Source of the DNA: Candidatus Eiseniibacteriota bacterium | Lineage (GTDB): Bacteria > Eisenbacteria > RBG-16-71-46 > CAIMUX01 | DNA: 64,000 nucleotides | Direction: 5' to 3' | Assembly (NCBI GenBank): GCA_016712505.1 | Contig: JADJQY010000042.1 | Coordinates: 269,809-333,808, forward strand | Shown here: in pieces, positions 1-64,000 of the stretch | How positions within the stretch are numbered: the stretch's first letter is position 1 | How the letters are laid out: each line of letters starts with the position of its first letter | Made by a program: the position numbers and the translations under genes | Notes under the pieces: generated by a model | The model's input: only the letters and a program-made list of their open reading frames with translations | Database searches by the model: none | Told to the model about the DNA's origin: nothing

Positions 1-350
1 TGTTCATCGGCAGCGCCATCTCGTAGCCGGTGTAGGCGCAGAGCCGCTGCAGGAAGTCGCCCATCCGATCGTTGTAGAAGGCGCGGCTGGTCAGGGTGCA
101 GCGATCGGCCTGGTCCTTCAACGCCTGGATGATCTTGGGGTGGCGGTGCCCCTGGTTGACCGCCGAGTAGGCGGAGAGGAAGTCCATGTAGCGCTTCCCC
201 TCGGGATCGGTGACCCAGACCCCTTCCGCGGTCGCAATCACAACCGGGAGGGGATGGTAGTTGTGCGCGCCGAACGTCTCGGTCTGGTGGACCAGGGCGG
301 CGCTCTTCTCACCGTGGACGGCTTGATCGCTGGCGGTCGTGCTGCTCATG
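1..350 (-). CDS. rocD: Ornithine--oxo-acid aminotransferase (class III PLP aminotransferase). N-terminus is in the window; the gene continues past position 1.
   Basis: My reverse translation from the ATG at 350 gives [96 protein letters not shown]. This is near-identical in motif order to Bacillus RocD ([29 protein letters not shown]). It is absent from the ORF track because it runs off the window edge. Confidence 0.85.
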
Positions 351-428
351 ACGGTCTCCTTCCTCGAGCCTTGGGCCTGGAACGCAGTCTAGCGAAGCCG
401 CGCCGCGAGGGATAGACTCCCCACCGCG

Positions 429-1817
429 GTGGAGCGCCCGCGCCGGACCAAGATGGACAACGAACGAGCATTCGCCCCTTATGCGATGAGCGCCCGGTGG
501 CACCAAGGCGGTCTGCCGGTGGCCCTTGCCTGCCTGGCAGGGGGAGCGATCTTGCGCATCTGGTTGGCCCTTCGATCGAGCTTGGTCGAGCCCTGGTCCG
601 ACATGAGGGCCTTCCTCGAACTGGCTCGGATCGTGGGATCGGAGCACGGACCGCTGACCGCGGACCGCCCGATGCTCTACCCGTGGTTGCTCGCGCGCGC
701 CTTCGCCGAGGGGCTCTCTCCCGGAGTTCCCCTCTACCTCACCCAGGGGTTCTTCTCCCTGACCGTTGCGGCTCTCCTGGCGCGACTGTCCGCGCGCTGG
801 TTCGGTGCGCCTGCCGGATACGCCACCCTGGCGCTAGGCTGCTTTTCCATCACCTTCGCGCAGTACTCCGCCCTGGCTCTGACCGAGACCGCTTTCGCGG
901 CGGCCTACTTCGGCGGGGTCAATCTGATCCTTGCCGCGCCCCGGCTCGATCTCGCACTTGGCTCCCGGAAGGCGCGTCAGGTCGCCGCCGCCGCGCGCAT
1001 CGCCGGGGTGCTGCTTCTCGCGGTCGCTGCGGTGCTCCGTCCCTCCGGCCTCGCCCTGGCCATGGGTCTTCTGGTCGGGGCAGCTTGGGCTCCGAGTCGA
1101 TCTCTACATCGCGGGAAACGAATCGCCATCGGAGCCGCTTCCCTGGCGTTCCTCGTGGCAAGCTACCTGGGGTTCGTCCAGTTGCTGGAGCGCGAGACCG
1201 GTGTTCATACCGGCCCGTTCCCCACTGCCGGGTTCAACCTCTATCTGGGCAACTCGCCCGGAGCGCGCTGGGATGGGGGCGGAGCGACCGTCGTGCCGCC
1301 GGAACTGACCGGAGAGAAGGACGCAATCGCGGCGGGCGAGCTCGCCCGGCGCCTCGCCTTCGAACACATTGGTGCGCATCCGGCCGAGACGCTCGGGCGG
1401 ATCGCGGTTCGGACGCTTCGTCTCTGCGGCATCAATCCGGGTCGAGTCGAGTACGACGCCCTGACCCGCTACGGCCTCCCGGCGCCGATCGTAGTCGGCT
1501 GGCTTGCCGCAGAGTGGATCGGAGTGCTACTCCTCTCCGCCGTCGGCGTCGCCCTGGCCCCGCGGTCGATCCAACGCTGCCTCGTCCTTGCGCTGGCCCC
1601 GTATCTCGCAGGTCTTGCGATCTCCTACGTGCAGACACGGTACCGTATCCCGGTCCACCTCTGGCTTCTCCCCTTTGCCGGGGCGACGCTCGCGCGCTGG
1701 ATCGGACCCGAACCGTTCGCCTTCGCGACCCTGCAGCGCCGAGCGCTGCTCGCGGCGACCGCGATCATCGTGGCGGGGTTGAGTTTCGATCTGGCAACGC
1801 GATTCTGGCTCTGCTAG
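429..1817 (+). CDS. Polytopic inner-membrane protein, probably a GT-C-fold glycosyltransferase (ArnT/PMT-like)
   Basis: 462-aa ORF, very hydrophobic with more than 10 predicted TM segments. Overall architecture resembles 4-amino-arabinose/dolichyl-phosphate-mannose transferases. The function is weakly supported. Confidence 0.4.
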   Translation: MERPRRTKMDNERAFAPYAMSARWHQGGLPVALACLAGGAILRIWLALRSSLVEPWSDMRAFLELARIVGSEHGPLTADRPMLYPWLLARAFAEGLSPGVPLYLTQGFFSLTVAALLARLSARWFGAPAGYATLALGCFSITFAQYSALALTETAFAAAYFGGVNLILAAPRLDLALGSRKARQVAAAARIAGVLLLAVAAVLRPSGLALAMGLLVGAAWAPSRSLHRGKRIAIGAASLAFLVASYLGFVQLLERETGVHTGPFPTAGFNLYLGNSPGARWDGGGATVVPPELTGEKDAIAAGELARRLAFEHIGAHPAETLGRIAVRTLRLCGINPGRVEYDALTRYGLPAPIVVGWLAAEWIGVLLLSAVGVALAPRSIQRCLVLALAPYLAGLAISYVQTRYRIPVHLWLLPFAGATLARWIGPEPFAFATLQRRALLAATAIIVAGLSFDLATRFWLC

Positions 1818-1850
1818 CTCGTGCTACGATTCGCCCCTGGAGGATCCGGA

Positions 1851-2630
1851 ATGTCAGGAAAGGGATGGTCGATCCTGCGCCCGCTGCGGTGGGCGCTGCA
1901 CGCGACATTGATCTGCCTCGCGGCAACCGCCGCCAGGGCTGAGAACCTCGCCCAGGCGGTTTCCCGGTTGGAAAGCCCGACGCGCCAGGTCTGGCTCTCG
2001 GCGGCGAACGAACTGGTGGAGGCCGGAGATCGTGCCGGTCGGTATCTCGAACGACGTCGCAACGCGGTGGGTAACCCGCGCGTCGCGGCCCGGATCGACT
2101 CACTCCTCCGCGAAATCTGGTCGATCCGCGCCACACTCGAAGTCGAGCCCCGCACGCTTCGAGTCGGCCAGCCACTCGACTACCGGGTGCTCATCCGGAA
2201 TGCGACCCGCGCGACGATTCTCCTGCCGCTTCCGACCGAAGGGTGTGAGGATGGGCTCAGGTCCCCTCGGATCGAACTCGAACTCATCGCGCCGGATGGT
2301 CAGCCGGCCGGCTTCGGCCCAACCTGGGCCCGGGCGGGAGAACTCGATCGCCTGCGCGCCGATGACTTCGTTCGTCTTCCGCGGGGCGCGGAAACTTCGC
2401 TCTGGAGAGACGGCGCCCCGCGGCGATTGCGCGCCCCCGGTCACTGGTACTGGGCGCCACCGGGTCCCGGGCTCTACCGTTTGCGTTTCATCTACGACTG
2501 CACCGAGCGCAACTGGAACGACTGGCTCGGCCGTTCCACCGAGCCCGAACTCGATGTCAAGCAGCGTTGGATGGAATCGTTTCGCGGGCGCATCGTCTCG
2601 AATTGGGTTACGCTCAACGTGACCGAGTAA
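1851..2630 (+). CDS. Hypothetical secreted protein
   Basis: ORF 1821..2630. The internal ATG at 1851 (MSGKGW...) is followed by a signal-peptide-like segment (LICLAATAARA). No recognisable domain. Confidence 0.45.
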   Translation: MSGKGWSILRPLRWALHATLICLAATAARAENLAQAVSRLESPTRQVWLSAANELVEAGDRAGRYLERRRNAVGNPRVAARIDSLLREIWSIRATLEVEPRTLRVGQPLDYRVLIRNATRATILLPLPTEGCEDGLRSPRIELELIAPDGQPAGFGPTWARAGELDRLRADDFVRLPRGAETSLWRDGAPRRLRAPGHWYWAPPGPGLYRLRFIYDCTERNWNDWLGRSTEPELDVKQRWMESFRGRIVSNWVTLNVTE

Positions 2631-2775
2631 GAGGACTTCCTTTCGCCGCAGCGGCTTGCGCCGCGCGCGCACACTCGATACGACCAGCTGGTCTTTCGGC
2701 TTGAGCCGAACTCGGCTGCTTGCTAGCCTTCGCTCACTTCCCAGGCCAACCAACCTTCTTCCGCGAGAGTGCACG

Positions 2776-4215
2776 ATGGCGAAGCCTTCTCCCCTTCTGC
2801 CGACCCCGAACGAGATCCTGGGCTATCTCGGCCGCTTCGTTCGCGGCCAGGACGAGGCCAAGGAGGCGCTGGCGATCAGCGCCTACAACCACTACCTCTC
2901 GCTTGCCTGGGAGGACGCAAATCGCTCTCCGCTCGCGCACGAGGAACGCCGTCCCTTCGGCACGAATCACGTGCTCCTCTTCGGACCTACCGGCTCGGGC
3001 AAGAGTTACCTGGTGCGGCGGCTGGCCGAGAGTATCGGCGCGCCGGTTCATTTCGGCAGCGCGGCCGGTTTGGTCGAGGCCGGCTATGTGGGCGAGAACC
3101 AGGTCGATGGATTGGTTCGAAGCCTGCTCGTGCAGTGCGAGATGAACGTCGAGCTGGCGCAGCGCGGCATCATCTTCCTCGACGAACTCGACAAGGTGCG
3201 GAAGCGGGTCGGAGGCATGCGTGACGTCTCCGGGGAAGGGGTCCAGAACGCGCTGCTCACCATTCTCGACGGCCGCATCGTCACCGTCCGGATCCAGCAT
3301 GAGGTGTACGAAGTCGATACCTCGCGGATGCTCTTCATCTGTGCCGGCGCTTTCGTGCAGCTGGAGGAGATCGTGCGCCGGCGAGTGCGGATCCCCCAAC
3401 CGGTCCCGGCGGAGTTGGAGCTCGATCCGCTCACCCAGGTCACACCCGCCGATCTGCGCAAGTTCGGGCTGATTCCGGAGTTGATCGGGCGCTTCTCGAT
3501 GATCGCACCGACCCGCCGCCTGCGGGAGGACGACCTGGTCGACATTCTGGCCCAGGCGGAAGGATCGGTCTTGCACGAGCAGCGCCGGCTCTACGAGGCC
3601 CACGGCATCGAGGTGATCTTCACTCCCGATGCTCTACTCGAGATTGCGCGTCAGGCCGACCGCTCGGGCACCGGAGCTCGCGGACTGAAGCAGGTGGTGC
3701 TCGATGCGCTCCGCCCGGTCGCGATGCGCCTCCCGGAGCTTTCGCGCACCGGGGTCCGCCGGGTCACGGTCACCGAAGGATGCATCGCCGGTTGGGAGTC
3801 GGCCATTTTCGAACAGGCGCCGCCGGAAGAATCGCTCACCGATGCGTCGACCATGCTGCGACGCCGCGCCAGCCGTCTCATCAAGAGCAATGCCGCGACC
3901 GCCCGCGACCTCAGCACGCCGATCAGCGAGCAGAGTCGGGCCAAGATCCGCGAGCAAGTGGAGGCGCTCAAGCCGCGCATCGCCTGGAGCGAGGCCGATC
4001 TCGAGGTCCGCGGCTGGTGGCGCGAGTTCGAGCGCAACCACGCGAAGAACCCGGGCGTCGTCCTGCGGGTCATGGAACAGCTCCGGAAGCGCAAGGCGAC
4101 TCTGTCGAAGTTCTATCAAGCCTGCCGTCACGCCCGGACCGAGAACATCCAGGCCGCGCTGCACTACCTCGACTATCTCTTGCTCAAGGAGAAGGAAGAG
4201 AACAAGGCGCGGTAG
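2776..4215 (+). CDS. ClpX-family AAA+ unfoldase paralogue. It lacks the N-terminal zinc-binding domain and the IGF ClpP-docking loop, and carries a unique ~150-aa C-terminal domain.
   Basis: Its ClpX-type AAA+ module (Walker A GPTGSGKSYL, sensor/box motifs and arginine fingers) aligns to ClpX. The zinc-finger domain is absent, and the IGF/GIGFGA loop region is replaced by IPQPVPAELELDPL. Confidence 0.8.
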   Translation: MAKPSPLLPTPNEILGYLGRFVRGQDEAKEALAISAYNHYLSLAWEDANRSPLAHEERRPFGTNHVLLFGPTGSGKSYLVRRLAESIGAPVHFGSAAGLVEAGYVGENQVDGLVRSLLVQCEMNVELAQRGIIFLDELDKVRKRVGGMRDVSGEGVQNALLTILDGRIVTVRIQHEVYEVDTSRMLFICAGAFVQLEEIVRRRVRIPQPVPAELELDPLTQVTPADLRKFGLIPELIGRFSMIAPTRRLREDDLVDILAQAEGSVLHEQRRLYEAHGIEVIFTPDALLEIARQADRSGTGARGLKQVVLDALRPVAMRLPELSRTGVRRVTVTEGCIAGWESAIFEQAPPEESLTDASTMLRRRASRLIKSNAATARDLSTPISEQSRAKIREQVEALKPRIAWSEADLEVRGWWREFERNHAKNPGVVLRVMEQLRKRKATLSKFYQACRHARTENIQAALHYLDYLLLKEKEENKAR

Positions 4216-4364
4216 AGCGCCGCTCCGCGACCCGGCCTTGCGACAATCGTTCGCAGGGTTGCAGGGACGTCTTCCGCATCTCCCCTTGACCGCCTGCGCA
4301 ACGGCGTAGTCTGCTCTCTCTCGCCTATCCCAGACGATTCCTTTCCCCGAGCAAGGAGATCCCC

Positions 4365-5297
4365 GTGCGCGCTTCGCGATGGCTGCCCCTCGTTTCCCTC
4401 CTCGTTGCCCTTTTCGTACTCGCCTGCGGAGGTAGCGACGGAGATCCCGCCGGTCCGGGCCCGGCGGACGGTCCTCGCTTCTTCCGAGCGAAGATCGATG
4501 GCGCCGACTGGTCGGTCAGTTCGACGAACGTCGCCTTCGCGGCTTCCCACACCTCCCCCGGGCTCTATGTACTGATCGGTCAGGTCGAAGGCGGCCACCG
4601 GATCCAGATCGTCTTGAGCAGCATCACCGGACCCGGCACCTACCCACTCGGAGTCGGTGCAGGCCCGCGGGGTGGAAACGCGACTCTCTCCCTCTCCCCC
4701 TCCACCTGGCTCACGCCCCTCTCGGGTGCCGCGGGCAGTATCACCTTCACCGCCCTCAGCGACACGCACATGGTCGGAACCTTCGCCTTCACCGCGGCGG
4801 CGGTCGGCGGCACTCCGGCCGGTACGAAGGAGGTGACCGAAGGCGAGTTCGATCTGGCCGTCACCACGATCGGAACCATCGGCCCGGTGCCGGACAACGC
4901 CTGGAGCGAGGTGCGCACCACCATTGCTGGCGCCGCCTGGAACGGCGCAACCGTCTCGACCTTGATCAATGGCCCCACTCTGAGCATTGTCGCCGGGACC
5001 GATACGCGGACCCTGACCATCAACATCGGCGAGTTCACTGGACCGGGAACCTATGAGTTCTCGGAGACCTCGCCTCCGCGAAGCATGACCGTGATCGGCG
5101 ACGGCATCGATCCACTGGTCTGTTGTTGGCGCACCGCCGGAGCCACCACCGGGCGGGTCGTGGTCGAAAGTCTCTCCTCTACCCGAATCACGGGAACGTT
5201 CGAGGCTGTGGCGGAAGCCTCGAAGTTCGGTACGGCCACGGGCACGGTCACGCTCGTCGGCGGCACCTTCTCGAACGGGCTGCTCACCCCTCCGTGA
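4365..5297 (+). CDS. Lipoprotein of unknown function, with an internal duplication
   Basis: Lipobox signal (LVALFVLAC-GG). There are two homologous halves (GPGTYPLG.../GPGTYEFSE..., ...GTFAFTAAAVGG.../...GTFEAVAEAS...). Confidence 0.55.
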   Translation: MRASRWLPLVSLLVALFVLACGGSDGDPAGPGPADGPRFFRAKIDGADWSVSSTNVAFAASHTSPGLYVLIGQVEGGHRIQIVLSSITGPGTYPLGVGAGPRGGNATLSLSPSTWLTPLSGAAGSITFTALSDTHMVGTFAFTAAAVGGTPAGTKEVTEGEFDLAVTTIGTIGPVPDNAWSEVRTTIAGAAWNGATVSTLINGPTLSIVAGTDTRTLTINIGEFTGPGTYEFSETSPPRSMTVIGDGIDPLVCCWRTAGATTGRVVVESLSSTRITGTFEAVAEASKFGTATGTVTLVGGTFSNGLLTPP

Positions 5298-5355
5298 GCC
5301 GTGCGTTCGCAGGCGCCACGGCGGAATCCCTCCACGGGATCCCGCCCATGACAAC

Positions 5356-7518
5356 TCAGTACCCGACCACCTCCTTGGCCGCCGCGACGATGCTCTCGAC
5401 CGAGGGGAGGATCGAGTCCTCGAGGACCGGGGCGTAGGCGTAGTGGGTGTCGGCGGTGCAGACCCGGCGGACCGGGGCGTCGAGCCAGTCGAAGCACTGC
5501 TCGGAGATGCGGGCGGAAATCTCGGCGCCGAGGCCGCAGAAGGTGCGGTCCTCGTGCACGATGAGCAGGCGATGGGTCTTCCGCACGGTGTGGAGGATCG
5601 ATTCCATGTCGAGCGGCTTGACCGTGCGGAGGTCCAGGACCTCGGCCTGGATGCCGGCCTGTTCGAGCTGCACCGCGGCGTCGAGGCAGAGATGCACGGT
5701 GGGACCGTAGGTCACGAGCGAGAGATCCGCACCGAGACGACGGAAGGCGCCGATGCCGATCGGAACGGGATCGGCGACGCGGCGTAGTTTCGCTTTCACC
5801 CGGCGGTAGAGGTACTTGTACTCGAGAAAGATGACCGGGTTGGGATCGTGGATTGCCGCCCGCAGGAGACCGGAGGCATCCTCGGCGGTCGCCGGGGCGA
5901 CGATCTTCACCCCCGGCACGGTGAGGAAGAAGTTCTCCACGTTCTGCGAATGAAACAGCCCCCCTCGGATCCGCGCACCCGAAGGGCAACGCACCACCAT
6001 CGGGACACCGACCTTGCCGCCGTGCCGATAGCACATGGTGGCGGCGCTGTTCGCGAGCTGATCGAAGCCACAAGTGATGAAGTCGGCGAACTGCATCTCG
6101 GCCACTGGGCGCATGCCGACGATCGCCGCTCCGACCGCGCCGCCCACGATCAATGACTCCGAGATAGGAGTATCGATCACCCGTTCCTCGCCGAACTGCT
6201 CGATCAGCCCCTTGGTCACGCCGAAGGCGCCCCCCATGGTGCCGATATCCTCGCCGAGGCAGAAGACGCGGCCATCGCGCTCCATCTCATAGATCAGCGT
6301 CTGCCGGATCGCTTCGAGGTAGGTCACCTCCTGCTCCTCGAATGGCTCGGCCACCGCACGCCAGTCTCCTTCGACCGCCGCCCGCCCGGCCACCCCCTCC
6401 TCGTGGACCTCGATGAACGGACCATGGGGCACGGTGCCGTCGGGGCCAGGGGTCGCGCCGTAGTCCGGGTCCAGGATGTCGCCCGTCCCCTGCTCGTACG
6501 GACCGTAGAAGACGGCCGTGCGCGCCGCGGACGGCTCGGGAAAGGGGCTCGATTCGGCGAACTCCACCGCGCGCTCGATCTCGGCCGCGATCTCGGTCCG
6601 GATCTCCTCCCGCATCTGGTCCAGCTTGTAGCCCCGCTTCTCGAGGTAGAGCTCCCAGAGTTCCAGCGGGTCACGCGAGGCCCATTCGACCACGTCGTCT
6701 TCGCTGCGATACTTGGCCGGATCGTGCTCGCTGTGCCCGCGGATGCGATAGGTGACGCACTCGATCAGCGTCGCCCCCTCTCCGTTCCGCGCCCGCTCCA
6801 CTGCCTTCTCCACCTCGTCGATCACGCGATTGAGGTCGTTTCCGTGCGTACGGGAGCGATGGATGCCGTAGGCATCCGCCCGTTCGGCCACCGTCTCGAC
6901 CGGCATCTGCAGACGGGTCGGGGTCGAGAAGGCGAGCTGATTGTTCTCGCAGATGTAGACCACCGGGAGCTGGTGGATCCCGGCAAAGTTGAGCGCCTCG
7001 TGGAAGTCACCGCGACTGGTCGACCCTTCACCGAAGAGCGCGATCGCGACCCGCTTCTCACCCCGGGTCTTGAACGCCATGGCGCATCCGGTGGCGACCG
7101 GCAGCGTGGCGCCCAACATCGAGGTAGCGCCGAAAACGCCCAGCTTCGGTTCGCCGGTATGCAGGAACGAATCGCGGCCACCCGAGAGCCCGGTAGCGCG
7201 CCCGAGAATCTGGGCCATCAGAATCGCCGGGTCGATTCCGCGCATGAGAAAGATCCCCATGTCGCGATGGAGCGGGAAGATCACGTCTCCCTGGGTCAGC
7301 GGCTGGGTCGCGCCGACCACGATCGCCTCCTGACCGATTCCGGAGTAGACGCCGCCGATCACCTTGTTCTGACGATGAAGCACGGCGACCTTCTCGTCGA
7401 ACATCCGAACCAACGTGAGCTTGCGATAGAGGTCGCGATCCAGCCGCTCGCGCTCCGCGGGAGCAATCGAGGGCCGCGGAAGGGTCGCCCCCTTCCGTGC
7501 CGGGGATTTCTTGACCAA
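5356..7518 (-). CDS. 2-oxoacid (branched-chain/pyruvate) dehydrogenase E1 component, fused alpha+beta subunits (TPP-dependent)
   Basis: A 720-aa ORF. The N-terminal half carries the E1-alpha TPP-binding motifs (GIGQEAIVVGAT, GDGxxxxG-like). The C-terminal half is E1-beta/transketolase-like (MPVETVAERADAYGI...). The alpha/beta fusion is typical of the FCB group. Confidence 0.85.
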   Translation of the reverse strand: MVKKSPARKGATLPRPSIAPAERERLDRDLYRKLTLVRMFDEKVAVLHRQNKVIGGVYSGIGQEAIVVGATQPLTQGDVIFPLHRDMGIFLMRGIDPAILMAQILGRATGLSGGRDSFLHTGEPKLGVFGATSMLGATLPVATGCAMAFKTRGEKRVAIALFGEGSTSRGDFHEALNFAGIHQLPVVYICENNQLAFSTPTRLQMPVETVAERADAYGIHRSRTHGNDLNRVIDEVEKAVERARNGEGATLIECVTYRIRGHSEHDPAKYRSEDDVVEWASRDPLELWELYLEKRGYKLDQMREEIRTEIAAEIERAVEFAESSPFPEPSAARTAVFYGPYEQGTGDILDPDYGATPGPDGTVPHGPFIEVHEEGVAGRAAVEGDWRAVAEPFEEQEVTYLEAIRQTLIYEMERDGRVFCLGEDIGTMGGAFGVTKGLIEQFGEERVIDTPISESLIVGGAVGAAIVGMRPVAEMQFADFITCGFDQLANSAATMCYRHGGKVGVPMVVRCPSGARIRGGLFHSQNVENFFLTVPGVKIVAPATAEDASGLLRAAIHDPNPVIFLEYKYLYRRVKAKLRRVADPVPIGIGAFRRLGADLSLVTYGPTVHLCLDAAVQLEQAGIQAEVLDLRTVKPLDMESILHTVRKTHRLLIVHEDRTFCGLGAEISARISEQCFDWLDAPVRRVCTADTHYAYAPVLEDSILPSVESIVAAAKEVVGY

Positions 7519-7822
7519 GGGATGCCTCCGTTTTGAACCAGTGGTGCAGCCCGGAGGATACCGCCCGCCGGGCGATTTGAGAATGCCTCGCAGCAGCCGC
7601 CCGGCCGCGCAACCCTGCCCCCCTCCAGGACCGGCCGTACCCCTGACCGTTCTGACCGAGATGTCTCAATTCCTCCGGATCAGCGCGTTTCCGGCATTTT
7701 GTATGGAACCAGTTCGGGGATAGAATCGAAGGCGCTGGTTTTCGCTTGGAGTCCCCCCCGGACGCAGATCCCAGTGCCTCCGGACGTTCTCAGCTCTCTC
7801 GAACCACAGCCAGGAGGCAACG

Positions 7823-10765
7823 ATGCAGCGTGTTCGTTCCGCCCCCCTGCCCGTCACGTTGGTTGCGGCGGCCGCCTTTGCGGCCCTCTCCGCCGGCGCG
7901 ACGTACGCGGGCACGATTCACCCCAAACTCCAGGAGCAGATGGACCGCGCCTCGGCCGGCGAGCCGATCAGCGTGATCGTCAATCTCCACGCCCAGGCCC
8001 CGATCGCCCAGCTCAACCAGGAGCTGCGCAGCGAGGGCGCGACCCGTCTTGACCGCTCCCGGACCGTGCTGAACGCGCTCCAGGGGATGATGCCGACCCA
8101 GGAGTCACTCGCCCGGCACCTCGATGAGCGGATGCAGAGCGGCGGAGTCTCGGGGTACACCCGCTACTGGATCGCCAACCTGGTGGTCGTGCAGGCAACC
8201 AAGGACGAGATTGCGCGCCTGGCTGTGCGCACCGATGTCAGTGTGATCGAGCCCAACTTCAAGGCCGAACTGATCGAGCCGGTTGGTGGCATGAACATTG
8301 GAAGCGGTTCGAGCAATGAGCTCGGCGATCCGCGGCGCGGAGCCGGCCAGGTCACCCCTGGGGTTCGTGCGATCAACGCGGATGAGGTCTGGTACCAGTA
8401 CGGGATCAATGGTTCCGGTCGGTTGATCGGCAGCCTCGATACCGGCGTCGACGGCAACCATGTCGCGCTGAGTGCCCGCTGGCGCGGAGCCGGCGGCGCG
8501 GAGCCGTGGCAGGAGTGCTGGCTCGACGTTCTGGGCACCAACACCCAGTTCCCCAACGACGGCAACGGGCACGGAACCCACACCACCGGGACGATGGCCG
8601 GCCTCGCCGTCTCCGCCGCCGACACCATCGGTGTGGCCTGGGGCGCGAAGTGGATCTCTTGCAATGCGATCAACCAGGGCGTGAATAGCGGCTTCGACAG
8701 CGACGTGCTCACCGCGCTCCAGTGGTTCATGAACCCGGACGGCAACGTCAACACGGTCGACGATGTTCCGGACGTGGTCCAGAACTCCTGGGGGATCAAC
8801 GAAGGGTTCGGCGGTGGCTACACCGACTGCGACACCCGTTGGTGGGTGGCGATGGACAACTGCGAGGCGGCGGGCGTGTGCCTCACCTGGTCCGCCGGAA
8901 ACGAGGGCCCGGGGGCCCAGAGCCTCCGTTCGCCGGCCGATCGCGCCACCACCCTGCTGAACGCCTTCTCGGTCGGCGCGGTGGATGCGACCAACACGCC
9001 GAATTTCCCCTTCCCGATCGCCAGCTTCTCCAGCCGTGGACCCAGCGGCTGCGCCGTCCCGGCCCTGCAGAAGATCAAGCCGGAGATCTCCGCTCCGGGC
9101 GTCGACGTCTATTCGTCGCTGCCGGGCAACAGCTATGGATTCCTCAGCGGCACCTCCATGGCCGGTCCTCACCTGGCCGGCGTGGTCGCCTTGATCCGTG
9201 AGGCGAACCCGAATCTCGACGTCGATTCGATCAAGCAACTCCTGATCGACACCGCGCGCGACGAGGGCACGGCGGGCGAGGACAATACCTACGGCTGGGG
9301 CCTGGTTGACGCCCTCGCGGCGGTCGAAGGGGCAAGCGTCGGCTTCGGTGACATGGAAGGGTTCGTCACCAACGCCAGCTTCGGCAGCCTGCCGCTGGCC
9401 GGCGCCGAGGTGAAGCTGGTCGAGATCAACCGTCGATTCACCACCGATGGCACCGGGCACTACGCGGGCGCCGCGGCGGCCGGCAGCTACACTGCGGAGG
9501 CCAGCCTGGCCGGGTTCGCCCCCGCGTCCGTGCCGGTGACGCTGGTCGCCGACCAGCTGATCATGCAGGACTTCGCGCTCACCGACATTGCCGGTCCGTC
9601 GATCACCAACGTGACCAACATCGGCAGCACGACCAACGCGGTCGGTCCGTACGTGATCAGCGCCACGATCCAGGACGGGAGCACGGTTTCGAGCGCCGAA
9701 CTCCACTACAAGATCAACGGCGGTGCCGACAACGTGGTCCCGATGCCCCCGAACGTCGGTATCTACTCCGCCTCGATCCCGGGCCAGCCGGCCGGGACCC
9801 GGATCGACTACTACGTCCGCGCGACCGACGGTGCCGGTCTTTCCAGCGTCGCCCCGCTCGGCGCGCCGCTGACGACCTATACGCTCTACATCACCGCGCT
9901 GGAGTACAGCTACACGGTCGAGGATCCGATCGACAACAACTGGGCGCTGCAGGCGAGCGGAGACAACTCCACCACCGGACGCTGGGTTCGCGCTGATCCT
10001 CTGGGCACGATCGACAACGGCAACCAGATCGAGCCGGCGGACGATCACACCCCCAACCCGGGCGTTCTCTGCTTCTTCACCGGACAGGGAACCAGCCCGA
10101 GCGATCCGGGAAACAACGACGTCGACAACGGCTGCACCACGCTGGTGAGCCCCAACTTCGATCTCTCCGACGCGGAGTTCGCGTTCGTCCGCTACTGGCG
10201 CTGGTACGGCATGGGCGGGGCATCGAGCGACGATACGTTCGTCATCGATGTCTCCTCGAACGGCGGCACCACCTGGGTAGCTCTCGAGCGCGTCCCGACC
10301 AGCGAGAACAGCTGGAAGGAGCGGAGCTATCGGATCGACGACTTCGTCGACCTCACCTCCACCGTGCGGTTCCGCTTCCAGGCCTGTGACATCAACACCC
10401 AGGGTCTGACCGAGGCGGCGATCGACGACTTTGCCATCGAGGTGTTCACCTCCAGTGCGACCGACGTGGCCGATGGCGTGCGGACCGAGCGTACGGTGCT
10501 GCTGCCCAACACCCCCAACCCGGCTCGGAGCGTGACCACGCTGAACTTCGTGCTCAGCAACCCGGCCACCGCGTCGCTGGTGATCTTCGATGCGAACGGT
10601 CGTACCGTGCGCACCCTGATCGACGCGCCGCTCTCCTCCGGGCACCATGCGATCAGCTGGGACGGGCTGGACGACCGCGGCCGCGAGGTGGGCGCGGGAG
10701 TCTACTTCTCACGGCTCAAGGCGGGTGAGTTCGAACAGAGCCGCCGCGTCACCCTGGTGAAGTAA
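7823..10765 (+). CDS. Secreted subtilisin-like (S8) serine protease with a C-terminal T9SS-type sorting domain
   Basis: It has a signal peptide and a catalytic triad in D/H/S order (DTGVDGNH, HGTHTTGTMAG, GTSMAGPHLAG). The C-terminus (PNTPNPARSVTTLNF...GVYFSRLKAGEF) matches the por-secretion CTD. Confidence 0.85.
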   Translation: MQRVRSAPLPVTLVAAAAFAALSAGATYAGTIHPKLQEQMDRASAGEPISVIVNLHAQAPIAQLNQELRSEGATRLDRSRTVLNALQGMMPTQESLARHLDERMQSGGVSGYTRYWIANLVVVQATKDEIARLAVRTDVSVIEPNFKAELIEPVGGMNIGSGSSNELGDPRRGAGQVTPGVRAINADEVWYQYGINGSGRLIGSLDTGVDGNHVALSARWRGAGGAEPWQECWLDVLGTNTQFPNDGNGHGTHTTGTMAGLAVSAADTIGVAWGAKWISCNAINQGVNSGFDSDVLTALQWFMNPDGNVNTVDDVPDVVQNSWGINEGFGGGYTDCDTRWWVAMDNCEAAGVCLTWSAGNEGPGAQSLRSPADRATTLLNAFSVGAVDATNTPNFPFPIASFSSRGPSGCAVPALQKIKPEISAPGVDVYSSLPGNSYGFLSGTSMAGPHLAGVVALIREANPNLDVDSIKQLLIDTARDEGTAGEDNTYGWGLVDALAAVEGASVGFGDMEGFVTNASFGSLPLAGAEVKLVEINRRFTTDGTGHYAGAAAAGSYTAEASLAGFAPASVPVTLVADQLIMQDFALTDIAGPSITNVTNIGSTTNAVGPYVISATIQDGSTVSSAELHYKINGGADNVVPMPPNVGIYSASIPGQPAGTRIDYYVRATDGAGLSSVAPLGAPLTTYTLYITALEYSYTVEDPIDNNWALQASGDNSTTGRWVRADPLGTIDNGNQIEPADDHTPNPGVLCFFTGQGTSPSDPGNNDVDNGCTTLVSPNFDLSDAEFAFVRYWRWYGMGGASSDDTFVIDVSSNGGTTWVALERVPTSENSWKERSYRIDDFVDLTSTVRFRFQACDINTQGLTEAAIDDFAIEVFTSSATDVADGVRTERTVLLPNTPNPARSVTTLNFVLSNPATASLVIFDANGRTVRTLIDAPLSSGHHAISWDGLDDRGREVGAGVYFSRLKAGEFEQSRRVTLVK

Positions 10766-10813
10766 GGAACCGCAATCCTCGGGCGGCTCGCGCGACGAAC
10801 CGGGACCACGAGA

Positions 10814-10853
10814 AAGCGCCCCGCCGGTCGATGCCGGCGGGGCGCTTCGTTAT
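10814..10853. terminator. Putative bidirectional intrinsic terminator between convergent genes
   Basis: GC-rich hairpin GCGCCCCGCCGG-tcgatg-CCGGCGGGGCGC (10816..10845), followed by TTCGTTATC. It lies between the stop of the S8 protease (+) and the stop of yceI (-). Confidence 0.55.
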
Positions 10854-10883
10854 CGATTCGGAGGCGGCTCTCCGCGTTTGGAA

Positions 10884-11504
10884 CTAGGCCTTCTTCTTCG
10901 CGACCTCGACGCCGATGTCGATCTTGACATTGTCGCCGAGAACGGTGCCGCCGTTGTCGAGCGCCTTGTTCCACTTCACGCCGAAGTCCTGCCGGTTGAT
11001 CTCGCCGGTGACCGAGAAGCCGCCCGTCTCGCCGCCCCAGGCATTCGGTCCGAAGCCGAGCGACTCGACCATCAGGGTGACCGGCTTGGTCACGTCGCGG
11101 ATGGTGAGGTTGCCCGTGACCTTGAACTTGCCCTCTCCCTCGCCCTTCTCCAGCTTGGTGCTCTTGAAGGTGATGTTCGGGTACTGGGCCGTGTTGAAGA
11201 AGTCGTCGCCCCGCAGGTGCTCATCGCGCTTGTCGTTGTCCGTGTTGATGCTCGCCGCGGGGATGACGAACTCGATGGTCGAGGCGGTCGGGTTCGCGGC
11301 ATCGTACATCAACGTGCCCGAGGACTGGGTGAAGCGGCCGATGACTGGGGCAAAAAAGTGACGGACCTTGAAGGTCACCGAGGTGTGCCCACCGTCGATC
11401 TCCCAGGCTTCAGCGGCCGCGCGGGACGAGGTCGGGACGGCCATCGCGGCCGCGAGGAGCATGGCTCCACCAATCAGGACGGACGAACGGATGTGCTGCT
11501 TCAT
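10884..11504 (-). CDS. yceI: YceI-family periplasmic polyisoprenoid-binding protein
   Basis: The C-terminal ~180 aa show a YceI-like pattern (HTSVTFKVRHFFAPVIGRF, NITFKSTKL, TGNLTIRDVTKPVTL). I trimmed the start to MKQHIRSS (signal peptide), with a GGAGG RBS upstream. Confidence 0.75.
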   Translation of the reverse strand: MKQHIRSSVLIGGAMLLAAAMAVPTSSRAAAEAWEIDGGHTSVTFKVRHFFAPVIGRFTQSSGTLMYDAANPTASTIEFVIPAASINTDNDKRDEHLRGDDFFNTAQYPNITFKSTKLEKGEGEGKFKVTGNLTIRDVTKPVTLMVESLGFGPNAWGGETGGFSVTGEINRQDFGVKWNKALDNGGTVLGDNVKIDIGVEVAKKKA

Positions 11505-11664
11505 CTTCGACTGTGCCTCCTTGTGATTCACGAGCTCCCCGGGTGGAACGGCGGTACGAGGATCGGGGAAATCCACGATCTGGGTCCCGGGATCTTTCGA
11601 CATCGAACTATACCGCTTCGGAAACGCGGAGTTCCGCAGGAATCCATTCTCAGTTGCAGGACAC

Positions 11665-14298
11665 TCACTCCACGGTGGTCTGGGGAACGCCGAGCCCGAA
11701 CAATACTCCCACCGCGGCGTCGAGAACATCCTGGAGGTCGGAGCCGATCGACCGGGCGCCCTCCTTGGCTCCGGCCGATTCCGTAACCTCATGGCGAAGT
11801 TCGAGTAAACGGGCCAGCACCAGGGAAATGATCTCGCCTCCGGTCGCCGGCCCCCCTTCCACCGCGCCCCTTCCAGCGGCGTGGGCGCTCCCGAGCAGGG
11901 AGAGCAGACCGTCGGTATCCCCCGATTTGACCGCCGCTTCGACCAGGCGAAGGGCCCGTCGGGACTGTGGGAGACTGCGGGCCGGGGCCGGGGCCGCCCC
12001 GATCGCCTGCCCGTGGCCGTCGACGGGATAGGGAAGCGACTCCACGATCTTGAGGTCGACCTGGGCCAGCGGGCGCGACACCTCGGGCGAGAAGATCCGA
12101 TAGAGACGCTGCAGCGGAGCGCTTAGCAGCACCCCGAGAAGAATCTGTGGCGGGATCCGGACTTCGTCCCGGCTCCCCAGGATATGGAGGTTGTTGAGGC
12201 AGTAGAACCCCTCGTGGTCGATCGCGGCGATGAGGCGATCCCCGGTCTGCCGCAGGAAGATCTTCGACCCGCGATAGCGCTTGAGATCAAACCCGCTCTT
12301 CCACACTTTGGGTAACTGATCCCGCGTCTCGGGCAGGTAGAGATATCCGCCGCGCCACTGCACGCGATACGGCAGGACTTCCGCGCCGGAGAGAAGAGCC
12401 GGACGCCAGCGCGTACGCGCCTCGGGATCGACCAGCACCTCCCGCCCGCGGGAGTCGTGCAGCCGGAGTTCCGGCAGGGCCTGATCCGCCTGCACCGACT
12501 TCTGGCCGTACCGGGCGATCAACCCGGAGTAGCTCCAGAGTACGTCGCGCAGCCGAAGCGGGCTCTGCAGCATCCGCGTCTGGAACTCAACCTCGTCCTT
12601 CTCCCGGAAGATGCGGAGCGCCCCCGCGCCCGCGCTGTACTGCGCGGCCGGCACCCAGTGATCCAGGCCGACGTAGGGAGCGGTATCGGTGTCGCTCTTC
12701 GCCGCGCGCAGGATCCGGTTCCTGACCAGCGGGGCTACCCCGTCGGCGCCGTCCCTGCGCCGGACCGCGTAGAAGACGGTGAACCCGGTGCTCGCGCCCG
12801 GCCACGGCGACGACTCGAGCAAGGTCAGCTCCAGCAGTTCGCACTGGAGCAGGAGCCGCTCCCGAATGCGAGAGAAGTGGTGGCCGGCGAGCAGCGAATC
12901 CGGAACCAGGAAGCCGTGGTGGCCGCCTGGCCGGGTGATGCGGAGGGCCAACTCGATGAAGAGCGGGTAGAGGTTCAGCTTGTACTGCGCCCCAGCCGGG
13001 AAGAGCCGGTCGTAGTAGGCCCGCTCCTCCTCGCTCGCCCCCTCGCGATCGCGCAAGCCGTGGCTGATCCAGGGCGGGTTTCCCAGCACCACATCGAACC
13101 CTCCCCGCTCGAACACCTCGGCGAATCGCCGTTCCCAGAGGAACGATGGAGAGAAGGCCGAGGACTCGAGCGAGAGCGCGTCCCCCACCTGGATGGTCGT
13201 CCCCAGCAGATACGGATACGACTCCCCCAGGGCGCGGTCGAGCGCGGCACCGAGTTCGGCCAGTCCGTGCTCGAGCAGACCACCGCAGAGTCGTGCAGCC
13301 CAGAGGGAGAGATTGTGGGCCGCGATCCGCGCCGCCCGCGGATCAAGGTCGACCCCGTGGACCCGCGTGAGGCGCGCCAGCCGCGCCCCGAGATCCTGGT
13401 CCCCCCCGTCAGGGGTCGCGTGGGCCGGAGCGCCGTGACACTTCCAACCGGCCAGCCGCTCGGCCGCCGCAAGCAGGAACTGCCCGCTGCCGCAGGCGGG
13501 GTCGCAGACCGCGAGTCCGACGTCAGCGCCACGCGCCGCCAGCGGATCGAGAACGGTGCGCGCGATCTCGCCGATCAGTTCGGGCGGCGTATACATCACG
13601 CCGGCCCCTCGACTCCGCTCGCGATCGAGCCGGAAGGCCGGCCGGCCGCGCGAGGAAAGAACCAGGGCATGCCGCAACCCATGACCATGGATCAGCCCCG
13701 GGAGATCGTCCTCCGGGGTGGCGCGCGACACCAGCGGATGGAGCCGGCGAACGACTTCCTCGAGATCACGCCGGGTCAAATCGAGCGCCGTGGCCAACAC
13801 CCGGACCCGCCCCAACCCAAAGCGGTAGGCCGCCTCCCGATTCGCCGCCGGACGTCCGGCGTCCCAGGGCGTCTCGTCGACCTCGTTCGCCCCGCTCCAC
13901 TCCTCGAGTAGCCGGAGCGAGGGCAGACTTCCGAGCCGCAGTCGCTTACGTCCTTCGGCCAGTGGAGAGACCACCAACCCGGCGAACTCCATCTGCATGA
14001 GCAGGACGAGTTCGAGCGCCAGCGAGTGAAGCCGCTCGTTCGCCTCCTCCATGCGCGGCTCCTCCTCGACGAGGGCGGGGACGGGCCGGCCGGAGTCGAA
14101 GAACTGCAGCTCGAGTTGCGGGGTGTCCGATTCGACGTGGCGTACCGTCGGGCGCTTCCCCCCGCCATGAGGAGCAGGATCCGACGGATCTGTTCCAGCG
14201 TCTGCGCAGTCCGCTTCGCGCTCATCGTGAGATGACCAGACTTCCGGCCAGGAGCCGTGTATTGCCCGGCGCCACGAGTCGGTAGAAGTAGAAACCAC
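11665..14298 (-). CDS. Large gamma-class N6-adenine DNA methyltransferase (Eco57I/TaqI-like, Type IIG/IIL-like architecture), with no neighbouring restriction or defence genes
   Basis: Motif I VCDPACGSGQFLL and motif IV VLGNPPW, plus a ~470-aa C-terminal target-recognition region. The start is ambiguous (14298, overlapping the upstream gene by 76 nt, or an internal M at about 14052). Confidence 0.7.
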   Translation of the reverse strand: MVSTSTDSWRRAIHGSWPEVWSSHDEREADCADAGTDPSDPAPHGGGKRPTVRHVESDTPQLELQFFDSGRPVPALVEEEPRMEEANERLHSLALELVLLMQMEFAGLVVSPLAEGRKRLRLGSLPSLRLLEEWSGANEVDETPWDAGRPAANREAAYRFGLGRVRVLATALDLTRRDLEEVVRRLHPLVSRATPEDDLPGLIHGHGLRHALVLSSRGRPAFRLDRERSRGAGVMYTPPELIGEIARTVLDPLAARGADVGLAVCDPACGSGQFLLAAAERLAGWKCHGAPAHATPDGGDQDLGARLARLTRVHGVDLDPRAARIAAHNLSLWAARLCGGLLEHGLAELGAALDRALGESYPYLLGTTIQVGDALSLESSAFSPSFLWERRFAEVFERGGFDVVLGNPPWISHGLRDREGASEEERAYYDRLFPAGAQYKLNLYPLFIELALRITRPGGHHGFLVPDSLLAGHHFSRIRERLLLQCELLELTLLESSPWPGASTGFTVFYAVRRRDGADGVAPLVRNRILRAAKSDTDTAPYVGLDHWVPAAQYSAGAGALRIFREKDEVEFQTRMLQSPLRLRDVLWSYSGLIARYGQKSVQADQALPELRLHDSRGREVLVDPEARTRWRPALLSGAEVLPYRVQWRGGYLYLPETRDQLPKVWKSGFDLKRYRGSKIFLRQTGDRLIAAIDHEGFYCLNNLHILGSRDEVRIPPQILLGVLLSAPLQRLYRIFSPEVSRPLAQVDLKIVESLPYPVDGHGQAIGAAPAPARSLPQSRRALRLVEAAVKSGDTDGLLSLLGSAHAAGRGAVEGGPATGGEIISLVLARLLELRHEVTESAGAKEGARSIGSDLQDVLDAAVGVLFGLGVPQTTVE

Positions 14299-16447
14299 TC
14301 GGGACCAGAGCGCCGTCGGCGCGACGTCCGTCCCAGGTCATCACCTGCGCCCCCGGGACCCAGTCGAGCCGCGCCACCTCACGCCCGTTGGCCGCGATGA
14401 TCCTTAGATCGGTCCCGGCCGCCCGTGGCGCGACGCCGTCCAGCTCGAAGCGAATCGGAACGCCCCTGGTTCCGGGATTCGGAGCCACCCGCAGCTCGGC
14501 CCGAGCCGCGAGGAACACCGATGCACTCTCGACCACGAACCAGTCTCCCCCCTCGAGTCCCAGCGGGCGGGCGCTCAGTCGATAGCGATACGAGCCCGGG
14601 TGTTCCGGGCGGTCGGTGAGTCGCGTCTCTCCACCCGGCCGGCGCTCCGCCTCGTAGACCAGGACCACACCGTCGCCCGATCGCCGCTCGAGGATGACCT
14701 GCCACTCCAGGTCGAGCGCCAGTTCGAACCAGAGGTCGATCTCCCCGCCGACCGCGGATGCGGCGAGTGCCGGCTGGAGCACCGGGGTGGGATACTGCGG
14801 AGCGACCAGGGTCGATTCGGCGCGCACGATCCAGCGCCCGGCGGGCAGCCCGCTCCCATCGTCCAGGTGCTCGAGTGCGAATGCCCCCAGCTCGTCGGTC
14901 AGGGCGGTGGCCACCGCGCCGCTCGTATCCTCGCGTGCCCAGACCCGCGCGCCGGCAACCGGTGCGCCATCGCCCGCGTCGTGCACCACGCCGGTCAGGC
15001 TCACCGTCCGCTTCGGCTCGAAGTCGACGCGCAGCGCGGAGTCAGGGGGCGTCACCACGACGACGGTCGCTTCTTCCAGGGAGTTGACCTTCGCGTGATA
15101 CTGCCGTCGCAGCGGCCCCTGGGCCAGGAAGAGCACTCGATAGCTCCCCGCGGGGACGCAACGCAGGGTGTACCCCCCCGAGGCCGTGATCTCGCGGCGC
15201 AGTGTGTCTTGCGCGGAGAACGCGATCACCTCGGCCGACGTGACGCCGTCGAAGTTCGCCGTCACCGTTCCGCTGATCCCACCTGCCGTTCCGGGATCAA
15301 GGTTGCACGGAGTCTCGCGGCGCCCGGTGAGATCGATTCCACCGGTTTCGTCCGGTTCGGTCACGCGTACCGCACGTGCTTCGCGCTCGATCGACGCGTC
15401 GGGATAGTACGTGTGGATGGCCGGGACGTGGACGAAGTAGCTGCCGCCGGGGAGGCCGATCAACTCGTAGATTCCGAGACTGTTGGTCGTCGTGGTGTAG
15501 AGCGCCCGGTCGGATACCCGGATGGCGCGGACCAACGCTCCGCCCAGCGGACCGACATTCTCCTCCAACACCTGACCGGTGATCTCTCCGCCACTATCCG
15601 GGGAGAGCAGGACGTTGTCGACCCGCTCTTGATCCGCGAGCGAGATCGTGCGCGCCGACCCGAGCTCCCGCGCGCCCCCGAAGTACTCCGGGATGTACGG
15701 CGTGCCTTCCGTGGCCGCCACCACCTTGTAAAACCCGGCAAAGAGCCCCCCCTGGCTCCAGTTCCCTTGCGCGTCGGTCATCGTGGTCCAGGAGCGCCGT
15801 GAGGTCGACTCCTGCAGGAGGATGCGAACGGGGGTGTTCGGGAGTGGCGCCGTGTCATCGGCGAAGACCGAGCCGCTCAGCACGGCGGACGGTCCGAGCC
15901 GAATCGTGCCGAGATCGATGATCCGTCCATCGGTGAGGGGAAAGCCGAGGGCGTCGCTCGAATCCTGCACCCCAGGATGCCAGGTGGCGAGGAACTCCTG
16001 CCACCGCCCGGCGGGGGCATCGGTCGCGTATCGAACGCGGGCGCGACCCGCCGGGATGCGCGCGAGTCGGAACGCCCCGTCGTGTTCGGTGAGCACCGCT
16101 GCGTGGAAGCGCCCCACCCGAGCCTCCACCACCACCCCGTCGAGCGGGGTCGAAACCCCTTCGACCAGCCCGGTGAGTCGCCCTTTGATCTCGCCGCCCG
16201 CGGGCGAAAGACGGATCACCAACCCCGAGGCCGCCTCCCCGGGGCGCAGCACCGTCCCCACCGCAGCCGCGGAGTCTGCCGTGTCCCCGAGATAGCGTCC
16301 GGGATAGAAGCGGACCGGATCCTCTGCCCGACACTCGACCGGAGCCACACCGATCGCGAGCGCGAGCGATGCGAGAACCCAGCGAAGATGGCGGCGGCAC
16401 GCCGCAAAGGTGTGCGTTCGGGACTGATGATTCATACGCGCAAGCAT
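14222..16447 (-). CDS. Secreted protein with multiple carboxypeptidase-regulatory-like (CarboxypepD_reg/Cna-B-like) domains and a T9SS C-terminal sorting domain
   Basis: Signal peptide, and repeated ~80-aa beta-sandwich-like modules. The C-terminus (LRVAPNPGTRGVPIRFEL...SGFYFYRLVAPG) matches the T9SS CTD. Confidence 0.65.
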   Translation of the reverse strand: MLARMNHQSRTHTFAACRRHLRWVLASLALAIGVAPVECRAEDPVRFYPGRYLGDTADSAAAVGTVLRPGEAASGLVIRLSPAGGEIKGRLTGLVEGVSTPLDGVVVEARVGRFHAAVLTEHDGAFRLARIPAGRARVRYATDAPAGRWQEFLATWHPGVQDSSDALGFPLTDGRIIDLGTIRLGPSAVLSGSVFADDTAPLPNTPVRILLQESTSRRSWTTMTDAQGNWSQGGLFAGFYKVVAATEGTPYIPEYFGGARELGSARTISLADQERVDNVLLSPDSGGEITGQVLEENVGPLGGALVRAIRVSDRALYTTTTNSLGIYELIGLPGGSYFVHVPAIHTYYPDASIEREARAVRVTEPDETGGIDLTGRRETPCNLDPGTAGGISGTVTANFDGVTSAEVIAFSAQDTLRREITASGGYTLRCVPAGSYRVLFLAQGPLRRQYHAKVNSLEEATVVVVTPPDSALRVDFEPKRTVSLTGVVHDAGDGAPVAGARVWAREDTSGAVATALTDELGAFALEHLDDGSGLPAGRWIVRAESTLVAPQYPTPVLQPALAASAVGGEIDLWFELALDLEWQVILERRSGDGVVLVYEAERRPGGETRLTDRPEHPGSYRYRLSARPLGLEGGDWFVVESASVFLAARAELRVAPNPGTRGVPIRFELDGVAPRAAGTDLRIIAANGREVARLDWVPGAQVMTWDGRRADGALVPSGFYFYRLVAPGNTRLLAGSLVISR

Positions 16448-16568
16448 GTTAGCCGCATCGGCGGCTCTGCGCGGAGCGGAAAACGCAGCCCAGAACGTCG
16501 GACGCGGGGCTGAAAGGTGCCCCGGTCGCCCCGAATCAGGGCCGGATCAGACCCGGATCACAGCCGGA

Positions 16569-18200
16569 TCACCGCACGACGGTCAGGCGACGCTCCCCCA
16601 GAACCCGCCCGGCGAGACTCAGCCGGGCCCAGTAGGCCCCGCTCGGCACCAGGCGCCCGCGGTCATCCCGGCCGTCCCACCGGATCGAGAGAGGGCCCCT
16701 GAAATGCTCGCCGGCGAACGGACTCGCCACCCGTCTCCCGTCGTTCGCGTAGATCACCAACTCCACCCCCCCGGTGGCAGGGAGGCTGAGCGCCCACGAC
16801 GTCGAGGTGGCAAATGGGTTCGGCTGATTGGCGGTCAGCCCAGCCGCCGACGGCGGCAGCTCCACCGAGGCGGTCGGCGACCCGCCCTCGATGGCGAAGC
16901 ACTTTCCGCCGATACCGCTGATCATCTGCGTTCCCGCCACCACGTCCGGCACCCCATTCCCGGAGAGGTCGGGCCCCCCGCGCACGGTGAAGACTCTGTT
17001 CCCGGTGGTGTACGACCAGAGGATCGCCCCGGTGACGCCGTCCATTGCGTAGACCTTGGTGTCGAACGATCCACAGCAAACATCGTTCACCCCGTCGCCG
17101 GTCACGTCCTCCAACCGATCGATTGCCCAGACGTCCCCGCCGTTCAAGGTCCCGACCAGGCTTCGCCAGAGCAAGGTCCCGGTCGCCCCGTCGTAGACCC
17201 GCGCCGCGCGGTCAAACGATCCGACGGCGACGTCGTCCACGCCGTCACCGCTCACGTCGTCCAGCCGCACCACCCGCTGGACGCTGGTGCCGACCGCCGC
17301 GTTCCAGATCACCGCACCCGTCGTCCCGCTGTAGCAGTGCACCTGATTGTCCCAGCAGCCCGCGACGACATCCTCCACTCCATCTCCGTTCGCATCCGGG
17401 TGGACGAAGACCGACTGGCACGACCCGGCGGAGCGGCTCCACACCGTCGCGCCGCTCGAACCGCTGACCACCCGGGCGCCCCCGACTGCATCGCCCATCG
17501 CCAGGACCACGTCACGGCGGCCATCCCCGGTCACATCCTCGATCGACTGGAGGTCGTAGAGTGCATCTCCTCCCAGGTGGCGCCAGACGATCGCGCCGGT
17601 GGCGCCATTGGCGCAGTAGGCGCTGTTGTTGTCGCTGCCGAGACAGAACACCACCTCGTTCACGCCGTCACTGTCGAGGTCACTCCCCAGGTCGGCCATC
17701 GCGTAGACCCAGCCGGAGACCGGCGGCGTGGGGGGCGAGTCGGAGTAGCTGTCGAAGCTCCAGAGGGTCGCACCGGTTTGCCCATCGAGGGTGAACGCCG
17801 TGCGGCTCCCCCAGGCGGCGCCGTAGAGCAGATCGGCGCTCCCGTCACCGTTCGCGTCGGGTCCCAGCCGCAAACAGGCATCTCCGTAGCCGCCGCTGTT
17901 GCTCGGGCCTCCGAGCGGCCGCGCCGACCAGATCAGCGTCCCGCTGCCGCTCGACCCTCCGCTCACGCAGAAGAGATGATCGACGCCACTCGGTCCGGCG
18001 TCGTACGAATCGAGCGCCACCTCGGCCACGCCATCCCCATCCACATCCGGGGTCACCACGACGCAGACCACGTTCTCGACCCCCTGAAAGGACCAGATCA
18101 GCCCCTGGGCGGACGCCCCGCTCCCCGCCCCCGCGCCGGCCACTGCCGTGAGCGCGCCGAACCCCGCCACGAATCTCGAAACCCAGCTCGATCGGGACAT
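16569..18200 (-). CDS. Secreted beta-propeller (PQQ/FG-GAP-like repeat) protein with a T9SS C-terminal sorting domain
   Basis: Repeated DxDGDGxxDVxxG... blades (VTGDGRRDVV, VSGDGVDDVAVG, VTGDGVNDVCCG). The C-terminus (ANQPNPFATSTSWAL...SGAYWARLSLAG) matches the T9SS CTD. Confidence 0.7.
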   Translation of the reverse strand: MSRSSWVSRFVAGFGALTAVAGAGAGSGASAQGLIWSFQGVENVVCVVVTPDVDGDGVAEVALDSYDAGPSGVDHLFCVSGGSSGSGTLIWSARPLGGPSNSGGYGDACLRLGPDANGDGSADLLYGAAWGSRTAFTLDGQTGATLWSFDSYSDSPPTPPVSGWVYAMADLGSDLDSDGVNEVVFCLGSDNNSAYCANGATGAIVWRHLGGDALYDLQSIEDVTGDGRRDVVLAMGDAVGGARVVSGSSGATVWSRSAGSCQSVFVHPDANGDGVEDVVAGCWDNQVHCYSGTTGAVIWNAAVGTSVQRVVRLDDVSGDGVDDVAVGSFDRAARVYDGATGTLLWRSLVGTLNGGDVWAIDRLEDVTGDGVNDVCCGSFDTKVYAMDGVTGAILWSYTTGNRVFTVRGGPDLSGNGVPDVVAGTQMISGIGGKCFAIEGGSPTASVELPPSAAGLTANQPNPFATSTSWALSLPATGGVELVIYANDGRRVASPFAGEHFRGPLSIRWDGRDDRGRLVPSGAYWARLSLAGRVLGERRLTVVR

Positions 18201-19387
18201 GATGCTCCTCCGTTGGCAACCGGCGGGCCCCTCCGCGGGATCCGCCGCTCGGCTGGTCCTGCGGTGCTCAGTTCGGCTTGCGATACTCGGCGCGCACCAC
18301 GGTGCGAATTCCGCCGCGCACGAAGAAGTCTCCCTCGATCTGCATCCGACGCGGGCTGGTGACCGCGACCAGATCGTCGAGGATCCGGTTGGTCACGTCC
18401 TCGTGGAAGTGCCCCTCGTCCCGGAAGGACCAGATGTAGAGCTTGAGCGACTTCAACTCGACGCAGAGTTCGTCCGGCACATACCGGATCCGCAGCGTGG
18501 CAAAGTCCGGCTGCCCGGTCTTCGGACAGAGGCAGGTGAACTCCGGAATCTCGAACTCGATCTCGTACTCCCTCCCCGGTCGCGGGTTGGGAAACGTCTC
18601 GAGGGTCTTCGAAGGCTGACTGGGCCACCTGCGTGCTCCTGGCGGGTTCACTCCGGCCCTGCGGGCGTCCGATACCGACGGCAAGTTCAGCCAACCGCGA
18701 CCGCCGTCCGCCAGTCGGCGAATCAGAGCGGGCCTCGGTGCCCGCCATCGCGCGCCGGGGCAGGACGGAGATGCACCCGCCCCGCGCCCCATCAACTCCC
18801 GCCGGCCCGCCCCCCCCCCAGAGCCACGCCTTGGCGAACGTCCAGTCGCGGGTGATCGTCCGGACGGAGACGTCGAGGATCTCGGCCGCTTCCTCGAAGG
18901 TGTAGCCGGCGAAGTAGAGCAGCTCGACGACCTGGAGCTTGCGGGGATCTTCCTTGCCCAGTCGTTCGAGGGAGTCGTTGAGGTCGGTGAACTCCACCGC
19001 CGCGGCGCGAGCATCGAGCAGGCTCTCTCCCAGGCTGACCCGGACGGCGTCGGCGCCGCCGCGCCGGAGCGCCTTCCGCTCACGGGCATAGTCGATCAGG
19101 ACCCGGCGCATGGTGGTGGCGGCCACGGCGAGCAGGTGCCTGGGATCGGTGATCTGGGAGCGGGTCTCGCGGGCGAGGCGGATGTACGCTTCGTGGGCCA
19201 GGGCGGTGGGGCGAAGGGTATGGCCGGCCCGCTCGCGACGGAGGAGGACGTCGGCCAGCCCGCGGAACTCGGCGTAAACCAGGGGGAGCATCTGGTCGAG
19301 CGATGAGGCACCGTCGCCGGACGCCTGGGTCATCACCCCACGCACGAATCGCTCGATCTCTCTCGATCCTGGTTCAGCGAGCGACAT
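18098..19387 (-). CDS. ECF-type RNA polymerase sigma-70 factor (TIGR02999/ECF43-like). The ORF as assembled reads through a G10 tract into a ~240-aa Arg-rich junk extension that overlaps queF.
   Basis: Region 2 ([12 protein letters not shown]) and region 4 ([39 protein letters not shown]) are clear in the first ~190 aa from the ATG at 19387. Beyond WLWGGGG the translation is low-complexity and overlaps the bona fide queF in another frame. The real gene probably ends near 18793. Confidence 0.6.
18268..18792 (-). CDS. queF: NADPH-dependent 7-cyano-7-deazaguanine reductase QueF (unimodular YkvM type)
   Basis: Unmistakable QueF core: E(I)[26 protein letters not shown]...[18 protein letters not shown]. 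The ATG at 18792 sits in a TGATG arrangement with the predicted true end of the upstream sigma gene (see findings). The N-terminal boundary is otherwise uncertain. Confidence 0.7.
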
Positions 19388-19405
19388 GCGTCGCAACCTC
19401 CAGGG

Positions 19406-22400
19406 CTAGGAACGAGCGGGCGGCTTCATCGTCGCCGTCACCCAGCTCACCGCGTCCTCGAGCGTGCGCGCGGCCCCCCGCGCCAGACGCTCGGCCAACA
19501 GCTCCAGTCCGATGCGCGCCCCGAGCTGATCGCGACGCGCATCGATCTTCGCACTTTCCGCCGCCTGTAGCACCACCTCGCCTCGATCTCGGCACTGGAT
19601 GACCGAGCCGAGCAGTTCCGCCGCCAAGGCGGGATCGCCCTCGGTCTCGGCCAGGCGGCTGAGCGACCGCAGGGTGGAGCAGACCCCGACGCGTTGCCCG
19701 AGACGCAGGCGGGTGTTCACCGCTTCGAGGAGACTCGCCCGCGCGGTCGACAGGTCCCCCAGGTCGATCGACGCCTCCCCGATGAGGTTGAGGCAGATTG
19801 CCGCCCCCAGGGGATCGTTGAGGTCGCGCATGATGCGGATCGACTCGTTGAGGTGGACCAGCGCCTCGCTCGGGCGCTGGGTGGCCCAGTTGAGCAGCCC
19901 GAGATTGTTGAGCGCCGTGGCCAGACCGCGACGGTCACCCAGTTCGCGGGCGAGGGCAATCTGCTCCTGATTCCGGAGGATCGCGCCGTCGGTGTCGCCG
20001 AGCGCGAGGCTTGCCATGGCGATGTTGCCGATCGAGGAGACGAGCGAGACCCGATCGCCGATCGCACGAAAGTGGCGGATCGCCTCCTCGAAGTAGGCGT
20101 GGGCGTCGGCGAAGCGGAGTCCGGCCAAGGCGTTGATTCCCGCCATGTGTGCCGCACGACCGCTCAGCTTCGGATCGCCGGTGGTGCGTGAAAGCGAAAC
20201 CCCGGCCTCGGTGTACGACCGGGCGCGATCGTGCTGATCGAGCTGCGCGTGATACCGACTGAGATTGAGCAACACGTCGATCCAGTCGCGCGCCTGTACG
20301 GCCGGCGGAAGCTCGGCGGGATCGCGAGGCGAAAGCGCGGTGACCCGCTCGAGCCAGGCGAGCCCCTCGCGCCAGAACCCGCGGGTCAGCCAGTAGCGCC
20401 CAAGGGTACCGGTGAGCAAGGTCGCGCGACCCAGGTCGGATCGCACCAGGGCGATCTCGAGCGCGGCCGCGACATTGATGTACTCCTCAGCCACGCGTTC
20501 CAGTCGTGCCTCCGCATCCTCCGGGGTGTCGTCGACCCGCGGCGGTACCAAGTTCACAGCGGAGGCGAGCAGACGGTTCTCCAGCTCCTCCCGCTCCCCT
20601 ACCTGGTCCAACTGGAAACGGGCGAAGGCGTTGATCGTCTCCAGGAAGCGATACCGCGAAGCGGCATCCTCTCGTACCACGACCACCTCGACGAGCGACT
20701 GCTCGACCAGTCGACTGAGGAGATCGCAGACCTGCCACCGCTCGAGGTGAACGTCGGCACAGACTTCCTCGGCCAGAGCAGCGGTCCAGCCGCCGCGGAA
20801 GACCGACAGGCGAGAGAAGAGCAGCCGCTCCACCGGCTCCAGGAGACGGTAGCTCCACTCGATCAGACCGGTGAGTGACTGGTGGCGCCCGGCGAGCCCC
20901 CGTACTTGCCCGATCTCGAACGGTCGGGTCACCACGCGATCCAGGATCTCGGCGCTGGAGTGGCTCCGCGCGTGGCTCGCCGCCAGTTCGATCGCGAGCG
21001 GCAACCCGTCGAGCCGTCGGCAGATCTCGGCCACGACCATGGTGGCCGCGTCATCGAGCACGAAATCGGACCTCCGCGCCCGGGCGCGGCTCTCGAAGAG
21101 GCGGACCGCCTCGTACTCGCGCACCAGCGCCGGGTCCGCATCGGGGGCCGGCAGCTCGAAGCGCGGGAGATCGAATACCTGCTCGTCGATCAGGTCGAGC
21201 GGTTCCCGGCTGGTGGCGAGGATCGTGACCTCCGGACAATGAGAGACCACCGCGTTGACCAGGTCGGCGGCGGCGTCGAGGAGGTGCTCGCAGTTGTCGA
21301 GCACGAGCAGCAGCCGCTGCGAGCCGAGGGCACGGAGGAGCGCGGCGTCCGGCGAGGCGTCGGTGGCGGCGTCGCGAACCCCCAGGGTGCGCGCCACGAG
21401 CGGGGCAATCGCGTCTCCTTCCCCCAGCAGGGTGAGGTCGACGAACCAGACCCCCTGGGGAAAGCGGTCGGCACTGCGCCGCGCTACCTCGATGGCAAGG
21501 CGGGTCTTGCCGCAGCCGCCCATCGCAACCAGGGTGACCAACCGATGTCGCGCCAGGAGCTCGAGGGCGGTCTCAAGCGCGCGCTCGCGACCGATGAAGG
21601 TCGAGAGCCGGGCGGGCAGGTGCACCGCCTGCGGTTCACCGTCGATCCGGCCCGCACCGGCCACCAGATGCAGGGCGCGGGCGCGCTCCCGCAGGAGCGC
21701 TTCCTCGAAGAACCGTCGCGCGTCCGACGCGGAGGGGCGTTTTGACGGCTCGAGATCGAGACAACGGGCAAGAAAGTGACGTACCGCTGCCGGGACCAGC
21801 GAGGGGAGCCGGATCCAGTCGATCTGCCCGCCGCGGGTCGCTTCGATCAAGGCCTGCCCATTTCCACCGGCCACCGCGGGTGAGCCGGAAAGGCACTCGA
21901 AGAGCACGCAGCCAAACGCCCAGAGGTCGGAACGATCGGCAATTGGCTCTCCTCCGGCCTGCTCGGGGCTCATGTAGCCCAAGGTTCCACAGAGGCCGGA
22001 CAGAGACGTCTCCTCCCCGCGTTCGGCGTTGAGCGAGGACGTGGTGGCAAGCCCAAAGTCGAGCACCTTGACCCAGCCGTCCGGTGTCAAACGGACGTTT
22101 TGCGGCTTGAGGTCCCGGTGGACGATCCCGCGGGCGTGGGCGGCCTCGAGCGCGGCCGCGATCTGCCGGGCCACATCGAGCGCATGCTCGAAGGGGAGCC
22201 CCTCCGTCCCGATCCGCTCGGAGAGGTTCGCGCCCGGGACATACTCCATGGCCAGGAACGCGATTGCCGTACCATCCTCGCGCGTCACATCCTCGAAGGC
22301 GAAGACCTGGGCCACATTCGGCTGGGAGACCGAGGCGAGCGAGCGAGCTTCCGCGCGCAGCTGCTCGCGTCGGACGGCGCTCGCGACCAGGTGGCGGGGA

Positions 22401-22756
22401 AAGGTCTTCAGCGCCACCTCGCGTTGCAGCTCGGGGTCGCGCGCGAGATAGACCACCCCCATTCCCCCGCGTCCCAGCTCCCGGAGGATGGGATAGCGAC
22501 CCAGACGATCGGGAGGAGACCCCGGCTGGTCCGACGGGGGAAGCAGGAACCGGTTGCTCAGATCGTTCGCCCGGAGGAGCGACTCGACATCGGCTCGCAG
22601 GGCCGCGTCATGGCCGCAGGCAGCGGCCAGACGCTGGGAACGACCAGCCGCGGGACTCTCCGCCAGTTCGTGGAAGATCGCCTCTGCTCTCGGATCCAGC
22701 ATGATCGGACAAGTATACCCGTGCGGAGGCGTTCCCGGTCCGTACATCGAGGGCAT
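19406..22756 (-). CDS. Ser/Thr protein kinase fused to an NB-ARC/AAA (STAND) ATPase and C-terminal TPR repeats
   Basis: The N-terminus carries the ...AEAIFHELAES...DAALRADVESLL motif typical of bacterial STKs. Kinase motifs are GRGGMGVVYLA, HRDLKPQNV, DFGLA. A P-loop follows (TLVAMGGCGKTRLAIEVA), then about 10 TPR-like repeats. It lies 18 bp upstream of the ECF sigma. Confidence 0.85.
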   Translation of the reverse strand: MPSMYGPGTPPHGYTCPIMLDPRAEAIFHELAESPAAGRSQRLAAACGHDAALRADVESLLRANDLSNRFLLPPSDQPGSPPDRLGRYPILRELGRGGMGVVYLARDPELQREVALKTFPRHLVASAVRREQLRAEARSLASVSQPNVAQVFAFEDVTREDGTAIAFLAMEYVPGANLSERIGTEGLPFEHALDVARQIAAALEAAHARGIVHRDLKPQNVRLTPDGWVKVLDFGLATTSSLNAERGEETSLSGLCGTLGYMSPEQAGGEPIADRSDLWAFGCVLFECLSGSPAVAGGNGQALIEATRGGQIDWIRLPSLVPAAVRHFLARCLDLEPSKRPSASDARRFFEEALLRERARALHLVAGAGRIDGEPQAVHLPARLSTFIGRERALETALELLARHRLVTLVAMGGCGKTRLAIEVARRSADRFPQGVWFVDLTLLGEGDAIAPLVARTLGVRDAATDASPDAALLRALGSQRLLLVLDNCEHLLDAAADLVNAVVSHCPEVTILATSREPLDLIDEQVFDLPRFELPAPDADPALVREYEAVRLFESRARARRSDFVLDDAATMVVAEICRRLDGLPLAIELAASHARSHSSAEILDRVVTRPFEIGQVRGLAGRHQSLTGLIEWSYRLLEPVERLLFSRLSVFRGGWTAALAEEVCADVHLERWQVCDLLSRLVEQSLVEVVVVREDAASRYRFLETINAFARFQLDQVGEREELENRLLASAVNLVPPRVDDTPEDAEARLERVAEEYINVAAALEIALVRSDLGRATLLTGTLGRYWLTRGFWREGLAWLERVTALSPRDPAELPPAVQARDWIDVLLNLSRYHAQLDQHDRARSYTEAGVSLSRTTGDPKLSGRAAHMAGINALAGLRFADAHAYFEEAIRHFRAIGDRVSLVSSIGNIAMASLALGDTDGAILRNQEQIALARELGDRRGLATALNNLGLLNWATQRPSEALVHLNESIRIMRDLNDPLGAAICLNLIGEASIDLGDLSTARASLLEAVNTRLRLGQRVGVCSTLRSLSRLAETEGDPALAAELLGSVIQCRDRGEVVLQAAESAKIDARRDQLGARIGLELLAERLARGAARTLEDAVSWVTATMKPPARS

Positions 22757-22830
22757 GACTTCAGGATCGTCTCTTGCTAGCGTAGCCTCGCATCGTCGAC
22801 GCCACGTCCGGCACCAGCCTGGGAGCCCGC

Positions 22831-24708
22831 TTGTCCTTCTCTCTCGAATCGATCACCGCGGTGGTCCGCGAACGCTGGGGATTCCCGGCTCTTCGTCCGT
22901 TCCAGGAGCGGGCGATCGAGGTCGCTCTGCGCCAACGCGATGCGCTCCTGGTACTGGCCACCGGCGGCGGAAAGTCGCTCTGCTATCAGGTGCCGCCCCT
23001 TCTCACCGGACGCCTGACCGTCGTCATTTCCCCCTTAAAGGCGCTGATGAACGATCAGGTCGCGGCCCTCGAACTTCTGGGCTATCCCGCGGCGGCGATC
23101 CACAGCGACCACTCGTTCGAGGAAAGCGGAGAGGTGCGGCGCCGGGTCGAACGGGGCGAGCTCAAGCTGCTCTACATCACGCCCGAGCGTCTCGCTCTCG
23201 ATGGATTCCAGCAGTGGCTGGAGCGCGTACGGCCGTCGGTCATCGCGGTCGACGAGGCACATTGCATCAGTCAGTGGGGGCATGATTTTCGCCCGGAGTA
23301 CCGGAGGATCGGCGAGTTGCGGGAGCGTTGGCCCTCGATCGCGATCCACGCCTACACCGCCACGGCGACGCCCCGGGTGCGGGCCGACATCATCCAGCAA
23401 CTGCGCCTGCGTGAACCGGAACAACTGATCGGCTCCTTCGACCGACCCAACCTCACCTATCGGGTGGTCCCCCGGGGTGACCTCGCAGCCCAGATCGCGC
23501 CGGTTCTTAGGCGTCACGCGGGGCAGGCCGGAATCGTCTATTGCCTGAGTCGACGGGACACCGAATCGCTGGCGGAGAAGCTCCAGAGCCGGGGAATCGA
23601 TTGCCAGGCGTATCACGCCGGTCTCCCGGCAGAGCGCCGGGCGAGGATCGAAACCGCCTTCCGCGAGGAGCGGCTCGATGTGGTGGTCGCCACCGTGGCG
23701 TTCGGAATGGGGATCGACCGGAGCGATGTGCGCTGCGTCCTGCACGCCTCCCTGCCCGAGTCGATCGAGCACTACATGCAGGAGACCGGCCGGGCCGGCC
23801 GTGACGGCATGCCTGCGGAGTGCGTCCTCTTCTACTCCGCCGGCGACTACATGCGTCGTCGCTACCTGCTCGAACGCGGGGCCGAGGCAGAGGAGGCCAA
23901 CCTCCGGGCGCGTCTTCATCTCCTCGGGAAGATGCGCGACTTCTGCGCCACGCAGATCTGCCGCCATCTCGCCCTCTCGGCGTACTTCGGGCAAGCCTAC
24001 GAGCGGGAGAACTGCTCCGCCTGCGACGTCTGCCTCGACACCTCGAAACCGCTGGAAGGCGGGAGCGAACTCGGGCAGACGATCCTCCGCACCGTTCTCG
24101 AACTCCGCTCGAATTTCGGTGCGGCCTACCTGGCCGACGTCCTGCGCGGGAGCAAACGGCAGGCGATCGTCGAGCGCCGACACGAGTTGATCAGCTCGCA
24201 CGGTGCGCTCGCCCGCTACGAGAAGCCGGTGGTCGGCGACCTGATCCAGCAGTTGATCGAGCAGAAGTTGCTCGAGCGAACCGATGACGAGTACCCGGTG
24301 GTTCGGCTCACCCGGGAGGGGATCGCGGCACTGCAGGAGGACGCACCGATCGTTCTGCGCGAGCCGCGGCTGGCCCGCGTCGACCCGCCGGCTCCGGCGC
24401 GAGGGCGGGGATCACGCGCGGATGGGCTCCCGGAAACGGAGTACGACGGTGGGGCCTTCGAGTCGCTACGCCAGCTCCGGCTGGAGATCGCGCGGGAAAT
24501 GGGAGTTCCGGCCTACATCGTGTTCGAGGACAGCACGCTCAAGGAGATGGCCCGGCAGCTCCCGCAGAGTGCGCAGGAGCTGCTCGAGGTTCGCGGGGTG
24601 GGAACCAAGAAGCTGGAGCGGTTCGGACCGAGGTTCCTGGTCCGCCTCCGCAGCCTGGCGCGCGACGAATCGACTACGCCGCCCGACGCGCAATCTCCGG
24701 GCGCGTGA
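22831..24708 (+). CDS. recQ: ATP-dependent DNA helicase RecQ
   Basis: The DEAH helicase core (LVLATGGGKSLCYQVPPLL, DEAHCISQWGHDFRP) is followed by the RQC zinc-binding cysteines, a winged-helix and an HRDC-like C-terminus. Confidence 0.9.
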   Translation: MSFSLESITAVVRERWGFPALRPFQERAIEVALRQRDALLVLATGGGKSLCYQVPPLLTGRLTVVISPLKALMNDQVAALELLGYPAAAIHSDHSFEESGEVRRRVERGELKLLYITPERLALDGFQQWLERVRPSVIAVDEAHCISQWGHDFRPEYRRIGELRERWPSIAIHAYTATATPRVRADIIQQLRLREPEQLIGSFDRPNLTYRVVPRGDLAAQIAPVLRRHAGQAGIVYCLSRRDTESLAEKLQSRGIDCQAYHAGLPAERRARIETAFREERLDVVVATVAFGMGIDRSDVRCVLHASLPESIEHYMQETGRAGRDGMPAECVLFYSAGDYMRRRYLLERGAEAEEANLRARLHLLGKMRDFCATQICRHLALSAYFGQAYERENCSACDVCLDTSKPLEGGSELGQTILRTVLELRSNFGAAYLADVLRGSKRQAIVERRHELISSHGALARYEKPVVGDLIQQLIEQKLLERTDDEYPVVRLTREGIAALQEDAPIVLREPRLARVDPPAPARGRGSRADGLPETEYDGGAFESLRQLRLEIAREMGVPAYIVFEDSTLKEMARQLPQSAQELLEVRGVGTKKLERFGPRFLVRLRSLARDESTTPPDAQSPGA

Positions 24709-25606
24709 GGATCTGATAGGCCACCTGGTAGGTCGAGCGCAGCACTTCCTCGCTCCATTCCTTACCCGGTGAGTCCTTCCCCATGGTCGCAGCCCACCGT
24801 TCCATCGCCGGATCCCGTGGTACGGAACCGAGACAGGTCACATCGATGTCGAGGAACCGCTCGCACACCTTGCGGATCACGTCGCCCGCCTTCTCGTCCC
24901 GCGCGGTCCGGGTCATGTTGACCACGAGGTAGACCCGGAACGCGTCGAGGGCGGCACGCACCGCCGGGACCTGGGTGGGTTCATGCGACTCCACCTCGGC
25001 CAACACCTCCTCGCAGGACTGCGGAACCCCGCGACCGTCGGCGCCACCGGTTCCGTCGAGCAGCCCTTTCAAGGTGGTGGTCTTGAGCAGGCTCGCCAGG
25101 TGACGGTAGACCGCAGCCTTCACGAACCCATAAGCGTTCTCGATCGAGGTCGGCTGGGGCGACATCACCACCAGTCGATTCGGCGCGGCGAGAAAGAAGT
25201 CGAGCTGGGTGAATCCGGAGCCGGCCCCGATGTCGACCAGGATGTAGTCGGCATTGAGCTTCTGGATCGCCCGGAGAATGCGCGTCTTCTGTCCGTAGTT
25301 CGGATTGGCCAGGGACGGGATTTCGCTCCCGCCGGCCAGTAGCCGGACGTTGGGAAGCGAGGTGTCGATCAGCACTTCATCCAGAGTCTGCGCCCGCTTG
25401 AGCACGAAGTCGTCGAGTGAGGTCTGCGGAATGCGGATGCCGAGCATGGTGTGCAGGTTTGCCCCGCCCAGATCGGCGTCGACCAGGATCACCTTCTTGT
25501 TCAAGCGACCGAGCCAGTAGGCCAGGGCGAGCGAGGTCACACTCTTCCCCACCCCTCCCTTGCCACCCCCGATTGCCCAGAAGCTGGCCGGAAGTTCGGC
25601 GCTCAT
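24674..25606 (-). CDS. MinD/ParA/FlhG-family P-loop ATPase
   Basis: Deviant Walker A GGGKGGVGKS with a VDADLGGANL switch region. I trimmed the start to MSAELPAS. It overlaps, and is probably co-transcribed with, the upstream PilZ-domain gene. Confidence 0.75.
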   Translation of the reverse strand: MSAELPASFWAIGGGKGGVGKSVTSLALAYWLGRLNKKVILVDADLGGANLHTMLGIRIPQTSLDDFVLKRAQTLDEVLIDTSLPNVRLLAGGSEIPSLANPNYGQKTRILRAIQKLNADYILVDIGAGSGFTQLDFFLAAPNRLVVMSPQPTSIENAYGFVKAAVYRHLASLLKTTTLKGLLDGTGGADGRGVPQSCEEVLAEVESHEPTQVPAVRAALDAFRVYLVVNMTRTARDEKAGDVIRKVCERFLDIDVTCLGSVPRDPAMERWAATMGKDSPGKEWSEEVLRSTYQVAYQILTRPEIARRAA

Positions 25607-26550
25607 CCCTTGAGCGTTTGTGCGTCCCACAGCGTCCATAGCAGTTGCCGATCTCCTCGCGACTGGTTGAGCACCTGACGCACGGCGAGCAGGAACTCCG
25701 GCGATGGCGTCACGTAGCGCACGCCCAGCCGGATTTGCTTTTCCTCTCCGTTCTTCTCCGCCTTGACCCAGGCGATCTCCGCCAGGCAGGTGTGGATCTC
25801 ACGATCCTGCGGCAGGGCCAGGTTCAGACGGAGGCGTGATCCCTTCTTGGTGTGCGGACCGAGTTGCCCGTAGGTGTCGCTCAGGACGATCCCCATCCCC
25901 AGCGACGAGAGGTCGACCACCCAGGCATCGAGGCGCGGATGAGCCCGGCCCTCGCTCGCACCACCGAGCAAGGTGACCCCGACCTGGAACGAGACCCGCC
26001 GACGGGTGGCCCTCCGCTGAGCCCGCGTTCCTCCCTCGGCAAACTCCTGGATGCGCCAGATCAGGGCCGATCCGAACGGGGCGAACGGAGGCTCCGGTCG
26101 CGGATCGCGACAGACGACGTAGCTGTTCGGCGCAAAGCGGTCGTCGGGAAACTCAGGGGTGGCCAGTTCCAGGTGATCGTTGCAGAGGGCGCTCCAGGCG
26201 TGATCCTCGCGGTCCGAACCGAGGAACTCGGCCAGTTCCGGGTCGGCGAATTCCGAGTCGGCCGTGCAACGAAGGTCGTTCTCGAGCATCGTCTTGAGCA
26301 AGCGCGAGAGGCGTGCCCCATCCGGCTCGCCCACCGCCAGGACCTTGAGAAGCGCCAGCGCCCGCAGGCGATGGCCGCGATGACAGAACTTCTCGAGCGT
26401 TGCCGAAAGCTCCTCGTCGTCGAGTTGCGACAAGGAGATACCGGCCACGGCGGACAGGGTCGGCGCCGCATCCGCACCCGCGGGAATCCGCGGACGCAGC
26501 CCTGCGAGATCACCGTCCAGAATCTGATCGAGGCGTTCGAGTGCGCTCAT
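25603..26550 (-). CDS. PilZ-domain protein (c-di-GMP receptor-like) with an N-terminal domain of unknown function
   Basis: The C-terminal PilZ signature (QRRATRRRVSF...DLSSLGMGIV) gives RxxxR and D/NxSxxG motifs. I trimmed the start to MSALERL (26550), which has a GGGAGA RBS. The ORF track's long N-terminal extension is Arg-rich junk. Confidence 0.6.
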   Translation of the reverse strand: MSALERLDQILDGDLAGLRPRIPAGADAAPTLSAVAGISLSQLDDEELSATLEKFCHRGHRLRALALLKVLAVGEPDGARLSRLLKTMLENDLRCTADSEFADPELAEFLGSDREDHAWSALCNDHLELATPEFPDDRFAPNSYVVCRDPRPEPPFAPFGSALIWRIQEFAEGGTRAQRRATRRRVSFQVGVTLLGGASEGRAHPRLDAWVVDLSSLGMGIVLSDTYGQLGPHTKKGSRLRLNLALPQDREIHTCLAEIAWVKAEKNGEEKQIRLGVRYVTPSPEFLLAVRQVLNQSRGDRQLLWTLWDAQTLKG

Positions 26551-26734
26551 AAGTCTCCCGCTCCCTTTTCGGGCGCCCGCGACCGCAGCTTGAGAGAAAG
26601 GAAACTGGCCGATTTCGGCCGACCGCCCGACCGGCCGGGTGCGCGGGTGGAGCAGGTAGCGCCAGTTACAGCCCTGCGCTATCCTCTCCGGGCGATTTTG
26701 TGGCAGCAATCGACCTGGTCTCCCGAGGTTTCCC

Positions 26735-28819
26735 GTGTCCAGTCTTGCCGATCGACTCAATCGTGCCCGGGCCGGAAGGTTTGTCGGTCGCGCGGCCGAA
26801 TTGGATCTGTTTCGGAGCGTTCTCCGGGCGGAAGACCTTCCGTTCGCCGTGATCCACATCCACGGCCCCGGGGGGATCGGAAAGAGCACCCTCCTCCGCG
26901 AGTACGGTCGCCTGGCGGCCGAAGAAGGCGCACCCGCGGTCTATCTGGACACCCAGACCTTCGAGCCGACGCCGGAGGCGTTCCACACCGCCCTGGCCCT
27001 CCACCTCGGCACGGCGCCCGGCACCGACCCGGTGGCCAACTTCGCGCAGCGGCCACGACCGCAGGTGCTGCTCCTCGATACCTACGAGGCGGCCCTCCCT
27101 CTCGACCATTGGCTGCGGGACAGCTTCTTCCCCCAGCTCCCCGCCGATGCCCTGGTGGTGATCGCCGGCCGCTTTCCTCCTCAGCCCGCCTGGCGGTCCG
27201 ACCCCGGGTGGCAGAGCCTCCTCCGGATCGTCGCGTTACGAAATCTCAGTCCCGAGGAAAGCCTCGACTACCTCGACCGGCGCGAGTTTCCGAGCGAGCA
27301 GCGCGGGTCAGTGGTCCAGTTTACCCACGGGCACCCCTTGGCCCTCTCTCTCGTGGCGGACTCCCACAGCAATCGGGCCGAAGGTGTCTTCCAACCCGAG
27401 GAGTCCCCCGACCTGATCAAATCTCTCCTCGAGCGGTTCGTGCAAAACGTCCCCGGACCGGGGCACCGCGCCGCGCTCGAAGCCTCGGCGATGGTCCGGA
27501 TGCTCAATGAGGCGCTGCTGGCCCATCTCCTGGCCCTGCCCGAAGCGCACGAGATCTTCGAGTGGCTCCGAGGTCTGTCCTTCATCGAATCGACGCCGCT
27601 CGGACTGATGCCCCACTCCCTGGCGCGCGAGGCGATCGCGAGCGATCTCCGTTGGCGCAATCGGGAGCGATTCGCCGAGCTTCATCGGCGCGCCCGCGAG
27701 TACTACGGGCAACGCCTCCAGGAAACCACCGGGTTGGAGCAGCAGATCGTCCTCTACGATTACATCTACCTCCACCGGGACAATCCGGTGGTCAAACCAG
27801 CCTTCGAGTTCAAGACCGCTTCCGCCTTGCGCTCCGAAACCGCCCGCACCGAGGACGCGCCCCAGCTTCGCGCGCTGGTCGAGCGCCACGAAGGAGCGGA
27901 GTCGGCGGGCTGGTTCGACTTCTGGTTCGAACGGCAACCGGAGCGCTTCCTGGTCGTCCGCGACGGCACCGAGACCCCCGCCGGGTTCCTCGCCTTGATC
28001 GCGCTTTCCCACGCCGACCCGGCCGACCTCCGCCGCGATCCGGCCACCCACGCGGCCTGGAGCTACCTCGAACGCACCACCCCCCTGCGCGAGGGAGAGT
28101 GCGCCACCCACTTTCGCTTCTGGATGTCCCGGGACGACTACCAGCAGGTGGGACCGGTGCAGAGCCACATCGTGGTGGCGATGGTGCAGCACTACTTCGT
28201 CACGCCCGGGCTGGCCTTCACCTTCGTGGCCACCGCCGATCCCGACTTCTGGGATCCGGCATTCTCGTACGCCGACATTGCCCGGATACCCGCCACCGAC
28301 TTCCAGGTCGGCGGACGGCATTACGGCGTGGCGGGCCACGACTGGCGCAAGGTTCCCCCGCTCGCCTGGCTCGCCCTCCTCGGGGAGCGCGAGCTCGGCG
28401 CGCCGGCCGCCGAGGAGGCGACCCTCCCTCCGACCGAGACCCTCCTGGTGCTCTCGCAGGACGAGTTCGAGGCCGCGGTGCGCGAGGCGCTCAAGGTCTA
28501 CACCAAGCCGGATCTGCTGAAGCAGAATCCGCTCCTGCGTACGCGCCTGGTCCAGGAACGAGCCGGCGCCACGAGCGGCAAGGCAGAGAGGGCCGATGCC
28601 TTGCGGGCGCTGTTCAAGGAGATCGCGCAGGCGATGAAGGGCTCACCGAAGGATCTGAAGCTGCTCCGGCCGGTGCACTACACCTACCTCGCTCCGCTCG
28701 ACACGCAAGAGCTGGCGGCTGATCGCCTGGGGCTCCCCTTCTCGACCTATCGTCGGCATCTGGCAGCGGGCATGAAACGAATCGCCGACCTCCTGTGGCA
28801 ACAGGAGATCGGCGACTAG
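26735..28819 (+). CDS. STAND/AAA_16-type ATPase transcriptional regulator with a C-terminal HTH (sigma-70 region-4/LuxR-like)
   Basis: N-terminal P-loop HGPGGIGKSTLLREY. It has a long helical middle region. The C-terminal HTH-like segment (ELAADRLGLPFSTYRRHLAAGMKRIADLL) suggests a MalT/AfsR-like regulator. Confidence 0.55.
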   Translation: MSSLADRLNRARAGRFVGRAAELDLFRSVLRAEDLPFAVIHIHGPGGIGKSTLLREYGRLAAEEGAPAVYLDTQTFEPTPEAFHTALALHLGTAPGTDPVANFAQRPRPQVLLLDTYEAALPLDHWLRDSFFPQLPADALVVIAGRFPPQPAWRSDPGWQSLLRIVALRNLSPEESLDYLDRREFPSEQRGSVVQFTHGHPLALSLVADSHSNRAEGVFQPEESPDLIKSLLERFVQNVPGPGHRAALEASAMVRMLNEALLAHLLALPEAHEIFEWLRGLSFIESTPLGLMPHSLAREAIASDLRWRNRERFAELHRRAREYYGQRLQETTGLEQQIVLYDYIYLHRDNPVVKPAFEFKTASALRSETARTEDAPQLRALVERHEGAESAGWFDFWFERQPERFLVVRDGTETPAGFLALIALSHADPADLRRDPATHAAWSYLERTTPLREGECATHFRFWMSRDDYQQVGPVQSHIVVAMVQHYFVTPGLAFTFVATADPDFWDPAFSYADIARIPATDFQVGGRHYGVAGHDWRKVPPLAWLALLGERELGAPAAEEATLPPTETLLVLSQDEFEAAVREALKVYTKPDLLKQNPLLRTRLVQERAGATSGKAERADALRALFKEIAQAMKGSPKDLKLLRPVHYTYLAPLDTQELAADRLGLPFSTYRRHLAAGMKRIADLLWQQEIGD

Positions 28820-28874
28820 CTGTGGTCCTGGCTGTGTCTCTAGCTGTGGCCGGTGCGGGGCGACGGACAGGCGG

Positions 28875-29684
28875 CTAACGGAGGAACTCGACCGTTCCGC
28901 CATCCAGGTCGTACCGCGCGCCCACGACCTTGATGATCCGTTCGCGGGACCGCTCGGCCAGAATCGGTTCGGCATACTGCAGTCGATCCACCACCATGCG
29001 CACGTTCATCCGCACCGCGGCATCGAGCGGATCGCCCCCCTTGCCGCGCGAACGCGCCACCGCTGGTTCGATCTCGTCGATCAAGGTGCCGATATGTCCG
29101 GGCGCGTGGCCGCCGTCGAGCGCGGCCTTGACCGCGCCGCACTTCTCGTGCCCCATCACCACGATCAGGCCGACGCCAAGGTGCTCGACCGCGTACTCGA
29201 TACTGCCGATCGCCTCGTCCGTGGCCAGGTTCCCCGCCACGCGCACCACGAAGAGATCGCCGATCCCCTGATCGAACACGATCTCCGGCGGAACGCGCGA
29301 GTCGGCGCAGGCCACGATCGCGGCGAAGGGATGCTGTCCCCCAGCCACCTCGTGCCGTCGATCCTCGAACTGGTTCGGATGCCAGGCCTGCCCGGTCACG
29401 AAGCGCATGTTCCCCTCGAGCAGGCGGACCAGAGCCTCGTTTGGATCGACGCTCGGCTGGACATCGTGCAGAGTCGCGGGGGGCGTTTCCTTCGTCTTCG
29501 ACTTCGCCGAGGACTTCGGGGGCGAGTCGGCGTCGCGCGAGCTGGAGTGCGATGACGAGGCGTGGGTACTCGAACTGGAGTGGTCGCCATGCGCGTCCGA
29601 CCCATGTCCCCCGGCCAAACCCATGCGGGCGATCACGAGTGCGGAAAGAGCGGCGAGCGTGAAGAACGTGCGCTTGATCGACAT
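28875..29684 (-). CDS. Secreted beta-class carbonic anhydrase with a His/Ser-rich linker
   Basis: Signal peptide, then a low-complexity HGSDAHGDHSSSSTHASSSHSSS stretch. The beta-CA zinc ligands are in CADSR...HEKCG context. Confidence 0.8.
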   Translation of the reverse strand: MSIKRTFFTLAALSALVIARMGLAGGHGSDAHGDHSSSSTHASSSHSSSRDADSPPKSSAKSKTKETPPATLHDVQPSVDPNEALVRLLEGNMRFVTGQAWHPNQFEDRRHEVAGGQHPFAAIVACADSRVPPEIVFDQGIGDLFVVRVAGNLATDEAIGSIEYAVEHLGVGLIVVMGHEKCGAVKAALDGGHAPGHIGTLIDEIEPAVARSRGKGGDPLDAAVRMNVRMVVDRLQYAEPILAERSRERIIKVVGARYDLDGGTVEFLR

Positions 29685-29925
29685 GTCACCTCCGGGCGTT
29701 GCCCGAGAGATCTATCGGCCGGCGGAAAGAGCAAGTGTAGGACGGTCGTCCGCGGCTTCTGAGGCGCGACTTCCGCGCCACCGAAAACCGGCCAGATTCA
29801 GCCGGATCCGTGCGGATGCGCGTCTCGCCGGCCTGGGATCGGGGGGAAGAGTCGCGGGGCGCGGCCACCCGCACCGTGCGGGTGACCTACCCGATCCCGA
29901 CCGACGAGACGCCGCATCCACATCA

Positions 29926-31284
29926 CTACGACTCCTCGAGCCTGCTCAGAATCCGGCGGGCATCCGGCGCGGCGACCGGGGAAAACTGCGGGTTCAGCCG
30001 GAGCGCAGCCTCGAGGCAGCGTCGCGCCTCCGCGGTCTGCCCGGCCTGAGCGAACACCACGCCGGCCCGGTAGAGCCAGTCCGGGTCGCGGGTGCCGAGG
30101 CGCAATGCCTCGCGCATGCGCGGCAACGCGGCCTCGACCTCGGCCGCCTTGTAGAGGCTCCAACCGAGAACCAGCGCCGCCTGAACGCTTGGACGCCGGT
30201 CGTACGCATCCTCGGCGACGATGGTGATCGCCGCCGGATCGGCGCCGTGGTCGAGCTCGAAGAGCGACATCTCGAGATCGACGTTCATACCATGCTCGCG
30301 CGCCTCGGCTGCCGCATCTCGCACCAGATGGTATTGCTCCGCCGCCTCGTCCGGGTGGCCGAGGGCGACGAGGACATCCCCCAGTTCGATCCGGTACTGG
30401 GCGGACGGAAACGACTCGAGCACCGCTCCGTAGAGCATCTCCGCCGTCTCGAGCTCTCCCCGTGCCGCGGCGAGGCGAGCCAGCCCGGCCAACGCTCGGG
30501 GATAGCCGGGGATGGCCGCATCGGCCGCGCGATAGTGCTGCTCGGCCTGGTCGAGCTGTCCATTCTTCCAGTGCAGATCGCCGACATGGGTGCGGCACCA
30601 TGCCGCCTCCTCGGTCCCGGAGCGACCGGCGGTGGCGGCCATCTCCATCGCCTCGATCGCGCGGTCGTGCTCGCCGCGCAGCTCGAAGAGATACGAGGCA
30701 CGGGCATAGGCAGTCAGGTCCGGCTTCACGGCCAGCATGCGATCGAGCGCCATGGTCGCCTCGTCGTAGCGCCCCAGCTCCACATTGCCGTCGACCAGCA
30801 CCCCGAGGAACGGTGCACTCTCCGGGTACGAAGCAAGCCCCCGGCCCGCCCAGCTCAGCGCGCCCTTGAAGTCATGCCTCGATAGAGAGAGCGAGGCTAT
30901 GCCGAGCAGCGCGGCGAAGTCGTTCGCTTCGAGCGCCAGGGCGTGCGTGAAGAGCGACTCTGCCTGGCTGTAGAAACGCGGGTCCTCGACCAAGCGCGCC
31001 TGGTCGAGGTAGGTCAGCCCGAGGCGAGCCATGGCATCGGTGTCATCGGCTCGGGCCGCGAGACGGATCTTGTACTGCAGGATCGCCCGATCCCGCTTCT
31101 GGTCGGTCGCCCCTGCCTCCGCCACCGGCCCGCCGGGCAGATCGTCGCCCGCGGATCCAACCAGGGTGATGAGCGATCCCTTCGAGTGATCGTGGCGCGG
31201 TTCGACATGGAGGTCGTGGGCCAGGGCCGGCGGGCAGGTCCAGAGAGCCGCCAGCGACAGGAAAGCGAGTTGGAGCCTCATCTC
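29926..31284 (-). CDS. Secreted TPR-repeat protein
   Basis: The signal peptide (MRLQLAFLSLAALWTCPPALA) sits at the internal M. Multiple TPR-like helical repeats follow throughout. Confidence 0.6.
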   Translation of the reverse strand, partial: EMRLQLAFLSLAALWTCPPALAHDLHVEPRHDHSKGSLITLVGSAGDDLPGGPVAEAGATDQKRDRAILQYKIRLAARADDTDAMARLGLTYLDQARLVEDPRFYSQAESLFTHALALEANDFAALLGIASLSLSRHDFKGALSWAGRGLASYPESAPFLGVLVDGNVELGRYDEATMALDRMLAVKPDLTAYARASYLFELRGEHDRAIEAMEMAATAGRSGTEEAAWCRTHVGDLHWKNGQLDQAEQHYRAADAAIPGYPRALAGLARLAAARGELETAEMLYGAVLESFPSAQYRIELGDVLVALGHPDEAAEQYHLVRDAAAEAREHGMNVDLEMSLFELDHGADPAAITIVAEDAYDRRPSVQAALVLGWSLYKAAEVEAALPRMREALRLGTRDPDWLYRAGVVFAQAGQTAEARRCLEAALRLNPQFSPVAAPDARRILSRLEES

Positions 31285-31384
31285 AGTTCCTCTTCCTTGG
31301 GTCCAGGATCGCGTGTGGAGAGCAGGTCTGGGCGCCTGCTCCCCACACACTCGATCCGGTGCAGCATCGGTTTCGGGAGAAGGT

Positions 31385-33211
31385 CTAACGGCGGAGGGTC
31401 ATCTTCCGCGATTCGACGTTTTGATCGGTCGAAACGCGGCAGAAGTAGGTACCGGAGGGCATCCGGTTGCCGTTGTCATCGGCGCCGTCCCACATCACTT
31501 CGTAGCTACCGGCGGCCTGCTCGCCGTTGACCAGCGTCCGCACCGAACGCCCCGTGACGTCGATCACGTCGACCGAAACGGCGCCCTTGGCCGGGAGCGC
31601 GTAGCCGATCCGGGTCTGGGCCTGGAACGGATTCGGCGCGTTCTGCCCGAGCGAGAGCGAGGCGGGGAGGATCGACCCCAAGGCGCTCTGCGATGACGGA
31701 TCGTTGCTCGCCACCACCAAACTGCCATTCTGCAGGCTCAGGCTCATCGTGGTGGCGGGGCGCGGCGCCGTCGCGCGGCTGTGCAGGACGTCTTCGAATC
31801 CCTGGTGGGGGGAGGCGAGGTACGGGAAGCTCGACTTGAACGGCAGGTCGTTCTGGTCCACGCCATCGCCCAGCTTGTCGGCCAGCGGATCGAGCACCCA
31901 GTCCGGGTGGAACAGCTTGTAGGTCACGCCCGCCACCGCCTGGATCTCGATGTCGGTCACGTCGTCTTCCAGACGGCGCCCGTTCGGGAATCCGTCGAGA
32001 TTTCCGCCCAGCACTCCCATCCGGCTGAAGCTCTCCGCATCACGCGAAGTGGCCGGAATCGCGGTGTTGAGGCGAATCTGCTCGCTCGGGGTGACGTTCG
32101 GCGGCTGATTCAGCCCCGGCACGCCGGTGAGGAAGACCGCGACCAGATCGTCACGTCCGTGTAGCGGCACATTCAGTCCGTAGATCAGGTTGAGCAGCAC
32201 GGCCAGCTCCGGATCGGTCACGTAGCTCAGGAACTGCCCGTCGTGCTGGGGCTGGCTGTTGTTCCAGCGATCCTTGTTGCCGAGCGGGATCACCACTTCG
32301 TTCACCAACGGCATGCCCAGGCGCGAAACCTGCACCATCGGGCCGCCGGTCGAGGGCGGGGCGCCGTTTGGGTTCAAGATGGAGATCCGCTTCCGGCTCG
32401 CGGTGGCCCAGACACCGATGGTCGCGTCCGGATCGCTCGGATCGGTCGGCAGTTGCCCGTCCTTGGTCAGAAGCTGGGTCGGAATCTGCATGGCGATCGT
32501 GTGGGTGTTGAACCCGGCCACTCCGTCGATGCCTCCGCCGTTGTTCCCCGGGAGCACGCGAATGGTCAGAAGATCGAAGATTCCGCCCAGGTCGACGTAG
32601 AACGGATCGTCGCGCTGCCCCGCGAACAGCTTGATGCCGTTCGGCAGCGTGGTGATCGCCTGCTCGGCCAGTGACTCGTAGTTCGGGGTCGAGGAGGGGC
32701 CGATGTTCACCGGCGGGGTCGGCACGGTCTGGGCCAATCCGCTGACGAAGTTCCCGTTCTTCACCTGGCGAACGCTGTAGGTCTGGCGGATGTTCCAGTC
32801 GCTGTCGTTCAACGAGGTGATCGGGCCGGTGTTGTACAGAAACGTGTTGGGGTTCTGCACCGTCGTCTTGAAGCTGAACTGGTAGTCGATGTCGCTCTTG
32901 GCGTCGCCGTTGTTGTCGATGTGAATCTCGTAGAGCACATCGTCGCCGAACTTGTTGAAGTTCGGCCCACCGGCCGGCGCCTCGAGCGGGATGTAGTTCG
33001 CAACGATGGTCACGGTGTTCGGCGCATCCGGGCTCACGAATGCATAGGTATCGGTGTTGTCCGCCAGCGGGTCGTTCGAGACCAGCGGCGCTTCGCGGTG
33101 GCTCGAACCCCACGCGACCTGATTCGTCACGCCGATCGTGCCCAGTGCCGCAACCGCGGCCAAGGCGGCGAGGCCGATCTGGCCCGCCCTATTCCAGTTC
33201 CGGATCTGCAT
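31385..33211 (-). CDS. DUF4331-family secreted protein with a T9SS C-terminal sorting domain
   Basis: After the signal peptide the mature N-terminus is SSHREAPLVSNDPLADNTDTYAF, the hallmark of DUF4331. The C-terminus (LGQNAPNPFQAQTRIGYAL...SGTYFCRVST) is a T9SS CTD. I trimmed the start to MQIRNW. Confidence 0.7.
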   Translation of the reverse strand: MQIRNWNRAGQIGLAALAAVAALGTIGVTNQVAWGSSHREAPLVSNDPLADNTDTYAFVSPDAPNTVTIVANYIPLEAPAGGPNFNKFGDDVLYEIHIDNNGDAKSDIDYQFSFKTTVQNPNTFLYNTGPITSLNDSDWNIRQTYSVRQVKNGNFVSGLAQTVPTPPVNIGPSSTPNYESLAEQAITTLPNGIKLFAGQRDDPFYVDLGGIFDLLTIRVLPGNNGGGIDGVAGFNTHTIAMQIPTQLLTKDGQLPTDPSDPDATIGVWATASRKRISILNPNGAPPSTGGPMVQVSRLGMPLVNEVVIPLGNKDRWNNSQPQHDGQFLSYVTDPELAVLLNLIYGLNVPLHGRDDLVAVFLTGVPGLNQPPNVTPSEQIRLNTAIPATSRDAESFSRMGVLGGNLDGFPNGRRLEDDVTDIEIQAVAGVTYKLFHPDWVLDPLADKLGDGVDQNDLPFKSSFPYLASPHQGFEDVLHSRATAPRPATTMSLSLQNGSLVVASNDPSSQSALGSILPASLSLGQNAPNPFQAQTRIGYALPAKGAVSVDVIDVTGRSVRTLVNGEQAAGSYEVMWDGADDNGNRMPSGTYFCRVSTDQNVESRKMTLRR

Positions 33212-33552
33212 CGGGAAGTCTCCTTCTTCGGTCCTTAGCGTTCTCTCTGCCTTGAATCCTGTCCGCTCCAGGCGAGTCGGGATCCCGGAAGACCACCGGG
33301 CGATCCTCCGGGTCCCCACCGCCTATCCGCGCTACCGGTCCCCAAGACCACGGTGCGGGATCGTTCGGACAAGCAAGAGAATCGGGCGAATCGCTGGCCA
33401 CGCGACACGCCAGCGACTGCTCAGTCGCTGCTCAGGGAGAGAACCAGGGACGGCGGGAGAGGGACGTGAGTCACCGCACTAACTAATTACGGAATAATCC
33501 GTTATGCGCTTCGGCCGCGGCTCCCGAAATCGGACGCGAGCATCTTGGCTGT

Positions 33553-33969
33553 TCAGCGTCCGGCGCGGCGCGCGTAAATCGCCAGGCTGATCCAGCCCGC
33601 CCAGAAGCAGAGCCCGCCGATCGGGGTAATCGCCCCGAGCATCCGCAGGCCGGAGAGGGCGAGGGCGTACAGACTGCCGGAGAAGATGAGGATTCCGGCG
33701 AGGAACCAGCGCCCCACGATCGGCGCTCTCCCTCCCAGCCGCGGAGCCAGCGCCGCAACCAGGAGGATCGCCAGTGCGTGGTACATCTGGTAGCGGGCAG
33801 CCGTGTCGAAGATCTCGAGCGCGTGCTGATCCAGGCGACGCTCCAGCGCGTGGCGCCCGAACGCGCCGGCAGCCACTGCCAGCAGTGCCGCGGTCGCACC
33901 CGTGGCAATCAGTCGCGAAACTCCGGCGTCGTGCGCCGCGCCCTCGGTTCCCCGCACCCGGTCGGTCAT
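33553..33969 (-). CDS. DUF423 (YgdD/TMEM256-like) small membrane protein
   Basis: Four hydrophobic helices in the characteristic pattern (GATAALLAVAAGAFGRHAL...YQMYHALAIL...). I trimmed the start to MTDRV. Confidence 0.55.
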   Translation of the reverse strand: MTDRVRGTEGAAHDAGVSRLIATGATAALLAVAAGAFGRHALERRLDQHALEIFDTAARYQMYHALAILLVAALAPRLGGRAPIVGRWFLAGILIFSGSLYALALSGLRMLGAITPIGGLCFWAGWISLAIYARRAGR

Positions 33970-33979
33970 CGGCAATCCA

Positions 33980-34840
33980 TCACGGCGCGTCCGCCGCCGC
34001 ATTCGAACTTCCAGCCGAGCTTCCCGCCCCACTTCCCGTCGCACTCGCCGCCGCGGCCGGCGCCTCCGGATAGGTGCCGCGGAGAGCGTCGCGCACCAGC
34101 TTCTTCACTTCCGGCGGAAAATCCTTGTTCAGGATCCAATCGAGGTAGCCCGGCTCCTGCTCGACCATTTCGCGCAGCAGCCGCCCCCGGTGATTGCCGA
34201 AGTTGACGCACACTTCTCCGTCGCGCCAGCGGAACTTCCGCCCGGAGTCGACGAAGCGGGTGTCCCTCAGGTTGAACATCGCGTCCAACCCCGCCACGTC
34301 CCGCGGCAGCTCCGCGTAGTGCAAGAGCTGCCCGAACAGCACTTCGGCCGAAGCGATCGTATCGGCCAGCGCCCCGTGCGCCCCTTCCAGCTCGCGTCCC
34401 ACGAATTTCCGGTAGGCCGCCGAGAGGTCCCGCGGCTCCATCTTGTGGAAGATCACCTGCGCGTCCAGCACCCGCGCCCCCTCCGGGGCCCACTCGATCC
34501 GAGCCCGCTGGAACTCGTTCCGCAGCAGCGGCAGATCGAAGCGGAGGATGTTGTATCCCCCCAGGTCGGCGTCGTGCAGCCGTTGCAGCAGGGTCGGCGC
34601 CAGATCCACGAAGGTCGGAGCTCCCGCCACATCCTGGTCGCTGATGCCGTGCACCCGTCGCGATTCCTCCGGGATCGGCATCTCCGGGTTGACCAGCGTC
34701 CGATATTCGACTCGCTGCCCATCCGGCTTGTACCGCACCAGTGCGATCTCCACGATCCGATCGGTGCTCAGGTCGGTCCCCGTCGTCTCCGTATCGAGAA
34801 ACACCAGATCACGTTCCAGCTTCAGCGGGCTCGAGTTCAT
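33980..34840 (-). CDS. DEDDh 3'-5' exonuclease (DnaQ/Pol III epsilon-like) with a C-terminal extension
   Basis: Exo I (VFLDTETTG), Exo II (HGISDQDV) and Exo III (HGALADT) motifs. I trimmed the start to MNSSPLK. The ORF track's upstream extension is junk. Confidence 0.75.
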   Translation of the reverse strand: MNSSPLKLERDLVFLDTETTGTDLSTDRIVEIALVRYKPDGQRVEYRTLVNPEMPIPEESRRVHGISDQDVAGAPTFVDLAPTLLQRLHDADLGGYNILRFDLPLLRNEFQRARIEWAPEGARVLDAQVIFHKMEPRDLSAAYRKFVGRELEGAHGALADTIASAEVLFGQLLHYAELPRDVAGLDAMFNLRDTRFVDSGRKFRWRDGEVCVNFGNHRGRLLREMVEQEPGYLDWILNKDFPPEVKKLVRDALRGTYPEAPAAAASATGSGAGSSAGSSNAAADAP

Positions 34841-35152
34841 GCTGCTCCATTCCCTGCCGTGGTCAGCGGCTCCAACCGTTCTTCCCTCGCCACCTCCGAA
34901 GCCAATTCCGGACCGGCGCGACACTTCACCCGGATCATGCCCCCGATCGGGATTCCGGACAAGAGCCCCGCGGAGGCCCCGCGCCCGACCGTTTCGCTCG
35001 TGGGTTGGCGGAGGGTGGCATCGATTCGGCACGGAAAGAAGCAGCGCGCCGACCGGGTGGGTATCGGCGCGCTGCGAGAGAGGACGGGTCGAGAGGGGCC
35101 GTAACCCCTCAGGGAACATCGATGCCTGATCAGATACCGATAGAGGACAAGG

Positions 35153-35950
35153 TCATTCGAGAATCAACACGGACTCCGCACGCCGCTCTCCGCCGGCGGA
35201 GAGCTGGAGGTAGTAGATCCCCCCGGCCAGACCCGAGAGGTCGAGGTCGACGTGGTGCACCCCCGAATCGAACCCCCCGCGCGCGAGCGCGCGGACGAAG
35301 CGGCCGCTGGGGTCGTACAGCGAGAGATCGACTCCCGCCTCGCTGGGGAGCGAGAAACGCACGCTGGCCCGGTTCCGCGCTGGATTGGGCATCGGCGCGG
35401 ACAGTGCCAGCGTCGCCCCCCGCCGGGGCTCGACGGACGTCGTGCCGACGGTCCGGACCGGGATCACGGCGGAGGTCCAGTCGGCATGATCCGCGTGCCA
35501 GATCTTGATCTGGAGGGTGCTCACTCCCGGATTCACTCCGGTCAGGTGGAACGCCCAGTCGTCGAGCTGTGAGATGGTGGCAATCACCGGGTTCGGAGCA
35601 TTCCAGCGGAGCGAGTAGATCGGGTCGGTCGGCGTGAACTCGACCCCGTTCTCGTCGAGAAAGCTCACATCGATTCGACCGCTGGAAACGGTCGCGGGGA
35701 GATCGAACTTGCCGTTCACGACCCCCTGCCAGACCGTAACGACCGCGGTGTTCTGGAGACGCAACACCATGCCATCGGGTGAAAGGTGCTGCGCCCTCGC
35801 CGGCGGTGCTGCCAGGAACGCAGAGGTCAGTCCCAGGCCCAGGGCCAGACTCCGCAAGAGACTCGGCGCGGCAGATTCGGGGGGTCGGTTCCGGACCATG
35901 CCGGCGTGTTGCCGGAGCACCCGGCCCAGTTTCGCTTGGTACCGATTCAT
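35153..35950 (-). CDS. Secreted protein with one copy of a novel Big-like domain bearing a W-H-x-D-H-x-D motif, plus a T9SS C-terminal sorting domain
   Basis: Its single domain (...VTVWQGVVNG...IDVSFLDENG...IKIWHADHADWTSAVIPVRTV) is homologous to the two domains of the lipoprotein at 39679..40956. The C-terminus (LSAPMPNPARNRASVRFSL...GIYYLQLSAGG) is a T9SS CTD. Confidence 0.6.
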   Translation of the reverse strand: MNRYQAKLGRVLRQHAGMVRNRPPESAAPSLLRSLALGLGLTSAFLAAPPARAQHLSPDGMVLRLQNTAVVTVWQGVVNGKFDLPATVSSGRIDVSFLDENGVEFTPTDPIYSLRWNAPNPVIATISQLDDWAFHLTGVNPGVSTLQIKIWHADHADWTSAVIPVRTVGTTSVEPRRGATLALSAPMPNPARNRASVRFSLPSEAGVDLSLYDPSGRFVRALARGGFDSGVHHVDLDLSGLAGGIYYLQLSAGGERRAESVLILE

Positions 35951-36031
35951 CGCTTCCTCCCGGGATGCGCGCTCCCGCGGCGAGGAGACGGCCGGCGCCG
36001 TCTCCTCTCGCCGTCAGGACGCGGGTCGTGG

Positions 36032-37057
36032 TTAGCGGTAGGTGGCCTTGATTCCGCCCCAGCTTCGCGACTCGGTGGCCACCGGTCCGCAGGGGTTCGG
36101 ATCGCAGCTCGTGCCGTCGCCCACGTAGGTGCCGCCTTCCTTGTTCACGCAGTGATCCTCGAACGAGATCTCGCACCCCTCGCCCGGAACGCAGCAGGCG
36201 CCGGCCGGGTCGCAGGGATACGGATCGCACGTGGTACCGTCGCCGAGATACTCCGCTCCGTGGTCGGTGCACTCGCTGGGCGCCACGACCGAGCAGCCGG
36301 TCTCCGGGCTACAGCACGCACCTTGCGGCTGCGGACAGGGGTTCGGATCGCAAACCGATCCCTCTCCCTGGAACGCACCGCCGTTGGCGGCACAGAGGTC
36401 GGCGAGGAGTACCGCGCACGAGCCGTCAGAGAAGCAGCAGGCACCCTCGACCGGACCCGAAGTCGGGCAGGGGGTGGAGCCCGGCGCGTCGAAGCCGAGG
36501 GTGCCGAACCCAGCGATCGCATCGAGGTTTGCCGGAACGCTGTCGTCGGCGAACTGGCCGCCCTGCGTCGGGTGGGCGGTCAGAGCGAAGAGGGCGGGAT
36601 CCGGCGCGTAGTAGTTGTAACCGGCGAACCAGTAGGCCTCGACCAGTTGGCTCGTCCGGGCCGTGTTCCAGGTGATCGCGGTCCCTTCGCCCGAGTTCGG
36701 CCAGCCGCCGGTGGTCAGCTCGAAGTCGGCGCAGCTCCCCTGCGCCACCAGGCTGATCGACGCGGTGTAACTCACGCCGAAGGTAAGCCCGGCCACGCGC
36801 GGATTCGCGCCAGAGTCGAAAGCGGCGACGACGTAGAACAGCGTCGGGTCGGCGCCCGTCACGAAGTTGACCGCCTGAGCGCAATCGACCAACCCACCCT
36901 GGCCGCTCCCAACCCCCTGGCCGCAGTAGCTCGACTGGTCCGGGGTGTAGGCGATCGAAGGATTGGCGTGGAGGAACAAGGTGCCGCCTGCGTTCGGCCC
37001 GGCCTGCGCCGTGGCGGCACAGGTCAGAGCCAGAGCTGACAATATCCACTTCTGCAT
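36032..37057 (-). CDS. Secreted protein with C-terminal cysteine-rich repeats
   Basis: Signal peptide from MQKWILSALALTCAATAQA. There are three ~40-aa repeats of the pattern GACCx(4-5)CxxxxxxxCxxxGGxYxGxGxxCDPNPC. No T9SS CTD. Confidence 0.55.
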   Translation of the reverse strand: MQKWILSALALTCAATAQAGPNAGGTLFLHANPSIAYTPDQSSYCGQGVGSGQGGLVDCAQAVNFVTGADPTLFYVVAAFDSGANPRVAGLTFGVSYTASISLVAQGSCADFELTTGGWPNSGEGTAITWNTARTSQLVEAYWFAGYNYYAPDPALFALTAHPTQGGQFADDSVPANLDAIAGFGTLGFDAPGSTPCPTSGPVEGACCFSDGSCAVLLADLCAANGGAFQGEGSVCDPNPCPQPQGACCSPETGCSVVAPSECTDHGAEYLGDGTTCDPYPCDPAGACCVPGEGCEISFEDHCVNKEGGTYVGDGTSCDPNPCGPVATESRSWGGIKATYR

Positions 37058-37119
37058 GGAGTACTCCTGGGTGGGGGGTATTGAGCTCCCCGGAGGGGGC
37101 AACCCGCCGGGCGAGAGGA

Positions 37120-37150
37120 TCTATCGATAACGATACAACGTTATCATTTT
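37120..37150. promoter_or_regulatory. Candidate Fur-box-like inverted repeat in the promoter of the Cys-rich protein gene
   Basis: ATCGATAACGATACAACGTTATCAT contains a perfect GATAACG/CGTTATC inverted repeat. It sits within an AT-rich patch ~70 bp upstream of the start at 37057 and resembles the site upstream of fur at 41108..41142. Confidence 0.35.
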
Positions 37151-37426
37151 TGTTTCCTCGGTTCCTCCCAAAATTCGACATGCCTCGGCAGTTCGCGTGG
37201 ACGATTCAAGGCCGTTATGGCGCATGGCCAGACTGGGGCGAAGCAGCGAACCCACCGGCTACAGCACGCGTTCTGAGTCGAATCCGCGCGGCAATCCTGA
37301 CCAGTCAGGCGATCGGCCGGTGCAACTTCGAGCGACGCGCGCCCAGAGCTGACGCAGAGTCAGGCATCGGCGCTGCCGCCGGCTCGGGCAAACGGCGAGA
37401 GATGCACGAATCTTCGCGCCACAGCC

Positions 37427-39682
37427 TCAGAAATACGTGCGGTAGCTGAGGCGAAGGTCGCGGCCGGCCTCCGGGAGGATCGACCGAATGCGCGAAAGGT
37501 GGTTGCGATACTCCCGGTCCGTCACGTTGTCGACCGAAAGGGAGACCTCATGCAGCGCGTGACGCCGCGGAAGCGCGAGCGCGACGCGGGCGTCGAAGAC
37601 CAGGTAGCCGGCGGTGGGATCCTCGAATTCCCCGGTTCGCGACTGGCGGGCGGCTCCCCGGGCAGTGAGGCCGTAACGCCACTCCCCGTGGCGAAGATCC
37701 GCTCGGAGCAGACCGTGGAGCGGCGGCACCGCAGGGAGCGGGCGATCTCCCTCCGGCAGGCTTCCTTCGACCCAGCTCAGGTTGCCCTCCCAGTCGACCC
37801 ACAGGTGGGCTGCACCGCTCAGCTCCAACCCGGCCAGCCGGGCATCGCGCCCGACGAAGCGGTAGCGCGGCAGCGCCCCATCCTCTCCCGCGCCATACTC
37901 GATCTCACCCGTGTCGCGCGCATAGGTGTAGCGCTCGAACTGGTTCCAGAACCCAGAGAAGCGGAGTTCACCGACCGCGCCCCGGTAGTTCAATCCGAGA
38001 TCGACCCCGAGTCCGGTCTCGGGATCGAGGTCGGCGTTTCCGACCTCGTAAGAGTACGCGGCAAGATGCGGCCCTTCACTGAACAGTTCCTCCAGCGCCG
38101 GGGGGCTGAAGGAGCGTTGAGCGAGCAACTCGGTGCTCCAGGTGGCGGAGAGGGAGCGGGACAGGCGCAACGAGGCGGATACACCGCTGAAGTCACGTGC
38201 TCGGACCACCCCCGCCTTCGTCGTATCCCCCTCCTCGGGACGAACGGCGCGAAGATCGACCCGGCCTCCGACCCCCACCTCCCAGGGACCGATCGTCGCC
38301 TCATGCACCGTGAAGAGCGCCGCCGAACGCTCGGTGGTGGGCGGAATGAAACTCAGGCAACCGGTCGCGAAGTCGCGGTGCTCGATCCAGAGACCGACGA
38401 GGTGAGGCGCCGTACGCGAGAAGCGAGCCACGGCGGAGGCGTGGTACGAAACGACCCCGAATGCCACGCCGCAGACGTCGTTCGACTCGAGCTCTTCGTG
38501 GTAGTAACGCGAATAGCTCCCCTTCAGATCGAGGCGCGAGACCGGTCCTTCGCGCGGGGAGAGTCGCACCGCCGCTTCGAGAAAGCGCCGATCGAGTTCG
38601 ATATCGACGCCGTGAGCGTGGCCACCGAGGAATCCGCCCGGAATGCCGTAGTCGGATCGGTACAGACCACCGGCGATCCCGACCGTCGATCGCTCGCCCA
38701 CCTGGGAGATCCCGAGAGAAGCGCCACGGGTTCGGATCTCGGTGTTGCGCAGTTCGCCGCCAGGGGTTTGGGTATCGCGGGCCTCGCGCCAGGACCCATC
38801 GCCGCGAAGGGCGATGCTGCCGAACGGGGCGATGCCGTCGAGCGGGGCACGAAAGGCCAGGGACCCCGATCCTCCGGTATTCACCGACTGGCCGGTCAGC
38901 CCCAGATTTCCATTCAGGCGGCTCGGAAGCGAGAGCGGCACCGTCTCGTGCTCGACGTTCACGACTCCGCCGAGGACGTTCGATCCGTAGAGGAGAGCAC
39001 GCGGACCGCGGATGACCTCGATTCCCTCCGCGGTCATCGGCTCGATGGTGACCGCATGATCCGCAGAGCTGGCCGAGAGATCACCCGTCCGTTCGCCGTC
39101 CTCGAGCACGAGAAGGCGGTTGCCGCCCAGACCACGCAACACCGGGCGAGACGGAGCCGGACCCATGCTCCGGGTGGCCAGCCCCGGCTCATTCTCCATC
39201 GACTCCGCGATGGTGCCGGCCAACCGCTCCCGGAGCGCCTCGCCCGAGAGGGAGACCGCAGACCGTCCGCGCATCTCCGGATCCGCCCCGCGCGCCCCCT
39301 CGACCAGCACAGGATCGAGACTCAGATTGACCGGTTCGAGAACCAACGCGAGTCGAAGGGTGTCGTGTGCAGCAAGTTCGAACGGGATCATCCGCTCGGC
39401 ATACCCGATCCGCCCGACCCAGAGCGTGTCGGGACCGGCGGCCAGGTCCTCGAACGCGAAGGCGCCCGCCTCGTCGGTCGTACCGGGAATCCCGTTCCGC
39501 GCCAGATGGAGGTGGGCATCGATCACCGGAGCCCCGCTCACCGCATCGTGAATCGCTCCCCGCAGCGCAGCCCCGATACCCGGGGTGGGCTGCGCCGCCA
39601 CCGAGACGGTGGCGGCGGCGAACAACGACCAGATGGCGACAGACGGCGCCGATCGAGCGAGATACGTGGCGCGAACCTTCAC
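37427..39682 (-). CDS. TonB-dependent outer-membrane receptor (with an N-terminal CarboxypepD_reg-like domain)
   Basis: It has a signal peptide and a plug domain whose TonB-box region resembles TonB-dependent receptors. The barrel has a long beta-strand pattern. The terminal aromatic residue (…SYRTYF) is typical of OM barrels. Confidence 0.85.
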   Translation of the reverse strand: MKVRATYLARSAPSVAIWSLFAAATVSVAAQPTPGIGAALRGAIHDAVSGAPVIDAHLHLARNGIPGTTDEAGAFAFEDLAAGPDTLWVGRIGYAERMIPFELAAHDTLRLALVLEPVNLSLDPVLVEGARGADPEMRGRSAVSLSGEALRERLAGTIAESMENEPGLATRSMGPAPSRPVLRGLGGNRLLVLEDGERTGDLSASSADHAVTIEPMTAEGIEVIRGPRALLYGSNVLGGVVNVEHETVPLSLPSRLNGNLGLTGQSVNTGGSGSLAFRAPLDGIAPFGSIALRGDGSWREARDTQTPGGELRNTEIRTRGASLGISQVGERSTVGIAGGLYRSDYGIPGGFLGGHAHGVDIELDRRFLEAAVRLSPREGPVSRLDLKGSYSRYYHEELESNDVCGVAFGVVSYHASAVARFSRTAPHLVGLWIEHRDFATGCLSFIPPTTERSAALFTVHEATIGPWEVGVGGRVDLRAVRPEEGDTTKAGVVRARDFSGVSASLRLSRSLSATWSTELLAQRSFSPPALEELFSEGPHLAAYSYEVGNADLDPETGLGVDLGLNYRGAVGELRFSGFWNQFERYTYARDTGEIEYGAGEDGALPRYRFVGRDARLAGLELSGAAHLWVDWEGNLSWVEGSLPEGDRPLPAVPPLHGLLRADLRHGEWRYGLTARGAARQSRTGEFEDPTAGYLVFDARVALALPRRHALHEVSLSVDNVTDREYRNHLSRIRSILPEAGRDLRLSYRTYF

Positions 39683-40956
39683 CCGATGATCTCGACCGGG
39701 ATCGGAGGAGTGACGTAGGCAATCGCGTCGTTCCGCAGCACAGTGATCCGCAAGTGAGTCCGCCCCGCAGTGACGCCAACCAGGTGAAATAGCGTGATCT
39801 CACCCCAATGTTCGGGGTGGTTCACGGTGCCACCCATGCAACCGTTCTCGAACTCGAAGAGCAAGCTGTACTCAGCATCGTCGTAATCCTCACCGCGGCA
39901 ATCCTCGGTCAGGCGCTGGAAGTTGAACAGGTCGGTGGTGTCCCCCACGGCTGCGGTCAGGAGATTCACCGCCGGTGGGCGGCTACCGCAGGTCTCGGAG
40001 AAGAGCACTCCGTCGCGTCCCGTGGCCACCCACACCCCGTTCAGCTTCAAGACGAAGTCGGCCGAACCGGCGTCACCAGCGTTCGGCACGTGGACGGTCA
40101 GCGGGATCGGGCCTGAGGTGTAGTCGGAATGGCCCTCGTGAAGAATCTTCCAGCGCACGGTGGTGGTTCCGGCGACCTTTCCACGAATGAGCACGCGCCA
40201 GGGGTCGAGCGGATCGACTTCCACCTCGACGAGCGATGGATCTGTGATCTCCCACCCCAGGGTGTAGGGCTCGCCTTCGGGGGCGAACAGAAGGCGATCC
40301 GGCGAAACGAAGCGCACGTCGATGCTGTCGTTCACTCCGCCCACCGGCGCGAGGAGGCGACCGGTGGCCACCTCCGGGTGGGCCAGGTCATAGTTCCAGG
40401 TCGCGAGCCAGGTACACTTCTGGGCCAGCACCAGTCCCTCGGCCTCGATCTCCCCCTCGTCCACGACGTGAAGATCGATCGGGAGCGAGGTGAAGTCGGC
40501 GTGATCCCCGTGCCAGACCCGGATGCGGAAGGTGGTCTTGCCGTCGGCCAGCCCACGCACGGTGAACGCCCACCTGTCCCCATCGACAGCGGAGATCTCG
40601 GCGATGGTCGGGTCCGCCACCTCGAAGCGCAGAGCGTGGTCCACACAAGCGGCGGCCGGAACGGTCTCGAGGCTGTCGGCATCCAGGAAGCGCACCCGGA
40701 TCGGCTCCGAGGTCTCCTCGTGGTGGGCGTGCACCTCGCCGGAGGTCGCTCCCTGCCACTGGGTCACGATCACTTCGTCACTTTCCCGCAAGAGCAGTCC
40801 GTCGGCATCGAGATGCTCGCAAGCCGGTTCGCCATCGTCGGCAGGGTTGTCGTCACCGCACCCGGTGAGTCCGCCCCCGAGGAGCAGGGCGGCGACCAGC
40901 ATCAGGCACCCCACCGGGGTCAGACCCGGAAACCAATCGCGGACAGAGCGTTGCAT
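39679..40956 (-). CDS. Lipoprotein with two copies of the novel Big-like W-H-x-D-H-x-D domain
   Basis: Lipobox LTGC. Two homologous ~120-aa domains end IRVWHGDHADFTSLPIDLHVV and WKILHEGHSDYTSGPIPLTVHV. It overlaps the TonB-dependent receptor gene by 4 bp, so they are likely co-transcribed. Confidence 0.65.
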   Translation of the reverse strand: MQRSVRDWFPGLTPVGCLMLVAALLLGGGLTGCGDDNPADDGEPACEHLDADGLLLRESDEVIVTQWQGATSGEVHAHHEETSEPIRVRFLDADSLETVPAAACVDHALRFEVADPTIAEISAVDGDRWAFTVRGLADGKTTFRIRVWHGDHADFTSLPIDLHVVDEGEIEAEGLVLAQKCTWLATWNYDLAHPEVATGRLLAPVGGVNDSIDVRFVSPDRLLFAPEGEPYTLGWEITDPSLVEVEVDPLDPWRVLIRGKVAGTTTVRWKILHEGHSDYTSGPIPLTVHVPNAGDAGSADFVLKLNGVWVATGRDGVLFSETCGSRPPAVNLLTAAVGDTTDLFNFQRLTEDCRGEDYDDAEYSLLFEFENGCMGGTVNHPEHWGEITLFHLVGVTAGRTHLRITVLRNDAIAYVTPPIPVEIIG

Positions 40957-41107
40957 TCTGGGCTCCTTGTTCTCTCCCTGCCGGCCGGGCGTGCAATCGC
41001 TTCGTGCGAGGGAGAGCGCGTTATCACCAACGCATCATATGGTTAGCGCAACAGATAGGACTCCCGAGCAGGCGCGTTCTTGACTAGAGTCACGCGAGCG
41101 CAAGTTC

Positions 41108-41142
41108 GTGATAGTAACGATAAACAAGTATCAATTATCGTC
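41108..41142. promoter_or_regulatory. Candidate Fur box in the divergent fur / lipoprotein-TonB receptor promoter region
   Basis: GTGATAGTAACGATAAACAAGTATCAATTATCGTC has GATAA/TTATC half-sites (ACGATAA...TTATCGT inverted repeat). It lies in a conspicuous AT-rich island ~40 bp upstream of the fur ATG. Confidence 0.45.
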
Positions 41143-41179
41143 AAGAGGGAAGTGCGTTCCCTCGGGAAACAAGGGACCC

Positions 41180-41560
41180 ATGCAGCGGAACACGCGACAG
41201 CGTCAGGCGATCCAGAAGGCCTTCTCGCACGCGGGGAGACCACTGGGACCGCGGGAAGTCCTGGAAGCGGCCGTGACGGTGGTTCCCGGACTAGGGATTG
41301 CGACGGTCTACCGGACGATCAAGGAACTGGTCGACGCCGGAGAGATCGTGCCGGTGGAGCTGCCGGGCGAGAACACGCGCTACGAGGTATCGGGCAAGCA
41401 CCACCACCACCACTTCCACTGCAACAAGTGCAGCGGGGTGTTCGAGGTGGAGGTCTGCAACTTCGACGCGACCGTTCCGAAGGGATTCCGGCTCGAGGAT
41501 CACGAGGTGATCCTCTATGGCCTCTGTGACAACTGCGCACCAGGGAGGAAGACGAAATGA
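41180..41560 (+). CDS. fur: Fur-family metalloregulator (Fur/Zur-like)
   Basis: Winged-helix N-terminus (RNTRQRQAIQKAF...). His-rich metal site GKHHHHHFHC. Two CxxC pairs (CNKC...CDNC). I trimmed the start to MQRNTRQ. Confidence 0.8.
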   Translation: MQRNTRQRQAIQKAFSHAGRPLGPREVLEAAVTVVPGLGIATVYRTIKELVDAGEIVPVELPGENTRYEVSGKHHHHHFHCNKCSGVFEVEVCNFDATVPKGFRLEDHEVILYGLCDNCAPGRKTK

Positions 41561-43101
41561 GCGACGCGCGCCGGGACTCGGGACGAAACCACCCTCGCCT
41601 CGAGCCCCGCCGGCTCCCGGCGCGATCGCTCAAGTCTGCCCTGCTCCTCACGTCCTCGATCGCCGCAGTGACGCTCTTCGCGCTGCTCCCGGCATCCGCG
41701 GCACGGGCCCAGTTCGCGACCGCAACGCCCGCGGTGAATTCCTTGGTCGCCGCCATCGCCGCCACTCCTGCCGAGGGGGACCTCCTCGCCGCCGGCCCGA
41801 TGCCGGCCGGGGCGGCGCTCCGGTCGGCCACGATCTGGCTCCAGACGAAGCAGGCGTGCAGCGTGGAGCTGCGCTACGGCATCGACGGATCCGGCAGCGC
41901 TGCGGGCGAAACCGGCACGGGAGGCGCTTCGGCTCCCATGATCGCGGCCCCGGCGCAGGCCACGACCCTCGCCGGGGAGCACATCGCGGTCTTCGAGCTG
42001 GATGATCTCGAGCCGGGGACCACCTACCGCTACGAGCTCCGGCTCGATGGCGCCCTGGTCGAAAGGCCCTATCCGTTCACCTTCAAGACGCAGCCGCTCT
42101 GGGAATGGCGCACCGATCCGCCCACCGTGACGGTCATGATCGGCTCCTGTTTCTACGTCAACGAGGAGCAGTACGACCGCCCGGGGAAGCCGTACGGCAG
42201 CGAGCACGAGATTCTCGGGCCGATGGCCGCGGTCCGTCCGGATTTGATGATCTGGCTGGGGGACAACACCTATCTGAGAGAAGTCGACTACTTCTCCCCC
42301 GGCGGAATCCGCGGGCGCTATCGCCACACGCGGAGCTTCCCCGGATTGCAGCCGTTTCTCGCCTCGACCCACCACTACGCCACCTGGGACGATCACGACT
42401 TCGGCCCGAACGACAGCGACGGCAGCTACCCCCTGAAGGCGCAGGCGCTCGAGACCTTCAGCCGGTACTGGCCCGCTCCGAACCACGGAGTCGAGGGAGC
42501 ACCCGGAGTCTTCCAGCGCTTCCGCTGGGCCGATATCGACTTCTTCCTCCTCGATGATCGCTACCACCGGAAGCCGAACCGGTGGCCGGCCGGTCCGGAC
42601 AAGCGAATGCTGGGCCTGGCGCAGATGAACTGGCTGAAGGAGGGGCTTGTCTCCTCTGACGCGACCTGGAAGGTGGTCGCGCTGGGCAACCAGGTTCTGA
42701 ATGACGTGGGGCGCTTCGAGACCTTCGGCCGCTACCCGGAGGAACGGAAGGAACTGCTCGACTGGATCGTCGGGCAGAAGATCGACGGCGTCGTCTTCAT
42801 CTCCGGGGATCGCCACCGGAGCGAGCTGACCCGCGTCGAACCGCCCGGCGGCTACCCGCTATACGACTTCACCAGCTCCTCGATCACCGCCGGGATCGCC
42901 AACCTGAAGGAAGACGACGCGGAGTGGAGTCTCCCCAACCGGGTCGAGGGAACCCTGCTCCTGGAGCACAGCTTCGGCCTGATGCGGTTTTCCGGGCCGA
43001 GAAAAGAACGGGTGGTGACCTTTTCCGCCATGGGGAAGGACGGGACGCTCCGGTGGGAGCGGTCGGTGGCGCGCACGGAATTGTCATCGGCCAAAAACTA
43101 G
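41557..43101 (+). CDS. phoD: Alkaline phosphatase D (PhoD-like metallophosphatase), secreted
   Basis: N-terminal signal/Tat-like region. PhoD motifs are ATWDDHDFGPND, FFLLDDRYHR and ISGDRHRSEL. Its ATG overlaps the fur stop (ATGA). Confidence 0.85.
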   Translation: MSDARRDSGRNHPRLEPRRLPARSLKSALLLTSSIAAVTLFALLPASAARAQFATATPAVNSLVAAIAATPAEGDLLAAGPMPAGAALRSATIWLQTKQACSVELRYGIDGSGSAAGETGTGGASAPMIAAPAQATTLAGEHIAVFELDDLEPGTTYRYELRLDGALVERPYPFTFKTQPLWEWRTDPPTVTVMIGSCFYVNEEQYDRPGKPYGSEHEILGPMAAVRPDLMIWLGDNTYLREVDYFSPGGIRGRYRHTRSFPGLQPFLASTHHYATWDDHDFGPNDSDGSYPLKAQALETFSRYWPAPNHGVEGAPGVFQRFRWADIDFFLLDDRYHRKPNRWPAGPDKRMLGLAQMNWLKEGLVSSDATWKVVALGNQVLNDVGRFETFGRYPEERKELLDWIVGQKIDGVVFISGDRHRSELTRVEPPGGYPLYDFTSSSITAGIANLKEDDAEWSLPNRVEGTLLLEHSFGLMRFSGPRKERVVTFSAMGKDGTLRWERSVARTELSSAKN

Positions 43102-43362
43102 GCGCGGACTGATCTTTTAACCTCTTTTTTTTCAATACGTTACGTCGAGTGATACTCGGCGCAACCTGCCCGATCCCGGCCTTCGGGGGGCCCCACGATC
43201 CGCGCCAAACGCCCCTCCGGGGCGACCCGGAAGGCTCCCCACCAAAGTGATTCCCGACCCCGGATCGGACAGTCCCCCAGTCGTTTCCCGCGTCTTACGC
43301 TTGCGTTCTGGGCGGGCGTCGGGTATCCCTGTCGCAAATCTCAATGCACAGAGGAGGCTGTC

Positions 43363-44325
43363 ATGCTTCGGATCGGTGACCCTGCACCTTCATTCCGTCT
43401 TGCCTCCACCTCCGGACGGGAGGTGTCGCTGGAAGATTTCCGCGGACACAAGATCGTTCGCTACTTCTATCCGAAGGATGAGACGTCCGGCTGCACCAAG
43501 GAAGCGTGCGACTTCCGGGACAACATGCATCGGCTGAGCGATGCCGGAGCGGTCGTGCTCGGCGTCTCTCCCGATTCGATCGATTCGCATCACGGCTTCC
43601 GGGCCAATCATGACCTTCCCTTCGACCTTCTGAGCGACCCTGATCATGAGGTGGCGAAGGACTACGGTGCCTATGGCGAGAAGATCAGCTACGGCACCCC
43701 CACGCTGGGAATCATCCGCTCGACGATCGTGATCGACGAGCTCGGGTATGTGGACGCAATCTGGTCGCCGGTCACGGTCGACGGACACGCGGAGCAGGTG
43801 ATCGACTTCCTCTACGGACGCACGTCGTCCCCGGGGGAGGCGGCCATGGACTCCACGCCCCGCAAGTCGCCCGCCCCTGCGGCGAAGAAGGCCACCAGCC
43901 CGAAGAAGACCGCTGCTCCGAAGAAAGCGCCGGCTGCCAAGCCGGCCCCCGCTTCGAAGCAGGGTGCTTCACCCAAGAAGTCCGCCTCGGCGGGCGCGAA
44001 GCCGGCTGCCAAGAAGTCCGTGGCGGGCGGTGCGAAGGCCGGTTCGAAGAAGAAGGCGGCGAAGAAGGCCGTCAAGAAGGCAGCGCGGAAGGCCACCAAG
44101 ACGGCGGCCAGGAAGGCAGCCACGAAAACCAGCAAGGAGGCAGCGAAGATGATGGCGAAGAAGGCGGGCAAGAAGGCCGCGAAGAAGGCGACCAAGAAGG
44201 CCACCAAGAAGACCGCCAAGAAGGCGACCAAGAAGGTGACGAAGAAGGCCGCCAAGAAGGCCGCCAAGAAGGCGCCCAAGAAGGCCGCCAAGAAGACCGC
44301 GAAGAAGGCCACCAAGAAGGCCTAA
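43363..44325 (+). CDS. bcp: Bcp/PrxQ-type thiol peroxidase fused to a C-terminal histone-H1-like Lys/Ala-rich tail
   Basis: The N-terminal ~150 aa form a peroxiredoxin (YPKDETSGCTKEACDFRD). The last ~170 aa are AKKA/KKAT repeats (12-bp AAGAAGGCSRCC tandem repeats in the DNA), as in H1/Hc1/AlgP tails. There is a strong GAGGAGG RBS. Confidence 0.8.
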   Translation: MLRIGDPAPSFRLASTSGREVSLEDFRGHKIVRYFYPKDETSGCTKEACDFRDNMHRLSDAGAVVLGVSPDSIDSHHGFRANHDLPFDLLSDPDHEVAKDYGAYGEKISYGTPTLGIIRSTIVIDELGYVDAIWSPVTVDGHAEQVIDFLYGRTSSPGEAAMDSTPRKSPAPAAKKATSPKKTAAPKKAPAAKPAPASKQGASPKKSASAGAKPAAKKSVAGGAKAGSKKKAAKKAVKKAARKATKTAARKAATKTSKEAAKMMAKKAGKKAAKKATKKATKKTAKKATKKVTKKAAKKAAKKAPKKAAKKTAKKATKKA

Positions 44326-44446
44326 GCGGCTTCGTCGCACGGGCCTTTGGACCAAGGGCCTGTTAGACTCGAGCACGCGGCGCGCGGTTTCCGTGCGCCG
44401 CGTCTTCATGTCCGGAAGTCCGGATCCCTCGCTTCAGGAGGACACC

Positions 44447-45277
44447 ATGCAGACGATCTCGCGCGCCGTTCGTCCGGTCATTACTGCCGCTCTGCTCGGG
44501 GCCGCGCTCCTCTCCGCGGGCTGCGGTTCGAGCGCCCGCCTGACCCACGAGAACCTGAACGGCCTCCTCTGGATGCAGACCTCCGGTGAGTACCGCGCCG
44601 CGTGCCTCACCGCCTATCGCACGGCCACGACCCAGATGGAGAAGGCTCTGGCCGATCCGGGCTGGACCGCCGCCCTGGAACAGAGCGGCGATCTCTCCGC
44701 ACTTGCGCCCGCGGTGATCCTGGATGCCGATGAGACCGCACTCGACAACTCGGCCTATCAGTCGCGGTTGGCCAAGAGTTCCCGCGGCTTCGCCCCGGAT
44801 ACCTGGAGTGCCTGGTGCCGTGAGGAGCTTGCCACGGCCGTACCCGGCGCCTCCGACTTCTGCCGCGCGGCGGTAGAAAGGGGGGTCACGCTGTTGTTCG
44901 TCACCAACCGTGACACGCAACTTGCCGAATCCACCCTACGCAACCTGGGAAAGGCTGGATTCCCCAACGACCCGCGGCGCGTCCAGGTCATCGGGAAGAC
45001 CGCCGAGTCGGACAAGGGGCCACGTCGCGCCGATCTTTCCCGGCGCTACCGCATTCTGCTTCTGGTCGGCGACCAGCTCGGCGACTTCGTCTCGGTGCCC
45101 AATGGGGCCTCGTCGACCGACCGCGCCGCGCTGGCCGAGCAGAACGCCGCCATGTGGGGCACCAGGTGGATCGCATTGCCCAACTGCACCTACGGCGATT
45201 GGGAGCGGAGCCTGGTGGACAGCAAGCGGTCGGATGAGGAGAATCTCAAAGCGAAGTTCGGTCGACTTCGCGACTGA
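44447..45277 (+). CDS. Class B acid phosphatase / 5'-nucleotidase, lipoprotein e(P4) family (HAD superfamily)
   Basis: Lipobox LLSAGC. HAD motif I-like AVILDADETALDNSAYQ. I trimmed the start to MQTISRA. Confidence 0.65.
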   Translation: MQTISRAVRPVITAALLGAALLSAGCGSSARLTHENLNGLLWMQTSGEYRAACLTAYRTATTQMEKALADPGWTAALEQSGDLSALAPAVILDADETALDNSAYQSRLAKSSRGFAPDTWSAWCREELATAVPGASDFCRAAVERGVTLLFVTNRDTQLAESTLRNLGKAGFPNDPRRVQVIGKTAESDKGPRRADLSRRYRILLLVGDQLGDFVSVPNGASSTDRAALAEQNAAMWGTRWIALPNCTYGDWERSLVDSKRSDEENLKAKFGRLRD

Positions 45278-45306
45278 GCAGTCTCCCTCCGAAACGAAAG
45301 GGTCCT

Positions 45307-45927
45307 GTGCACGAACTTCTCCCTCACCTGCCGTCGATCCAGCAACTCATCCAGTGGGGCGGGATCATCGGGATCACACTCATCGTGTTTGCCGAGACCG
45401 GGCTCTTGATCGGCTTCTTCCTGCCGGGCGACTCGTTGCTGGTCACCGCGGGCGTCTTCGCCGCCAACGGCGACCTGAGCCTCGCGCTACTCCTCACCGT
45501 GGTGCCGGCGGCCGCGATCCTGGGGGATGCCACCGGCTATGCGATCGGAAAGCGCGCCGGAGCCTCGCTCTACCACCGACCGGACTCCCGGTTCTTCAAG
45601 CGGAGCCACCTGGTGAAGGCGCACTCCTTCTACGAGAAGTACGGCGGCAAGACGATCGTGCTCGCGCGCTTCATCCCGATCGTTCGCACCTTCGCCCCCA
45701 CCGTGGCCGGCGCGGCTGAGATGGGGTACCGCCGCTTCGCCATGTACAACATCTTCGGAGGGTTGCTCTGGGTTTACTCCACCGTGCTGCTGGGCTACCT
45801 GCTCGGCCGCTCGGTGCCCGATCTGGAGAAGCACATCCACCTGGTGATCGCCGCGGTGGTCATCCTCTCGATCCTCCCGGCGGTCTGGGAGTGGTGGAAA
45901 CACCGCCAGGAGACGCGCAAGCGTTGA
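45307..45927 (+). CDS. dedA: DedA/SNARE-associated family membrane protein
   Basis: Characteristic VFAETGLLIGFFLPGDSLL motif and hydrophobic topology. Confidence 0.8.
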   Translation: MHELLPHLPSIQQLIQWGGIIGITLIVFAETGLLIGFFLPGDSLLVTAGVFAANGDLSLALLLTVVPAAAILGDATGYAIGKRAGASLYHRPDSRFFKRSHLVKAHSFYEKYGGKTIVLARFIPIVRTFAPTVAGAAEMGYRRFAMYNIFGGLLWVYSTVLLGYLLGRSVPDLEKHIHLVIAAVVILSILPAVWEWWKHRQETRKR

Positions 45928-45929
45928 TG

Positions 45930-47357
45930 GAGATCAAGCGGATCCACGACCACCTCTGGGAGATCCCTCGCCAGGGAGGGATGCGTGTACCCGGCCGGAT
46001 CTACGCCAGCCGGACGCTGCTCGAGCAGATCCGGGGCGAAGGGGGCGTGCAGCAGGTGATGAACGTCGCCCACCTGCCCGGGATCGTCGGTTACTCCCTC
46101 GCCATGCCGGACATTCACTGGGGCTACGGCTTCCCGATCGGCGGGGTCGCCGCCACCGATCCCGAGGACGGCGGCGTGATCTCGCCGGGAGGTGTGGGCT
46201 ACGACATCAACTGCGGCGTCCGGCTCTGCGTGGCGCCGCTCGATCTCGCCGACCTCAAGCCGCGCATCGAGAAGGTCGTCCAGACCCTGTTCGCGAAGAT
46301 CCCCTGCGGCGTCGGTTCGACCGGTGGAATCGGTGCCGTATCGAAGAAGGAACTCGAGCAGGTGATGACCCAGGGGGCGCGCTGGTCGATCGGTCGCGGC
46401 TACGGACGCATGTCCGACCTCGAACAGACCGAGGAGCGCGGCTGTCTACACGAGGCCGATCCCGCGGCGATCTCCGATCGGGCCAGGGAGCGCGGCCTCG
46501 AGCAGATCGGCACACTGGGCAGCGGGAACCACTTCGTCGAACTCGAGGTGATCGAGGAGATCTTCGACCGGCCGGTGGCCCAGGCCCTCGGGCTCCGCGA
46601 GGGAGGGATCACGATCCTCATCCACACGGGTTCACGCGGGTTCGGCTATCAAGTGTGCGACGACTATCTGCGCGTGATGGCGCGCGGGGCGGAGCGCTAC
46701 AAGATTCAACTCCCCGATCGCCAGCTGGCGTGCGTGCCCGTCGGCTCGCCCGAGGGGCAGGGTTACTGGAAGGCGATGTCGGCCGCGGCGAACTTTGCCT
46801 GGGCCAACCGCCAGGCAATCATGGGGCTGGCCGAGGAAGCGCTGCAGGAGGCGCTCGGGCTCAATCCCCACCAGATGCGGCTCCAACTCATCTACGACGT
46901 CTGCCACAACGTGGCCAAGATGGAGACGCATCGGGTCGACGGGGTCGACCGCCGGCTCTGCATCCACCGCAAGGGGGCCACCCGCGCCCACGTGCCGCGC
47001 GGACAGAAGAGTCCCTGGAGCTTCGGCCAGCCAGTCATCGTCCCGGGCGACATGGGGAGCGCATCGTACCTCTGCATCGGAACCGAGCGCTCGCTCGACG
47101 AGACCTGGGGCTCCACCTGCCACGGCGCAGGTCGCGTCCTCTCGCGCAGCGCGGCGAAGAGGAAGTTCGCCGGGCGAGACCTGATCGGCGAGCTGCGTGA
47201 CGACGGCATCACCGTCATGGCGCGCGGGCTGGCGACCGTGGCCGAAGAGATGCGCGGGGCCTACAAAGACGTCTCGCAGGTGGTCGACACCATGGAGGCC
47301 GCGGGTATCTCAACCAAGGTTGCCCGGCTCCGCCCGATCGGCGTCATCAAGGGATAG
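45930..47357 (+). CDS. rtcB: RNA-splicing ligase RtcB
   Basis: Metal-ligand His/Cys motifs (GYDINCGVR, GSGNHF, CHNVAKMETH, GSTCHGAGR). I trimmed the start to MEIKRIH, immediately after the dedA stop. Confidence 0.9.
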   Translation, partial: EIKRIHDHLWEIPRQGGMRVPGRIYASRTLLEQIRGEGGVQQVMNVAHLPGIVGYSLAMPDIHWGYGFPIGGVAATDPEDGGVISPGGVGYDINCGVRLCVAPLDLADLKPRIEKVVQTLFAKIPCGVGSTGGIGAVSKKELEQVMTQGARWSIGRGYGRMSDLEQTEERGCLHEADPAAISDRARERGLEQIGTLGSGNHFVELEVIEEIFDRPVAQALGLREGGITILIHTGSRGFGYQVCDDYLRVMARGAERYKIQLPDRQLACVPVGSPEGQGYWKAMSAAANFAWANRQAIMGLAEEALQEALGLNPHQMRLQLIYDVCHNVAKMETHRVDGVDRRLCIHRKGATRAHVPRGQKSPWSFGQPVIVPGDMGSASYLCIGTERSLDETWGSTCHGAGRVLSRSAAKRKFAGRDLIGELRDDGITVMARGLATVAEEMRGAYKDVSQVVDTMEAAGISTKVARLRPIGVIKG

Positions 47358-48065
47358 GGGCGCGGAAACCACGCGATCCTCACCATCTCGATCTGGACAG
47401 GCCGCGCCGAGAGGAGTACTCTTCCGCGCATCGGAACACCCGCCGTTCCACGCAATGGGGCTCATGCGCGACGACCGAACGTGGGCGGGGAGATCTTGTG
47501 AAGCCGGTCCGTGACGAGGTACGCCCTCGCACCGACGGCAACCAACGGTCCCTCGCTACCGAGCGGCGGTCCGTGGAACCGACCCGTTTGGGTCGGGGTC
47601 TCGACCGGTTAGAGCCCCTTCCCCCTCCCGACCAAACCTGGGGCTCTGATCGTTTCGTGTCGCCCCGGCCCAATTTCACTCGACGACACGGTTGGTGATC
47701 GCTTCGAGCAGAAGCGTATCGAGCACTTTGGAGGTCTCATTGGTCCCCACTTCGCAGCTCCAGCACGCACCGTGATCGCACAGGTTGCGAGCCTCGGCTC
47801 GCAACACCAGGCCACGAGGTCGTGGTAGGAGGGGCGTGGGCGGACACTCGCCCCCTCTCCCGATCTGCGTACGGTCGAGGCGTGGTCGAAGGGTACCCGT
47901 CGCGGACGTGAGCCCACCGCGAAACCGGTGAGCGCGCGATTGCGTTCGGCTTGTGCCGATCGGCCACGCCTTCTATTCTTCCCGCCCAATGTCCTCTCCA
48001 CCTGAAAGCCCTCCGATCGAGAGGCCGAACGTTCCGTCGATCCCACTGGGCGAGCGGGGGCTGGT

Positions 48066-48830
48066 ATGAGCGAGTTGGCCATCCTCACCGCCGCGCTCTC
48101 GCCCGGAGTGTTCCTCCTCTTCGTCTTCTTGCGCATGGACCGCTTCCCCGAACCGCGCGGCGTGGTGCTTCGCACCTTCGTTCTCGGCATGGTGGTGGTG
48201 GCCCCGCTCGTCTTGGCCAGCATCTTCTTCACCCCGGTGCTCCTGGTGCTCGCCGGTACACCTGCGGCGGGTGCCTTCAAAGCCCTCTTCATGGCCGGCG
48301 TCCTCGAAGAGCTGGCCAAGTTCTGGGTGCTCTGGGGCTACTGCATGCGCCACTCGGCCTTCGATGAACCGATGGACGGACTGGTCTATGGCCTGACCGC
48401 GTCGCTCGGGTTCGCCTGCCTGGAGAATGTGATGTATCTCCACGCCGCCGGCGGCGAGTGGGCCTCCGTGGCCATCGCCCGCGCGCTCCTCGCCGTCCCC
48501 AGTCACGGATTCAACGGAGCGATCATGGGCTACTACGCCGCTCGCGGCCGGTTCAACCCCGCGCTCCGCGCCGACAGTTATCGAAAGGCGCTCCTGATCC
48601 CGATGGCCCTCCACGGTGCCTACGACCTCGGTCCGCTGATCCTCCAGGAAGTCGCAACCGACGAAGGTTCCCCTCTCGCCATCCTCGGCGGACTCCTCGC
48701 GCTGGTCGCGGTCGTGGGGATCGTGCTCTTCGAGGTCGCCTGGACCATCCGGCTCTTCCGTCGCCAGCGGGCCGCGCAGATCGCCCCCCCGCCGTTGCCC
48801 GAGATCCCCTGGACGCCCCCGGTCGCCTGA
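48066..48830 (+). CDS. prsW: PrsW-family intramembrane metalloprotease
   Basis: Conserved EExxK (VLEELAKF), FxxxE (FACLENV) and HxxxD/HGAYD motifs within a multi-TM protein. Confidence 0.7.
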   Translation: MSELAILTAALSPGVFLLFVFLRMDRFPEPRGVVLRTFVLGMVVVAPLVLASIFFTPVLLVLAGTPAAGAFKALFMAGVLEELAKFWVLWGYCMRHSAFDEPMDGLVYGLTASLGFACLENVMYLHAAGGEWASVAIARALLAVPSHGFNGAIMGYYAARGRFNPALRADSYRKALLIPMALHGAYDLGPLILQEVATDEGSPLAILGGLLALVAVVGIVLFEVAWTIRLFRRQRAAQIAPPPLPEIPWTPPVA

Positions 48831-48938
48831 ACTCCCGCCCGGCCCGGTCGTGGTGTACCATGCCCGCTTTCCGACTCGGTCGGGCCCCCGGTCGGACCAT
48901 CTCTCGATGACATCCGTTCCGTAACGAAGAGGAGACGC

Positions 48939-49562
48939 GTGGATCCCAACCAGAGCAGCCCACCTCAGGCCCTCGAGTCTGCCGGAGCGTCGGACTGGCG
49001 GAGACGCCGGGCGATCTTCGTACTCAGCTTCCTGGCCATCAGCGTGGTGATCGATCAACTGCTCAAGCAGCTCGCTTCGGCCAAGCTCAAGCATCATCCG
49101 GCCATCTCCTGGCTGGGAGACATGATCCGGTTCGAGTACGCCGAGAACCCGGGGGCGTTCCTCAGCCTCGGCGCCGGCCTCTCCCCCGAGGCGCGCTTCG
49201 TGATTCTGACCATGCTGGTCGGAATCGTGCTCCTGGGAGCGCTCATCTACCTGTTCGTGAGCCGTGACCTCAATCGCCCCACGCTCATCGGCCTATCGCT
49301 GCTGACCAGCGGCGGAATCGGCAACTTCATCGACCGCGCCTGGAACCACGGTCACGTCATCGATTACGTGGTCGTCGGGATCGGTGCGCTGCGCACCGGG
49401 ATCTTCAACTTCGCCGATCTCTGCATCACCACGGGGACGCTCGTCCTGGTCTTCTCCGCATTTCACCGGAAGCCGCAGGCCGATCCCGGAGGGGCGGCAG
49501 AGACCCGACCGACCGAACCGAGCCCACAGACCCCGACCACACCGTTCGATCAACGACCGTAA
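48939..49562 (+). CDS. lspA: Lipoprotein signal peptidase II
   Basis: Catalytic Asp motifs GGIGNFIDR and FNFADLCIT. Four TM helices. The C-terminus is a Pro/Thr-rich tail. Confidence 0.8.
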   Translation: MDPNQSSPPQALESAGASDWRRRRAIFVLSFLAISVVIDQLLKQLASAKLKHHPAISWLGDMIRFEYAENPGAFLSLGAGLSPEARFVILTMLVGIVLLGALIYLFVSRDLNRPTLIGLSLLTSGGIGNFIDRAWNHGHVIDYVVVGIGALRTGIFNFADLCITTGTLVLVFSAFHRKPQADPGGAAETRPTEPSPQTPTTPFDQRP

Positions 49563-49592
49563 AGACGCGAGCCTCGCTCGCACGGAGGATCG

Positions 49593-50564
49593 ATGCAAAC
49601 CACCCGCCTCGGCCGGACCGGACTCCAGGTCAGCCGTCTCTGTCTCGGCACCATGAACTTCGGACCGCTGACGCCGGAGCCCGAGAGTTTCGCCATCATG
49701 GACCGCTCCCTGGAACTGGGTTTCAACTTCTTCGATACGGCCAACGTCTACGGAGGTAAGTCCGGGCGCGGCGCCACCGAGGAGATCGTCGGTCGCTGGT
49801 TCGCCCAGGGGGGAGGGCGGCGCGAGCGGGTGGTCCTCGCCACCAAGGTGTACGGCCGGATGGGCGACCACCCCAACATGGGGCGGTGCTCGGCGTTTCA
49901 CATCCGTCAAGCCTGTGAGGAGAGCCTGAAGCGCCTCCGCACCGATCACATCGACCTCTACCAGATGCACCACATCGACCGGGACACACCGTGGGATGAA
50001 GTCTGGCAGGCGATGGACCAGCTCGTCGCCCAGGGGAAGGTGCTCTACGTAGGCAGTAGCAACTTTGCTGCCTGGCACATCGCCCAGGCCAACGGCGTCG
50101 CCTCCGCGCGGCACTCGCTCGGATTGGTGTCCGAGCAGAGTCTTTACAATCTCACCGCTCGGACGATCGAACTCGAGGTGCTTCCCGCCTGCCAGAGCCT
50201 CGGCGTCGCCATGCTCCCCTGGAGCCCGCTGGGCGGTGGGATGCTCGGTGGCATCCTGGCCAAGACCGATGGCGGCCGCCGCGCCACCGAGATGGTGCAG
50301 AAGCGAATCGAGACCTATCGCCCGCAGCTCGAGCGGTTCGAGACGCTGTGCAAGGCGCTCGGAGAGTCCCCCGCCGACGTCGCGGTCGCCTGGCTGCTGC
50401 ACCAACCGGCGGTCACCTCCCCGATCATCGGGCCGCGGACCATGGACCAGCTCACCGGCGCGCTCCGGGCCACCGAGATCACCCTCTCGGAGGAGTCGCT
50501 GAAGACTCTCGACGAGATCTGGCCTGGCCCCGGCGGGGCGGCGCCCGAGGCGTATGCTTGGTGA
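49593..50564 (+). CDS. Aldo/keto reductase (Kv-beta/YajO-like)
   Basis: RLGRTGLQVSRLCLGTMNFG...FFDTANVYG are canonical AKR family motifs. Confidence 0.85.
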   Translation: MQTTRLGRTGLQVSRLCLGTMNFGPLTPEPESFAIMDRSLELGFNFFDTANVYGGKSGRGATEEIVGRWFAQGGGRRERVVLATKVYGRMGDHPNMGRCSAFHIRQACEESLKRLRTDHIDLYQMHHIDRDTPWDEVWQAMDQLVAQGKVLYVGSSNFAAWHIAQANGVASARHSLGLVSEQSLYNLTARTIELEVLPACQSLGVAMLPWSPLGGGMLGGILAKTDGGRRATEMVQKRIETYRPQLERFETLCKALGESPADVAVAWLLHQPAVTSPIIGPRTMDQLTGALRATEITLSEESLKTLDEIWPGPGGAAPEAYAW

Positions 50565-50626
50565 GGGACCGGCCTTTCGGTCGCAATGCGGCTGGGACTC
50601 TGTCTTTGTGGCCGGAGTGGTATCGA

Positions 50627-50833
50627 ATGGATGGGGCAGGAGACCCTCCGCTTTCGCTCGAGGGGAAGCTTGAACTCGCGCGGCAGGTCTTCCGCGAACT
50701 GCACCCGCAGTGCTTCTGGAACTTGCGCTCGGATCTCGAGCTGCAAGCCGAGGATCTCGACGAGGTCATCCGCGGGCTCCGCGCGCACGGTGGGCGTCGC
50801 GGCTTCCTCTTGGCGGCCCGACTAGGCCGCTGA
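50627..50833 (+). CDS. Possible small hypothetical protein (68 aa)
   Basis: It begins MDGAGDPPLSLEGKLELARQVFRELHPQCFWNLRSDLELQAEDLDEVIRGLRAHGG.... Composition is non-junk, unlike the surrounding Arg-rich spurious ORFs. It has no recognisable domain or RBS support. Confidence 0.2.
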   Translation: MDGAGDPPLSLEGKLELARQVFRELHPQCFWNLRSDLELQAEDLDEVIRGLRAHGGRRGFLLAARLGR

Positions 50834-50952
50834 CCAGCCGCCCGGCCATTGGCCGAGAATGGTGATTATTCATGTCCGATGCGGGCCTCACGCGTCGCCA
50901 CTGGGGGGGGAGTCGAAGCAACCCATCCCCCAAGTCGCGGAGGTTACCGTTC

Positions 50953-53919
50953 ATGGATCGTTCTTGCCTGCCCCACTGCGCGCATCGGAGCACCCCCTCC
51001 ACGAGGGGACGCTGGGCCGTACCGTCGGCCAGGCTAGCGGCCGCACTGCTTCTCGCAACCCCGCTGGCCGTCCCCGCGGCCGCTCCGCAGCTGCTGCTCG
51101 ATCAGGTGATCGGAAGCAGTCGAATCGAGAGTCCGGTTCGGCGGAATGCCAGTACCTTCGTCGGGATCGAAGGACCGAACTACGGCATCGCGCGGTACCA
51201 CCCGACCGCGGGTTGGTCGGTGATCACCGCTCCTCCAATGAAGTCCGAGGTCTACCCGTTACTGGTCGGTGATCAGGTCTACTTCTGGGGCACGCCATCG
51301 TATGTCGATGACCGGCGTCGGCTCTATCGGGTCGACGGCGACACCGCGGTCGAGCTGGCGGTGACGAGCGATCCGAGCTCCGACCGGGAGATCCGCTCGC
51401 TCAACGGTCTGGCCCTGTTCGTCCTCGGCGACCCGGCGCACGGAACGGAACTCTGGGTCAGCGATGGCACGCCGGGAGGCACGGAGTTGCTGCTCGACCT
51501 CAACCCCAGCGGAAGCTCGGTCCCCCGTCTGGGGGCCGCGAGCGCCGGCTACATTTACTTCCGTGCCTACGATCCGACTCATGGCTCGGAGCTGTGGCGC
51601 ACCGATGGCACTCCCGGAGGTACGACGTTGGTCGCGGATCTCGTCCCCGGCGTGGACGGTTCCTTCCCGGACGATTTCACCGAAGTGAACGGGCTCGTTG
51701 TCTTCACGGCCCGAACTTCGGTCGTCGGGGAGGAACTTCACCGCACGGATGGCACCTCCGCGGGCACCTACCTGATACGCGACCTGTACCCGGGCGTGTG
51801 GGGTTCCGACCCCGCTCAACTCGCATCGATCGACGGATGGGTCTACTTCGCGGCGCGCACGCCGACCGAGGGAATCGAGCCGCATCGGACCAACGGGAAC
51901 GTCATCCAGCTGGTGCGCGATGTCGATCCCGGCGCTGCCTGGTCCTGGCCGAGCGGGTTCTTCGGCTATGACGGTGAGGTCTACTTCGCTGCATTCCAGG
52001 ATGCGACCGGCTTCGAGCTCTGGAAGACCAACGGCCTCTCTTCCGGGACGTCGTTGGTTCTGGATGCCAGCCCCGGCATCGGGTCGGTCGCGCCGCACTC
52101 GTTTCGAGAGGTCGACGGCGTGCTCTATTACCTGGGCTATCGTGACGGGGGGAGCAATGAACTCTGGCGCACTGAGGGAACCGGCGGGAGTACGTCTCGC
52201 ATCGTGCTCTATCCCGGTGTCGAGGAGGAGGTCAGCGCCTTCTTCGACGATGGCAGCCGGTTGATCGTCGGGGCCAACGACGGCACGACGGTGGGTCACG
52301 AGCCGCGTCGCTACAATCCGGCCAACGGAAACCTCACTCTCTCCGCCGATCTCAATCCCGAGAGCGACGCGAACAACGAGATGCTCGCCCCCTACGGCGA
52401 CGATCTGCTTGCCGTCCAGGAGAGCTATCTGCACGGCCGCGATCTCTCGCTCTACTTCCTGAATGACCTGGACGCATCCGGCTCGTTCGACACCGGTGGC
52501 GGGCGAGAGTCGAACTTCCCGGTCGGAGCGAAGTACGCCATCTCGGGAGAAATGCTCTACTTCATCCAGTGGCAGATCGATCTCGGCCTCGAGATCGCGG
52601 TGTGGGACGGCGACGATCTGTATGAGATCGACCTCTTCGCTGGTCCCGAGGGATCGGAGCCGAGCGACCTCGCGGTCACCGCCGATGGTCGCTGCTTCTT
52701 CATCGCCCGGCGCGACGACGGCGCCACCTACGGCCTCTATCGCCTCACGCCTCCTCCAAATCCCACTCCGGTCCTGGTCGCGTCGTTCGGGGACATCACG
52801 CCGCGCGATCTCGTGGCACTCGGAAACCAGGTGGTCTTCGTCGCCACCGATCCAGGCGGGGGTGAGGACCTCTGGGTGTCGAACGGAACCCAGGCGCGCC
52901 GGATCCTGGACATCGAGCCAGGCCCCGGTACCGCAGCTCCGGCCGATCTCACCGTCGTGGGCGATCAGCTTTACTTCACCGCCGCGACCGCGGCGGCCGG
53001 TCGTGAGCTTTGGGTCACCGATGGCTCCGAGGAAGGAACCCATCTCGTCACCGACCTGGTTCCGGGGCCTGCGAGTTCGGGCGTCGGGCAACTCACAGCC
53101 GGCCTGCCCTACCTGTACCTCACCGCTACCACGTCTGCGACCGGGCTCGAACTCTGGCGCGCCACTTCCGCCGGCATCGAGGCGCTGGCGGAGATCGTGC
53201 CCGGCCCGGGAAGCGGCACACCGACCGACCTCGCCTTCTGCGGATCCCGGCTCCGCTTCAGCGCCGACGACGGGAGCGGTCGCGGACGTGAACCCTGGTC
53301 GCTCACCGGGGAGCGCACACCCGTCTTGACCTTCGATCTGAATCCCGGCGCCGGCTCGTCCAATCCGCGCGACTTCGGCGACCACCTGGGCGCAACCTAC
53401 TTCACGGCAGACAACGGGAGCTTCGGACGCGAGCTCTGGCGGGTCGCCGGCGGTACGCTGGAAGCGGTGAGCGAATCGATCGTGCCCGGCGCCGCCTCGT
53501 CGGCGGTCGGCGATCGCGCCACCGTCGGCTCGAAGCTCTACTTCGTCGCCGAGAGCGCCGCCTTCGGCCGCGAGATCTGGTGGGTCAGCGATCCCGGCGG
53601 CGCCGCCGACACCCCCACCGCTCCCATGCTCCTCACGCCTCCCGCCCCCGGCCTCGCCCTCTCGGTCGGCCCGAATCCGTTCGTCGACCAGCTCGATCTG
53701 CGCTTCCGTCTCCCCCAGGCCAGCCCGGTTCGGGTGTCACTCATTGATGTAGGCGGCCGGGAACTCGAGCGGCGGTCGTTCACCCACCTCGATGTAGGGG
53801 CTCATCAGATCCCCTGGCCGATCAACCATCCCACGGCCCGGCGCGGCGCCGGCGTGCTCTTCGTGCGCATCGAGGCCGCCGGTCTGACCGAGGTCCGGAA
53901 GGTGCTTCGGGTGAGGTGA
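50953..53919 (+). CDS. Giant secreted ELWxxDGT-repeat protein with a T9SS C-terminal sorting domain
   Basis: About 17 tandem ~50-aa repeats centred on ELW(R/K/V)(T/S)DGT..GT.LV (TIGR04534-like). Signal peptide. The C-terminus (SVGPNPFVDQLDLRFRL...GVLFVRIEAAG) is a T9SS CTD. Confidence 0.75.
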   Translation: MDRSCLPHCAHRSTPSTRGRWAVPSARLAAALLLATPLAVPAAAPQLLLDQVIGSSRIESPVRRNASTFVGIEGPNYGIARYHPTAGWSVITAPPMKSEVYPLLVGDQVYFWGTPSYVDDRRRLYRVDGDTAVELAVTSDPSSDREIRSLNGLALFVLGDPAHGTELWVSDGTPGGTELLLDLNPSGSSVPRLGAASAGYIYFRAYDPTHGSELWRTDGTPGGTTLVADLVPGVDGSFPDDFTEVNGLVVFTARTSVVGEELHRTDGTSAGTYLIRDLYPGVWGSDPAQLASIDGWVYFAARTPTEGIEPHRTNGNVIQLVRDVDPGAAWSWPSGFFGYDGEVYFAAFQDATGFELWKTNGLSSGTSLVLDASPGIGSVAPHSFREVDGVLYYLGYRDGGSNELWRTEGTGGSTSRIVLYPGVEEEVSAFFDDGSRLIVGANDGTTVGHEPRRYNPANGNLTLSADLNPESDANNEMLAPYGDDLLAVQESYLHGRDLSLYFLNDLDASGSFDTGGGRESNFPVGAKYAISGEMLYFIQWQIDLGLEIAVWDGDDLYEIDLFAGPEGSEPSDLAVTADGRCFFIARRDDGATYGLYRLTPPPNPTPVLVASFGDITPRDLVALGNQVVFVATDPGGGEDLWVSNGTQARRILDIEPGPGTAAPADLTVVGDQLYFTAATAAAGRELWVTDGSEEGTHLVTDLVPGPASSGVGQLTAGLPYLYLTATTSATGLELWRATSAGIEALAEIVPGPGSGTPTDLAFCGSRLRFSADDGSGRGREPWSLTGERTPVLTFDLNPGAGSSNPRDFGDHLGATYFTADNGSFGRELWRVAGGTLEAVSESIVPGAASSAVGDRATVGSKLYFVAESAAFGREIWWVSDPGGAADTPTAPMLLTPPAPGLALSVGPNPFVDQLDLRFRLPQASPVRVSLIDVGGRELERRSFTHLDVGAHQIPWPINHPTARRGAGVLFVRIEAAGLTEVRKVLRVR

Positions 53920-53949
53920 GGCGAGGTGCGACCCCGCGGCGGGCGACCG

Positions 53950-54025
53950 TGCGGCCGGGCGGCCGGGCGGCGGGCGCCGGGCGGCGGGCGGCGGGCGGCG
54001 GGCGGCGGGCGACCGGGCGGCAGGG
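53950..54025. repeat. Simple (GGCGGGC)n-like tandem repeat
   Basis: About 10 direct copies of GGCGGGC/GGCCGGGC, immediately after the stop of the ELWxxDGT gene. Confidence 0.6.
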
Positions 54026-54471
54026 GGGCAGCGCGAACGGCGGCGGAGTCGGGTGCGATGGAGCGGGGAAGAACGAGGCGCGGGCGTGCGGGACGCGGCA
54101 CGGGAGGCGCCGGTGGCGACCTGTGGTGCGTCTCCAGGTATGCCGCCGGCACCTGTCGAGCCGGAGGAGGTGCTCCGGTTGGCGTTGCTGCCGTGGGGAC
54201 CGCCGGAGTCACCGCAGCCACGGTCGCGACCGCAACGTTTCGCAGTGCGATCTTCGATAGGCTTCTCAACAAGCCACCCCGCGCGAGCGGATCGACATCA
54301 TCGGAACCCACGGGACCCTTGGAGCGAGAGGAGGTCGGCACTCGGGCACGTCACCACCGGAAACCTGGCAGAAGACGATGCGCATCTCAGGTTCCGAGCG
54401 CCAGTCGAAACCGCGCCACGCAGCCCCGGGAGAAGGCCAGTGGCCACCGCCAGCACCGCGGCCACCGGGGC

Positions 54472-54493
54472 GAACTCGTCCCGGGACGAGTTC
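54472..54493. repeat. Perfect 22-bp palindrome GAACTCGTCCCGGGACGAGTTC (copy 1 of 2), followed by an AT-rich island (54494..54570)
   Basis: It is exact reverse-complement self-identity. The 20-bp core AACTCGTCCCGGGACGAGTT recurs at 60469..60488. Confidence 0.7.
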
Positions 54494-54761
54494 ACCTCAT
54501 TCTACAACACGTTACAATTCCAATCATCGAAATAACATATCTCATAATGGTAGCTAGAGTAGGGACCTGAACATCCGTGTCCGCTGGTAGCTGGCCGTGT
54601 CCCCTCCTGTCCACGGTCACCCACGATTGGCGCCTGCCCGGACCGGTCGGCGAATCGGGTCCTGTCACACCTGCCCCGATCACGCAGAACATCAGGAGCG
54701 GCCCCGGTGTGTCGACCCGATGAGACGGCTATCGCGAGCGCCCGCCGTGCGGCAACCCAGG

Positions 54762-57700
54762 TCAGAGGCCGGCAGCGGCCTTGCGCAGGATTCGCGCGTT
54801 GTGCGGGACCACGCGAAGGAAGCGCTCCCGCGCTGCAGCGTCGCCGATCGCATCGGCCTGCCGCATCAACTCCGCCCGCGCCTCCGCCAGTACGGAGGCA
54901 GCGGCGGGATCGCCGGAGGCGGTCAGAGCGTCGAAGATGGCAAGGAGCTGCGCGGGGCGTTCGGTGATATCGCCCGGCTCGGGGGCGTCGATGGCGGACC
55001 GCAGATCCCGCGCGTGCTCGAGCGCCCGGTCAGTGTCGCCGCGCGCGAGAGCAGTGCGCACCAGTCCTTCCAGCGCCTCCGCCTGCATCCCGGCGTCTTT
55101 CCCCGCGTCGATCCGAGCTTCGGCGAAACTCGATTCCGCAGCCTCGACGTCATGGGCCGCGAGAAGCGCGTGGCCGCGGCCCAGAAGGGCGGTGATGCGG
55201 AACCAGCGATCGCTGGCGGGCAGGAGATCGAGAGCGGCTTGCATCTCCGCGAGCGCAAGCTCGACCTGACCTTCGAAGAGCGCGAGCTGTCCACGGCGTA
55301 CCCGCAGGAGCGGTTCGCTGTGACGATTCCCCAACTGCCGGGAAAGTCGGAAGCCGACGTCGACCGCCTGCCTCCAGGTTTCGATGTCGCCGAGCGTTCG
55401 CGCCATCCCCGCGAGATTGCAGTAGCTGGACAATTCACCGGCGCGGTTCCCGCGCAGGCGATCGTTTTCGAGGCCGGTCTGCACGTAGGCCAGGCCCGCC
55501 GAGAGATCACCGAGCTTCCAGGCAGCGATCGCGGCAGAGGTGACCGCCTGGGAGGGAGGGAGAACCCCTTCCGCCTCAGCCGCGGCCAAGGCCTGGCGCG
55601 CAACCGCATGCGCCTCTTCGGCGCGGCCGTGCGTGCAGAGCGCCCATGCCGAGATAGCATACGCCGCCGCCAACGGGGCGGACTGTCCGCGCGCCTCGGC
55701 GCGGCGGGCCAGCTCGACCACCGATGCGGCCCCCGCCGGATCCGGCGCCGGCTCCCGGAAGATGGCCAGCTCGACGGCCAGCTCCGCGCGGAGCCCATCA
55801 TCGTCGCGCCGCTCCGCGATGGCACGGGCCGCCTCGACGTGCGGGATCGCGAGCTCGGGCCGACGCATCTCCAGATGGCAGCGCATGACGATCTGGTGCA
55901 GGCGGAGCCGGAGCTGCTCATCCGATTCGGAGACCAGCGCCAGCGCACCCGTCGCCAGCCTGTGCTGCTCTTCGAGCCCCATGCGCCCCGCATCTTCGAG
56001 CGCGAGCACATAGTAGTGCCCCGCAGCGTCGGCATTACCCGCGCGATCGTAGTGATCGGCGACCCAGCTCGCGGTCGCCTCGCCACGTTCCGCCGCACCG
56101 GCCGTGTGTTCGGCAACCCGCGCGTGCCACGCCATGCGTTCGCGCTTCAGCAAGCTGTCGTAGGCGACCTCCTGTAGAAGCTGGTGATGGAAGCGCCACT
56201 TCCCCTCTCCGTCCGCGTAGACCAGGCCTCGTTCCTGCAGCGCCGGAAGCAGGCCGGCGGCTCGTGCATCGATTGCGCCCAGATCAACCTCGGAGAAGCG
56301 CGGTCCAAGAATCGAGGCCTGCTGCAGACTTCGCCGCGCCTCTCCGTCGAGACGACTCAACCGGGCCTGTAGAGCACCGGTCAGGGTGACCGGCAGGCGG
56401 GGCAACAGAGGCCCTCCTGATCGGCTCCCCTGCTCACGCTCCTCTTCTGCAAACTCTCGGTGATCGACCAGCATCCCGATCAGCTCTTCCAGGTAGTACG
56501 GATTCCCCTGCGCCCGCGCGAGGAGCTGAGTCAGGGTCTCCTCCGGGACCTGCGTGGTCTGGGCGAGAACACGAGCGGCGAGCTCCCGGCTCTCGGCCTC
56601 ACGGAGCGGAGAAAGCTCCAGCGTGAACGCGGCATCCCGCCGCGACGACCACCCCGGTCGTCGCTCGAGCAGCGATGGGCGGGCGAAGGCCACGACGCAG
56701 AGGGGCAAGTCCGCGTTGGCCAGAAGCCAGAGATCGAGCAGATCGAGGCTCGCATCGTCGGCCCAGTGCAGATCCTCGAGCACCAGGAGCAGAGGCGAAC
56801 CGGCGGTGTAGTTTCGGAGCCAGAGCGTTGCGGCATGAAACGCCCGCTGTCGCAGCAAGCTGCGTTCCGCGCGAAGGGGGCGCACGTGAGGACTGTCTCC
56901 GAAGCCGATGCCGAGCGCATATCCGAGAAGGTGGGCCAGCGCCGCAGGATCGCTCCCCTGCCCGTGGGTCCCGTTCGCGCGGACCCCTTGCCCATGAGGT
57001 CCCTCCGCATCGACCAGAAGCGACTGCGCGTACTCCGACCCGAGCGCCAGTTCCGGAGGAAGTGGCCCCTCTTCCCCCTGCCCATCGAGAGACCGCAACA
57101 CCAGTTCGCGCAGGAGACTGAAGGTCTGCCCCTCGGTTCGCGGCAACGCCGTGGCGAGAAGCACGCGGGTTCCCCGCCCGCGCTGCTCCTCGAGGAACGT
57201 CTCACACAGACGGCTCTTGCCCAGCCCGGCGTCCCCGATCACCGTTACCGCGCGAGCGCGCTTGTGCGCGACGACTGCCTCCACGGCGGCGTGCAAGGTG
57301 GCTAGCTCCCGGCTCCGACCGACCATTGCCGCCCGGTGCGAGGACGGCCCACGCCCTGCGCCTCGCTCCCCCGCGGAGAGCAGGCGTAGGACACGGTAGC
57401 TCTCGAGCGGCGCGTCGAGCCCTTTGACGCGGAGCGGAGGGAGAACGATCGCCTCGACCCCACCGCGGAGCAGTCGATGGGTATCGCGGCTGATCCGCAA
57501 GGTTCCCGCAGCAGCCGCCTGCTCCAGACGGGCGGCGAGATGGACTGTGGCCCCCACCAGGGTCTGCGACTCTTCGACGCCGGAACCGATCGCCACTGGC
57601 CCGGTGTGGAGGCCGGCCCGGACCGCGAAGCCCTCGAATCCGTGCGTACGTCGAACCTCTTCCGCGTGGACAACGGCCGCCTCGAGGATCGCCAGACCGG

Positions 57701-58097
57701 CGGCGACCGCTCGTTCGGCGTCGTCCTCCGCCGGTTCGGGAACACCGAACGCGGCCTTGAGCCCATCCCCGGTGAAGCGGAGCACCGAACCACCCTGCGC
57801 GCGGACGATCTCCGAGAAGCGGCGGAGCGCTCCGTCCAGGACCCGATGGCTCTCCTCGACGTCGAGCGCTCGGACCAACCGCGTCGACTCCACGATGTCG
57901 ACAAAGAGCACGCTCACCTGCCGGAGCCAGGGAGAGTCTTCCGCTCCCTCCAGTCGCGCGAGACGCTGGCGCAACGGCGCGAGCGCGATCTCGAGAACCG
58001 TCGGACTCAAGGTCTCGGCCTGGCCCCGCAAGGCGGCCATCGCGGCGCGGATCTCGCGCGCTTCTTCCAGGGGATCGAGATCCGGCGACATGCTCAT
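54762..58097 (-). CDS. Class III adenylyl/guanylyl cyclase fused to a STAND/AAA ATPase and TPR repeats
   Basis: N-terminal cyclase homology domain (VLFVDIVESTRL...RFTGDGLKAAFG). P-loop VTVIGDAGLGKSRL. A long TPR-like C-terminus. The ATG overlaps the stop of the upstream SulP-cNMP gene (ATGA). Confidence 0.85.
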   Translation of the reverse strand: MSMSPDLDPLEEAREIRAAMAALRGQAETLSPTVLEIALAPLRQRLARLEGAEDSPWLRQVSVLFVDIVESTRLVRALDVEESHRVLDGALRRFSEIVRAQGGSVLRFTGDGLKAAFGVPEPAEDDAERAVAAGLAILEAAVVHAEEVRRTHGFEGFAVRAGLHTGPVAIGSGVEESQTLVGATVHLAARLEQAAAAGTLRISRDTHRLLRGGVEAIVLPPLRVKGLDAPLESYRVLRLLSAGERGAGRGPSSHRAAMVGRSRELATLHAAVEAVVAHKRARAVTVIGDAGLGKSRLCETFLEEQRGRGTRVLLATALPRTEGQTFSLLRELVLRSLDGQGEEGPLPPELALGSEYAQSLLVDAEGPHGQGVRANGTHGQGSDPAALAHLLGYALGIGFGDSPHVRPLRAERSLLRQRAFHAATLWLRNYTAGSPLLLVLEDLHWADDASLDLLDLWLLANADLPLCVVAFARPSLLERRPGWSSRRDAAFTLELSPLREAESRELAARVLAQTTQVPEETLTQLLARAQGNPYYLEELIGMLVDHREFAEEEREQGSRSGGPLLPRLPVTLTGALQARLSRLDGEARRSLQQASILGPRFSEVDLGAIDARAAGLLPALQERGLVYADGEGKWRFHHQLLQEVAYDSLLKRERMAWHARVAEHTAGAAERGEATASWVADHYDRAGNADAAGHYYVLALEDAGRMGLEEQHRLATGALALVSESDEQLRLRLHQIVMRCHLEMRRPELAIPHVEAARAIAERRDDDGLRAELAVELAIFREPAPDPAGAASVVELARRAEARGQSAPLAAAYAISAWALCTHGRAEEAHAVARQALAAAEAEGVLPPSQAVTSAAIAAWKLGDLSAGLAYVQTGLENDRLRGNRAGELSSYCNLAGMARTLGDIETWRQAVDVGFRLSRQLGNRHSEPLLRVRRGQLALFEGQVELALAEMQAALDLLPASDRWFRITALLGRGHALLAAHDVEAAESSFAEARIDAGKDAGMQAEALEGLVRTALARGDTDRALEHARDLRSAIDAPEPGDITERPAQLLAIFDALTASGDPAAASVLAEARAELMRQADAIGDAAARERFLRVVPHNARILRKAAAGL

Positions 58098-60433
58098 CCT
58101 TCCAGCGCGTCCACCACGGTCACGAGGTGCGCGACCCGCGCTGCGAGGCGCTCGGCCACCAGTCGGTGAAGCGCCGCGGCGATCTCCGGCGCCTCGCGCT
58201 CCAACCGAGTCAGTTCTCCCGACGCCAGACGGTAGACCACGGTCTCCTCGTCCGCCACCACCGCCGCGGTGCGGGTCGCTCGGAGGTAGAATCCCACCTC
58301 GCCAAGAACCGCGCCCGGCTCCCGTGAGGTCTCGAGCCGGATCGGCGCCTGACCGGTCTTCTCGCGAAGCGCGCTCAAGGCGCCGGACTCCAGAAAGTAG
58401 AGATCGTCCGCCGGGTCGCCGTGTGTGACTAGCCTGTCACCAGCGCCAAGCACCTTCCGTTCCAGGCACGCCCAGAGCTGATCGGTCGCCCCCCCGCCAA
58501 GCTGACGCGAGAGAAGTTCCCGGAGCGATCGCGGTGTCGTCCACGCAGAGTGTGCCGCCCGAGATTCCCCCATCCGAGATTCCGCCTCCTGCGAGTCTCC
58601 CGCCCGAGATTCCGCCGCCCGAGATTCCACCGCCCGAGATTCCGCCTCGCGCAGAAGCTGGTTCTCACACCATTCGAGCCCGAGGTCGAGGTTGGCGAAC
58701 TGCCGGTACCCTGCCCGCCGCTCGGGCAACGATCCTGCTTCGAACTGCGCGCGCACGCCGCTCGCCGCGTGGGTCAAGACCAGATCCACCTGGTGTCGAG
58801 AGAGGAGGGCGTGCAAGCGCGCGAAGCTCTGCGCGACGCTGCTGTCGACGCCGGTGACCCGACGGCAGTCGAGAATGAGGAAGCGAAGGTCGGGTCCGGG
58901 GGCAGATTCGAGTTGTTCGCGTGCCCGGGCCAGAAGTCGATCCGCGACACCGAAGAAGAGGAACCCTTGCAGCTCGAGCACCCGGATCGCGCCGCCACAC
59001 TTCGACAACTCGCTTCGCTCGGCGGACGAGCGTGAGACGCGGCTTCCGTACCGAACCGCCGACAGATCGTTTCGCACCGGATCGATACGCCCGTAGTTCA
59101 CGGCGAACAGGGCCACCGCGGCGACCAGTCCGCAGATCACCCCGGGGAGGAAGCCGACCAGCACCGTCACACCGACGATCAGGACCACGATCCCGTGATC
59201 CAGCGCGGAGAGGCGCCCCCACGACTGAACGATCCAGTCGCGCGCCATGGAGAGGGCGACGAAGAGGAGGAGCGCACCCAGCACGGCGCGGGGAATGCTC
59301 GCCAGGGCGCTCGCCCCGAAGAGCAGGGTCAGGGTGGCCAGCAGCCCAGCCCAGGCGCCGACCCAACGGGTGCGGGCACCGGCGCGGACATTCATCGCGG
59401 AGAGGCCGAGTTGCTGGTACCCGGGCAACCCTCCGAGGGTACCGCTGGCGAGATTGGCGACGCCCGCGGCCTTGAGTTCGCGATCGAGATCCACCGACCG
59501 ACCCGTGGCCGTCTCGAGCCCCGCGCCGTTCAAGAGAAGTGCGACCGCGGTCACGATCGGCATGGTCGCCATCTCTCCCGCGACGCGCCGCAGCGCGGTC
59601 CAGTCGACTGCAGACCAGTCGATGGCTGCGGGGAGAGGAGCGATCGAGGCCGCTCCGGGAACGCGGAGCAACCATCCCGCGTCGGCCAAGGCCGGCGTCG
59701 TCCAGCCGAGCGCGCGTGCGACGCCATGGAACGTGACGATCCCGACGACGACGGCGGCGAGCATCAGGAGTGGATGGGACGCCCGGCGGCTGAGAAGTAG
59801 CATGACCAGCGCCCAGATCACGGCCGGCGCCCAGCGCAACGGTTCCTGCCCCGCGTTCGATCCAGCCAGCATGATCCCGAACGCCCCCTTCGCCAGCAAC
59901 CACCCCGAGCCTGCCAGCACGCCGCCGATCACCGGGTAGGGAAGGAACCGCACCATTCGCCCGGCACGCCAGTGACCGAGGAGGATCAGCACCACGCCCG
60001 TCCAGACCGTGCCGAGTCCCAGGACCACGGCGACGGTGGAAAAGAGCGCCTCGTCGGAAACCCGGCCGGAGAGCGAAGTCACGACCGCCCCCGACATCGT
60101 TGCCAGGATGGCAACGGGCACACTCTGGGTTCCGCCAACCGTTCCGGGCAGCGACGCGAACAGGCCGATCGCGGTCGTGTTCAGCGCAGTGGCGATCAAC
60201 GCGAGGGCCAACCCTTGGGCAAGGTGAGGAGCAAGAGGTCCGGGGAAGAGCAGAGCGGCGAAGGAGACGGCCATCACGACCGAGACGGTGCCCACGATCA
60301 GGCCGCCCGGGAGGCCGCTCCAGGCTCCGGTCGTCGAACCGTCCAGGGAGGATTCACGCATGTCCCAGGATATCAGATGGGTTGCCGGCGCAGTCCGGCC
60401 GGGGGGCCGCCAGGTCCGACGCCACACGCGCAC
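58094..60433 (-). CDS. SulP/SLC26-family anion transporter with a STAS domain and a C-terminal cyclic-nucleotide-binding domain
   Basis: About 10-12 TM SulP core, a STAS-like segment (LELQGFLFFGVADRL), an (A/G)ESR(A/M) repeat linker, then a cNMP-binding domain (DDLYFLESGALSA...GEVGFY). The alternative start is MRESSL at 60361. Confidence 0.8.
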   Translation of the reverse strand: MRVWRRTWRPPGRTAPATHLISWDMRESSLDGSTTGAWSGLPGGLIVGTVSVVMAVSFAALLFPGPLAPHLAQGLALALIATALNTTAIGLFASLPGTVGGTQSVPVAILATMSGAVVTSLSGRVSDEALFSTVAVVLGLGTVWTGVVLILLGHWRAGRMVRFLPYPVIGGVLAGSGWLLAKGAFGIMLAGSNAGQEPLRWAPAVIWALVMLLLSRRASHPLLMLAAVVVGIVTFHGVARALGWTTPALADAGWLLRVPGAASIAPLPAAIDWSAVDWTALRRVAGEMATMPIVTAVALLLNGAGLETATGRSVDLDRELKAAGVANLASGTLGGLPGYQQLGLSAMNVRAGARTRWVGAWAGLLATLTLLFGASALASIPRAVLGALLLFVALSMARDWIVQSWGRLSALDHGIVVLIVGVTVLVGFLPGVICGLVAAVALFAVNYGRIDPVRNDLSAVRYGSRVSRSSAERSELSKCGGAIRVLELQGFLFFGVADRLLARAREQLESAPGPDLRFLILDCRRVTGVDSSVAQSFARLHALLSRHQVDLVLTHAASGVRAQFEAGSLPERRAGYRQFANLDLGLEWCENQLLREAESRAVESRAAESRAGDSQEAESRMGESRAAHSAWTTPRSLRELLSRQLGGGATDQLWACLERKVLGAGDRLVTHGDPADDLYFLESGALSALREKTGQAPIRLETSREPGAVLGEVGFYLRATRTAAVVADEETVVYRLASGELTRLEREAPEIAAALHRLVAERLAARVAHLVTVVDALEG
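58550..58650. repeat. In-frame 15-bp tandem repeat (~6 units, CCGCCCGAGATTCCG-like) inside the SulP-cNMP gene
   Basis: It encodes the AESRA/GESRM pentapeptide-repeat linker between the STAS and cNMP domains. Confidence 0.7.
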
Positions 60434-60467
60434 CCCTGAGCGAGCGGCGAAAGCGGCACCCGTGGTG

Positions 60468-60489
60468 CAACTCGTCCCGGGACGAGTTG
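60468..60489. repeat. Perfect 22-bp palindrome CAACTCGTCCCGGGACGAGTTG (copy 2 of 2), ~35 bp upstream of the SulP-cNMP start codon
   Basis: Same 20-bp core as at 54473..54492. Confidence 0.7.
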
Positions 60490-60614
60490 TGAGTCGCCAG
60501 CCGGGCTTGCCGGGGAGACGGGAGGAGGTAAAGGTTTGGGTGAAGGCGAGGGTAAAGGTGAGGGTGAGGCTGAAGGAGCGTGGAACTTGCCCGGCTCTCC
60601 GCGACCAAACTCAA

Positions 60615-60640
60615 GTCGACTCTCCCCGGGGAGAGTCGAC
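60615..60640. repeat. Second perfect palindrome GTCGACTCTCCCCGGGGAGAGTCGAC (26 bp)
   Basis: An AT-rich island (60641..60715) abuts it and contains an imperfect AT-rich inverted repeat AGAGTATTACGA...TAATTACTCT. Confidence 0.6.
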
Positions 60641-60847
60641 CATGTTTCGTAATATAATTAGAGTATTACGATTATGATAATTACTCTCATATTGATTGGC
60701 ATCGCCAGCCCCGGCCACGAGGAGTCGCGGGCCGACCCGAAGCCGTAGCGAGGACGTCTATGCCGCACGTCGCCCGAGACCCGGCGCCCGCCGACGGGGG
60801 CCCTGAGCCGAGGTGCACAACCACCCCTTCCGTCCGGCGGTCCCGCA

Positions 60848-62443
60848 TCAACGTCCCGATCCGTCCCGCCGCCGGATCTCCGCCCGCACCGCTTCCAGCT
60901 CCGCGTCGCGTCCTTGCGCGATGTCTTCCACCCTGGGGACCACGAACAGATCAGGCTCAAGCCCGGCATCCGGCCACTTCCCCTGGCGGAACTGTCCGAT
61001 CAAGGGGAGATCGAGCTCGAGGCCGGTGCGCGGCAGGCGCAGGAAGAAAAAGGCCCCGCCGTTGATGCCGCGTTGGTTGCCGCCGGTCGGTTGCCCGACC
61101 AGCAGACCGAGTCGGTTTTGGCGCACCGTCTGCGCGAACTCGAAGGTCGCGGAACTATTGGCGGCACCGACCAGCACCCAGAGCCGGCCGGCGAACCGAG
61201 GAAGCGAGGGAGTGATCACCGCTCCGAGATCGTCATCGGCGTCCCGCCGGAGACGGTAGAAGCGATCGGTCGAATCGATCGCCGCCGCCCCCCAGTCCTT
61301 GAAGCTGGGGTCCCAGGTGTCGAGATACGGAAGCAGGTCGTCGGGCACCCTTCGATACCGCACGAGTCGGGTGACCGCCTGCCGTGGGATCGGCTCGGTC
61401 ACCAGGTGGCTGACCAGCACATCGCCGACGTCGCTTCCTCCTTCGTTGTTCCGCAGATCCACAACCAGATCGGTCGCGCCGCTCGCGACCAGCGACGCGA
61501 AGGTCTGTTCAAGGAACCCCTTCCAGTCCCAGCTGGTGTTGTACAGCACCCAGCTCGGCATGCGCAGATAGCCGATCCGGTCCTCGAGCAGGCGGTACTC
61601 CCAGATCGGCGCCGCGCCGTCCGGACTCGCCTCGCTGGCCCCCTCGTTGGCCGGCTCGTGACCCGCCTCGATCACCGGCAGACGGTCCGTGAACGCCACC
61701 AACGGTACGGTGACCCTCCGCGCCGACAGATCACCTGGCGCGCGGACGAAGAGGGTCACGAGGCTTGCGTTCGCGGGAAAGAAGAGCGGCCAGTAGATGT
61801 CGAACGCCTCGAACCGGCTCGTCCCCTGCACTTCCAGGTCCGCGACCCGCTTCGCATCGTTGTTGCCGTCGGCTCGCGCCACCGTCGTGAGTCGCGCGAG
61901 AATCGTGGCAACTGGCACATCGTTGATCGCCAGGACCTCCGTTCCAGGGAGAATCGACTCCTCGGAGGCGAACGACCGGGTAACGATCATCCGATCCCCC
62001 AGCCAGCGGAAGTAGAACGGGAGCCGCGGCGACCGAAAGAGCGCGGCCGCGACCGACTCCGCCTGATTGAAGAAGTTGGGATAGGTATGACCGCACTTCA
62101 CCTTGGCCGCGAGCAAAGAGAGTCCCAGGTACGCCTGGCCGAGAGTTCGGTCCTGGCCAAACTCCTTCTCCAAGGCGTCGAACGCCGAGTCGATCTGGGC
62201 CGGAGTGTTGTAACGCAGCAAACCCGGATGCAGCGTCTCGTAGGCGCGCCGGAGCACCTGCAGGTCTGCCTTGAGGTCGGTCGACCGCAGCACCGAGTCG
62301 GCCCCACTCGGCGGGACGGACGGAGCAGCGCTGAGCCCGTCGAGCTCGGCGGCCTCCGAGGGCGCGCCGATCCCGCTCGCCAGCAGCAGCAGTACGAGTC
62401 CCGGCAGGCGACCGAGGCGACCAAGGTAATCATTCTTCACGTG
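60848..62443 (-). CDS. S41-family peptidase (tail-specific/C-terminal processing protease-like), secreted
   Basis: S41 fold markers: VDLRNNEGGS (the conserved Ser is the nucleophile) and ...VLVGAANSSATFEFAQ. Signal peptide. The likely GTG start is at 62443. Confidence 0.65.
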   Translation of the reverse strand, partial: HVKNDYLGRLGRLPGLVLLLLASGIGAPSEAAELDGLSAAPSVPPSGADSVLRSTDLKADLQVLRRAYETLHPGLLRYNTPAQIDSAFDALEKEFGQDRTLGQAYLGLSLLAAKVKCGHTYPNFFNQAESVAAALFRSPRLPFYFRWLGDRMIVTRSFASEESILPGTEVLAINDVPVATILARLTTVARADGNNDAKRVADLEVQGTSRFEAFDIYWPLFFPANASLVTLFVRAPGDLSARRVTVPLVAFTDRLPVIEAGHEPANEGASEASPDGAAPIWEYRLLEDRIGYLRMPSWVLYNTSWDWKGFLEQTFASLVASGATDLVVDLRNNEGGSDVGDVLVSHLVTEPIPRQAVTRLVRYRRVPDDLLPYLDTWDPSFKDWGAAAIDSTDRFYRLRRDADDDLGAVITPSLPRFAGRLWVLVGAANSSATFEFAQTVRQNRLGLLVGQPTGGNQRGINGGAFFFLRLPRTGLELDLPLIGQFRQGKWPDAGLEPDLFVVPRVEDIAQGRDAELEAVRAEIRRRDGSGR

Positions 62444-63080
62444 CGGCTCCCAACAGGTCCGTCGCGCGACGCGTGGACACCTCATACCGCAGCTCCGCAA
62501 ACCCCACACCGACCTGCCGGACCGAGACCAGGCGAAGAGGAGGTTCGGTAACCCGCCGCGGGAAGAGCGGCTTCCCAGCCCCCAGGGTCACCGATCCCAC
62601 CTGCAGGATCAACTCGTTCAGCAGTCCTGCATCGTGGAACTGTCCGGCCAGATCCCCGCCTCCGACGATCCAGATGTTCTTGTCCCCTGCCGCGGCGCGC
62701 ATCGCTGCGTGGACCGGCCGCACATCGCCCTGGACGAACGAGATGTTTGCCCCGGGGATCGTCGGCCCAGGGATGGTCGGCCCAGGAATCGTCGGCCCAG
62801 GAATCGTCGGCCCAGGAATCGTAGGCAATGCACGCGTCGAGAAGACCCATGTCGGCTGCGTATAGGGCCACGGCGAGCCCATCTGAGCCGCGATCGTCTC
62901 GGCGTGTCGCAGCATCCACTCGTAGGTCTTCGCTCCCATGGCGAGAGCACCCACCTCGGCGATGAACTCTGGATAGCTCGTGTCGTCCACGTCGCCCAGC
63001 GGAAACAGCCAGTCGAGCGAGTCGTCCTCGGTCGCGATGAAGCCATCGAGGCTGGTCGCGGTGTAGTACTGCGTCTTCAT
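62430..63080 (-). CDS. Dihydrofolate-reductase-like (RibD C-terminal domain family) protein with an inserted (TIPGP)5 repeat
   Basis: RibD_C signature (ATSLDGFIATEDDSLDWLFP...AMGAKTYEWM...IWIVGGGDLAGQF). A 15-bp tandem repeat (62752..62830, GGGCCGACGATTCCT x5) encodes PTIPGPTIPGPTIPGPTIPGPTIPG in a loop. Confidence 0.75.
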   Translation of the reverse strand: MKTQYYTATSLDGFIATEDDSLDWLFPLGDVDDTSYPEFIAEVGALAMGAKTYEWMLRHAETIAAQMGSPWPYTQPTWVFSTRALPTIPGPTIPGPTIPGPTIPGPTIPGANISFVQGDVRPVHAAMRAAAGDKNIWIVGGGDLAGQFHDAGLLNELILQVGSVTLGAGKPLFPRRVTEPPLRLVSVRQVGVGFAELRYEVSTRRATDLLGAAREE

Positions 63081-63116
63081 GCTGGCTCCTGTCGGCCGAC
63101 CCTGCGGATCCGCCTG

Positions 63117-63365
63117 CTAAACGTGGCCGGAGGAACGCCCCCCGGGGTTCGCGCCGGCGCGGGTCGCGCGCCACCGATTGGCATAGGGCAGCGCAAACAG
63201 GTACAACCCCGAGAGGGTCAGAACGAGCAACGGTAGCAGCGGCGCATAGGTCACCCACATCGGCGGCTTCCCCCGGGTCATGGCCACGAAGTTCGCCGCC
63301 ACCGTCACGGTGAAAGCGATCGAGACCCACCGGTGGAACTGACGAATTGCCCGCCCCCTGCTCAT
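63117..63365 (-). CDS. Possible small two-TM membrane protein (82 aa)
   Basis: Its ATG overlaps the stop of the VOC gene (ATGA). Two hydrophobic helices. No homology evidence. Confidence 0.3.
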   Translation of the reverse strand: MSRGRAIRQFHRWVSIAFTVTVAANFVAMTRGKPPMWVTYAPLLPLLVLTLSGLYLFALPYANRWRATRAGANPGGRSSGHV

Positions 63366-63775
63366 CTGCCACCCGCAGTTTGCAGCATCTTCCAGCCGTT
63401 GCCCGACGGATCCCGGAAACCGGCATCGATCGTGCCGTACCGCTCGATCGGCGGTTGCGTGAACTCCACTCCCGCCGCCCGCATCCGGTCGTACGCCCCG
63501 CGGCAATCGTCGACCATGAGCACCAACGGAGGCATCGCTCCCTTGGCCACGATCTCTCGCACCGTCTGTGCCGTCCCCGCGTCGATCACCGGCGGTCCCG
63601 GAAGGAAGAGTCCCAACTGAAACGATGGCTGCTCCGGATGCTGCACCGTGAGCCAGCGGTAGTCCCCGTTCCGTACGTCGGTGTGCGGACGGAACCCCAG
63701 TTTCTGCACATAGAACTCCAGCGCCTCGTCCTGGTCTCGGACGTACAGGCCAACCACTCCCACACCCTGGCTCAT
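63362..63775 (-). CDS. VOC-family (glyoxalase/bleomycin-resistance/dioxygenase) protein
   Basis: Start of the ORF is VGLYVRDQDEALEFYVQKLGF, with a paired betaalphabetabetabeta module organisation. There is a perfect AAGGAGG SD, and its ATG overlaps the upstream gene's stop (ATGA). Confidence 0.7.
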   Translation of the reverse strand: MSQGVGVVGLYVRDQDEALEFYVQKLGFRPHTDVRNGDYRWLTVQHPEQPSFQLGLFLPGPPVIDAGTAQTVREIVAKGAMPPLVLMVDDCRGAYDRMRAAGVEFTQPPIERYGTIDAGFRDPSGNGWKMLQTAGGR

Positions 63776-64000
63776 CGCACCTCCTTTGGTTTAGGTGCGC
63801 TAACCGTAGCAACCGACTTCCGGCGCCGCTTCTCCGAAACTGCTATTTCCAGATCCGGCCGGGAGGCGGCGCGCACGATGCACGCCGGCACGCGCCCCAG
63901 CGCCTCTCCCGCGGCCCTGAGCCGACCCCGCAAGGTGCTCGGGCTCTCCCCCGTCACGTCGCGGAATGTCCGCCCGAACGTCCCCAGGCTCTCCCAGCCC
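63772..64000 (-). CDS. C-terminal part of a probable AraC-family HTH regulator (N-terminus beyond the window end)
   Basis: Reading in from the window edge gives GWESLGTFGRTFRDVTGESPSTLRGR, which fits the AraC HTH-2 pattern (G-x-S-x3-F-x-R-x-F-x3-G-x-SP). A ~45-aa tail follows. Its stop overlaps the VOC start. Confidence 0.35.
   Translation of the reverse strand, partial: GWESLGTFGRTFRDVTGESPSTLRGRLRAAGEALGRVPACIVRAASRPDLEIAVSEKRRRKSVATVSAPKPKEVR

Follow-up and report, generated by a model that had tools for sequence, protein, structure and literature searches.

The poly-G tract in the ECF sigma factor gene preceding queF is not a biological device. It overlaps the head of a 16-nt G-rich insertion that comparison with related loci shows to be derived and, among the assemblies compared, unique to that of the window (the whole 64,000-nt stretch of DNA analysed here). 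With moderate confidence, we attribute this insertion to a consensus or polishing artefact at a strain-variable spot, rather than to a genetic switch. Among the observations behind this reading, none of the 13 related loci has the tract, the native ATG of queF is lost only in the window, a second G-run indel is found in the same assembly, and the site falls in an assembly-graph bubble in a related MAG.

The poly-G tract and the reading frame of the sigma factor gene

The assembled sequence has C10 on the plus strand, and G10 on the minus strand, at 18810..18819, as reported by a first-pass annotation of this DNA, and this is the only homopolymer of at least nine bases in the window. On composition alone the tract is unsurprising: the G+C content of the window is 67%, and a G10 was present in 46 of 100 dinucleotide-preserving shuffles of it. 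It is an outlier solely against the window's own steep decay in run length, with G/C runs of four, five, six, seven and eight bases numbering 457, 120, 31, 7 and 1, respectively. The next-longest homopolymers are a T8 at 43125..43132 and a G8 at 50903..50910. The G8 lies within a plus-strand ORF of 1015 aa (50872..53919), 31 nt from its beginning and thus close to the putative start.

The features relevant to the interpretation of the site are listed below.

19406..22756, minus strand: gene for a Ser/Thr kinase of 1116 aa that contains AAA and TPR regions, partner of the sigma factor gene; 99.8% identical to relatives, with no indels
18818..19387, minus strand: intact part of the ECF sigma factor gene, codons 1-190; protein 100% identical to P0001/P0125 (201 aa)
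18810..18819, minus strand: G10 homopolymer; two G complete the Trp190 codon, and the eight that follow form the start of the insertion
18802..18817, minus strand: 16-nt G-rich insertion GGGGGGGGCGGGCCGG, defined by alignment with relatives; placement ambiguous by 2 nt
18787..18801, minus strand: displaced sigma tail codons CGG GAG TTG ATG GGG (R-E-L-M-G), now out of frame
18098..18817, minus strand: about 240 codons of sigma-frame read-through, non-coding by codon periodicity
18790..18792, minus strand: ATG annotated as the QueF start (MBK8233788.1, 174 aa); by descent, a Met codon of the sigma tail
18631..18786, minus strand: native spacer between the sigma factor gene and queF, orthologous to the 139-nt spacer of six distant relatives (L005-L010)
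18625..18630, minus strand: garbled native queF start, AGGTGG in place of ATG; relatives read ...GCACGC ATG CCC AGT...
18268..18624, minus strand: conserved queF coding sequence, codons 2-119 and stop; 100% identical to P0127 (119 aa), TIGR03139 E=1.4e-52
14158..14163, minus strand: second window-specific G-run anomaly, G6 against G7; G7 in L017 (99.4% identical) and L005 (84%)

The sigma ORF occupies 18098..19396 of the minus strand if begun at a TTG (432 aa), or 18098..19387 if begun at an ATG (429 aa). Residues 18-189 match TIGR02999 (E=7e-52; 175.9 bits, relative to a cut-off of 126.15; profile positions 7-178 of 183) and PF07638 (E=1e-44; 152.9 bits). The ORF has no stop for about 240 further codons past this domain, and crosses queF in another frame, which upholds the earlier description of a read-through of that length; an open frame of about 240 codons is unremarkable at 67% G+C. 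Below 18620 the third positions of the read-through fall on the second codon position of queF, where G+C is 0.27-0.47.

The length of the tract sets the frame. With the 10 G of the assembly, the sigma factor reads through as WLWGGGG..., and nine G would fuse it to the frame of queF. The +1 frame of the sigma factor gene reaches a TGA at 18794..18792 that overlaps an ATG (18792..18790) in the queF frame; the arithmetic by which 11 G would yield a TGATG overlap is correct. With the assembled 10 G, this TGA is not in the sigma frame, so there is no stop/start overlap in the sequence as it stands.

Like other ECF sigma factors of the TIGR02999/PF07638 family, that of the window matches the sigma2 and sigma4 regions, encodes a ...RDWxFAKAWLWREL tail, and has a kinase gene immediately upstream. 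It is unlike them in that the ORF is 429 aa as assembled, with the tail out of frame, whereas the family median is 197 aa. Every relative combines a length of approximately 185-230 aa with an in-frame, C-terminal W-L-x-R-E-L tail, and the window as assembled has neither. A sigma factor of this type beside a Ser/Thr protein kinase is what we take to be an ECF43-like group arrangement. The kinase gene of the window lies 18 nt upstream of the TIGR02999-type sigma factor gene, the layout of kinase-associated ECF systems. Downstream of the kinase-sigma pair, and oriented like it, lie genes (16569..18200 and 14222..16447) whose products are secreted beta-propeller and CarboxypepD_reg proteins ending in FlgD_ig.

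The insertion is confined to a single assembly

The tail of the sigma factor was compared across 13 related contigs from at least 12 independent datasets (NCBI, JGI, ENA and Logan). Seven are close relatives (L001, L002, L004 and L011-L014), 99.6-99.9% identical to the window and drawn from NCBI, JGI, ENA and Logan assemblies; the other six are distant relatives (L005-L010), Logan contigs approximately 84% identical to the window and collinear with it over up to 9 kb. All 13 read TGGCTCTGG-CGGGAGTTG(A/G)TGGG, encoding ...AWLW-RELMG... and then a stop, with the CTCTGG-CGGGAGTTG junction present in every case. A comparison with orthologous loci had been proposed as a check on the length of the tract; it finds G2 directly before CGGGAG in all 13 loci, and a tract of any length in none. 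The 16 extra bases GGGGGGGGCGGGCCGG are in the window only, by both alignment and direct extraction. They separate the Trp190 codon from the conserved codons for R-E-L, and shift the sigma frame by +1. Relative to the 99.6-99.9% identical contigs, identity is gap-free over the 10,463 nt leading to the tract, ends at 18814 and resumes at 18625.

Protein-level comparisons give the same picture of the native tail. A search with the sigma factor retrieved a cluster of 201-aa proteins that are 100% identical up to ...AKAWLW, then continue as RELVGERRGPD or RELMGERRGPD before the stop. Across 112 sigma homologues, with a median length of 197 aa and tails of 6-34 aa, position +4 after 'WL' is occupied by L, I, M or V in every one, and R at +2 and E at +3 predominate. 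The W-L-x-R-E-L pattern is absent from the window's product both with 10 G and with 11 G, and returns only on deleting all 16 bases; hence 11 G, a length at which none of the 13 relatives has a tract, is not the proper state of the gene that it had been thought to be. Removal of the 16 bases alone restores no stop, as the sigma frame then runs in frame into queF, and therefore the spacer must differ in other ways too, through either errors or real changes.

The insertion resembles nothing else at the locus. No second copy of GGGGGGGGCGGGCCGG beyond chance expectation was found in the window with up to two mismatches, it is absent from all 16 related loci searched, and a search for local repeats around it found none that was meaningful. 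It shares only short G-rich words with its surroundings (GGGGCGGG downstream, and GGGCCGG in the tail of the cassette haplotype described below), which prove nothing. An origin as a repeat, an IS end or a duplication was rejected, as neither the window nor the related loci hold another copy. Searching for the junction pattern with 0-30 inserted bases gave no match in GTDB representative genomes, where relatives of the sigma factor reach at most 51% identity; in JGI metagenomes, the sole match was an insertion-free contig already among the relatives. Exact-match look-ups with the 543-aa gene of the window, and with its 174-aa QueF, likewise returned no recorded contig.

The start of queF

The protein encoded downstream has the conserved core of QueF, matching the unimodular preQ1 synthase model TIGR03139 at 176.5 bits (cut-off 86.9). 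ATG 18792, which had been put forward as the start of queF, lies far upstream of this core. Firstly, the QueF profile begins only at residue 62 of the ORF that starts there. Secondly, QueF homologues are mostly 116-125 aa long. Thirdly, in all seven related loci where the start could be compared, which represent three upstream contexts (L004, the L005 group and L016), queF begins at ...CATG|CCCAGTCAGCC, an ATG equivalent to position ~18627 of the window, 55 codons (165 nt) below ATG 18792. Fourthly, GC3 periodicity is strong in the sigma frame down to ~18800 and in the queF frame from 18620 downward, and is flat in all three phases (0.7-0.8) over 18630..18800. These four lines of evidence together show that ATG 18792 is not the real start of queF, which is a separate gene of 119 aa.

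The public annotation uses the upstream ATG. The 174-aa QueF MBK8233788.1 corresponds exactly to the window ORF at 18268..18792 on the minus strand, and its N-terminal extension of 55 aa has no homologue and is the translation of the spacer and the former sigma tail. The native start is itself damaged: at 18630..18625 the window reads ...GCAGGTGG|CCCAGTCAGCC, so that the queF ATG is destroyed, in the window only.

The TGATG that had been regarded as textbook translational coupling of the sigma factor to queF falls within the TTG ATG of the displaced sigma tail codons, an ancestral Leu-Met pair (...RELMG...). It is like known stop/start overlaps in that it would arise with one added G, and a true overlap of this kind, ATGA, is found at 14225; it is unlike them in that its ATG is a former internal Met codon, and not a conserved queF start. 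In the six distant relatives the gene order is kinase, sigma factor (204 aa, ending ...AWLWRELMGPAAE before the stop), 139-nt spacer, queF (119 aa) and a 543-aa gene. As this spacer separates the two genes in relatives where they are adjacent, sigma-queF coupling is not conserved.

A polymorphic site between the sigma factor gene and queF

In the contigs compared, the interval between the sigma factor gene and queF (18625..18814 in the window) takes four arrangements, which makes it a hot spot of structural variation. The first is the native spacer, the promoter-proximal half of which, next to queF, is well conserved between the window and the distant relatives. The second is a cassette of approximately 2.4 kb that replaces the spacer in the 99.8% identical lineage, exactly from the sigma tail to the queF ATG, and carries a gene for a 724-aa LVIVD/FlgD_ig protein with its own terminator (239..2651 of L004). 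L001, L002 and L012 probably have this cassette too, as each has a gene equally far downstream of the sigma factor gene. The third is a DDE transposase at the same site (2229..3942 of L011), and the fourth a divergent gene upstream of queF in a 97.4% identical contig (1..1386 of L016).

The haplotypes diverge at 18787/18786 and immediately upstream of the queF ATG. Both anomalies of the window are close to these edges, with the 16-nt insertion 15-30 nt from the first and the AGGTGG lesion 0-3 nt from the second. The region is broken up at the cassette in the short-read MAG GCA_020851285.1: L003 ends at the equivalent of 18925, L004 spans 19051..18814 and 18625..18471, and L017 starts at 18597. 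On both sides of the cassette, the neighbouring contigs among these three overlap by exactly 127 nt, which is the signature of a k=127 assembly-graph bubble and indicates that several haplotypes were present in one sample.

An Rfam scan of 17500..20000 for a preQ1 riboswitch or other RNA gave nothing at or near a family gathering score; the single weak match, a sub-threshold CRISPR-DR28 (E=0.24), lies inside queF and outside the spacer, and a riboswitch or other RNA in the spacer was accordingly rejected. A scan of 18500..18900 for consensus promoters and terminators found none, and the predicted RNA fold of 18620..18830 was not notable (z = -0.09).

Quality of the assembly

The contig that encodes MBK8233788.1 is 466,435 nt long and belongs to a Ca. 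Eisenbacteria MAG; a contig of this size from an uncultured activated-sludge bacterium suggests a long-read assembly. From the accession range, the taxon and the contig size, we assume the window to be part of the Nanopore study of Singleton et al. Among the MAGs of this taxon listed there, JADJQY comprises 42 contigs, with coverage of 8.2x by Illumina and 13.6x by Nanopore (Singleton et al. 2021, PMC8012365). The sigma product of the window assembly is absent from the protein collection, which suggests that the gene was dropped by the annotator as a pseudogene.

The flanks of the locus are otherwise almost free of indels, and the assembly is generally well polished. In the 10,330 nt downstream of the site, the only gap relative to the sister MAG is the G6 at 14158..14163, about 4.6 kb from the G10. 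This indel puts the opening 23 codons of a restriction-modification gene (11665..14225, minus strand; 853 aa, Eco57I/MmeI-type N6-methyltransferase/restriction) out of frame with the remainder, whereas its ORF is intact in two lineages; at 14225, its ATG overlaps the stop of an upstream 741-aa gene. The G6 is probably a residual homopolymer error, with a naturally switched-off restriction-modification gene as the alternative. A scan of GC3 phase at homopolymers of at least six bases identified no further clear frameshifts in the window, being a crude approach that misses shifts near the ends of genes. Analysed by codon position, the 87 SNPs separating the window from the sister MAG, which include 25 synonymous and 28 non-synonymous changes, were uninformative.

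Discussion

Residual indel errors are a known feature of long-read (Nanopore R9.4) metagenome assemblies, in which they cause frameshifted 'pseudogenes'. The anomalies of the window share several properties with such errors: they are G-rich or homopolymer-linked, occur in one assembly only, and disrupt ORFs that short-read assemblies made independently from the same lineage show to be intact. The insertion can be viewed alongside the second homopolymer indel, as both distinguish the window from independent assemblies of the same lineage, and the latter interrupts a conserved ORF. The sequence of events we envisage begins with a long-read (Nanopore) MAG of approximately 10x coverage, presumably polished with short reads. 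In the very G+C-rich stretch of about 190 nt, reads from a second haplotype would diverge, and the consensus or polishing step may have left, or created, G-rich indel errors there, as with the change from G7 to G6 at 14158. The AGGTGG at the start of queF would be an artefact too, like the 16-nt insertion, and the sigma factor made by the organism would be a normal one with the C-terminus ...AWLWRELMG..., as would its 119-aa QueF, translated from the native start of the gene.

The position of the insertion beside a structural polymorphism points to a mixing of haplotypes during consensus or polishing, rather than to plain miscalling of a homopolymer. Three considerations weigh against an artefact. 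Firstly, at 16 nt the insertion is larger than the 1-2 nt typical of Nanopore homopolymer errors. Secondly, the haplotype with the native spacer has no independent copy at more than 97% identity. Thirdly, removing the 16 nt does not by itself recover a stop, and the flanks are otherwise well polished. The earlier proposal that the assembly contains an error probably pointed in the right direction, but the error would not be the simple gain or loss of one base from a homopolymer that had been envisaged.

It is possible, if on balance doubtful, that the insertion is instead a real, strain-specific lesion, or the scar of a junction, in a genome where the native spacer was either kept or regained through imprecise recombination. 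The tail of the sigma factor would then be altered or pseudogenised, and QueF forced to start upstream, at GTG 18651, TTG 18684 or ATG 18792. The site is a true hot spot of structural variation, with its four arrangements upstream of queF, and illegitimate recombination would likewise leave scars at both junctions. Moreover, the spacer of the window is orthologous to that of the distant relatives, without being identical to that of any other sampled lineage, and therefore the haplotype itself is real. However, this explanation needs two independent hits on conserved elements within 190 nt, both exactly at haplotype borders, in a background that is 99.4-99.8% identical to intact strains. It also leaves the sigma factor with a tail incompatible with its family, whether there are 10 G or 11 G, and QueF with a 55-codon extension that has no coding signature; and the insertion is in no second assembly. 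One sub-case is that the true tract has 11 G and was under-called by one, such that the sigma factor ends at the TGA and the 174-aa QueF predicted by PGAP starts at the overlapping ATG; the G6 at 14158 makes such under-calling of a G run plausible.

The proposal that the tract is phase variable fares much worse. Slipped-strand contingency loci are well known as poly-G or poly-C tracts in genes of Neisseria, Haemophilus, Campylobacter and Helicobacter, and the window is like them in having a G tract of at least eight bases within a reading frame, the length of which sets the frame. Ten G within an ORF suffice for slippage, and one extra G makes a stop that overlaps an in-frame ATG, such that the sigma factor could toggle between a terminated, TGATG-coupled form and a read-through form. 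Yet contingency loci vary in length and have a functional ON state, whereas among the relatives of the window there is no tract, and no variation in its length: it is absent, rather than variable, in 13 related loci. The 'ON' product would lack the tail motif that is otherwise invariant, in which the +4 residue is hydrophobic in 112 of 112 homologues. The coupled start would be built from an ancestral Leu-Met pair, with the true start of queF 165 nt downstream, and a 139-nt spacer in relatives where the genes are adjacent. To our knowledge, there is no contingency-locus precedent in this class of ECF sigma factor, or in this organism. We therefore consider it very unlikely that slipped-strand mispairing at this tract switches the sigma factor. 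Equally improbable, in our estimation, is a hybrid of these ideas, in which the insertion is real and the true tract has 11, or a variable number of, G; it would have re-terminated the sigma factor at a TGA overlapping its former Met codon and, once the native queF ATG had gone, recruited that ATG as a coupled start for QueF, with the tract able to toggle both.

Two-colour Illumina chemistry is known to give reads with artefactual poly-G tails. A chimeric mis-join, in which the G run marks the junction of two unrelated genomic regions, would explain why the match to the 99.8% identical relatives breaks off exactly within the run, but is rejected as scarcely conceivable: the order of kinase, sigma factor, queF and 543-aa gene is the same in all six 84% identical contigs, which are collinear over 9 kb; in GCA_020851285.1, contig L004 with its cassette joins these same two flanks; and the spacer of L005 has its orthologue in the 188 nt that follow the tract.

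The interpretation we prefer, of an artefact at a strain-variable spot, matters mainly for the quality of public data, as the annotation of this MAG includes a QueF with a spurious N-terminal extension of 55 aa (MBK8233788.1). Scans of MAGs for 'phase-variable' homopolymers, or for overlapping genes, will flag such sites, which independent assemblies of the same lineage can quickly resolve. In the corrected gene model, the sigma factor is a protein of approximately 200 aa ending ...AWLWREL..., and QueF is a protein of 119 aa. If the lesion were instead real, it would represent the ordinary, strain-specific inactivation or remodelling of one among many ECF sigma factor paralogues.

Follow-up and report, generated by a model that had tools for sequence, protein, structure and literature searches.

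The locus lies in a 64-kb window, the whole stretch of DNA that was analysed, from an uncultured member of Candidatus Eisenbacteria (Table 1). On the minus strand the gene for a TonB-dependent receptor is translationally coupled to an upstream lipoprotein gene, the stop codon of the latter and the start codon of the former sharing 4 nt (39679-39682), as the initial annotation had reported. The gene divergent from this pair matches PF01475, which upholds its earlier assignment to the Fur family; its start is most likely the ATG at 41180, not 41108, so that an operator-like array lies upstream of the regulator gene and not inside it. The start of the PhoD-like gene overlaps the regulator stop by 4 nt, and the two are therefore probably on the same transcript; PhoD orthologues occur near the lipoprotein/receptor pair at loci L002-L004 and L037, and membership of the phosphatase in the system is uncertain. 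Beyond the receptor, the gene for a secreted Cys-rich protein may be co-transcribed with that of a single-domain paralogue of the lipoprotein. The Cys-rich protein contains three GACC...C...C...C-DP-x-PC repeats and a C-terminal SWGxIKxxYR motif, has no match in Pfam or NCBIfam, and gave an AlphaFold2 model (pLDDT 90) whose best Foldseek matches are cohesins (6kgf_C, 5.8e-6, TM 0.61 on the target). Almost all of its 747 homologues come from Candidatus Eisenbacteria, and several of them are paralogues within the same MAG.

Table 1. Features of the locus, with positions in the 64-kb window.
Feature	Position	Strand	Basis or content
Secreted single-domain paralogue, 265 aa	35153..35950	-	Signal peptide, one metal-type domain, T9SS tail
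T9SS type A C-terminal domain of the paralogue	35177-35389		
Ig-like domain of the paralogue, residues 55-166	35453-35788		HMM; motif HADHADW at 35477-35497
Secreted Cys-rich protein	36032..37060	-	Cohesin-like N-terminal domain; downstream of the second operator-like site
Second operator-like site GATAACGATACAACGTTATC	37126..37145	.	Core 37132-37145; GATAACG/CGTTATC
TonB-dependent receptor, ZnuD type, 751 aa	37427..39682	-	Pfam CarboxypepD_reg, Plug, barrel
Lipoprotein, 425 aa	39679..40956	-	Three Ig-like domain copies; HMM
Domain copy 3, residues 301-423, degenerate	39688..40056	-	HMM i-Evalue 7.7e-22
Domain copy 2, residues 169-288, metal-type	40093..40452	-	HMM i-Evalue 2.4e-37
Domain copy 1, residues 48-164, metal-type	40465..40815	-	HMM i-Evalue 1.7e-43
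Operator-like array GATAGTAACGATAAACAAGTATCAATTATCGT	41109..41141	.	Divergent promoter region; core GATAAACAAGTATC at 41119-41132
Fur-family regulator, 126 aa from ATG 41180	41180..41560	+	PF01475 FUR E=3e-19
PhoD-like phosphatase (DUF7800 + PhoD)	41557..43101	+	Pfam

The lipoprotein, which is 100% identical to protein IT349_16430 of a Candidatus Eisenbacteria MAG, has in common with the 265-aa paralogue an all-beta domain of ~115 residues. BLASTP of the paralogue against the lipoprotein detected copies 1, 2 and 3 with E-values of 9e-25, 4e-12 and 3e-5, and the borders of all copies were set by HMM. The sharing of this domain had been recognized in the initial annotation, although its count of three had overlooked the third, degenerate copy in the lipoprotein. 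Copy 1 starts with H48-L-D-A-D-G and carries H149-G-D-H152-A-D154-F (40492-40512) near its end, and copy 2 starts with E169-I-E-A-E-G and carries H273-E-G-H276-S-D278-Y (40120-40140). Copy 3 matches profile positions 27-115 only and is without both the N-terminal His segment and HxxHxD, with RNDAIAY in place of the motif; a degenerate C-terminal copy of this kind is present in all multi-domain homologues. All peptide strings quoted in the annotation are found in the sequence, but its H-x-D-H-x-D motif had to be abandoned because the first Asp varies among homologues (HEGH, HDGH), the real motif being H-x-x-H-x-D-[FY]-x-[ST], and its WQG and FLD blocks are present in some copies without being features of every copy.

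No Pfam or NCBIfam family covers the domain, weak sub-threshold matches being to Big_2 and T2SS-T3SS_pil_N, and the lipoprotein as a whole has no family above cut-off in either database. AlphaFold2 modelled copy 1 as an Ig-like sandwich of 11 beta-strands (pLDDT 96, pTM 0.88), and its Foldseek matches in the PDB are Ig-like only (S-layer, nucleoporin and phage-tail Ig domains), bearing out the proposal of an uncatalogued Ig/Big-like domain. The family is large, with 52 copies in 16 close homologues and 1481 cluster representatives at E<=1e-3 in a profile search (684 at E<=1e-10), and the His/Asp residues are, as had been anticipated, its signature across homologues. The motif occurs together with an N-terminal segment, H-x-[DE]-A-[DE]-G: H100, H103 and D/E/H105 are found together in 221 of 385 copies, an aligned N-terminal His or Glu is present in 79% of these, and the segment is wholly absent in 93% of the 164 motif-less copies (Fisher p=2e-49 over the 385 copies, a statistic that ignores phylogeny). 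The model places H106 and H109/D111 on two strands of one hairpin, and the four proposed ligands would be close in space, judging by their sequence positions and co-occurrence. Homologues have inserts and linkers of the HEHEHE or HDHDH type, and the signature has none of the Cys or Met ligands that are usual for Cu(I). The domain probably binds metal.

Two kinds of export signal accompany the domain. In 85 of 158 representatives a lipobox is followed by [SG]-D-[DN]-[DP] (L-T-G-C33 and then G-D-D-N in the lipoprotein here), resembling the Bacteroides surface-export signal SDDDD (PMC5080379). A further signal, a tail of the T9SS/FlgD_ig type, is found in 35 of the 158 (~22%). The T9SS secretion tail ascribed to the paralogue was verified by TIGR04183 (27.9 bits, cut-off 23) and Pfam Por_Secre_tail (E=6.8e-6), and the identical MAG protein is named 'T9SS type A sorting domain-containing protein' at NCBI. 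The lipoprotein signal has been demonstrated only in Bacteroidota, which weakens the surface reading, since the lipoprotein here could face the periplasm.

The closest solved relative of the receptor is ZnuD of N. meningitidis (PDB 4RDR/4RDT; PMC4557270), its best PDB match both as a single sequence (4rdr, 3.9e-29) and as a family profile (1.6e-74; 254.6 bits, compared with 103.8 for PhuR, 92.5 for OprC and 85.8 for ShuA). Both have a plug and barrel, and ZnuD is under a Fur-family regulator, as the receptor here would be. The four buried ligands of the high-affinity zinc site of ZnuD, Asp-99 and His-100 along with Glu-340 and His-499 (PMC4557270), are kept here as D208-H209 (39056-39061), E397 (38492-38494) and H539 (38066-38068), and all four columns are invariant in 12 receptor orthologues. 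The two nevertheless differ, with ~25-30% identity, an N-terminal CarboxypepD_reg domain on the receptor here, and a match to the NCBIfam ZnuD model (E=1.3e-47) that falls far below the equivalog cut-off (163 bits versus 950) and so counts against a zinc reading; TonB-hemin and hemoglobin-receptor models also match at about 1e-30. The ~62-residue loop-3 segment of ZnuD, with its HSHEYDDCHAD and HDDDNAHAHTH clusters, has no counterpart here. Unlike ZnuD, for which a targeted literature search found no description of a multi-domain lipoprotein partner, the receptor here is always paired with one.

This pairing extends across phyla. The lipoprotein gene adjoins an orthologous receptor gene (E 1e-78 to 1e-195) in Desulfocapsa, Krumholzibacteriia, Fibrobacteraceae, KSB1, Poribacteria, Gemmatimonadota and Rhodothermales, and also in a Pelagibacteraceae-labelled MAG. 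In Poribacteria and at locus L001 the pair lies within a cluster of ABC_tran, MacB/FtsX, His-rich protein and DUF3299 genes which, by its gene content, is of the ZrgABCDE/PA4063-66 type, a module that is Zur-regulated in Vibrio and Pseudomonas (PMC9817125, PMC11481552). In both, the module is joined by MerC-like transporters and by small membrane proteins that combine HDHDH with CxxC; in such related loci they could suggest a different metal.

The regulator contains HHHHH-F-H-C-x-x-C and a C-terminal C-x-x-C, and comparison with the PDB is ambiguous (C. jejuni Fur at 8e-14, S. coelicolor Zur at 1.8e-11). Two features speak against zinc: it scores highest in the PDB and NCBIfam against Fur and PerR instead of Zur, and it is without the sensing-site Asp and Cys of actinobacterial Zur, which we take to be D65 and C79 of S. 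coelicolor Zur as mapped by alignment. Orthologues of the regulator have Zrg-like ABC genes as neighbours (L001, 43% identity; L044, 57%), adjoin ZnuA and an ABC-3 permease (ZnuB) in the L060 group (49%), and at L053 (51%) adjoin a COG0523 GTPase, a classical Zur-regulon marker, with a TGATAATATATTATCA box lying between them. Taken together, the relationship of the receptor, its zinc ligands, the Zrg-like modules and these neighbours make Zur the likelier regulator and zinc the likelier metal, and on such comparative grounds we regard the regulator as probably Zur.

The Fur-box-like site placed by the initial annotation between the lipoprotein operon and the regulator gene was confirmed, as was the similar GATAACG…CGTTATC site ~70 nt upstream of the ATG (37060) of the Cys-rich gene; each site holds one of two near-identical palindromes (41119-41132 and 37132-37145). 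Their common core, GATA[AC]-N4-[GT]TATC, has exactly two matches in 64 kb against 0.03 expected by chance. A minus-strand, sigma-70-like -35/-10 pair (41144-41117) overlaps the first array, which includes an inverted repeat ACGATAA/TTATCGT (41117-41141). In L002-L004 the common core also lies upstream of the orthologous lipoprotein gene or operon, and the GATA-N6-TATC core recurs upstream of the regulator orthologue in L053; for lineages further away, a search upstream of the module found no box. A terminator at 37126-37145 is unlikely, given only three G-C pairs, a T-run on the plus strand and no gene ending there.

The combination of a ZnuD-like importer with an Ig-like domain that is uncatalogued and probably metal-binding points to zinc scavenging rather than to iron or heme uptake. 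We favor, with a probability of roughly 60%, a Zur-type response to zinc limitation in which zinc is captured by surface-exposed or secreted domains and then delivered to the ZnuD-type receptor, the lipoprotein being a probable zinc-capture partner. In zinc-replete cells a Zur-type repressor would bind two TGATAA-N4-[GT]TATCA-like boxes, the first overlapping the divergent promoters of the regulator gene and the lipoprotein/receptor operon and the second preceding the Cys-rich/T9SS gene pair; under zinc scarcity the cell would make the receptor, the lipoprotein and the secreted or T9SS-anchored paralogue. Each metal-type domain, two of which lie in the lipoprotein beside its degenerate copy, would bind one divalent ion through the H-x-[DE]-A-[DE]-G His or Glu together with both His and the Asp of the H-x-x-H-x-D motif at a C-terminal beta-hairpin. 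The receptor would keep the buried Asp-His-Glu-His pocket of ZnuD but lack its His/Asp-rich 'fishing' loop 3, so that domains capturing zinc at the cell surface and handing it over could supply in trans what that loop supplies in cis.

The initial annotation had suggested a metal or heme accessory for TonB-dependent uptake; the tie to the receptor stands, but the evidence above disfavors its heme and iron (Fur) options. A true Fur controlling a hemophore-like or iron-binding lipoprotein (HmuY/HmuR-like) and a heme/iron receptor is improbable, although the boxes (GATAAC GATACA AC GTTATC) do resemble the Fur-box consensus (GATAAT GATAAT C ATTATC), and the operator, to the detriment of the zinc reading, is closer to the classical Fur box with its GATAAT repeats than to published Zur boxes. 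The C. jejuni Fur and hemin/hemoglobin-receptor matches, and the structural relationship of ZnuD itself to heme receptors, point the same way. Against this, the family profile scores ZnuD well above PhuR and ShuA; in heme receptors two His clamp the heme, whereas the family here is also invariant at the Asp-99 and Glu-340 equivalents; our Pfam and NCBIfam searches matched neither HmuY nor any other heme-binding family; the regulator orthologues adjoin ZnuA, COG0523 and Zrg-like genes and not iron genes; and the His/Asp/Glu-rich inserts fit free cations, not heme. The same architecture serving Cu, Ni, Co or Mn, or a metal-metallophore complex, is unlikely but deserves somewhat more attention, as the copper receptor OprC is the third-best structural relative, MerC-like and CxxC proteins occur in Poribacteria and L001, PA4063-66 is linked to cobalt-pyochelin traffic, a His3-Asp site is not zinc-specific and PF01297 takes in both Mn and Zn binding proteins. 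The zinc reading is likewise weakened by the fact that Mn and Co, too, are handled by ZnuA-family binding proteins and by PA4063-66. Yet OprC scores about one-third of ZnuD, every ZnuD ligand is conserved, a regulator orthologue has a COG0523 gene as its neighbour, and the signature is without Cu(I)-type Cys/Met ligands.

A lipoprotein that faces the periplasm and acts, in the manner of ZinT, ZrgA or PA4063, as a metallochaperone taking over zinc from the receptor would have precedent in the periplasmic low-affinity zinc chaperones of zinc-uptake operons (PMC8561739), but is improbable given the residues after the lipid-modified Cys, which match the Bacteroidota surface-export signal, and the C-terminal domains for outer-membrane export on about a fifth of representatives, the paralogue in the window among them. 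It is highly improbable that the domain is no more than a common Big-like repeat with a structural or adhesive function, its His/Asp residues having no role in metal binding and its linkage to the receptor being incidental. The Big_2 and pilus-type matches and the solely Ig-like structural neighbours would fit such a repeat, but H100 and H103 are defining columns lost jointly with the N-terminal His segment in degenerate copies, one receptor orthologue group is syntenic across many phyla, His-rich inserts are present, and there is an operator in common with a metal-regulator gene.

The proposed zinc-capture system has partial counterparts elsewhere. The streptococcal polyhistidine-triad proteins PhtD/PhtA, with AdcAII, are likewise surface proteins of repeated units, in each of which a short His motif on beta-strands and one upstream acidic ligand make up a zinc site (H83, H86, H88 and E63 in PhtD; PMC3842936); they are encoded beside a zinc-uptake component and have a proposed scavenge-and-handover role. 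They differ in showing no detectable sequence homology, in their HxxHxH motif (HxxHxD here), in a repeat that is a short three-strand element and not a 115-aa Ig-like sandwich, and in a Gram-positive host whose acceptor is an ABC binding protein and not a TonB-dependent receptor. The HmuY-HmuR, BtuG-BtuB and SusD-SusC pairs of Bacteroidota have the same lipoprotein-then-receptor gene order, an acidic export-like signal after the lipid-modified Cys, a CarboxypepD_reg extension on the receptor and a surface protein that captures a scarce ligand for the barrel. Their lipoprotein folds are unrelated (no HmuY, SusD or BtuG family match); the cargo here would be a bare metal ion, and part of the domain family has T9SS tails instead of lipid anchors. 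The Poribacteria/L001 cluster contains the ZrgABCDE/PA4063-PA4066 set (split MacB-type ABC, DUF3299, small His-rich protein), modules that hold low-affinity periplasmic or extracytoplasmic zinc-binding accessories (PMC9817125, PMC11481552, PMC8561739). The window itself is without that module, and the Ig-like domain is structurally unrelated to ZrgA (DUF2796) and PA4063 (ferredoxin-like fold). Secreted proteinaceous zincophores, for example the T6SS effectors YezP and TseZ, work with outer-membrane receptors, and the cooperation of a secreted zinc-binding protein with a TonB-dependent receptor proposed here would be similar, unlike the secretion route, which is of the T9SS type or by lipid anchor and not T6SS, and the protein family, which is a different, multi-domain one.

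The repeat noticed in the initial annotation is borne out by an HMM and by BLASTP of the 265-aa secreted protein against the lipoprotein, which gave three matches (9e-25, 4e-12 and 3e-5); the lipoprotein therefore carries three copies of the domain, and not two as stated there. The lipoprotein itself is 100% identical to one Candidatus Eisenbacteria MAG protein. The HMM, built from the window copies, delimited 52 domain copies in 16 proteins, and a profile run against 1.84 billion cluster representatives returned 1481 proteins at E<=1e-3 (684 at E<=1e-10); proteins of the family are mostly 140–700 aa long with one to five copies. None of ten family representatives scanned against Pfam reached a family cut-off. 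T2SS-T3SS_pil_N scored 23.9 bits summed across the full length of the lipoprotein, no one stretch being significant by itself, and 16–21 bits, below cut-off, in 4 of 10 other homologues scanned, the rest giving no match; its weak matches and those of Big_2 (PF02368), none of them above cut-off, map to the second half of the domain. For the lipoprotein homologue P0013 the protein database holds a precomputed Pfam hit, PF26181.1, which a Pfam scan at E<=10 did not return. An AlphaFold2 model of copy 1, made with 33 domain copies as alignment, is all-beta (pLDDT 96, pTM 0.88), and Foldseek against the PDB matched it to generic Ig-like domains only, namely the Nup210 Ig domain, S-layer SbsC domains and the lambda gpV Big_2 domain (E 3e-5 to 1e-3, TM 0.47–0.62). 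The model thus predicts an Ig-like beta-sandwich, in line with the Big_2-like fold expected in the initial annotation; with the Pfam Big_2 model itself the gathering score was not reached (13.5 versus 22.8 bits). Scans with Pfam and NCBIfam, run at E<=0.1 or E<=10, gave no match to the HmuY family, and Pfam gave none to Strep_his_triad, the motif of the domain being HxxHxD and not HxxHxH.

Coordinates of the features discussed (window positions unless a related locus from another genome or metagenome, L001–L066, is named)
Feature	Coordinates	Strand	Family or content
Subtilase	7823-10765		FlgD_ig/T9SS-type tail
Probable Type IIG restriction-modification enzyme	11665-14298	-	Eco57I/MmeI-type methylase, TaqI_C specificity domain
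Beta-propeller protein	16569-18200		FlgD_ig/T9SS-type tail
STAND-like protein	19406-22756	-	Ser/Thr kinase, NB-ARC, TPR
STAND-like protein	26735-28819	+	AAA_16/NB-ARC
DUF4331 protein	31385-33319	-	FlgD_ig/T9SS-type C-terminal tail
265-aa secreted protein	35153-35950	-	T9SS type A sorting domain
Cys-rich secreted protein	36032-37060	-	no family from Pfam or NCBIfam
Operator core	37132-37145
TonB-dependent receptor	37427-39682	-	CarboxypepD_reg, Plug, barrel domains (Pfam/NCBIfam)
Lipoprotein	39679-40956	-	no family from Pfam or NCBIfam
Operator core	41119-41132
Fur-family regulator	ORF from 41108, ends 41560; likely ATG 41180	+	FUR
PhoD-like phosphatase	41557-43101	+	DUF7800, PhoD
Peroxiredoxin	43363-44325	+	AhpC/TSA (Bcp-like)
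STAND-like protein	54762-58097	-	adenylate/guanylate cyclase, AAA_16
HDHDHEHDH/CxxC small proteins	L020 6429-6743, 12746-13072; L012 6165-6578; L001 7325-7732
MerC-family protein	L012 9860-10315; L015-L034 around 7250-7990; L001 6857-7258
Other palindrome	L001 6761-6774

Conservation was analyzed over 385 copies from 159 proteins. The 221 metal-type copies have His at profile positions 100 and 103 and Asp at position 105 (91% Asp), followed by [FY]-x-[ST], and 79% of them open with an aligned His (73%) or Glu (6%) in H-x-[DE]-A-[DE]-G. The 164 degenerate copies have no His at the signature positions, and 93% are without the whole N-terminal segment; the Asp of the F-L-D-x-D block (position 47) occurs in 71% of metal-type versus 21% of degenerate copies. 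The Fisher test for association of the N-terminal segment with HxxHxD gives p=2e-49, a value that is descriptive only and not a true probability because the copies are phylogenetically related. The signature accordingly combines H-x-x-H-x-D with an N-terminal His or Glu far from it in sequence; the first Asp of the H-x-D-H that had been read in the terminal motif is not conserved among the 385 copies. In the AlphaFold2 model a hairpin carries H106 at the end of one strand and, on the strand that follows, H109 and D111. We infer that the N-terminal His and the hairpin His/Asp residues would make up one site, and the structural prediction is a His/His/His(Glu)/Asp site shared by the N-terminus and the C-terminal hairpin of the Ig fold. 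HEHEHE or HDHDH runs, which are typical for divalent-cation-handling proteins, occur in linkers or loops of homologues from Poribacteria, Fibrobacteraceae and others.

A lipobox is present in 85 of 158 family representatives, and the residues after the Cys, [SG]-D-[DN]-[DP] (G-D-D-N after the lipid-modified Cys of the window lipoprotein), resemble the surface-lipoprotein export signal SDDDD of Bacteroides fragilis (PMC5080379). A further 35 representatives and the window 265-aa paralogue have a T9SS/FlgD_ig-type tail instead. For the paralogue, T9SS secretion had already been proposed, and its C-terminal type A sorting domain scores 27.9 bits with TIGR04183 (cut-off 23) and 26.7 bits with Pfam PF18962, just under 27. 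These two independent export routes argue for a predicted site of action outside the outer membrane. The same tail is carried by several other window proteins, including the full-length DUF4331 protein (E=7.5e-155), the subtilase and the beta-propeller protein; the genome thus makes heavy use of this export signal. Matches to "DUF4331" by phmmer in many related loci were discarded, being due to the shared tail and not to DUF4331.

The receptor start and lipoprotein stop overlap by 4 nt and the two genes are divergent from a gene with a FUR domain, in agreement with the initial annotation. The receptor has Plug (PF07715, E=1.5e-16) and barrel (PF00593, E=1.8e-26) domains, and its best NCBIfam model is ZnuD (NF038289, E 1.3e-47); because the score of 162.8 bits misses the cut-off of 950 bits by far, we call the receptor ZnuD-like rather than ZnuD, its closest analogue. 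ZnuD (4RDR) is also its best solved relative, and the lead of ZnuD over the other solved relatives widens with a family profile of 12 orthologues, which matched the zinc receptor ZnuD with 254.6 bits (1.6e-74), the heme receptor PhuR with 103.8 bits and the copper receptor OprC with 92.5 bits. The high-affinity zinc site of ZnuD consists of Asp-99, His-100, Glu-340 plus His-499, whereas heme receptors use two His only (PMC4557270). In the profile alignment the zinc ligands correspond to receptor residues D208, H209, E397 and H539, which are invariant in all 12 orthologues; the ZnuD chain index is offset by 14 residues from the numbering of the paper and gives the right residue type at all four positions. 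The His/Asp clusters of ZnuD loop 3 are thought to fish for zinc, and this loop falls within a segment of ~62 residues (chain residues 255–318) for which the profile alignment has no counterpart, receptor profile positions 336–347 spanning only GGFLGGHAHGVD in that region. The retained zinc ligands and the missing loop 3 suggest a division of labor in which the pocket is kept in the barrel and capture would fall to the separate domain protein.

In each of the five loci found by exact protein look-up, the neighbor of the domain gene encodes an orthologue of the window receptor. Among 31 GTDB species-representative loci, obtained with an alignment of first domain copies only that is biased toward the HGDHADFT subtype, the receptor is directly adjacent in 15 and within the fetched stretch in 24. 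Loci with the pairing come from Desulfocapsa, Krumholzibacteriia, Fibrobacteraceae, KSB1, Poribacteria, Gemmatimonadota, Rhodothermales and a Pelagibacteraceae-labelled MAG. The literature on ZnuD, zincophores and TonB-dependent/lipoprotein partners, as far as our incomplete coverage goes, does not describe the domain or the pairing, which is a weak negative. The conserved Poribacteria cluster that contains the pair runs from a small HDHDH/CxxC membrane protein through the domain protein, a MerC-like protein, ABC_tran, MacB/FtsX, a His-rich protein, DUF3299 (once or twice) and a second small membrane protein to the receptor, and locus L001 has the same ABC/FtsX/His-rich/DUF3299 set headed by a Fur-family gene. 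This set matches Vibrio ZrgABCDE and Pseudomonas PA4063-PA4066, both of them Zur-controlled and induced when zinc is limiting (PMC9817125, PMC11481552). The membrane-anchored HDHDHEHDH/CxxC paralogues (~100–130 aa, without a Pfam family) flank the domain and receptor genes in Poribacteria and L001 and could belong to the uptake island as well. A MerC-family inner-membrane protein is likewise conserved beside the domain or receptor gene in these loci and is a candidate for the inner-membrane step of the pathway; no MerC-family gene lies near the module of domain-protein and receptor genes in the window.

The regulator matches PF01475 (E=3e-19) and contains C-N-K-C and C-D-N-C, which correspond to the structural Cys4 site in alignments to PDB relatives. 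Its PDB matches (C. jejuni Fur, 8e-14; S. coelicolor Zur, 1.8e-11; M. tuberculosis Zur, 1e-10) and its best NCBIfam model, a PerR model below cut-off, do not decide its class. Of the residues that we take to be zinc-sensing in S. coelicolor Zur (D65, C79, H84 and H86), the His run is present and Val occupies both the Asp and the Cys position; the N-terminal-domain His that is presumably part of the Fur/PerR regulatory site, placed by alignment to C. jejuni Fur, is absent. Because similarity alone leaves the regulator unclassified, we examined orthologue loci taken from metagenomes, which were more informative. An identical regulator (100%, L037) occupies the same locus as in the window, with the ZnuD-like receptor. 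Orthologues of ~49% identity (L060, L057, L059 and L062) share a similarly arranged divergent operon, which in L060, where it was scanned against Pfam, encodes ZnuA (PF01297, 6.6e-28) and an ABC-3 permease; one of 57% (L044) is divergent from a Zrg-like ABC and FtsX pair, one of 51% (L053) from a COG0523-type GTPase with GFLGAGKT and GCICC motifs (best PDB match YjiA, 1.7e-9), and the Fur-family gene heading the Zrg-like set of L001 is 43% identical. Since this subfamily, in the window as in these loci, is repeatedly wired to zinc-uptake genes, a putative Zur is the most economical reading of the regulator.

For the core GATA[AC]-N4-[GT]TATC, 0.03 occurrences are expected in the window and exactly two were counted, which fall in the only two intergenic regions preceding genes of interest. 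It is also found upstream of the orthologous lipoprotein gene in L002–L004, and in L053 the intergenic region upstream of the regulator orthologue carries TGATAATATATTATCA with this core. The site resembles a Fur box but has one extra spacer base; the earlier description as Fur-box-like is fair, and it is the metal that the evidence disputes. We rejected the hairpin at 37126-37145 as a plus-strand terminator, since no plus-strand gene ends there, its stem has 3 G-C pairs only, and it shares its core with the other box. For the lipoprotein operon, in a phylum where promoter rules may differ, a sigma-70-like -35/-10 pair overlaps the box at 41119-41132 and would be compatible with repression by promoter occlusion. 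Rfam at E<=1 gave no match in 34900-41700, and hence no known riboswitch in the ~160-nt leader of this operon. In L005–L008, L013 and L017 no GATA-N6-TATC box was detected upstream of the module. L001 and the L057–L066 group have a TAATGC...GCATTA-type palindrome near the regulator gene instead, and this difference in distant orthologues suggests that the operator may have diverged within the subfamily. The palindrome (AATGCGAATGCATT; TAATGCAAACGCATTCGCATTAGCA) was seen in L001 and upstream of the regulator gene in L057, L060, L064 and L066.

The PhoD-like phosphatase gene starts 4 nt before the regulator stop, and because of this overlap the two are probably on one transcript. In L002–L004 and L037, too, a PhoD orthologue is encoded close to the module; that it serves as a zinc-sparing substitute for a Zn-dependent phosphatase is speculation.

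Taken together, these comparisons point to a new Ig-like domain family that is probably metal-binding and accessory to a TonB-dependent receptor under a Fur-family operator. The initial annotation had proposed a metal or heme accessory; a metal accessory is probable, whereas the ZnuD-like receptor and the zinc contexts speak against heme and iron, and a Zur/zinc system with a ZnuD-type receptor is most likely. A more far-reaching reading, to which we give a probability of about 45%, is that the H...HxxHxD domain marks a large uncatalogued family of surface or secreted "zincophores", lipid-anchored or T9SS-tailed with one to five domains, that are obligate partners of loop-3-less ZnuD-type receptors in Eisenbacteria, Krumholzibacteria, Fibrobacterota, KSB1, Poribacteria, Gemmatimonadota, Rhodothermales and some Desulfobacterota. 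Gram-negative outer-membrane zinc import is known mainly from a few pathogens, through ZnuD or metallophore receptors. The arrangement to which the present results point is different, with the ZnuD zinc pocket kept in the receptor and capture apparently outsourced to a modular Ig-like protein, and it occurs widely among uncultured environmental and sponge-associated phyla. Its architecture is closest to the Bacteroidota surface-lipoprotein/receptor pairs, and its repeated His motif to the streptococcal Pht/AdcAII zinc relay, the latter a functional analogy only. If true, the zincophore reading would give that relay a Gram-negative counterpart and ZnuD-type transporters their first described protein partner. 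The arrangement also offers a testable function for ~1500 cluster representatives without database annotation, and a Zur-box candidate for Eisenbacteria.

The Cys-rich protein, whose gene is separated from the receptor gene by a 280-bp gap, is tied to the system only by its position behind the second box, and its gene is absent from the related loci of the module. It has three GACC...C...C...CDPxPC repeats and a conserved C-terminal SWGxIKxxYR, and its AlphaFold2 model (pLDDT 90) consists of a cohesin-like N-terminal sandwich followed by three Cys-rich repeats, with cohesins as best Foldseek matches (6kgf_C, 5.8e-6, TM about 0.6 on target). A role in tethering the T9SS-secreted domain protein would be pure speculation. 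The family, without database annotation, is greatly expanded in Candidatus Eisenbacteria, from which almost all of its at least 747 proteins come, several of them paralogues in this MAG. Elsewhere in the window, a probable Type IIG restriction-modification enzyme and three large STAND-like signaling proteins are encoded, and the peroxiredoxin has a C-terminal Lys/Ala/Pro-rich repeat tail of ~170 aa (KKAAKKATKK...) that recalls histone H1-like or AlgP-like tails.

Follow-up and report, generated by a model that had tools for sequence, protein, structure and literature searches.

Short, GC-rich, extragenic palindromes dispersed through the chromosome are known in Enterobacteria, Pseudomonas and Stenotrophomonas as REP/BIME and REPIN-RAYT elements (PMC2817692, PMC3116915, PMC3733652). 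REPs typically exceed 100 copies per genome (PMC2817692) and are defined by a GTAG or CGTC terminal tag (PMC3733652). The palindromes described here are likewise over-represented past gene ends and in convergent gaps, form mosaics with other small palindromes and, as in REPIN-RAYT systems, their sequence is genome-specific and an associated nuclease gene is flanked by cognate repeats. However, where those systems have a Y1 HUH transposase, the partner here is an HNH endonuclease bearing a ParB/KorB-like domain, and the palindrome can sit in frame within the nuclease gene. Whereas REP palindromes are imperfect, those reported here are perfect and loopless, carry no GTAG/CGTC, are low in copy number and have a core found repeatedly in MAGs whose labels name different phyla.

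The fold of the partner's N-terminal domain matches that of the dimeric HTH proteins of the ParB-parS, Noc-NBS and KorB-OB systems (e.g. 10.1101/724823). Their sites are also short perfect palindromes, numbering from a few to tens, whose specificity shifts symmetrically across half-sites, as do the variants seen here, and the Noc-binding site shares the CCCGGG centre. In contrast to parS and NBS, the present site, for which protein binding is predicted, has unrelated arms, and its copies are extragenic and 3'-end-biased; the protein differs from ParB in carrying an HNH nuclease in place of the CTPase/ParB N-terminal domain.

A further comparison is with REP13E12 of Mycobacterium tuberculosis, or the '13E12 repeat family' (DUF222 + HNH), reportedly described by Gordon et al. 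1999 (as cited in PMC10589994). It is likewise a repeated chromosomal unit around an HNH-endonuclease ORF. The unit is about 1.3–1.4 kb long, with an ORF that encodes an N-terminal helical domain, and no cognate 22-bp palindrome is known to us for it. The hosts of the present proteins belong to different phyla and, in a comparison made by Pfam scan alone, none of the proteins matched DUF222.

The operon considered here has its own precedents. Mycobacterial STAND-type class III cyclases (Rv0386 type) combine an N-terminal cyclase, an AAA_16/NB-ARC-like ATPase and TPRs, and have non-canonical substrate-defining residues. The present cyclase shares its domain order and non-canonical substrate residues with these proteins and MalT-like STAND regulators, but lacks the C-terminal LuxR HTH, has the specificity pair Arg/Thr and has His for the transition-state Asn. 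Adjoining cyclase and receptor genes are also found in Xanthomonas XC_0250 (class III cyclase, cGMP) and XC_0249 (cNMP-binding GGDEF) (PMC3770947), and in Pycsar, where PycC is paired with a cNMP-binding effector. In these pairs, as in the operon, local production of the second messenger goes with local sensing. In the present operon, however, the receptor role falls to an SLC26/SulP-STAS anion transporter, and its cyclase carries a fused STAND ATPase-TPR sensor.

RESULTS AND DISCUSSION

The cyclase/SulP operon

The window, by which we mean the whole 64-kb stretch of DNA analysed, contains the features listed in Table 1. The preliminary description had proposed a cassette of a cyclic-nucleotide producer and its receptor, and this was borne out, both in domain content (Sulfate_transp, STAS and cNMP_binding in the SulP gene; Guanylate_cyc, AAA_16 and TPR_MalT in the cyclase gene) and in the ATGA overlap of SulP stop and cyclase start (58094-58097). 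The linker between STAS and cNMP domains includes ESRA-type pentapeptide repeats. A class III cyclase gene adjoins the SulP-STAS-cNMP gene in six of the nine lineages sampled, one of them a betaproteobacterium; gene order is reversed in one lineage, and the neighbourhood differs in every one. The cNMP phosphate-binding cassette is intact and both metal-binding Asp residues of the cyclase are kept, but the substrate Lys is replaced by Arg and the transition-state Asn by His, both invariantly among orthologues, so that the label 'adenylyl' cyclase is unproven.

Table 1. Positions of the operon, palindromes and neighbouring features in the window
Feature	Position	Strand	Remark
SulP/SLC26 transporter, STAS + C-terminal cyclic-nucleotide-binding domain, 755 aa	58094..60361	-	
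Class III nucleotidyl cyclase + AAA_16 (STAND) ATPase + TPR, 1111 aa	54762..58097	-	
Palindrome copy 1, GAACTCGTCCCGGGACGAGTTC, 22 bp perfect	54472..54493	.	convergent gap
AT-rich island adjoining copy 1	54494..54570	.	one sigma-70-like match
CTGATATCCT	60367..60376	-	ends 5 nt 5' of SulP ATG
Palindrome copy 2, CAACTCGTCCCGGGACGAGTTG, 22 bp perfect	60468..60489	.	upstream of SulP
Degenerate GGGTGA / GGTAAAGGT repeats	60538..60576	.	C/T-rich on operon strand
26-bp perfect palindrome GTCGACTCTCCCCGGGGAGAGTCGAC	60615..60640	.	hairpin -21.4 kcal/mol
AT-rich island adjoining 26-mer	60641..60715	-	two sigma-70-like matches

The comparison of composition that had been proposed was run, and operon GC and codon usage are native (RSCU correlation 0.94–0.95 with the rest of the window). 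PADLOC matches were at domain level only, and the best NCBIfam match of the cyclase, the TOMM kinase/cyclase fusion family, fell far under cutoff. The operon lies among housekeeping genes, with no defence context. In an orthologous operon at 72% identity all three palindromes and both AT islands are missing, and the more distant orthologous modules examined had no flanking palindromes. The operon is a conserved module, separate from the palindromes, of a STAND-regulated class III cyclase and a cNMP-binding SLC26 anion transporter.

Palindromes of the window

The identical core, AACTCGTCCCGGGACGAGTT, does occur at exactly two sites (54473-54492 and 60469-60488), as first described. No third site was found in the window when up to three mismatches were allowed (chance expectation 0.02). 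In both copies perfect symmetry in fact reaches 22 bp (GAAC...GTTC in copy 1, CAAC...GTTG in copy 2), the outermost base pair differing by a compensatory swap. Copy 1 lies 268 nt beyond the cyclase stop and 552 nt beyond that of a + strand ELWxxDGT-repeat gene; its predicted RNA hairpin has -20.8 kcal/mol (z -4.2). Copy 2, with a hairpin of -13.2 kcal/mol, lies 358 nt beyond the stop of an S41 peptidase gene and ~106–107 nt 5' of the SulP ATG, not the ~35 bp first given. This distance follows from placing the likely SulP start at 60361, the start annotated in a 98%-identical orthologue, which also aligns with the 72% orthologue.

The 26-mer was present as described. Its inner 20 nt are a doubly compensated variant of AACTGTCCCCGGGGACAGTT, a sequence that adjoins the 20-mer in other Eisenbacteria, and it is probably a further solitary copy of the dispersed palindrome family. 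As first described, neither 20-mer copy is followed by a T-tract. The 26-mer, by contrast, has weakly T-rich tails on both strands and was flagged as terminator-like.

The two gaps on either side of one operon contain both 20-mer copies as well as the sole other long palindrome centred on CCCGGG in the 64 kb. If placement were random among about 30–45 gaps, such co-placement would be a coincidence of 5–7% by a rough estimate, which counts against a bystander-repeat explanation.

AT islands and candidate promoters

Both copies had been said to be abutted by AT islands. This is true of copy 1; copy 2 is 152 nt from the second island, and it is the 26-mer that abuts there. The islands are two of five in the window; their GC drops to 0.28 and 0.22 in the lowest 50-nt segments, compared with 0.672 for the window as a whole, and they contain all the sigma-70-like matches of the region. 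The TCATAAT-GTA similarity noted between them is at chance level (11–33% of shuffles score as well); they are mutually unrelated, ordinary promoter-like AT-rich intergenic segments. The match in the island at copy 1 is on the + strand (TTCACC-16-TACAAT), and no gene is called downstream of this island on either strand. Two matches, ATGCCA-17-TATCAT and TTATCA-18-TATATT, lie on the operon strand in the island at the 26-mer, making this island a candidate distal promoter.

No Shine-Dalgarno sequence precedes the SulP ATG. CTGATATCCT is kept in the 72% orthologue, the remaining upstream region being unalignable, and is a candidate proximal promoter for what may be a leaderless transcript. The GGGTGA repeats, also present as first described, have a third-position composition unlike that of window genes.

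A dispersed palindrome family

GTDB representative genomes yielded 47 loci with the exact 20-mer. The MAGs concerned carry labels of several phyla (Eisenbacteria, Vicinamibacteria/Luteitalea, Myxococcales, Armatimonadota and Limnocylindrales, going by record title), and a fragmentary MAG had up to six copies, against the two in the window. Flanks are common within a genome and different between lineages; the right flank of copy 2, GTGAGTCGCCAGC, and the conserved flank of the Eisenbacteria copies have GAGTCGCC in common. Clustering near cNMP or Crp genes had been considered, but the neighbours are unrelated housekeeping genes with no such theme. The degenerate pattern AACTYGYYCCGGRRCRAGTT gave 130 metagenome matches, 81% of them perfect palindromes, where 12.5% would be expected if the degenerate sites varied independently, and all eight symmetric variants were found. 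Symmetry extends only 1–2 nt beyond the core. Perfect palindromes with arms of at least 9 nt occur about once per 7 kb in these genomes. Part of the cross-phylum recurrence of one 20-mer could be chance among many GC-rich perfect hairpins, for which we estimate a few chance copies, against 0.5 under a random-sequence model.

Classical REPs or REPINs mobilised by a RAYT (Y1 HUH transposase) come to mind, the copies being extragenic, palindromic, dispersed, 3'-end-biased and, at Eisenbacteria loci, clustered in BIME-like mosaics with other small palindromes. Of the alternatives considered we find this the least credible: the family palindromes bear neither terminal tag, few copies were seen per genome by the standard of classical REPs, no HUH-Y1 candidate turned up when about 1 Mb of flanking DNA was screened by motif, and the linked gene is of the HNH family.

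Gene positions from a crude GC3-based caller placed 29 family copies between convergent and four between divergent genes, and 135 at 3' against 86 at 5' ends. For solitary copies alone the figures are 27 and two (p 1.6e-6), and 115 and 64. The family is dispersed, extragenic, preferentially downstream of genes and near-absent from divergent promoter regions. The scatter through genomes that the preliminary description associated with a REP-like element is indeed seen, but it is not random.

These data bear directly on the dedicated operator/insulator proposed for the operon, in which a dimeric, possibly cNMP-responsive factor would bind both ends and regulate or insulate it, e.g. by looping. 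Identical perfect palindromes do flank one operon with no further copy in 64 kb, and one is 106 nt 5' of a start codon. Symmetric variation suits a dimeric binder as well as a hairpin, and the ParB/KorB-like DNA-binding domain of the family's linked protein makes protein binding as such plausible. Nonetheless, we consider an operon-specific pair very unlikely, given that many genomes have the identical site next to unrelated housekeeping genes, that the family as a whole avoids divergent promoter regions, that the convergent gap of copy 1 offers no gene for it to control, that no regulator gene adjoins the operon, and that orthologous operons lack the site.

Linkage to an HNH nuclease gene

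Fifty-one of 181 palindromes (about 28%; 48 of 167 loci) lie inside or within 400 nt of an HNH-family ORF, of which there were none in 196 kb of control DNA. The protein, of ~350 aa, has a C-terminal HNH nuclease domain and an N-terminal domain with a moderate fold match to the ParB/KorB DNA-binding domain. Within a gene unit that measures roughly 1.4 kb, palindromes take three preferred positions: ahead of the gene, at times in the region coding for a disordered linker, and at the stop. The variant is uniform within one unit and differs from unit to unit. Two loci picked by the protein alone both had a family palindrome centred 267 nt 5' of the start codon. Among protein-selected homologues the in-gene position was seen in only 1 of 120, so its frequency in the palindrome sample is inflated by locus choice. 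In one Eisenbacteria MAG (OTE_20), ~20 nt of flank are common to solitary copies and the copy inside its HNH gene. No HNH-family gene or remnant was found in the window (best E 0.83), and the copies there are all solitary.

Plain factor-independent bidirectional terminators of local origin, recurring by convergence among GC-rich hairpins, would account for the stable stem-loops, the strong 3'-end and convergent bias, the tails of the 26-mer and the general abundance of perfect palindromes. They would not account for the missing T-tracts (1.5% of outward flanks in the family have at least five T in 10 nt), for sequence-identical copies with common asymmetric flanks within genomes, or for uniform variants at fixed positions relative to one protein family, even inside a coding linker. 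We judge this reading unlikely as to origin; as a description of possible activity it is compatible with a dispersed repeat.

The HNH units also suggest that the palindromes might be ends of a mobile cassette carrying the cNMP operon, since here too one variant stands at both ends. The gene pair has a different neighbourhood in each sampled lineage and, in one MAG, a 1267-nt repeat of 98% identity ends 6 nt beyond a palindrome. Such a cassette is highly improbable: the operon is native in composition, orthologous modules lack flanking palindromes, it would span 6 kb where HNH units take about 1.4 kb, the operon's own upstream region intervenes before copy 2, the window has no nuclease gene, and the 3' end of a neighbouring gene explains each copy equally well. 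The earlier suggestion of a mobile or repeat element boundary nevertheless pointed in the right direction, towards a dispersed repeat family.

Interpretation

We conclude that the two 22-bp palindromes are probably solitary bystander copies of a dispersed REP-like family, S-AACTYGYYCCGGRRCRAGTT-S, and not regulators dedicated to the operon. The family's hosts are GC-rich environmental (soil) bacteria, and the window derives from a Candidatus Eisenbacteria relative. The HNH-family protein would recognise the palindrome in one of two forms, duplex DNA bound by a protein dimer or a cruciform or hairpin, and solitary copies may have been left behind or seeded by the HNH system, one possible route being deletion between flanking copies. 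They would persist where harmless, at 3' ends of transcription units. The window copies would then mark two such borders, the convergent gap past the cyclase gene and the gap past the S41 peptidase gene that is also the operon's upstream region, and may act only generically, as transcript stem-loops (-13 to -21 kcal/mol) or protein binding sites. In about a quarter of cases the palindrome family is physically part of an HNH gene unit, and this link, to a nuclease gene so far uncharacterised, provides a new lead.

The operon and its setting

Domain searches recovered both genes of the operon that had been described as a cyclic-nucleotide signalling cassette, with the expected domains and with an ATGA overlap shared by the SulP stop and the cyclase start (see table). 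In the SulP protein, the Pfam Sulfate_transp (95.7 bits) and STAS (40.6 bits) matches each exceed their cutoffs, giving a SulP/SLC26 architecture; the score against TIGR00815 is 122.9, under the cutoff of 380. The nearest database protein, annotated in a Candidatus Eisenbacteria MAG, is 98% identical, and the intergenic DNA of its contig is ∼99% identical to that of the window, so the window is from that species or a sister strain. Contig JADZDC010000208 of GCA_020851285.1 is ∼99% identical to the window. This orthologue is five residues shorter, and the STAS–cNMP linker, which contains a 15-nt tandem repeat, may vary in length. We took the ATG at 60361 as the SulP start because it is used in the annotated orthologue and aligns with the 72% identical orthologue, which places the upstream 20-mer ∼107 nt from the start codon rather than the ∼35 bp first reported.

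Coordinates of the features discussed (window positions unless a compared locus, L, is named)
Feature	Position	Strand	Basis or remark
TAACGATA	37128–37135; 41115–41122		One copy in each of two AT islands that precede gene starts; 0.07 matches expected, 2 found
12-nt periodicity, 17 overlapping copies	44033–44358		Within gene 43363–44325
ELWxxDGT-repeat protein gene	50872–53919	+	Convergent with the cyclase gene
G-rich tandem repeat, GGCGGGC-type heptads, ∼12–13 copies	53928–54046		Directly after the ELWxxDGT-repeat gene stop; up to 84% GC
Copy 1, 22-bp palindrome	54472–54493
Downstream AT island	54494–54570
Cyclase gene (class III cyclase, AAA_16 (STAND) ATPase, MalT-like TPRs; 1111 aa)	54762–58097	minus	Domain search
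Cyclase domain with Lys-to-Arg and Asn-to-His	Residues about 60–200 of the 54762–58097 product
SulP gene (Sulfate_transp, STAS, cNMP_binding; 755 aa)	58094–60361	minus	Domain search
15-nt tandem repeat, ∼6 copies	58555–58643		Within the SulP gene; encodes (A/G)ESRx pentapeptides of the STAS–cNMP linker
CTGATATCCT	60367–60376		Ends 5 nt upstream of the SulP ATG
Copy 2, 22-bp palindrome	60468–60489
26-mer palindrome	60615–60640
Upstream AT island	60641–60715
S41 peptidase gene	60848–62509	minus (operon strand)	Upstream of the operon
15-nt tandem repeat CCCAGGAATCGTCGG, 5 copies	62736–62839		Upstream of the S41 peptidase gene
HNH gene units, ∼1.4 kb	L010:191–1457; L040:684–1949; L017:4331–5760; L174:11365–12759; L180; L181

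The GC content of the window is 67.2%, and a foreign origin of the operon was rejected on its GC, GC3 and codon usage (RSCU), which are indistinguishable from those of the remaining window. It is bordered by gaps of 843 and 486 nt, both of unusual length. Candidate coding ORFs in 53.9–54.76 kb were rejected, as their GC2 is about equal to their GC3, their predicted products are rich in Pro, Arg and Ala, and the near-identical annotated contig has no gene call in the equivalent region. The heptad repeat in this gap differs by one 7-nt unit from that of the near-identical contig, which makes it variable between strains, and G-quadruplex formation by the repeat is possible.

The window palindromes

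The inner 20-mer that had been noted on both sides of the operon is present exactly twice, with no more copies at up to three mismatches (0.02 expected in the 64-kb window). Each copy extends to a 22-bp perfect palindrome whose outermost pair is compensatory, G...C in one and C...G in the other. The second palindrome, of 26 bp, is present as well, and these three are the sole long CCCGGG-centred palindromes in 64 kb. All three, like REPs of 20–40 bp, fold as RNA into GC-rich stem-loops, at −13 to −21 kcal/mol (z of −3.3 to −4.2). Both 20-mer copies are intergenic and, as had been remarked, neither is followed by a T-tract; the 26-mer has weak T-rich tails. Its inner 20 nt are a doubly compensated variant of AACTGTCCCCGGGGACAGTT, a small palindrome of other Eisenbacteria loci. 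No known RNA was found in the window, either with Rfam at the gathering threshold over its whole length, with Rfam at E values up to 5 in the two long intergenic regions, or by a tRNA scan.

A dispersed repeat family

The proposal that the palindromes form a dedicated operator or insulator was weighed against the alternative that they are a repeat element. An exact-match scan with the 20-mer, covering one genome per species, gave 47 loci, the record titles of which name Eisenbacteria, Vicinamibacteria/Luteitalea, Myxococcales, ‘delta proteobacterium’, Armatimonadota and Limnocylindrales. Several Eisenbacteria MAGs are represented, one with six loci, and a ‘delta proteobacterium’ has five. The flanks are common to the copies within a genome and different across lineages: the OTE_20 Eisenbacteria MAG has GGCATGGCGACTCGCTGACA on one side of its copies and the delta MAG has GAgAAgTGAACAAt, and both sets are true intragenomic repeat families. 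Copy 2 of the window has GAGTCGCC in common with the flank of the OTE_20 copies. When the two long intergenic regions of the window were aligned with the loci retrieved for comparison, GC-rich simple repeats and the palindrome were all that matched. In the compared loci a perfect palindrome with arms of 9 nt or more is met about once per 7 kb, so we estimate that chance alone could yield a few recurrences of any given 20-mer in the collection. What makes the family real is the existence of genomes with several copies, the flanks these copies have in common and the link to a protein family described below. The viral collection held no copy of the 20-mer.

A metagenome scan with the degenerate pattern AACTYGYYCCGGRRCRAGTT returned at least 120 loci, with 130 matches among those listed. 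Of these listed matches 81% are perfect palindromes, as against the 12.5% expected if the degenerate sites were independent, and all eight symmetric variants occur. The symmetry reaches only 1–2 positions outside the 20-mer, so that family members end in S-AACT...AGTT-S, the first outward base being G in 63% and C in 31%, or either of the two in 94%, of flanks. Family-wide there are practically no T-tracts (at least five T in 10 nt in 1.5% of the flanks of the matches listed), which excludes canonical intrinsic terminators, in which a U-tract directly follows the GC-rich hairpin.

Several further repeats were seen beside the palindrome. In Eisenbacteria loci the 20-mer stands in mosaics with the small palindromes AACTGTCCCCGGGGACAGTT, AACCTGCCCCGGGGCAGGTT and GGTGTCTGCGCAGACACC. 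In the MAG WB9_2_064 a second repeat, GGGGGAAGAGAGGATCCTTCGGCTCCGCCTCAGGATGACGGGGG, lies directly beside it in several loci (L006:580–690, L028:830–880), and in the Eisenbacteria MAG swi_bin.170 (L005, L027, L029) it is flanked or nested by an inverted repeat that is likewise dispersed, GAAATGACAGGGCC...GGCCCTGTCATTTC, an arrangement that points to mosaics composed of more than one small repeat family between Eisenbacteria genes. At L006 and L034 a tRNA/tmRNA-like 3′ end is followed by a canonical terminator and then by the palindrome.

The positions of the palindromes relative to genes, taken from a crude GC3-based gene caller, are strongly biased. Among all copies listed, convergent gaps outnumber divergent ones by 29 to 4, and 135 copies are beside 3′ ends compared with 86 beside 5′ ends; for solitary copies, those lacking a nearby HNH-family ORF, the corresponding listed numbers are 27 to 2 (p = 1.6e-6) and 115 to 64. 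This extragenic enrichment at 3′ ends and in convergent gaps is as expected for REP-like elements or for sites tolerated only away from promoters, and is the opposite of the expectation for operators. The 65 genes adjoining the 47 sites carry 94 Pfam families, including SecA, NadA, LptF/G, DnaB, TsaD and RecQ, with no cyclase, cNMP or Crp theme, so a possible clustering near cNMP/Crp-family genes is not borne out. Neither the palindromes nor an AT island are found at the 72% identical orthologous operon, and flanking palindromes are missing from five other, more distant orthologous loci. A site that lacks conservation in orthologues, avoids divergent regions and is not found in promoters of functionally related genes is very unlikely to be an operator of the SulP–cyclase operon. 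Thus, the preliminary observation is largely confirmed, its operator/insulator interpretation is not supported, and the repeat-element alternative, as a dispersed family in several labelled phyla, is.

Within the window, copy 1 occupies a convergent gap, the typical habitat of the family, and copy 2 and the 26-mer lie downstream of the peptidase gene, in the gap that is also the upstream region of the operon. By a rough estimate, the presence of both copies beside one operon is a mild coincidence (∼5–7% for two random sites among the 30–45 gaps of the window). We found no evidence for an operon-specific role, and the window palindromes are ordinary bystander copies of the repeat. They could still act generically, either as RNA stem-loops or as DNA bound by the nuclease-family protein, if one is encoded in the genome.

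Comparison with known repeats shows both likeness and difference. REPs usually exceed 100 copies per genome (PMC2817692); here, two copies were seen in the 64-kb window and at most six exact copies in one fragmentary MAG. The end tag of REPs, GTAG or CGTC (PMC3733652), is not present at the ends of the palindromes here. Unlike REPIN–RAYT systems, in which a cognate Y1 HUH transposase is flanked by the repeats, the gene linked here belongs to an HNH family; a motif screen of ∼1 Mb of flanking DNA, weak since RAYTs are single-copy, gave no plausible HUH-Y1 ORF.

AT-rich islands and candidate promoters

The two AT-rich stretches are real; the whole window has only five islands of this kind. Copy 1 abuts the downstream island as described, but copy 2 is 152 nt from the upstream one, which is abutted by the 26-mer instead. 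The similarity reported between the two islands is at chance level, as is homology among all five, except for TAACGATA, common to islands 1 and 2, an element set in TATC/GATA-rich dyads at which a shared regulator may act. Three sigma-70-like matches were found in 53.7–61.0 kb, against 0.4 expected, and all fall in the two islands: two in the upstream island on the operon strand, and one in the downstream island on the plus strand, from where it faces the cyclase gene at its 3′ end. The remaining three islands of the window lie 7–400 nt upstream of gene starts. Given these matches and positions, the simplest reading is that the islands are promoter-like AT-rich segments; no gene or known RNA accounts for the downstream one. 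A transcript from the upstream island would have a ∼290-nt leader containing the 26-mer and its weak U-rich tail. A proximal promoter at CTGATATCCT may be an alternative to the upstream island, since in the comparison with the 72% orthologue (L049) this element and the surrounding 30 nt are the only conserved part of the upstream region, the remainder being unalignable. The SulP ATG has no Shine–Dalgarno sequence; many other window genes are preceded by GGAGG. Elsewhere in the window, a gene with an AT island 200 nt upstream (43363–44325) contains a Lys/Ala-rich region of 12-nt periodicity with AAGAAG-rich codons, resembling a histone H1-like or other low-complexity basic protein.

Linkage of the palindrome to an HNH gene family

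Two contigs of one Luteitalea MAG have in common a 1267-nt repeat, 98% identical, which ends 6 nt beyond the palindrome and encodes a 352-aa protein. This protein is 43% identical (E = 9e-77) to one of Myxococcales loci, where the gene is bracketed by the same palindrome. All palindrome loci were then searched with both proteins and a family profile. Of the palindromes listed, 51 of 181 (48 of 167 loci) lie within, or no more than 400 nt from, an ORF of this HNH family, as do 18 of the 61 with the exact window 20-mer; 196 kb of control DNA, the window included, gave no match. Conversely, at both of two loci picked by protein search alone a family palindrome is centred 267 nt upstream of the start, with an additional copy near the stop in one of them.

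Three positions relative to the start codon are preferred: 35–270 nt upstream, +480 to +626 in the gene, and +1014 to +1370 at or just past the stop. An HNH gene unit, which encodes a protein of 350 aa, has palindromes before the gene and at its stop, and in some cases one in frame within the linker; the variant is identical inside a unit and different between units. In-gene copies are always in one frame, read as [QE]L[AV]P[GE][RQ]V, fall in a linker that is disordered in the structure model, and retain their symmetry even at the cost of an R/Q, G/E or A/V change. The in-gene position was found in 1 of 120 protein-selected homologues, so it is over-represented in the palindrome-based sample. 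Solitary copies of the OTE_20 MAG and the copy inside its HNH gene have ∼20 nt of flank in common. A conserved GAAAAA-N-GTG(C/A)TA stands just 5′ of the ATG in the units, and this motif suggests a leaderless transcript. A search of eight HNH loci with Rfam was negative, and the viral collection contained no relative of the family.

The family has at least 4,842 homologues, mostly labelled ‘hypothetical’; almost all of them are unnamed and either without a Pfam domain or with a weak PF01844 match. The C-terminal 70 residues form an HNH nuclease domain, with matches to several PHROG HNH families at ∼1e-5 to 1e-6 and to Pfam HNH at 8e-4. The AlphaFold model of a family protein has a mean pLDDT of 75, exceeding 90 for residues 10–130, and in a Foldseek comparison its N-terminal domain resembles Noc and M. 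xanthus ParB; we have moderate confidence in a ParB/KorB-like assignment of this modelled domain. Noc and ParB bind short perfect palindromes as dimers, and the Noc site is centred on CCCGGG, as is the palindrome here. This fold makes recognition of the palindrome by the protein a concrete, testable idea, and with it co-evolving half-sites account for the symmetric variation no less well than a hairpin does. Among known repeats the mycobacterial REP13E12/DUF222-HNH element is the nearest; Pfam DUF222 is not matched by the family. A literature search on the palindrome sequence, on Eisenbacteria palindromes and on HNH-associated palindromes found nothing relevant, and a repeat family linked to an HNH/ParB-like gene appears undescribed and merits follow-up beyond the window.

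It is conceivable, though we consider it rather unlikely, that the palindrome is the cognate site of the HNH family and that the two form an undescribed selfish or domesticated repeat system of GC-rich soil bacteria, REP–RAYT-like but nuclease-based. In such a system the gene would have its own sites on either side and at times an in-frame one within it, protein and site sequence would co-evolve, and solitary sites would be seeded over the chromosome at gene 3′ ends, the window copies being two of them. The window copies are solitary, with no HNH-family ORF within 400 nt, like 72% of all copies listed. The family profile found no HNH-family gene or remnant in the six-frame translation of the window (best E = 0.83, in unrelated places), and no decayed HNH gene was detected in its long intergenic regions.

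The cyclic-nucleotide domains and conservation of the gene pair

The residues needed for cyclic-nucleotide binding are retained, and those for synthesis in part. The CNB domain of the SulP protein (Pfam 44.5 bits, cutoff 27.5) has an intact phosphate-binding cassette with Gly-Glu and Arg-Thr-Ala, its segment GEVGFYLRATRTAAVVA aligning to GELALMYNSPRAATVVA of the PKA regulatory subunit and to bacterial CNB domains. In the cyclase, FVDIVEST and FTGDG align with the metal Asp residues of CyaB (3r5g), and both metal-binding Asp are invariant across five orthologues; the Thr of class IIIb enzymes and the catalytic Arg are also kept. However, the canonical substrate and transition-state set of a competent class III cyclase is not present, since Arg stands in place of the substrate-defining Lys (LRFTGD) and His in place of the transition-state Asn (TVHLAAR). 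These Arg and His residues, like the Thr and catalytic Arg, are invariant in orthologues down to 38% identity, from Eisenbacteria to Aquabacterium. Given the invariant substitutions, the product may be something other than cAMP, or the subfamily may work differently. PADLOC gave domain-level matches only, to PycC (2.4e-16, cyclase domain) and PycTIR (2.2e-11, CNB domain). In Pycsar a pyrimidine cyclase is paired with a cNMP-activated toxic effector in a defence context; at the window operon the place of the effector is taken by a complete SLC26 transporter, and housekeeping genes surround the pair.

Proteins of SulP-STAS-cNMP architecture are widespread, with 263 matches, and every match listed has all three domains. 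A class III cyclase gene adjoins it in six of the nine lineages sampled. The order is that of the window, with a gap of at most 8 nt, in four (the window species, the 72% relative, a 50% relative and an Aquabacterium), reversed in one, and the cyclase is divergently transcribed in another; a seventh lineage has a BTAD-TPR gene in place of the cyclase. At the 72% orthologous operon the upstream neighbour gene differs from that of the window. Linked cyclase/receptor pairs are already known, for example XC_0250/XC_0249 (PMC3770947). A literature search found no description of the pairing of SulP-STAS-cNMP with cyclase-STAND-TPR.

Implications

These results remove a tempting regulatory model, and the palindromes are no basis for inferring cNMP-dependent control of the operon. 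The gene pair itself stands as a conserved, testable module, in which an SLC26 anion transporter is directly linked to a second messenger. Annotation pipelines would gain from recognizing the repeats, as spurious ORFs often cross them. More broadly, a specific 22-bp family extends across MAGs labelled as several phyla and is tied to abundant unannotated HNH-nuclease genes. If the tentative repeat system is real, the cNMP operon between the two window copies could be a target for nuclease-driven recombination or insulation. If the HNH-family protein does recognize the palindrome, this would be a second repeat-plus-nuclease partnership besides REP–RAYT, and would provide a natural set of co-varying protein/DNA-site pairs.
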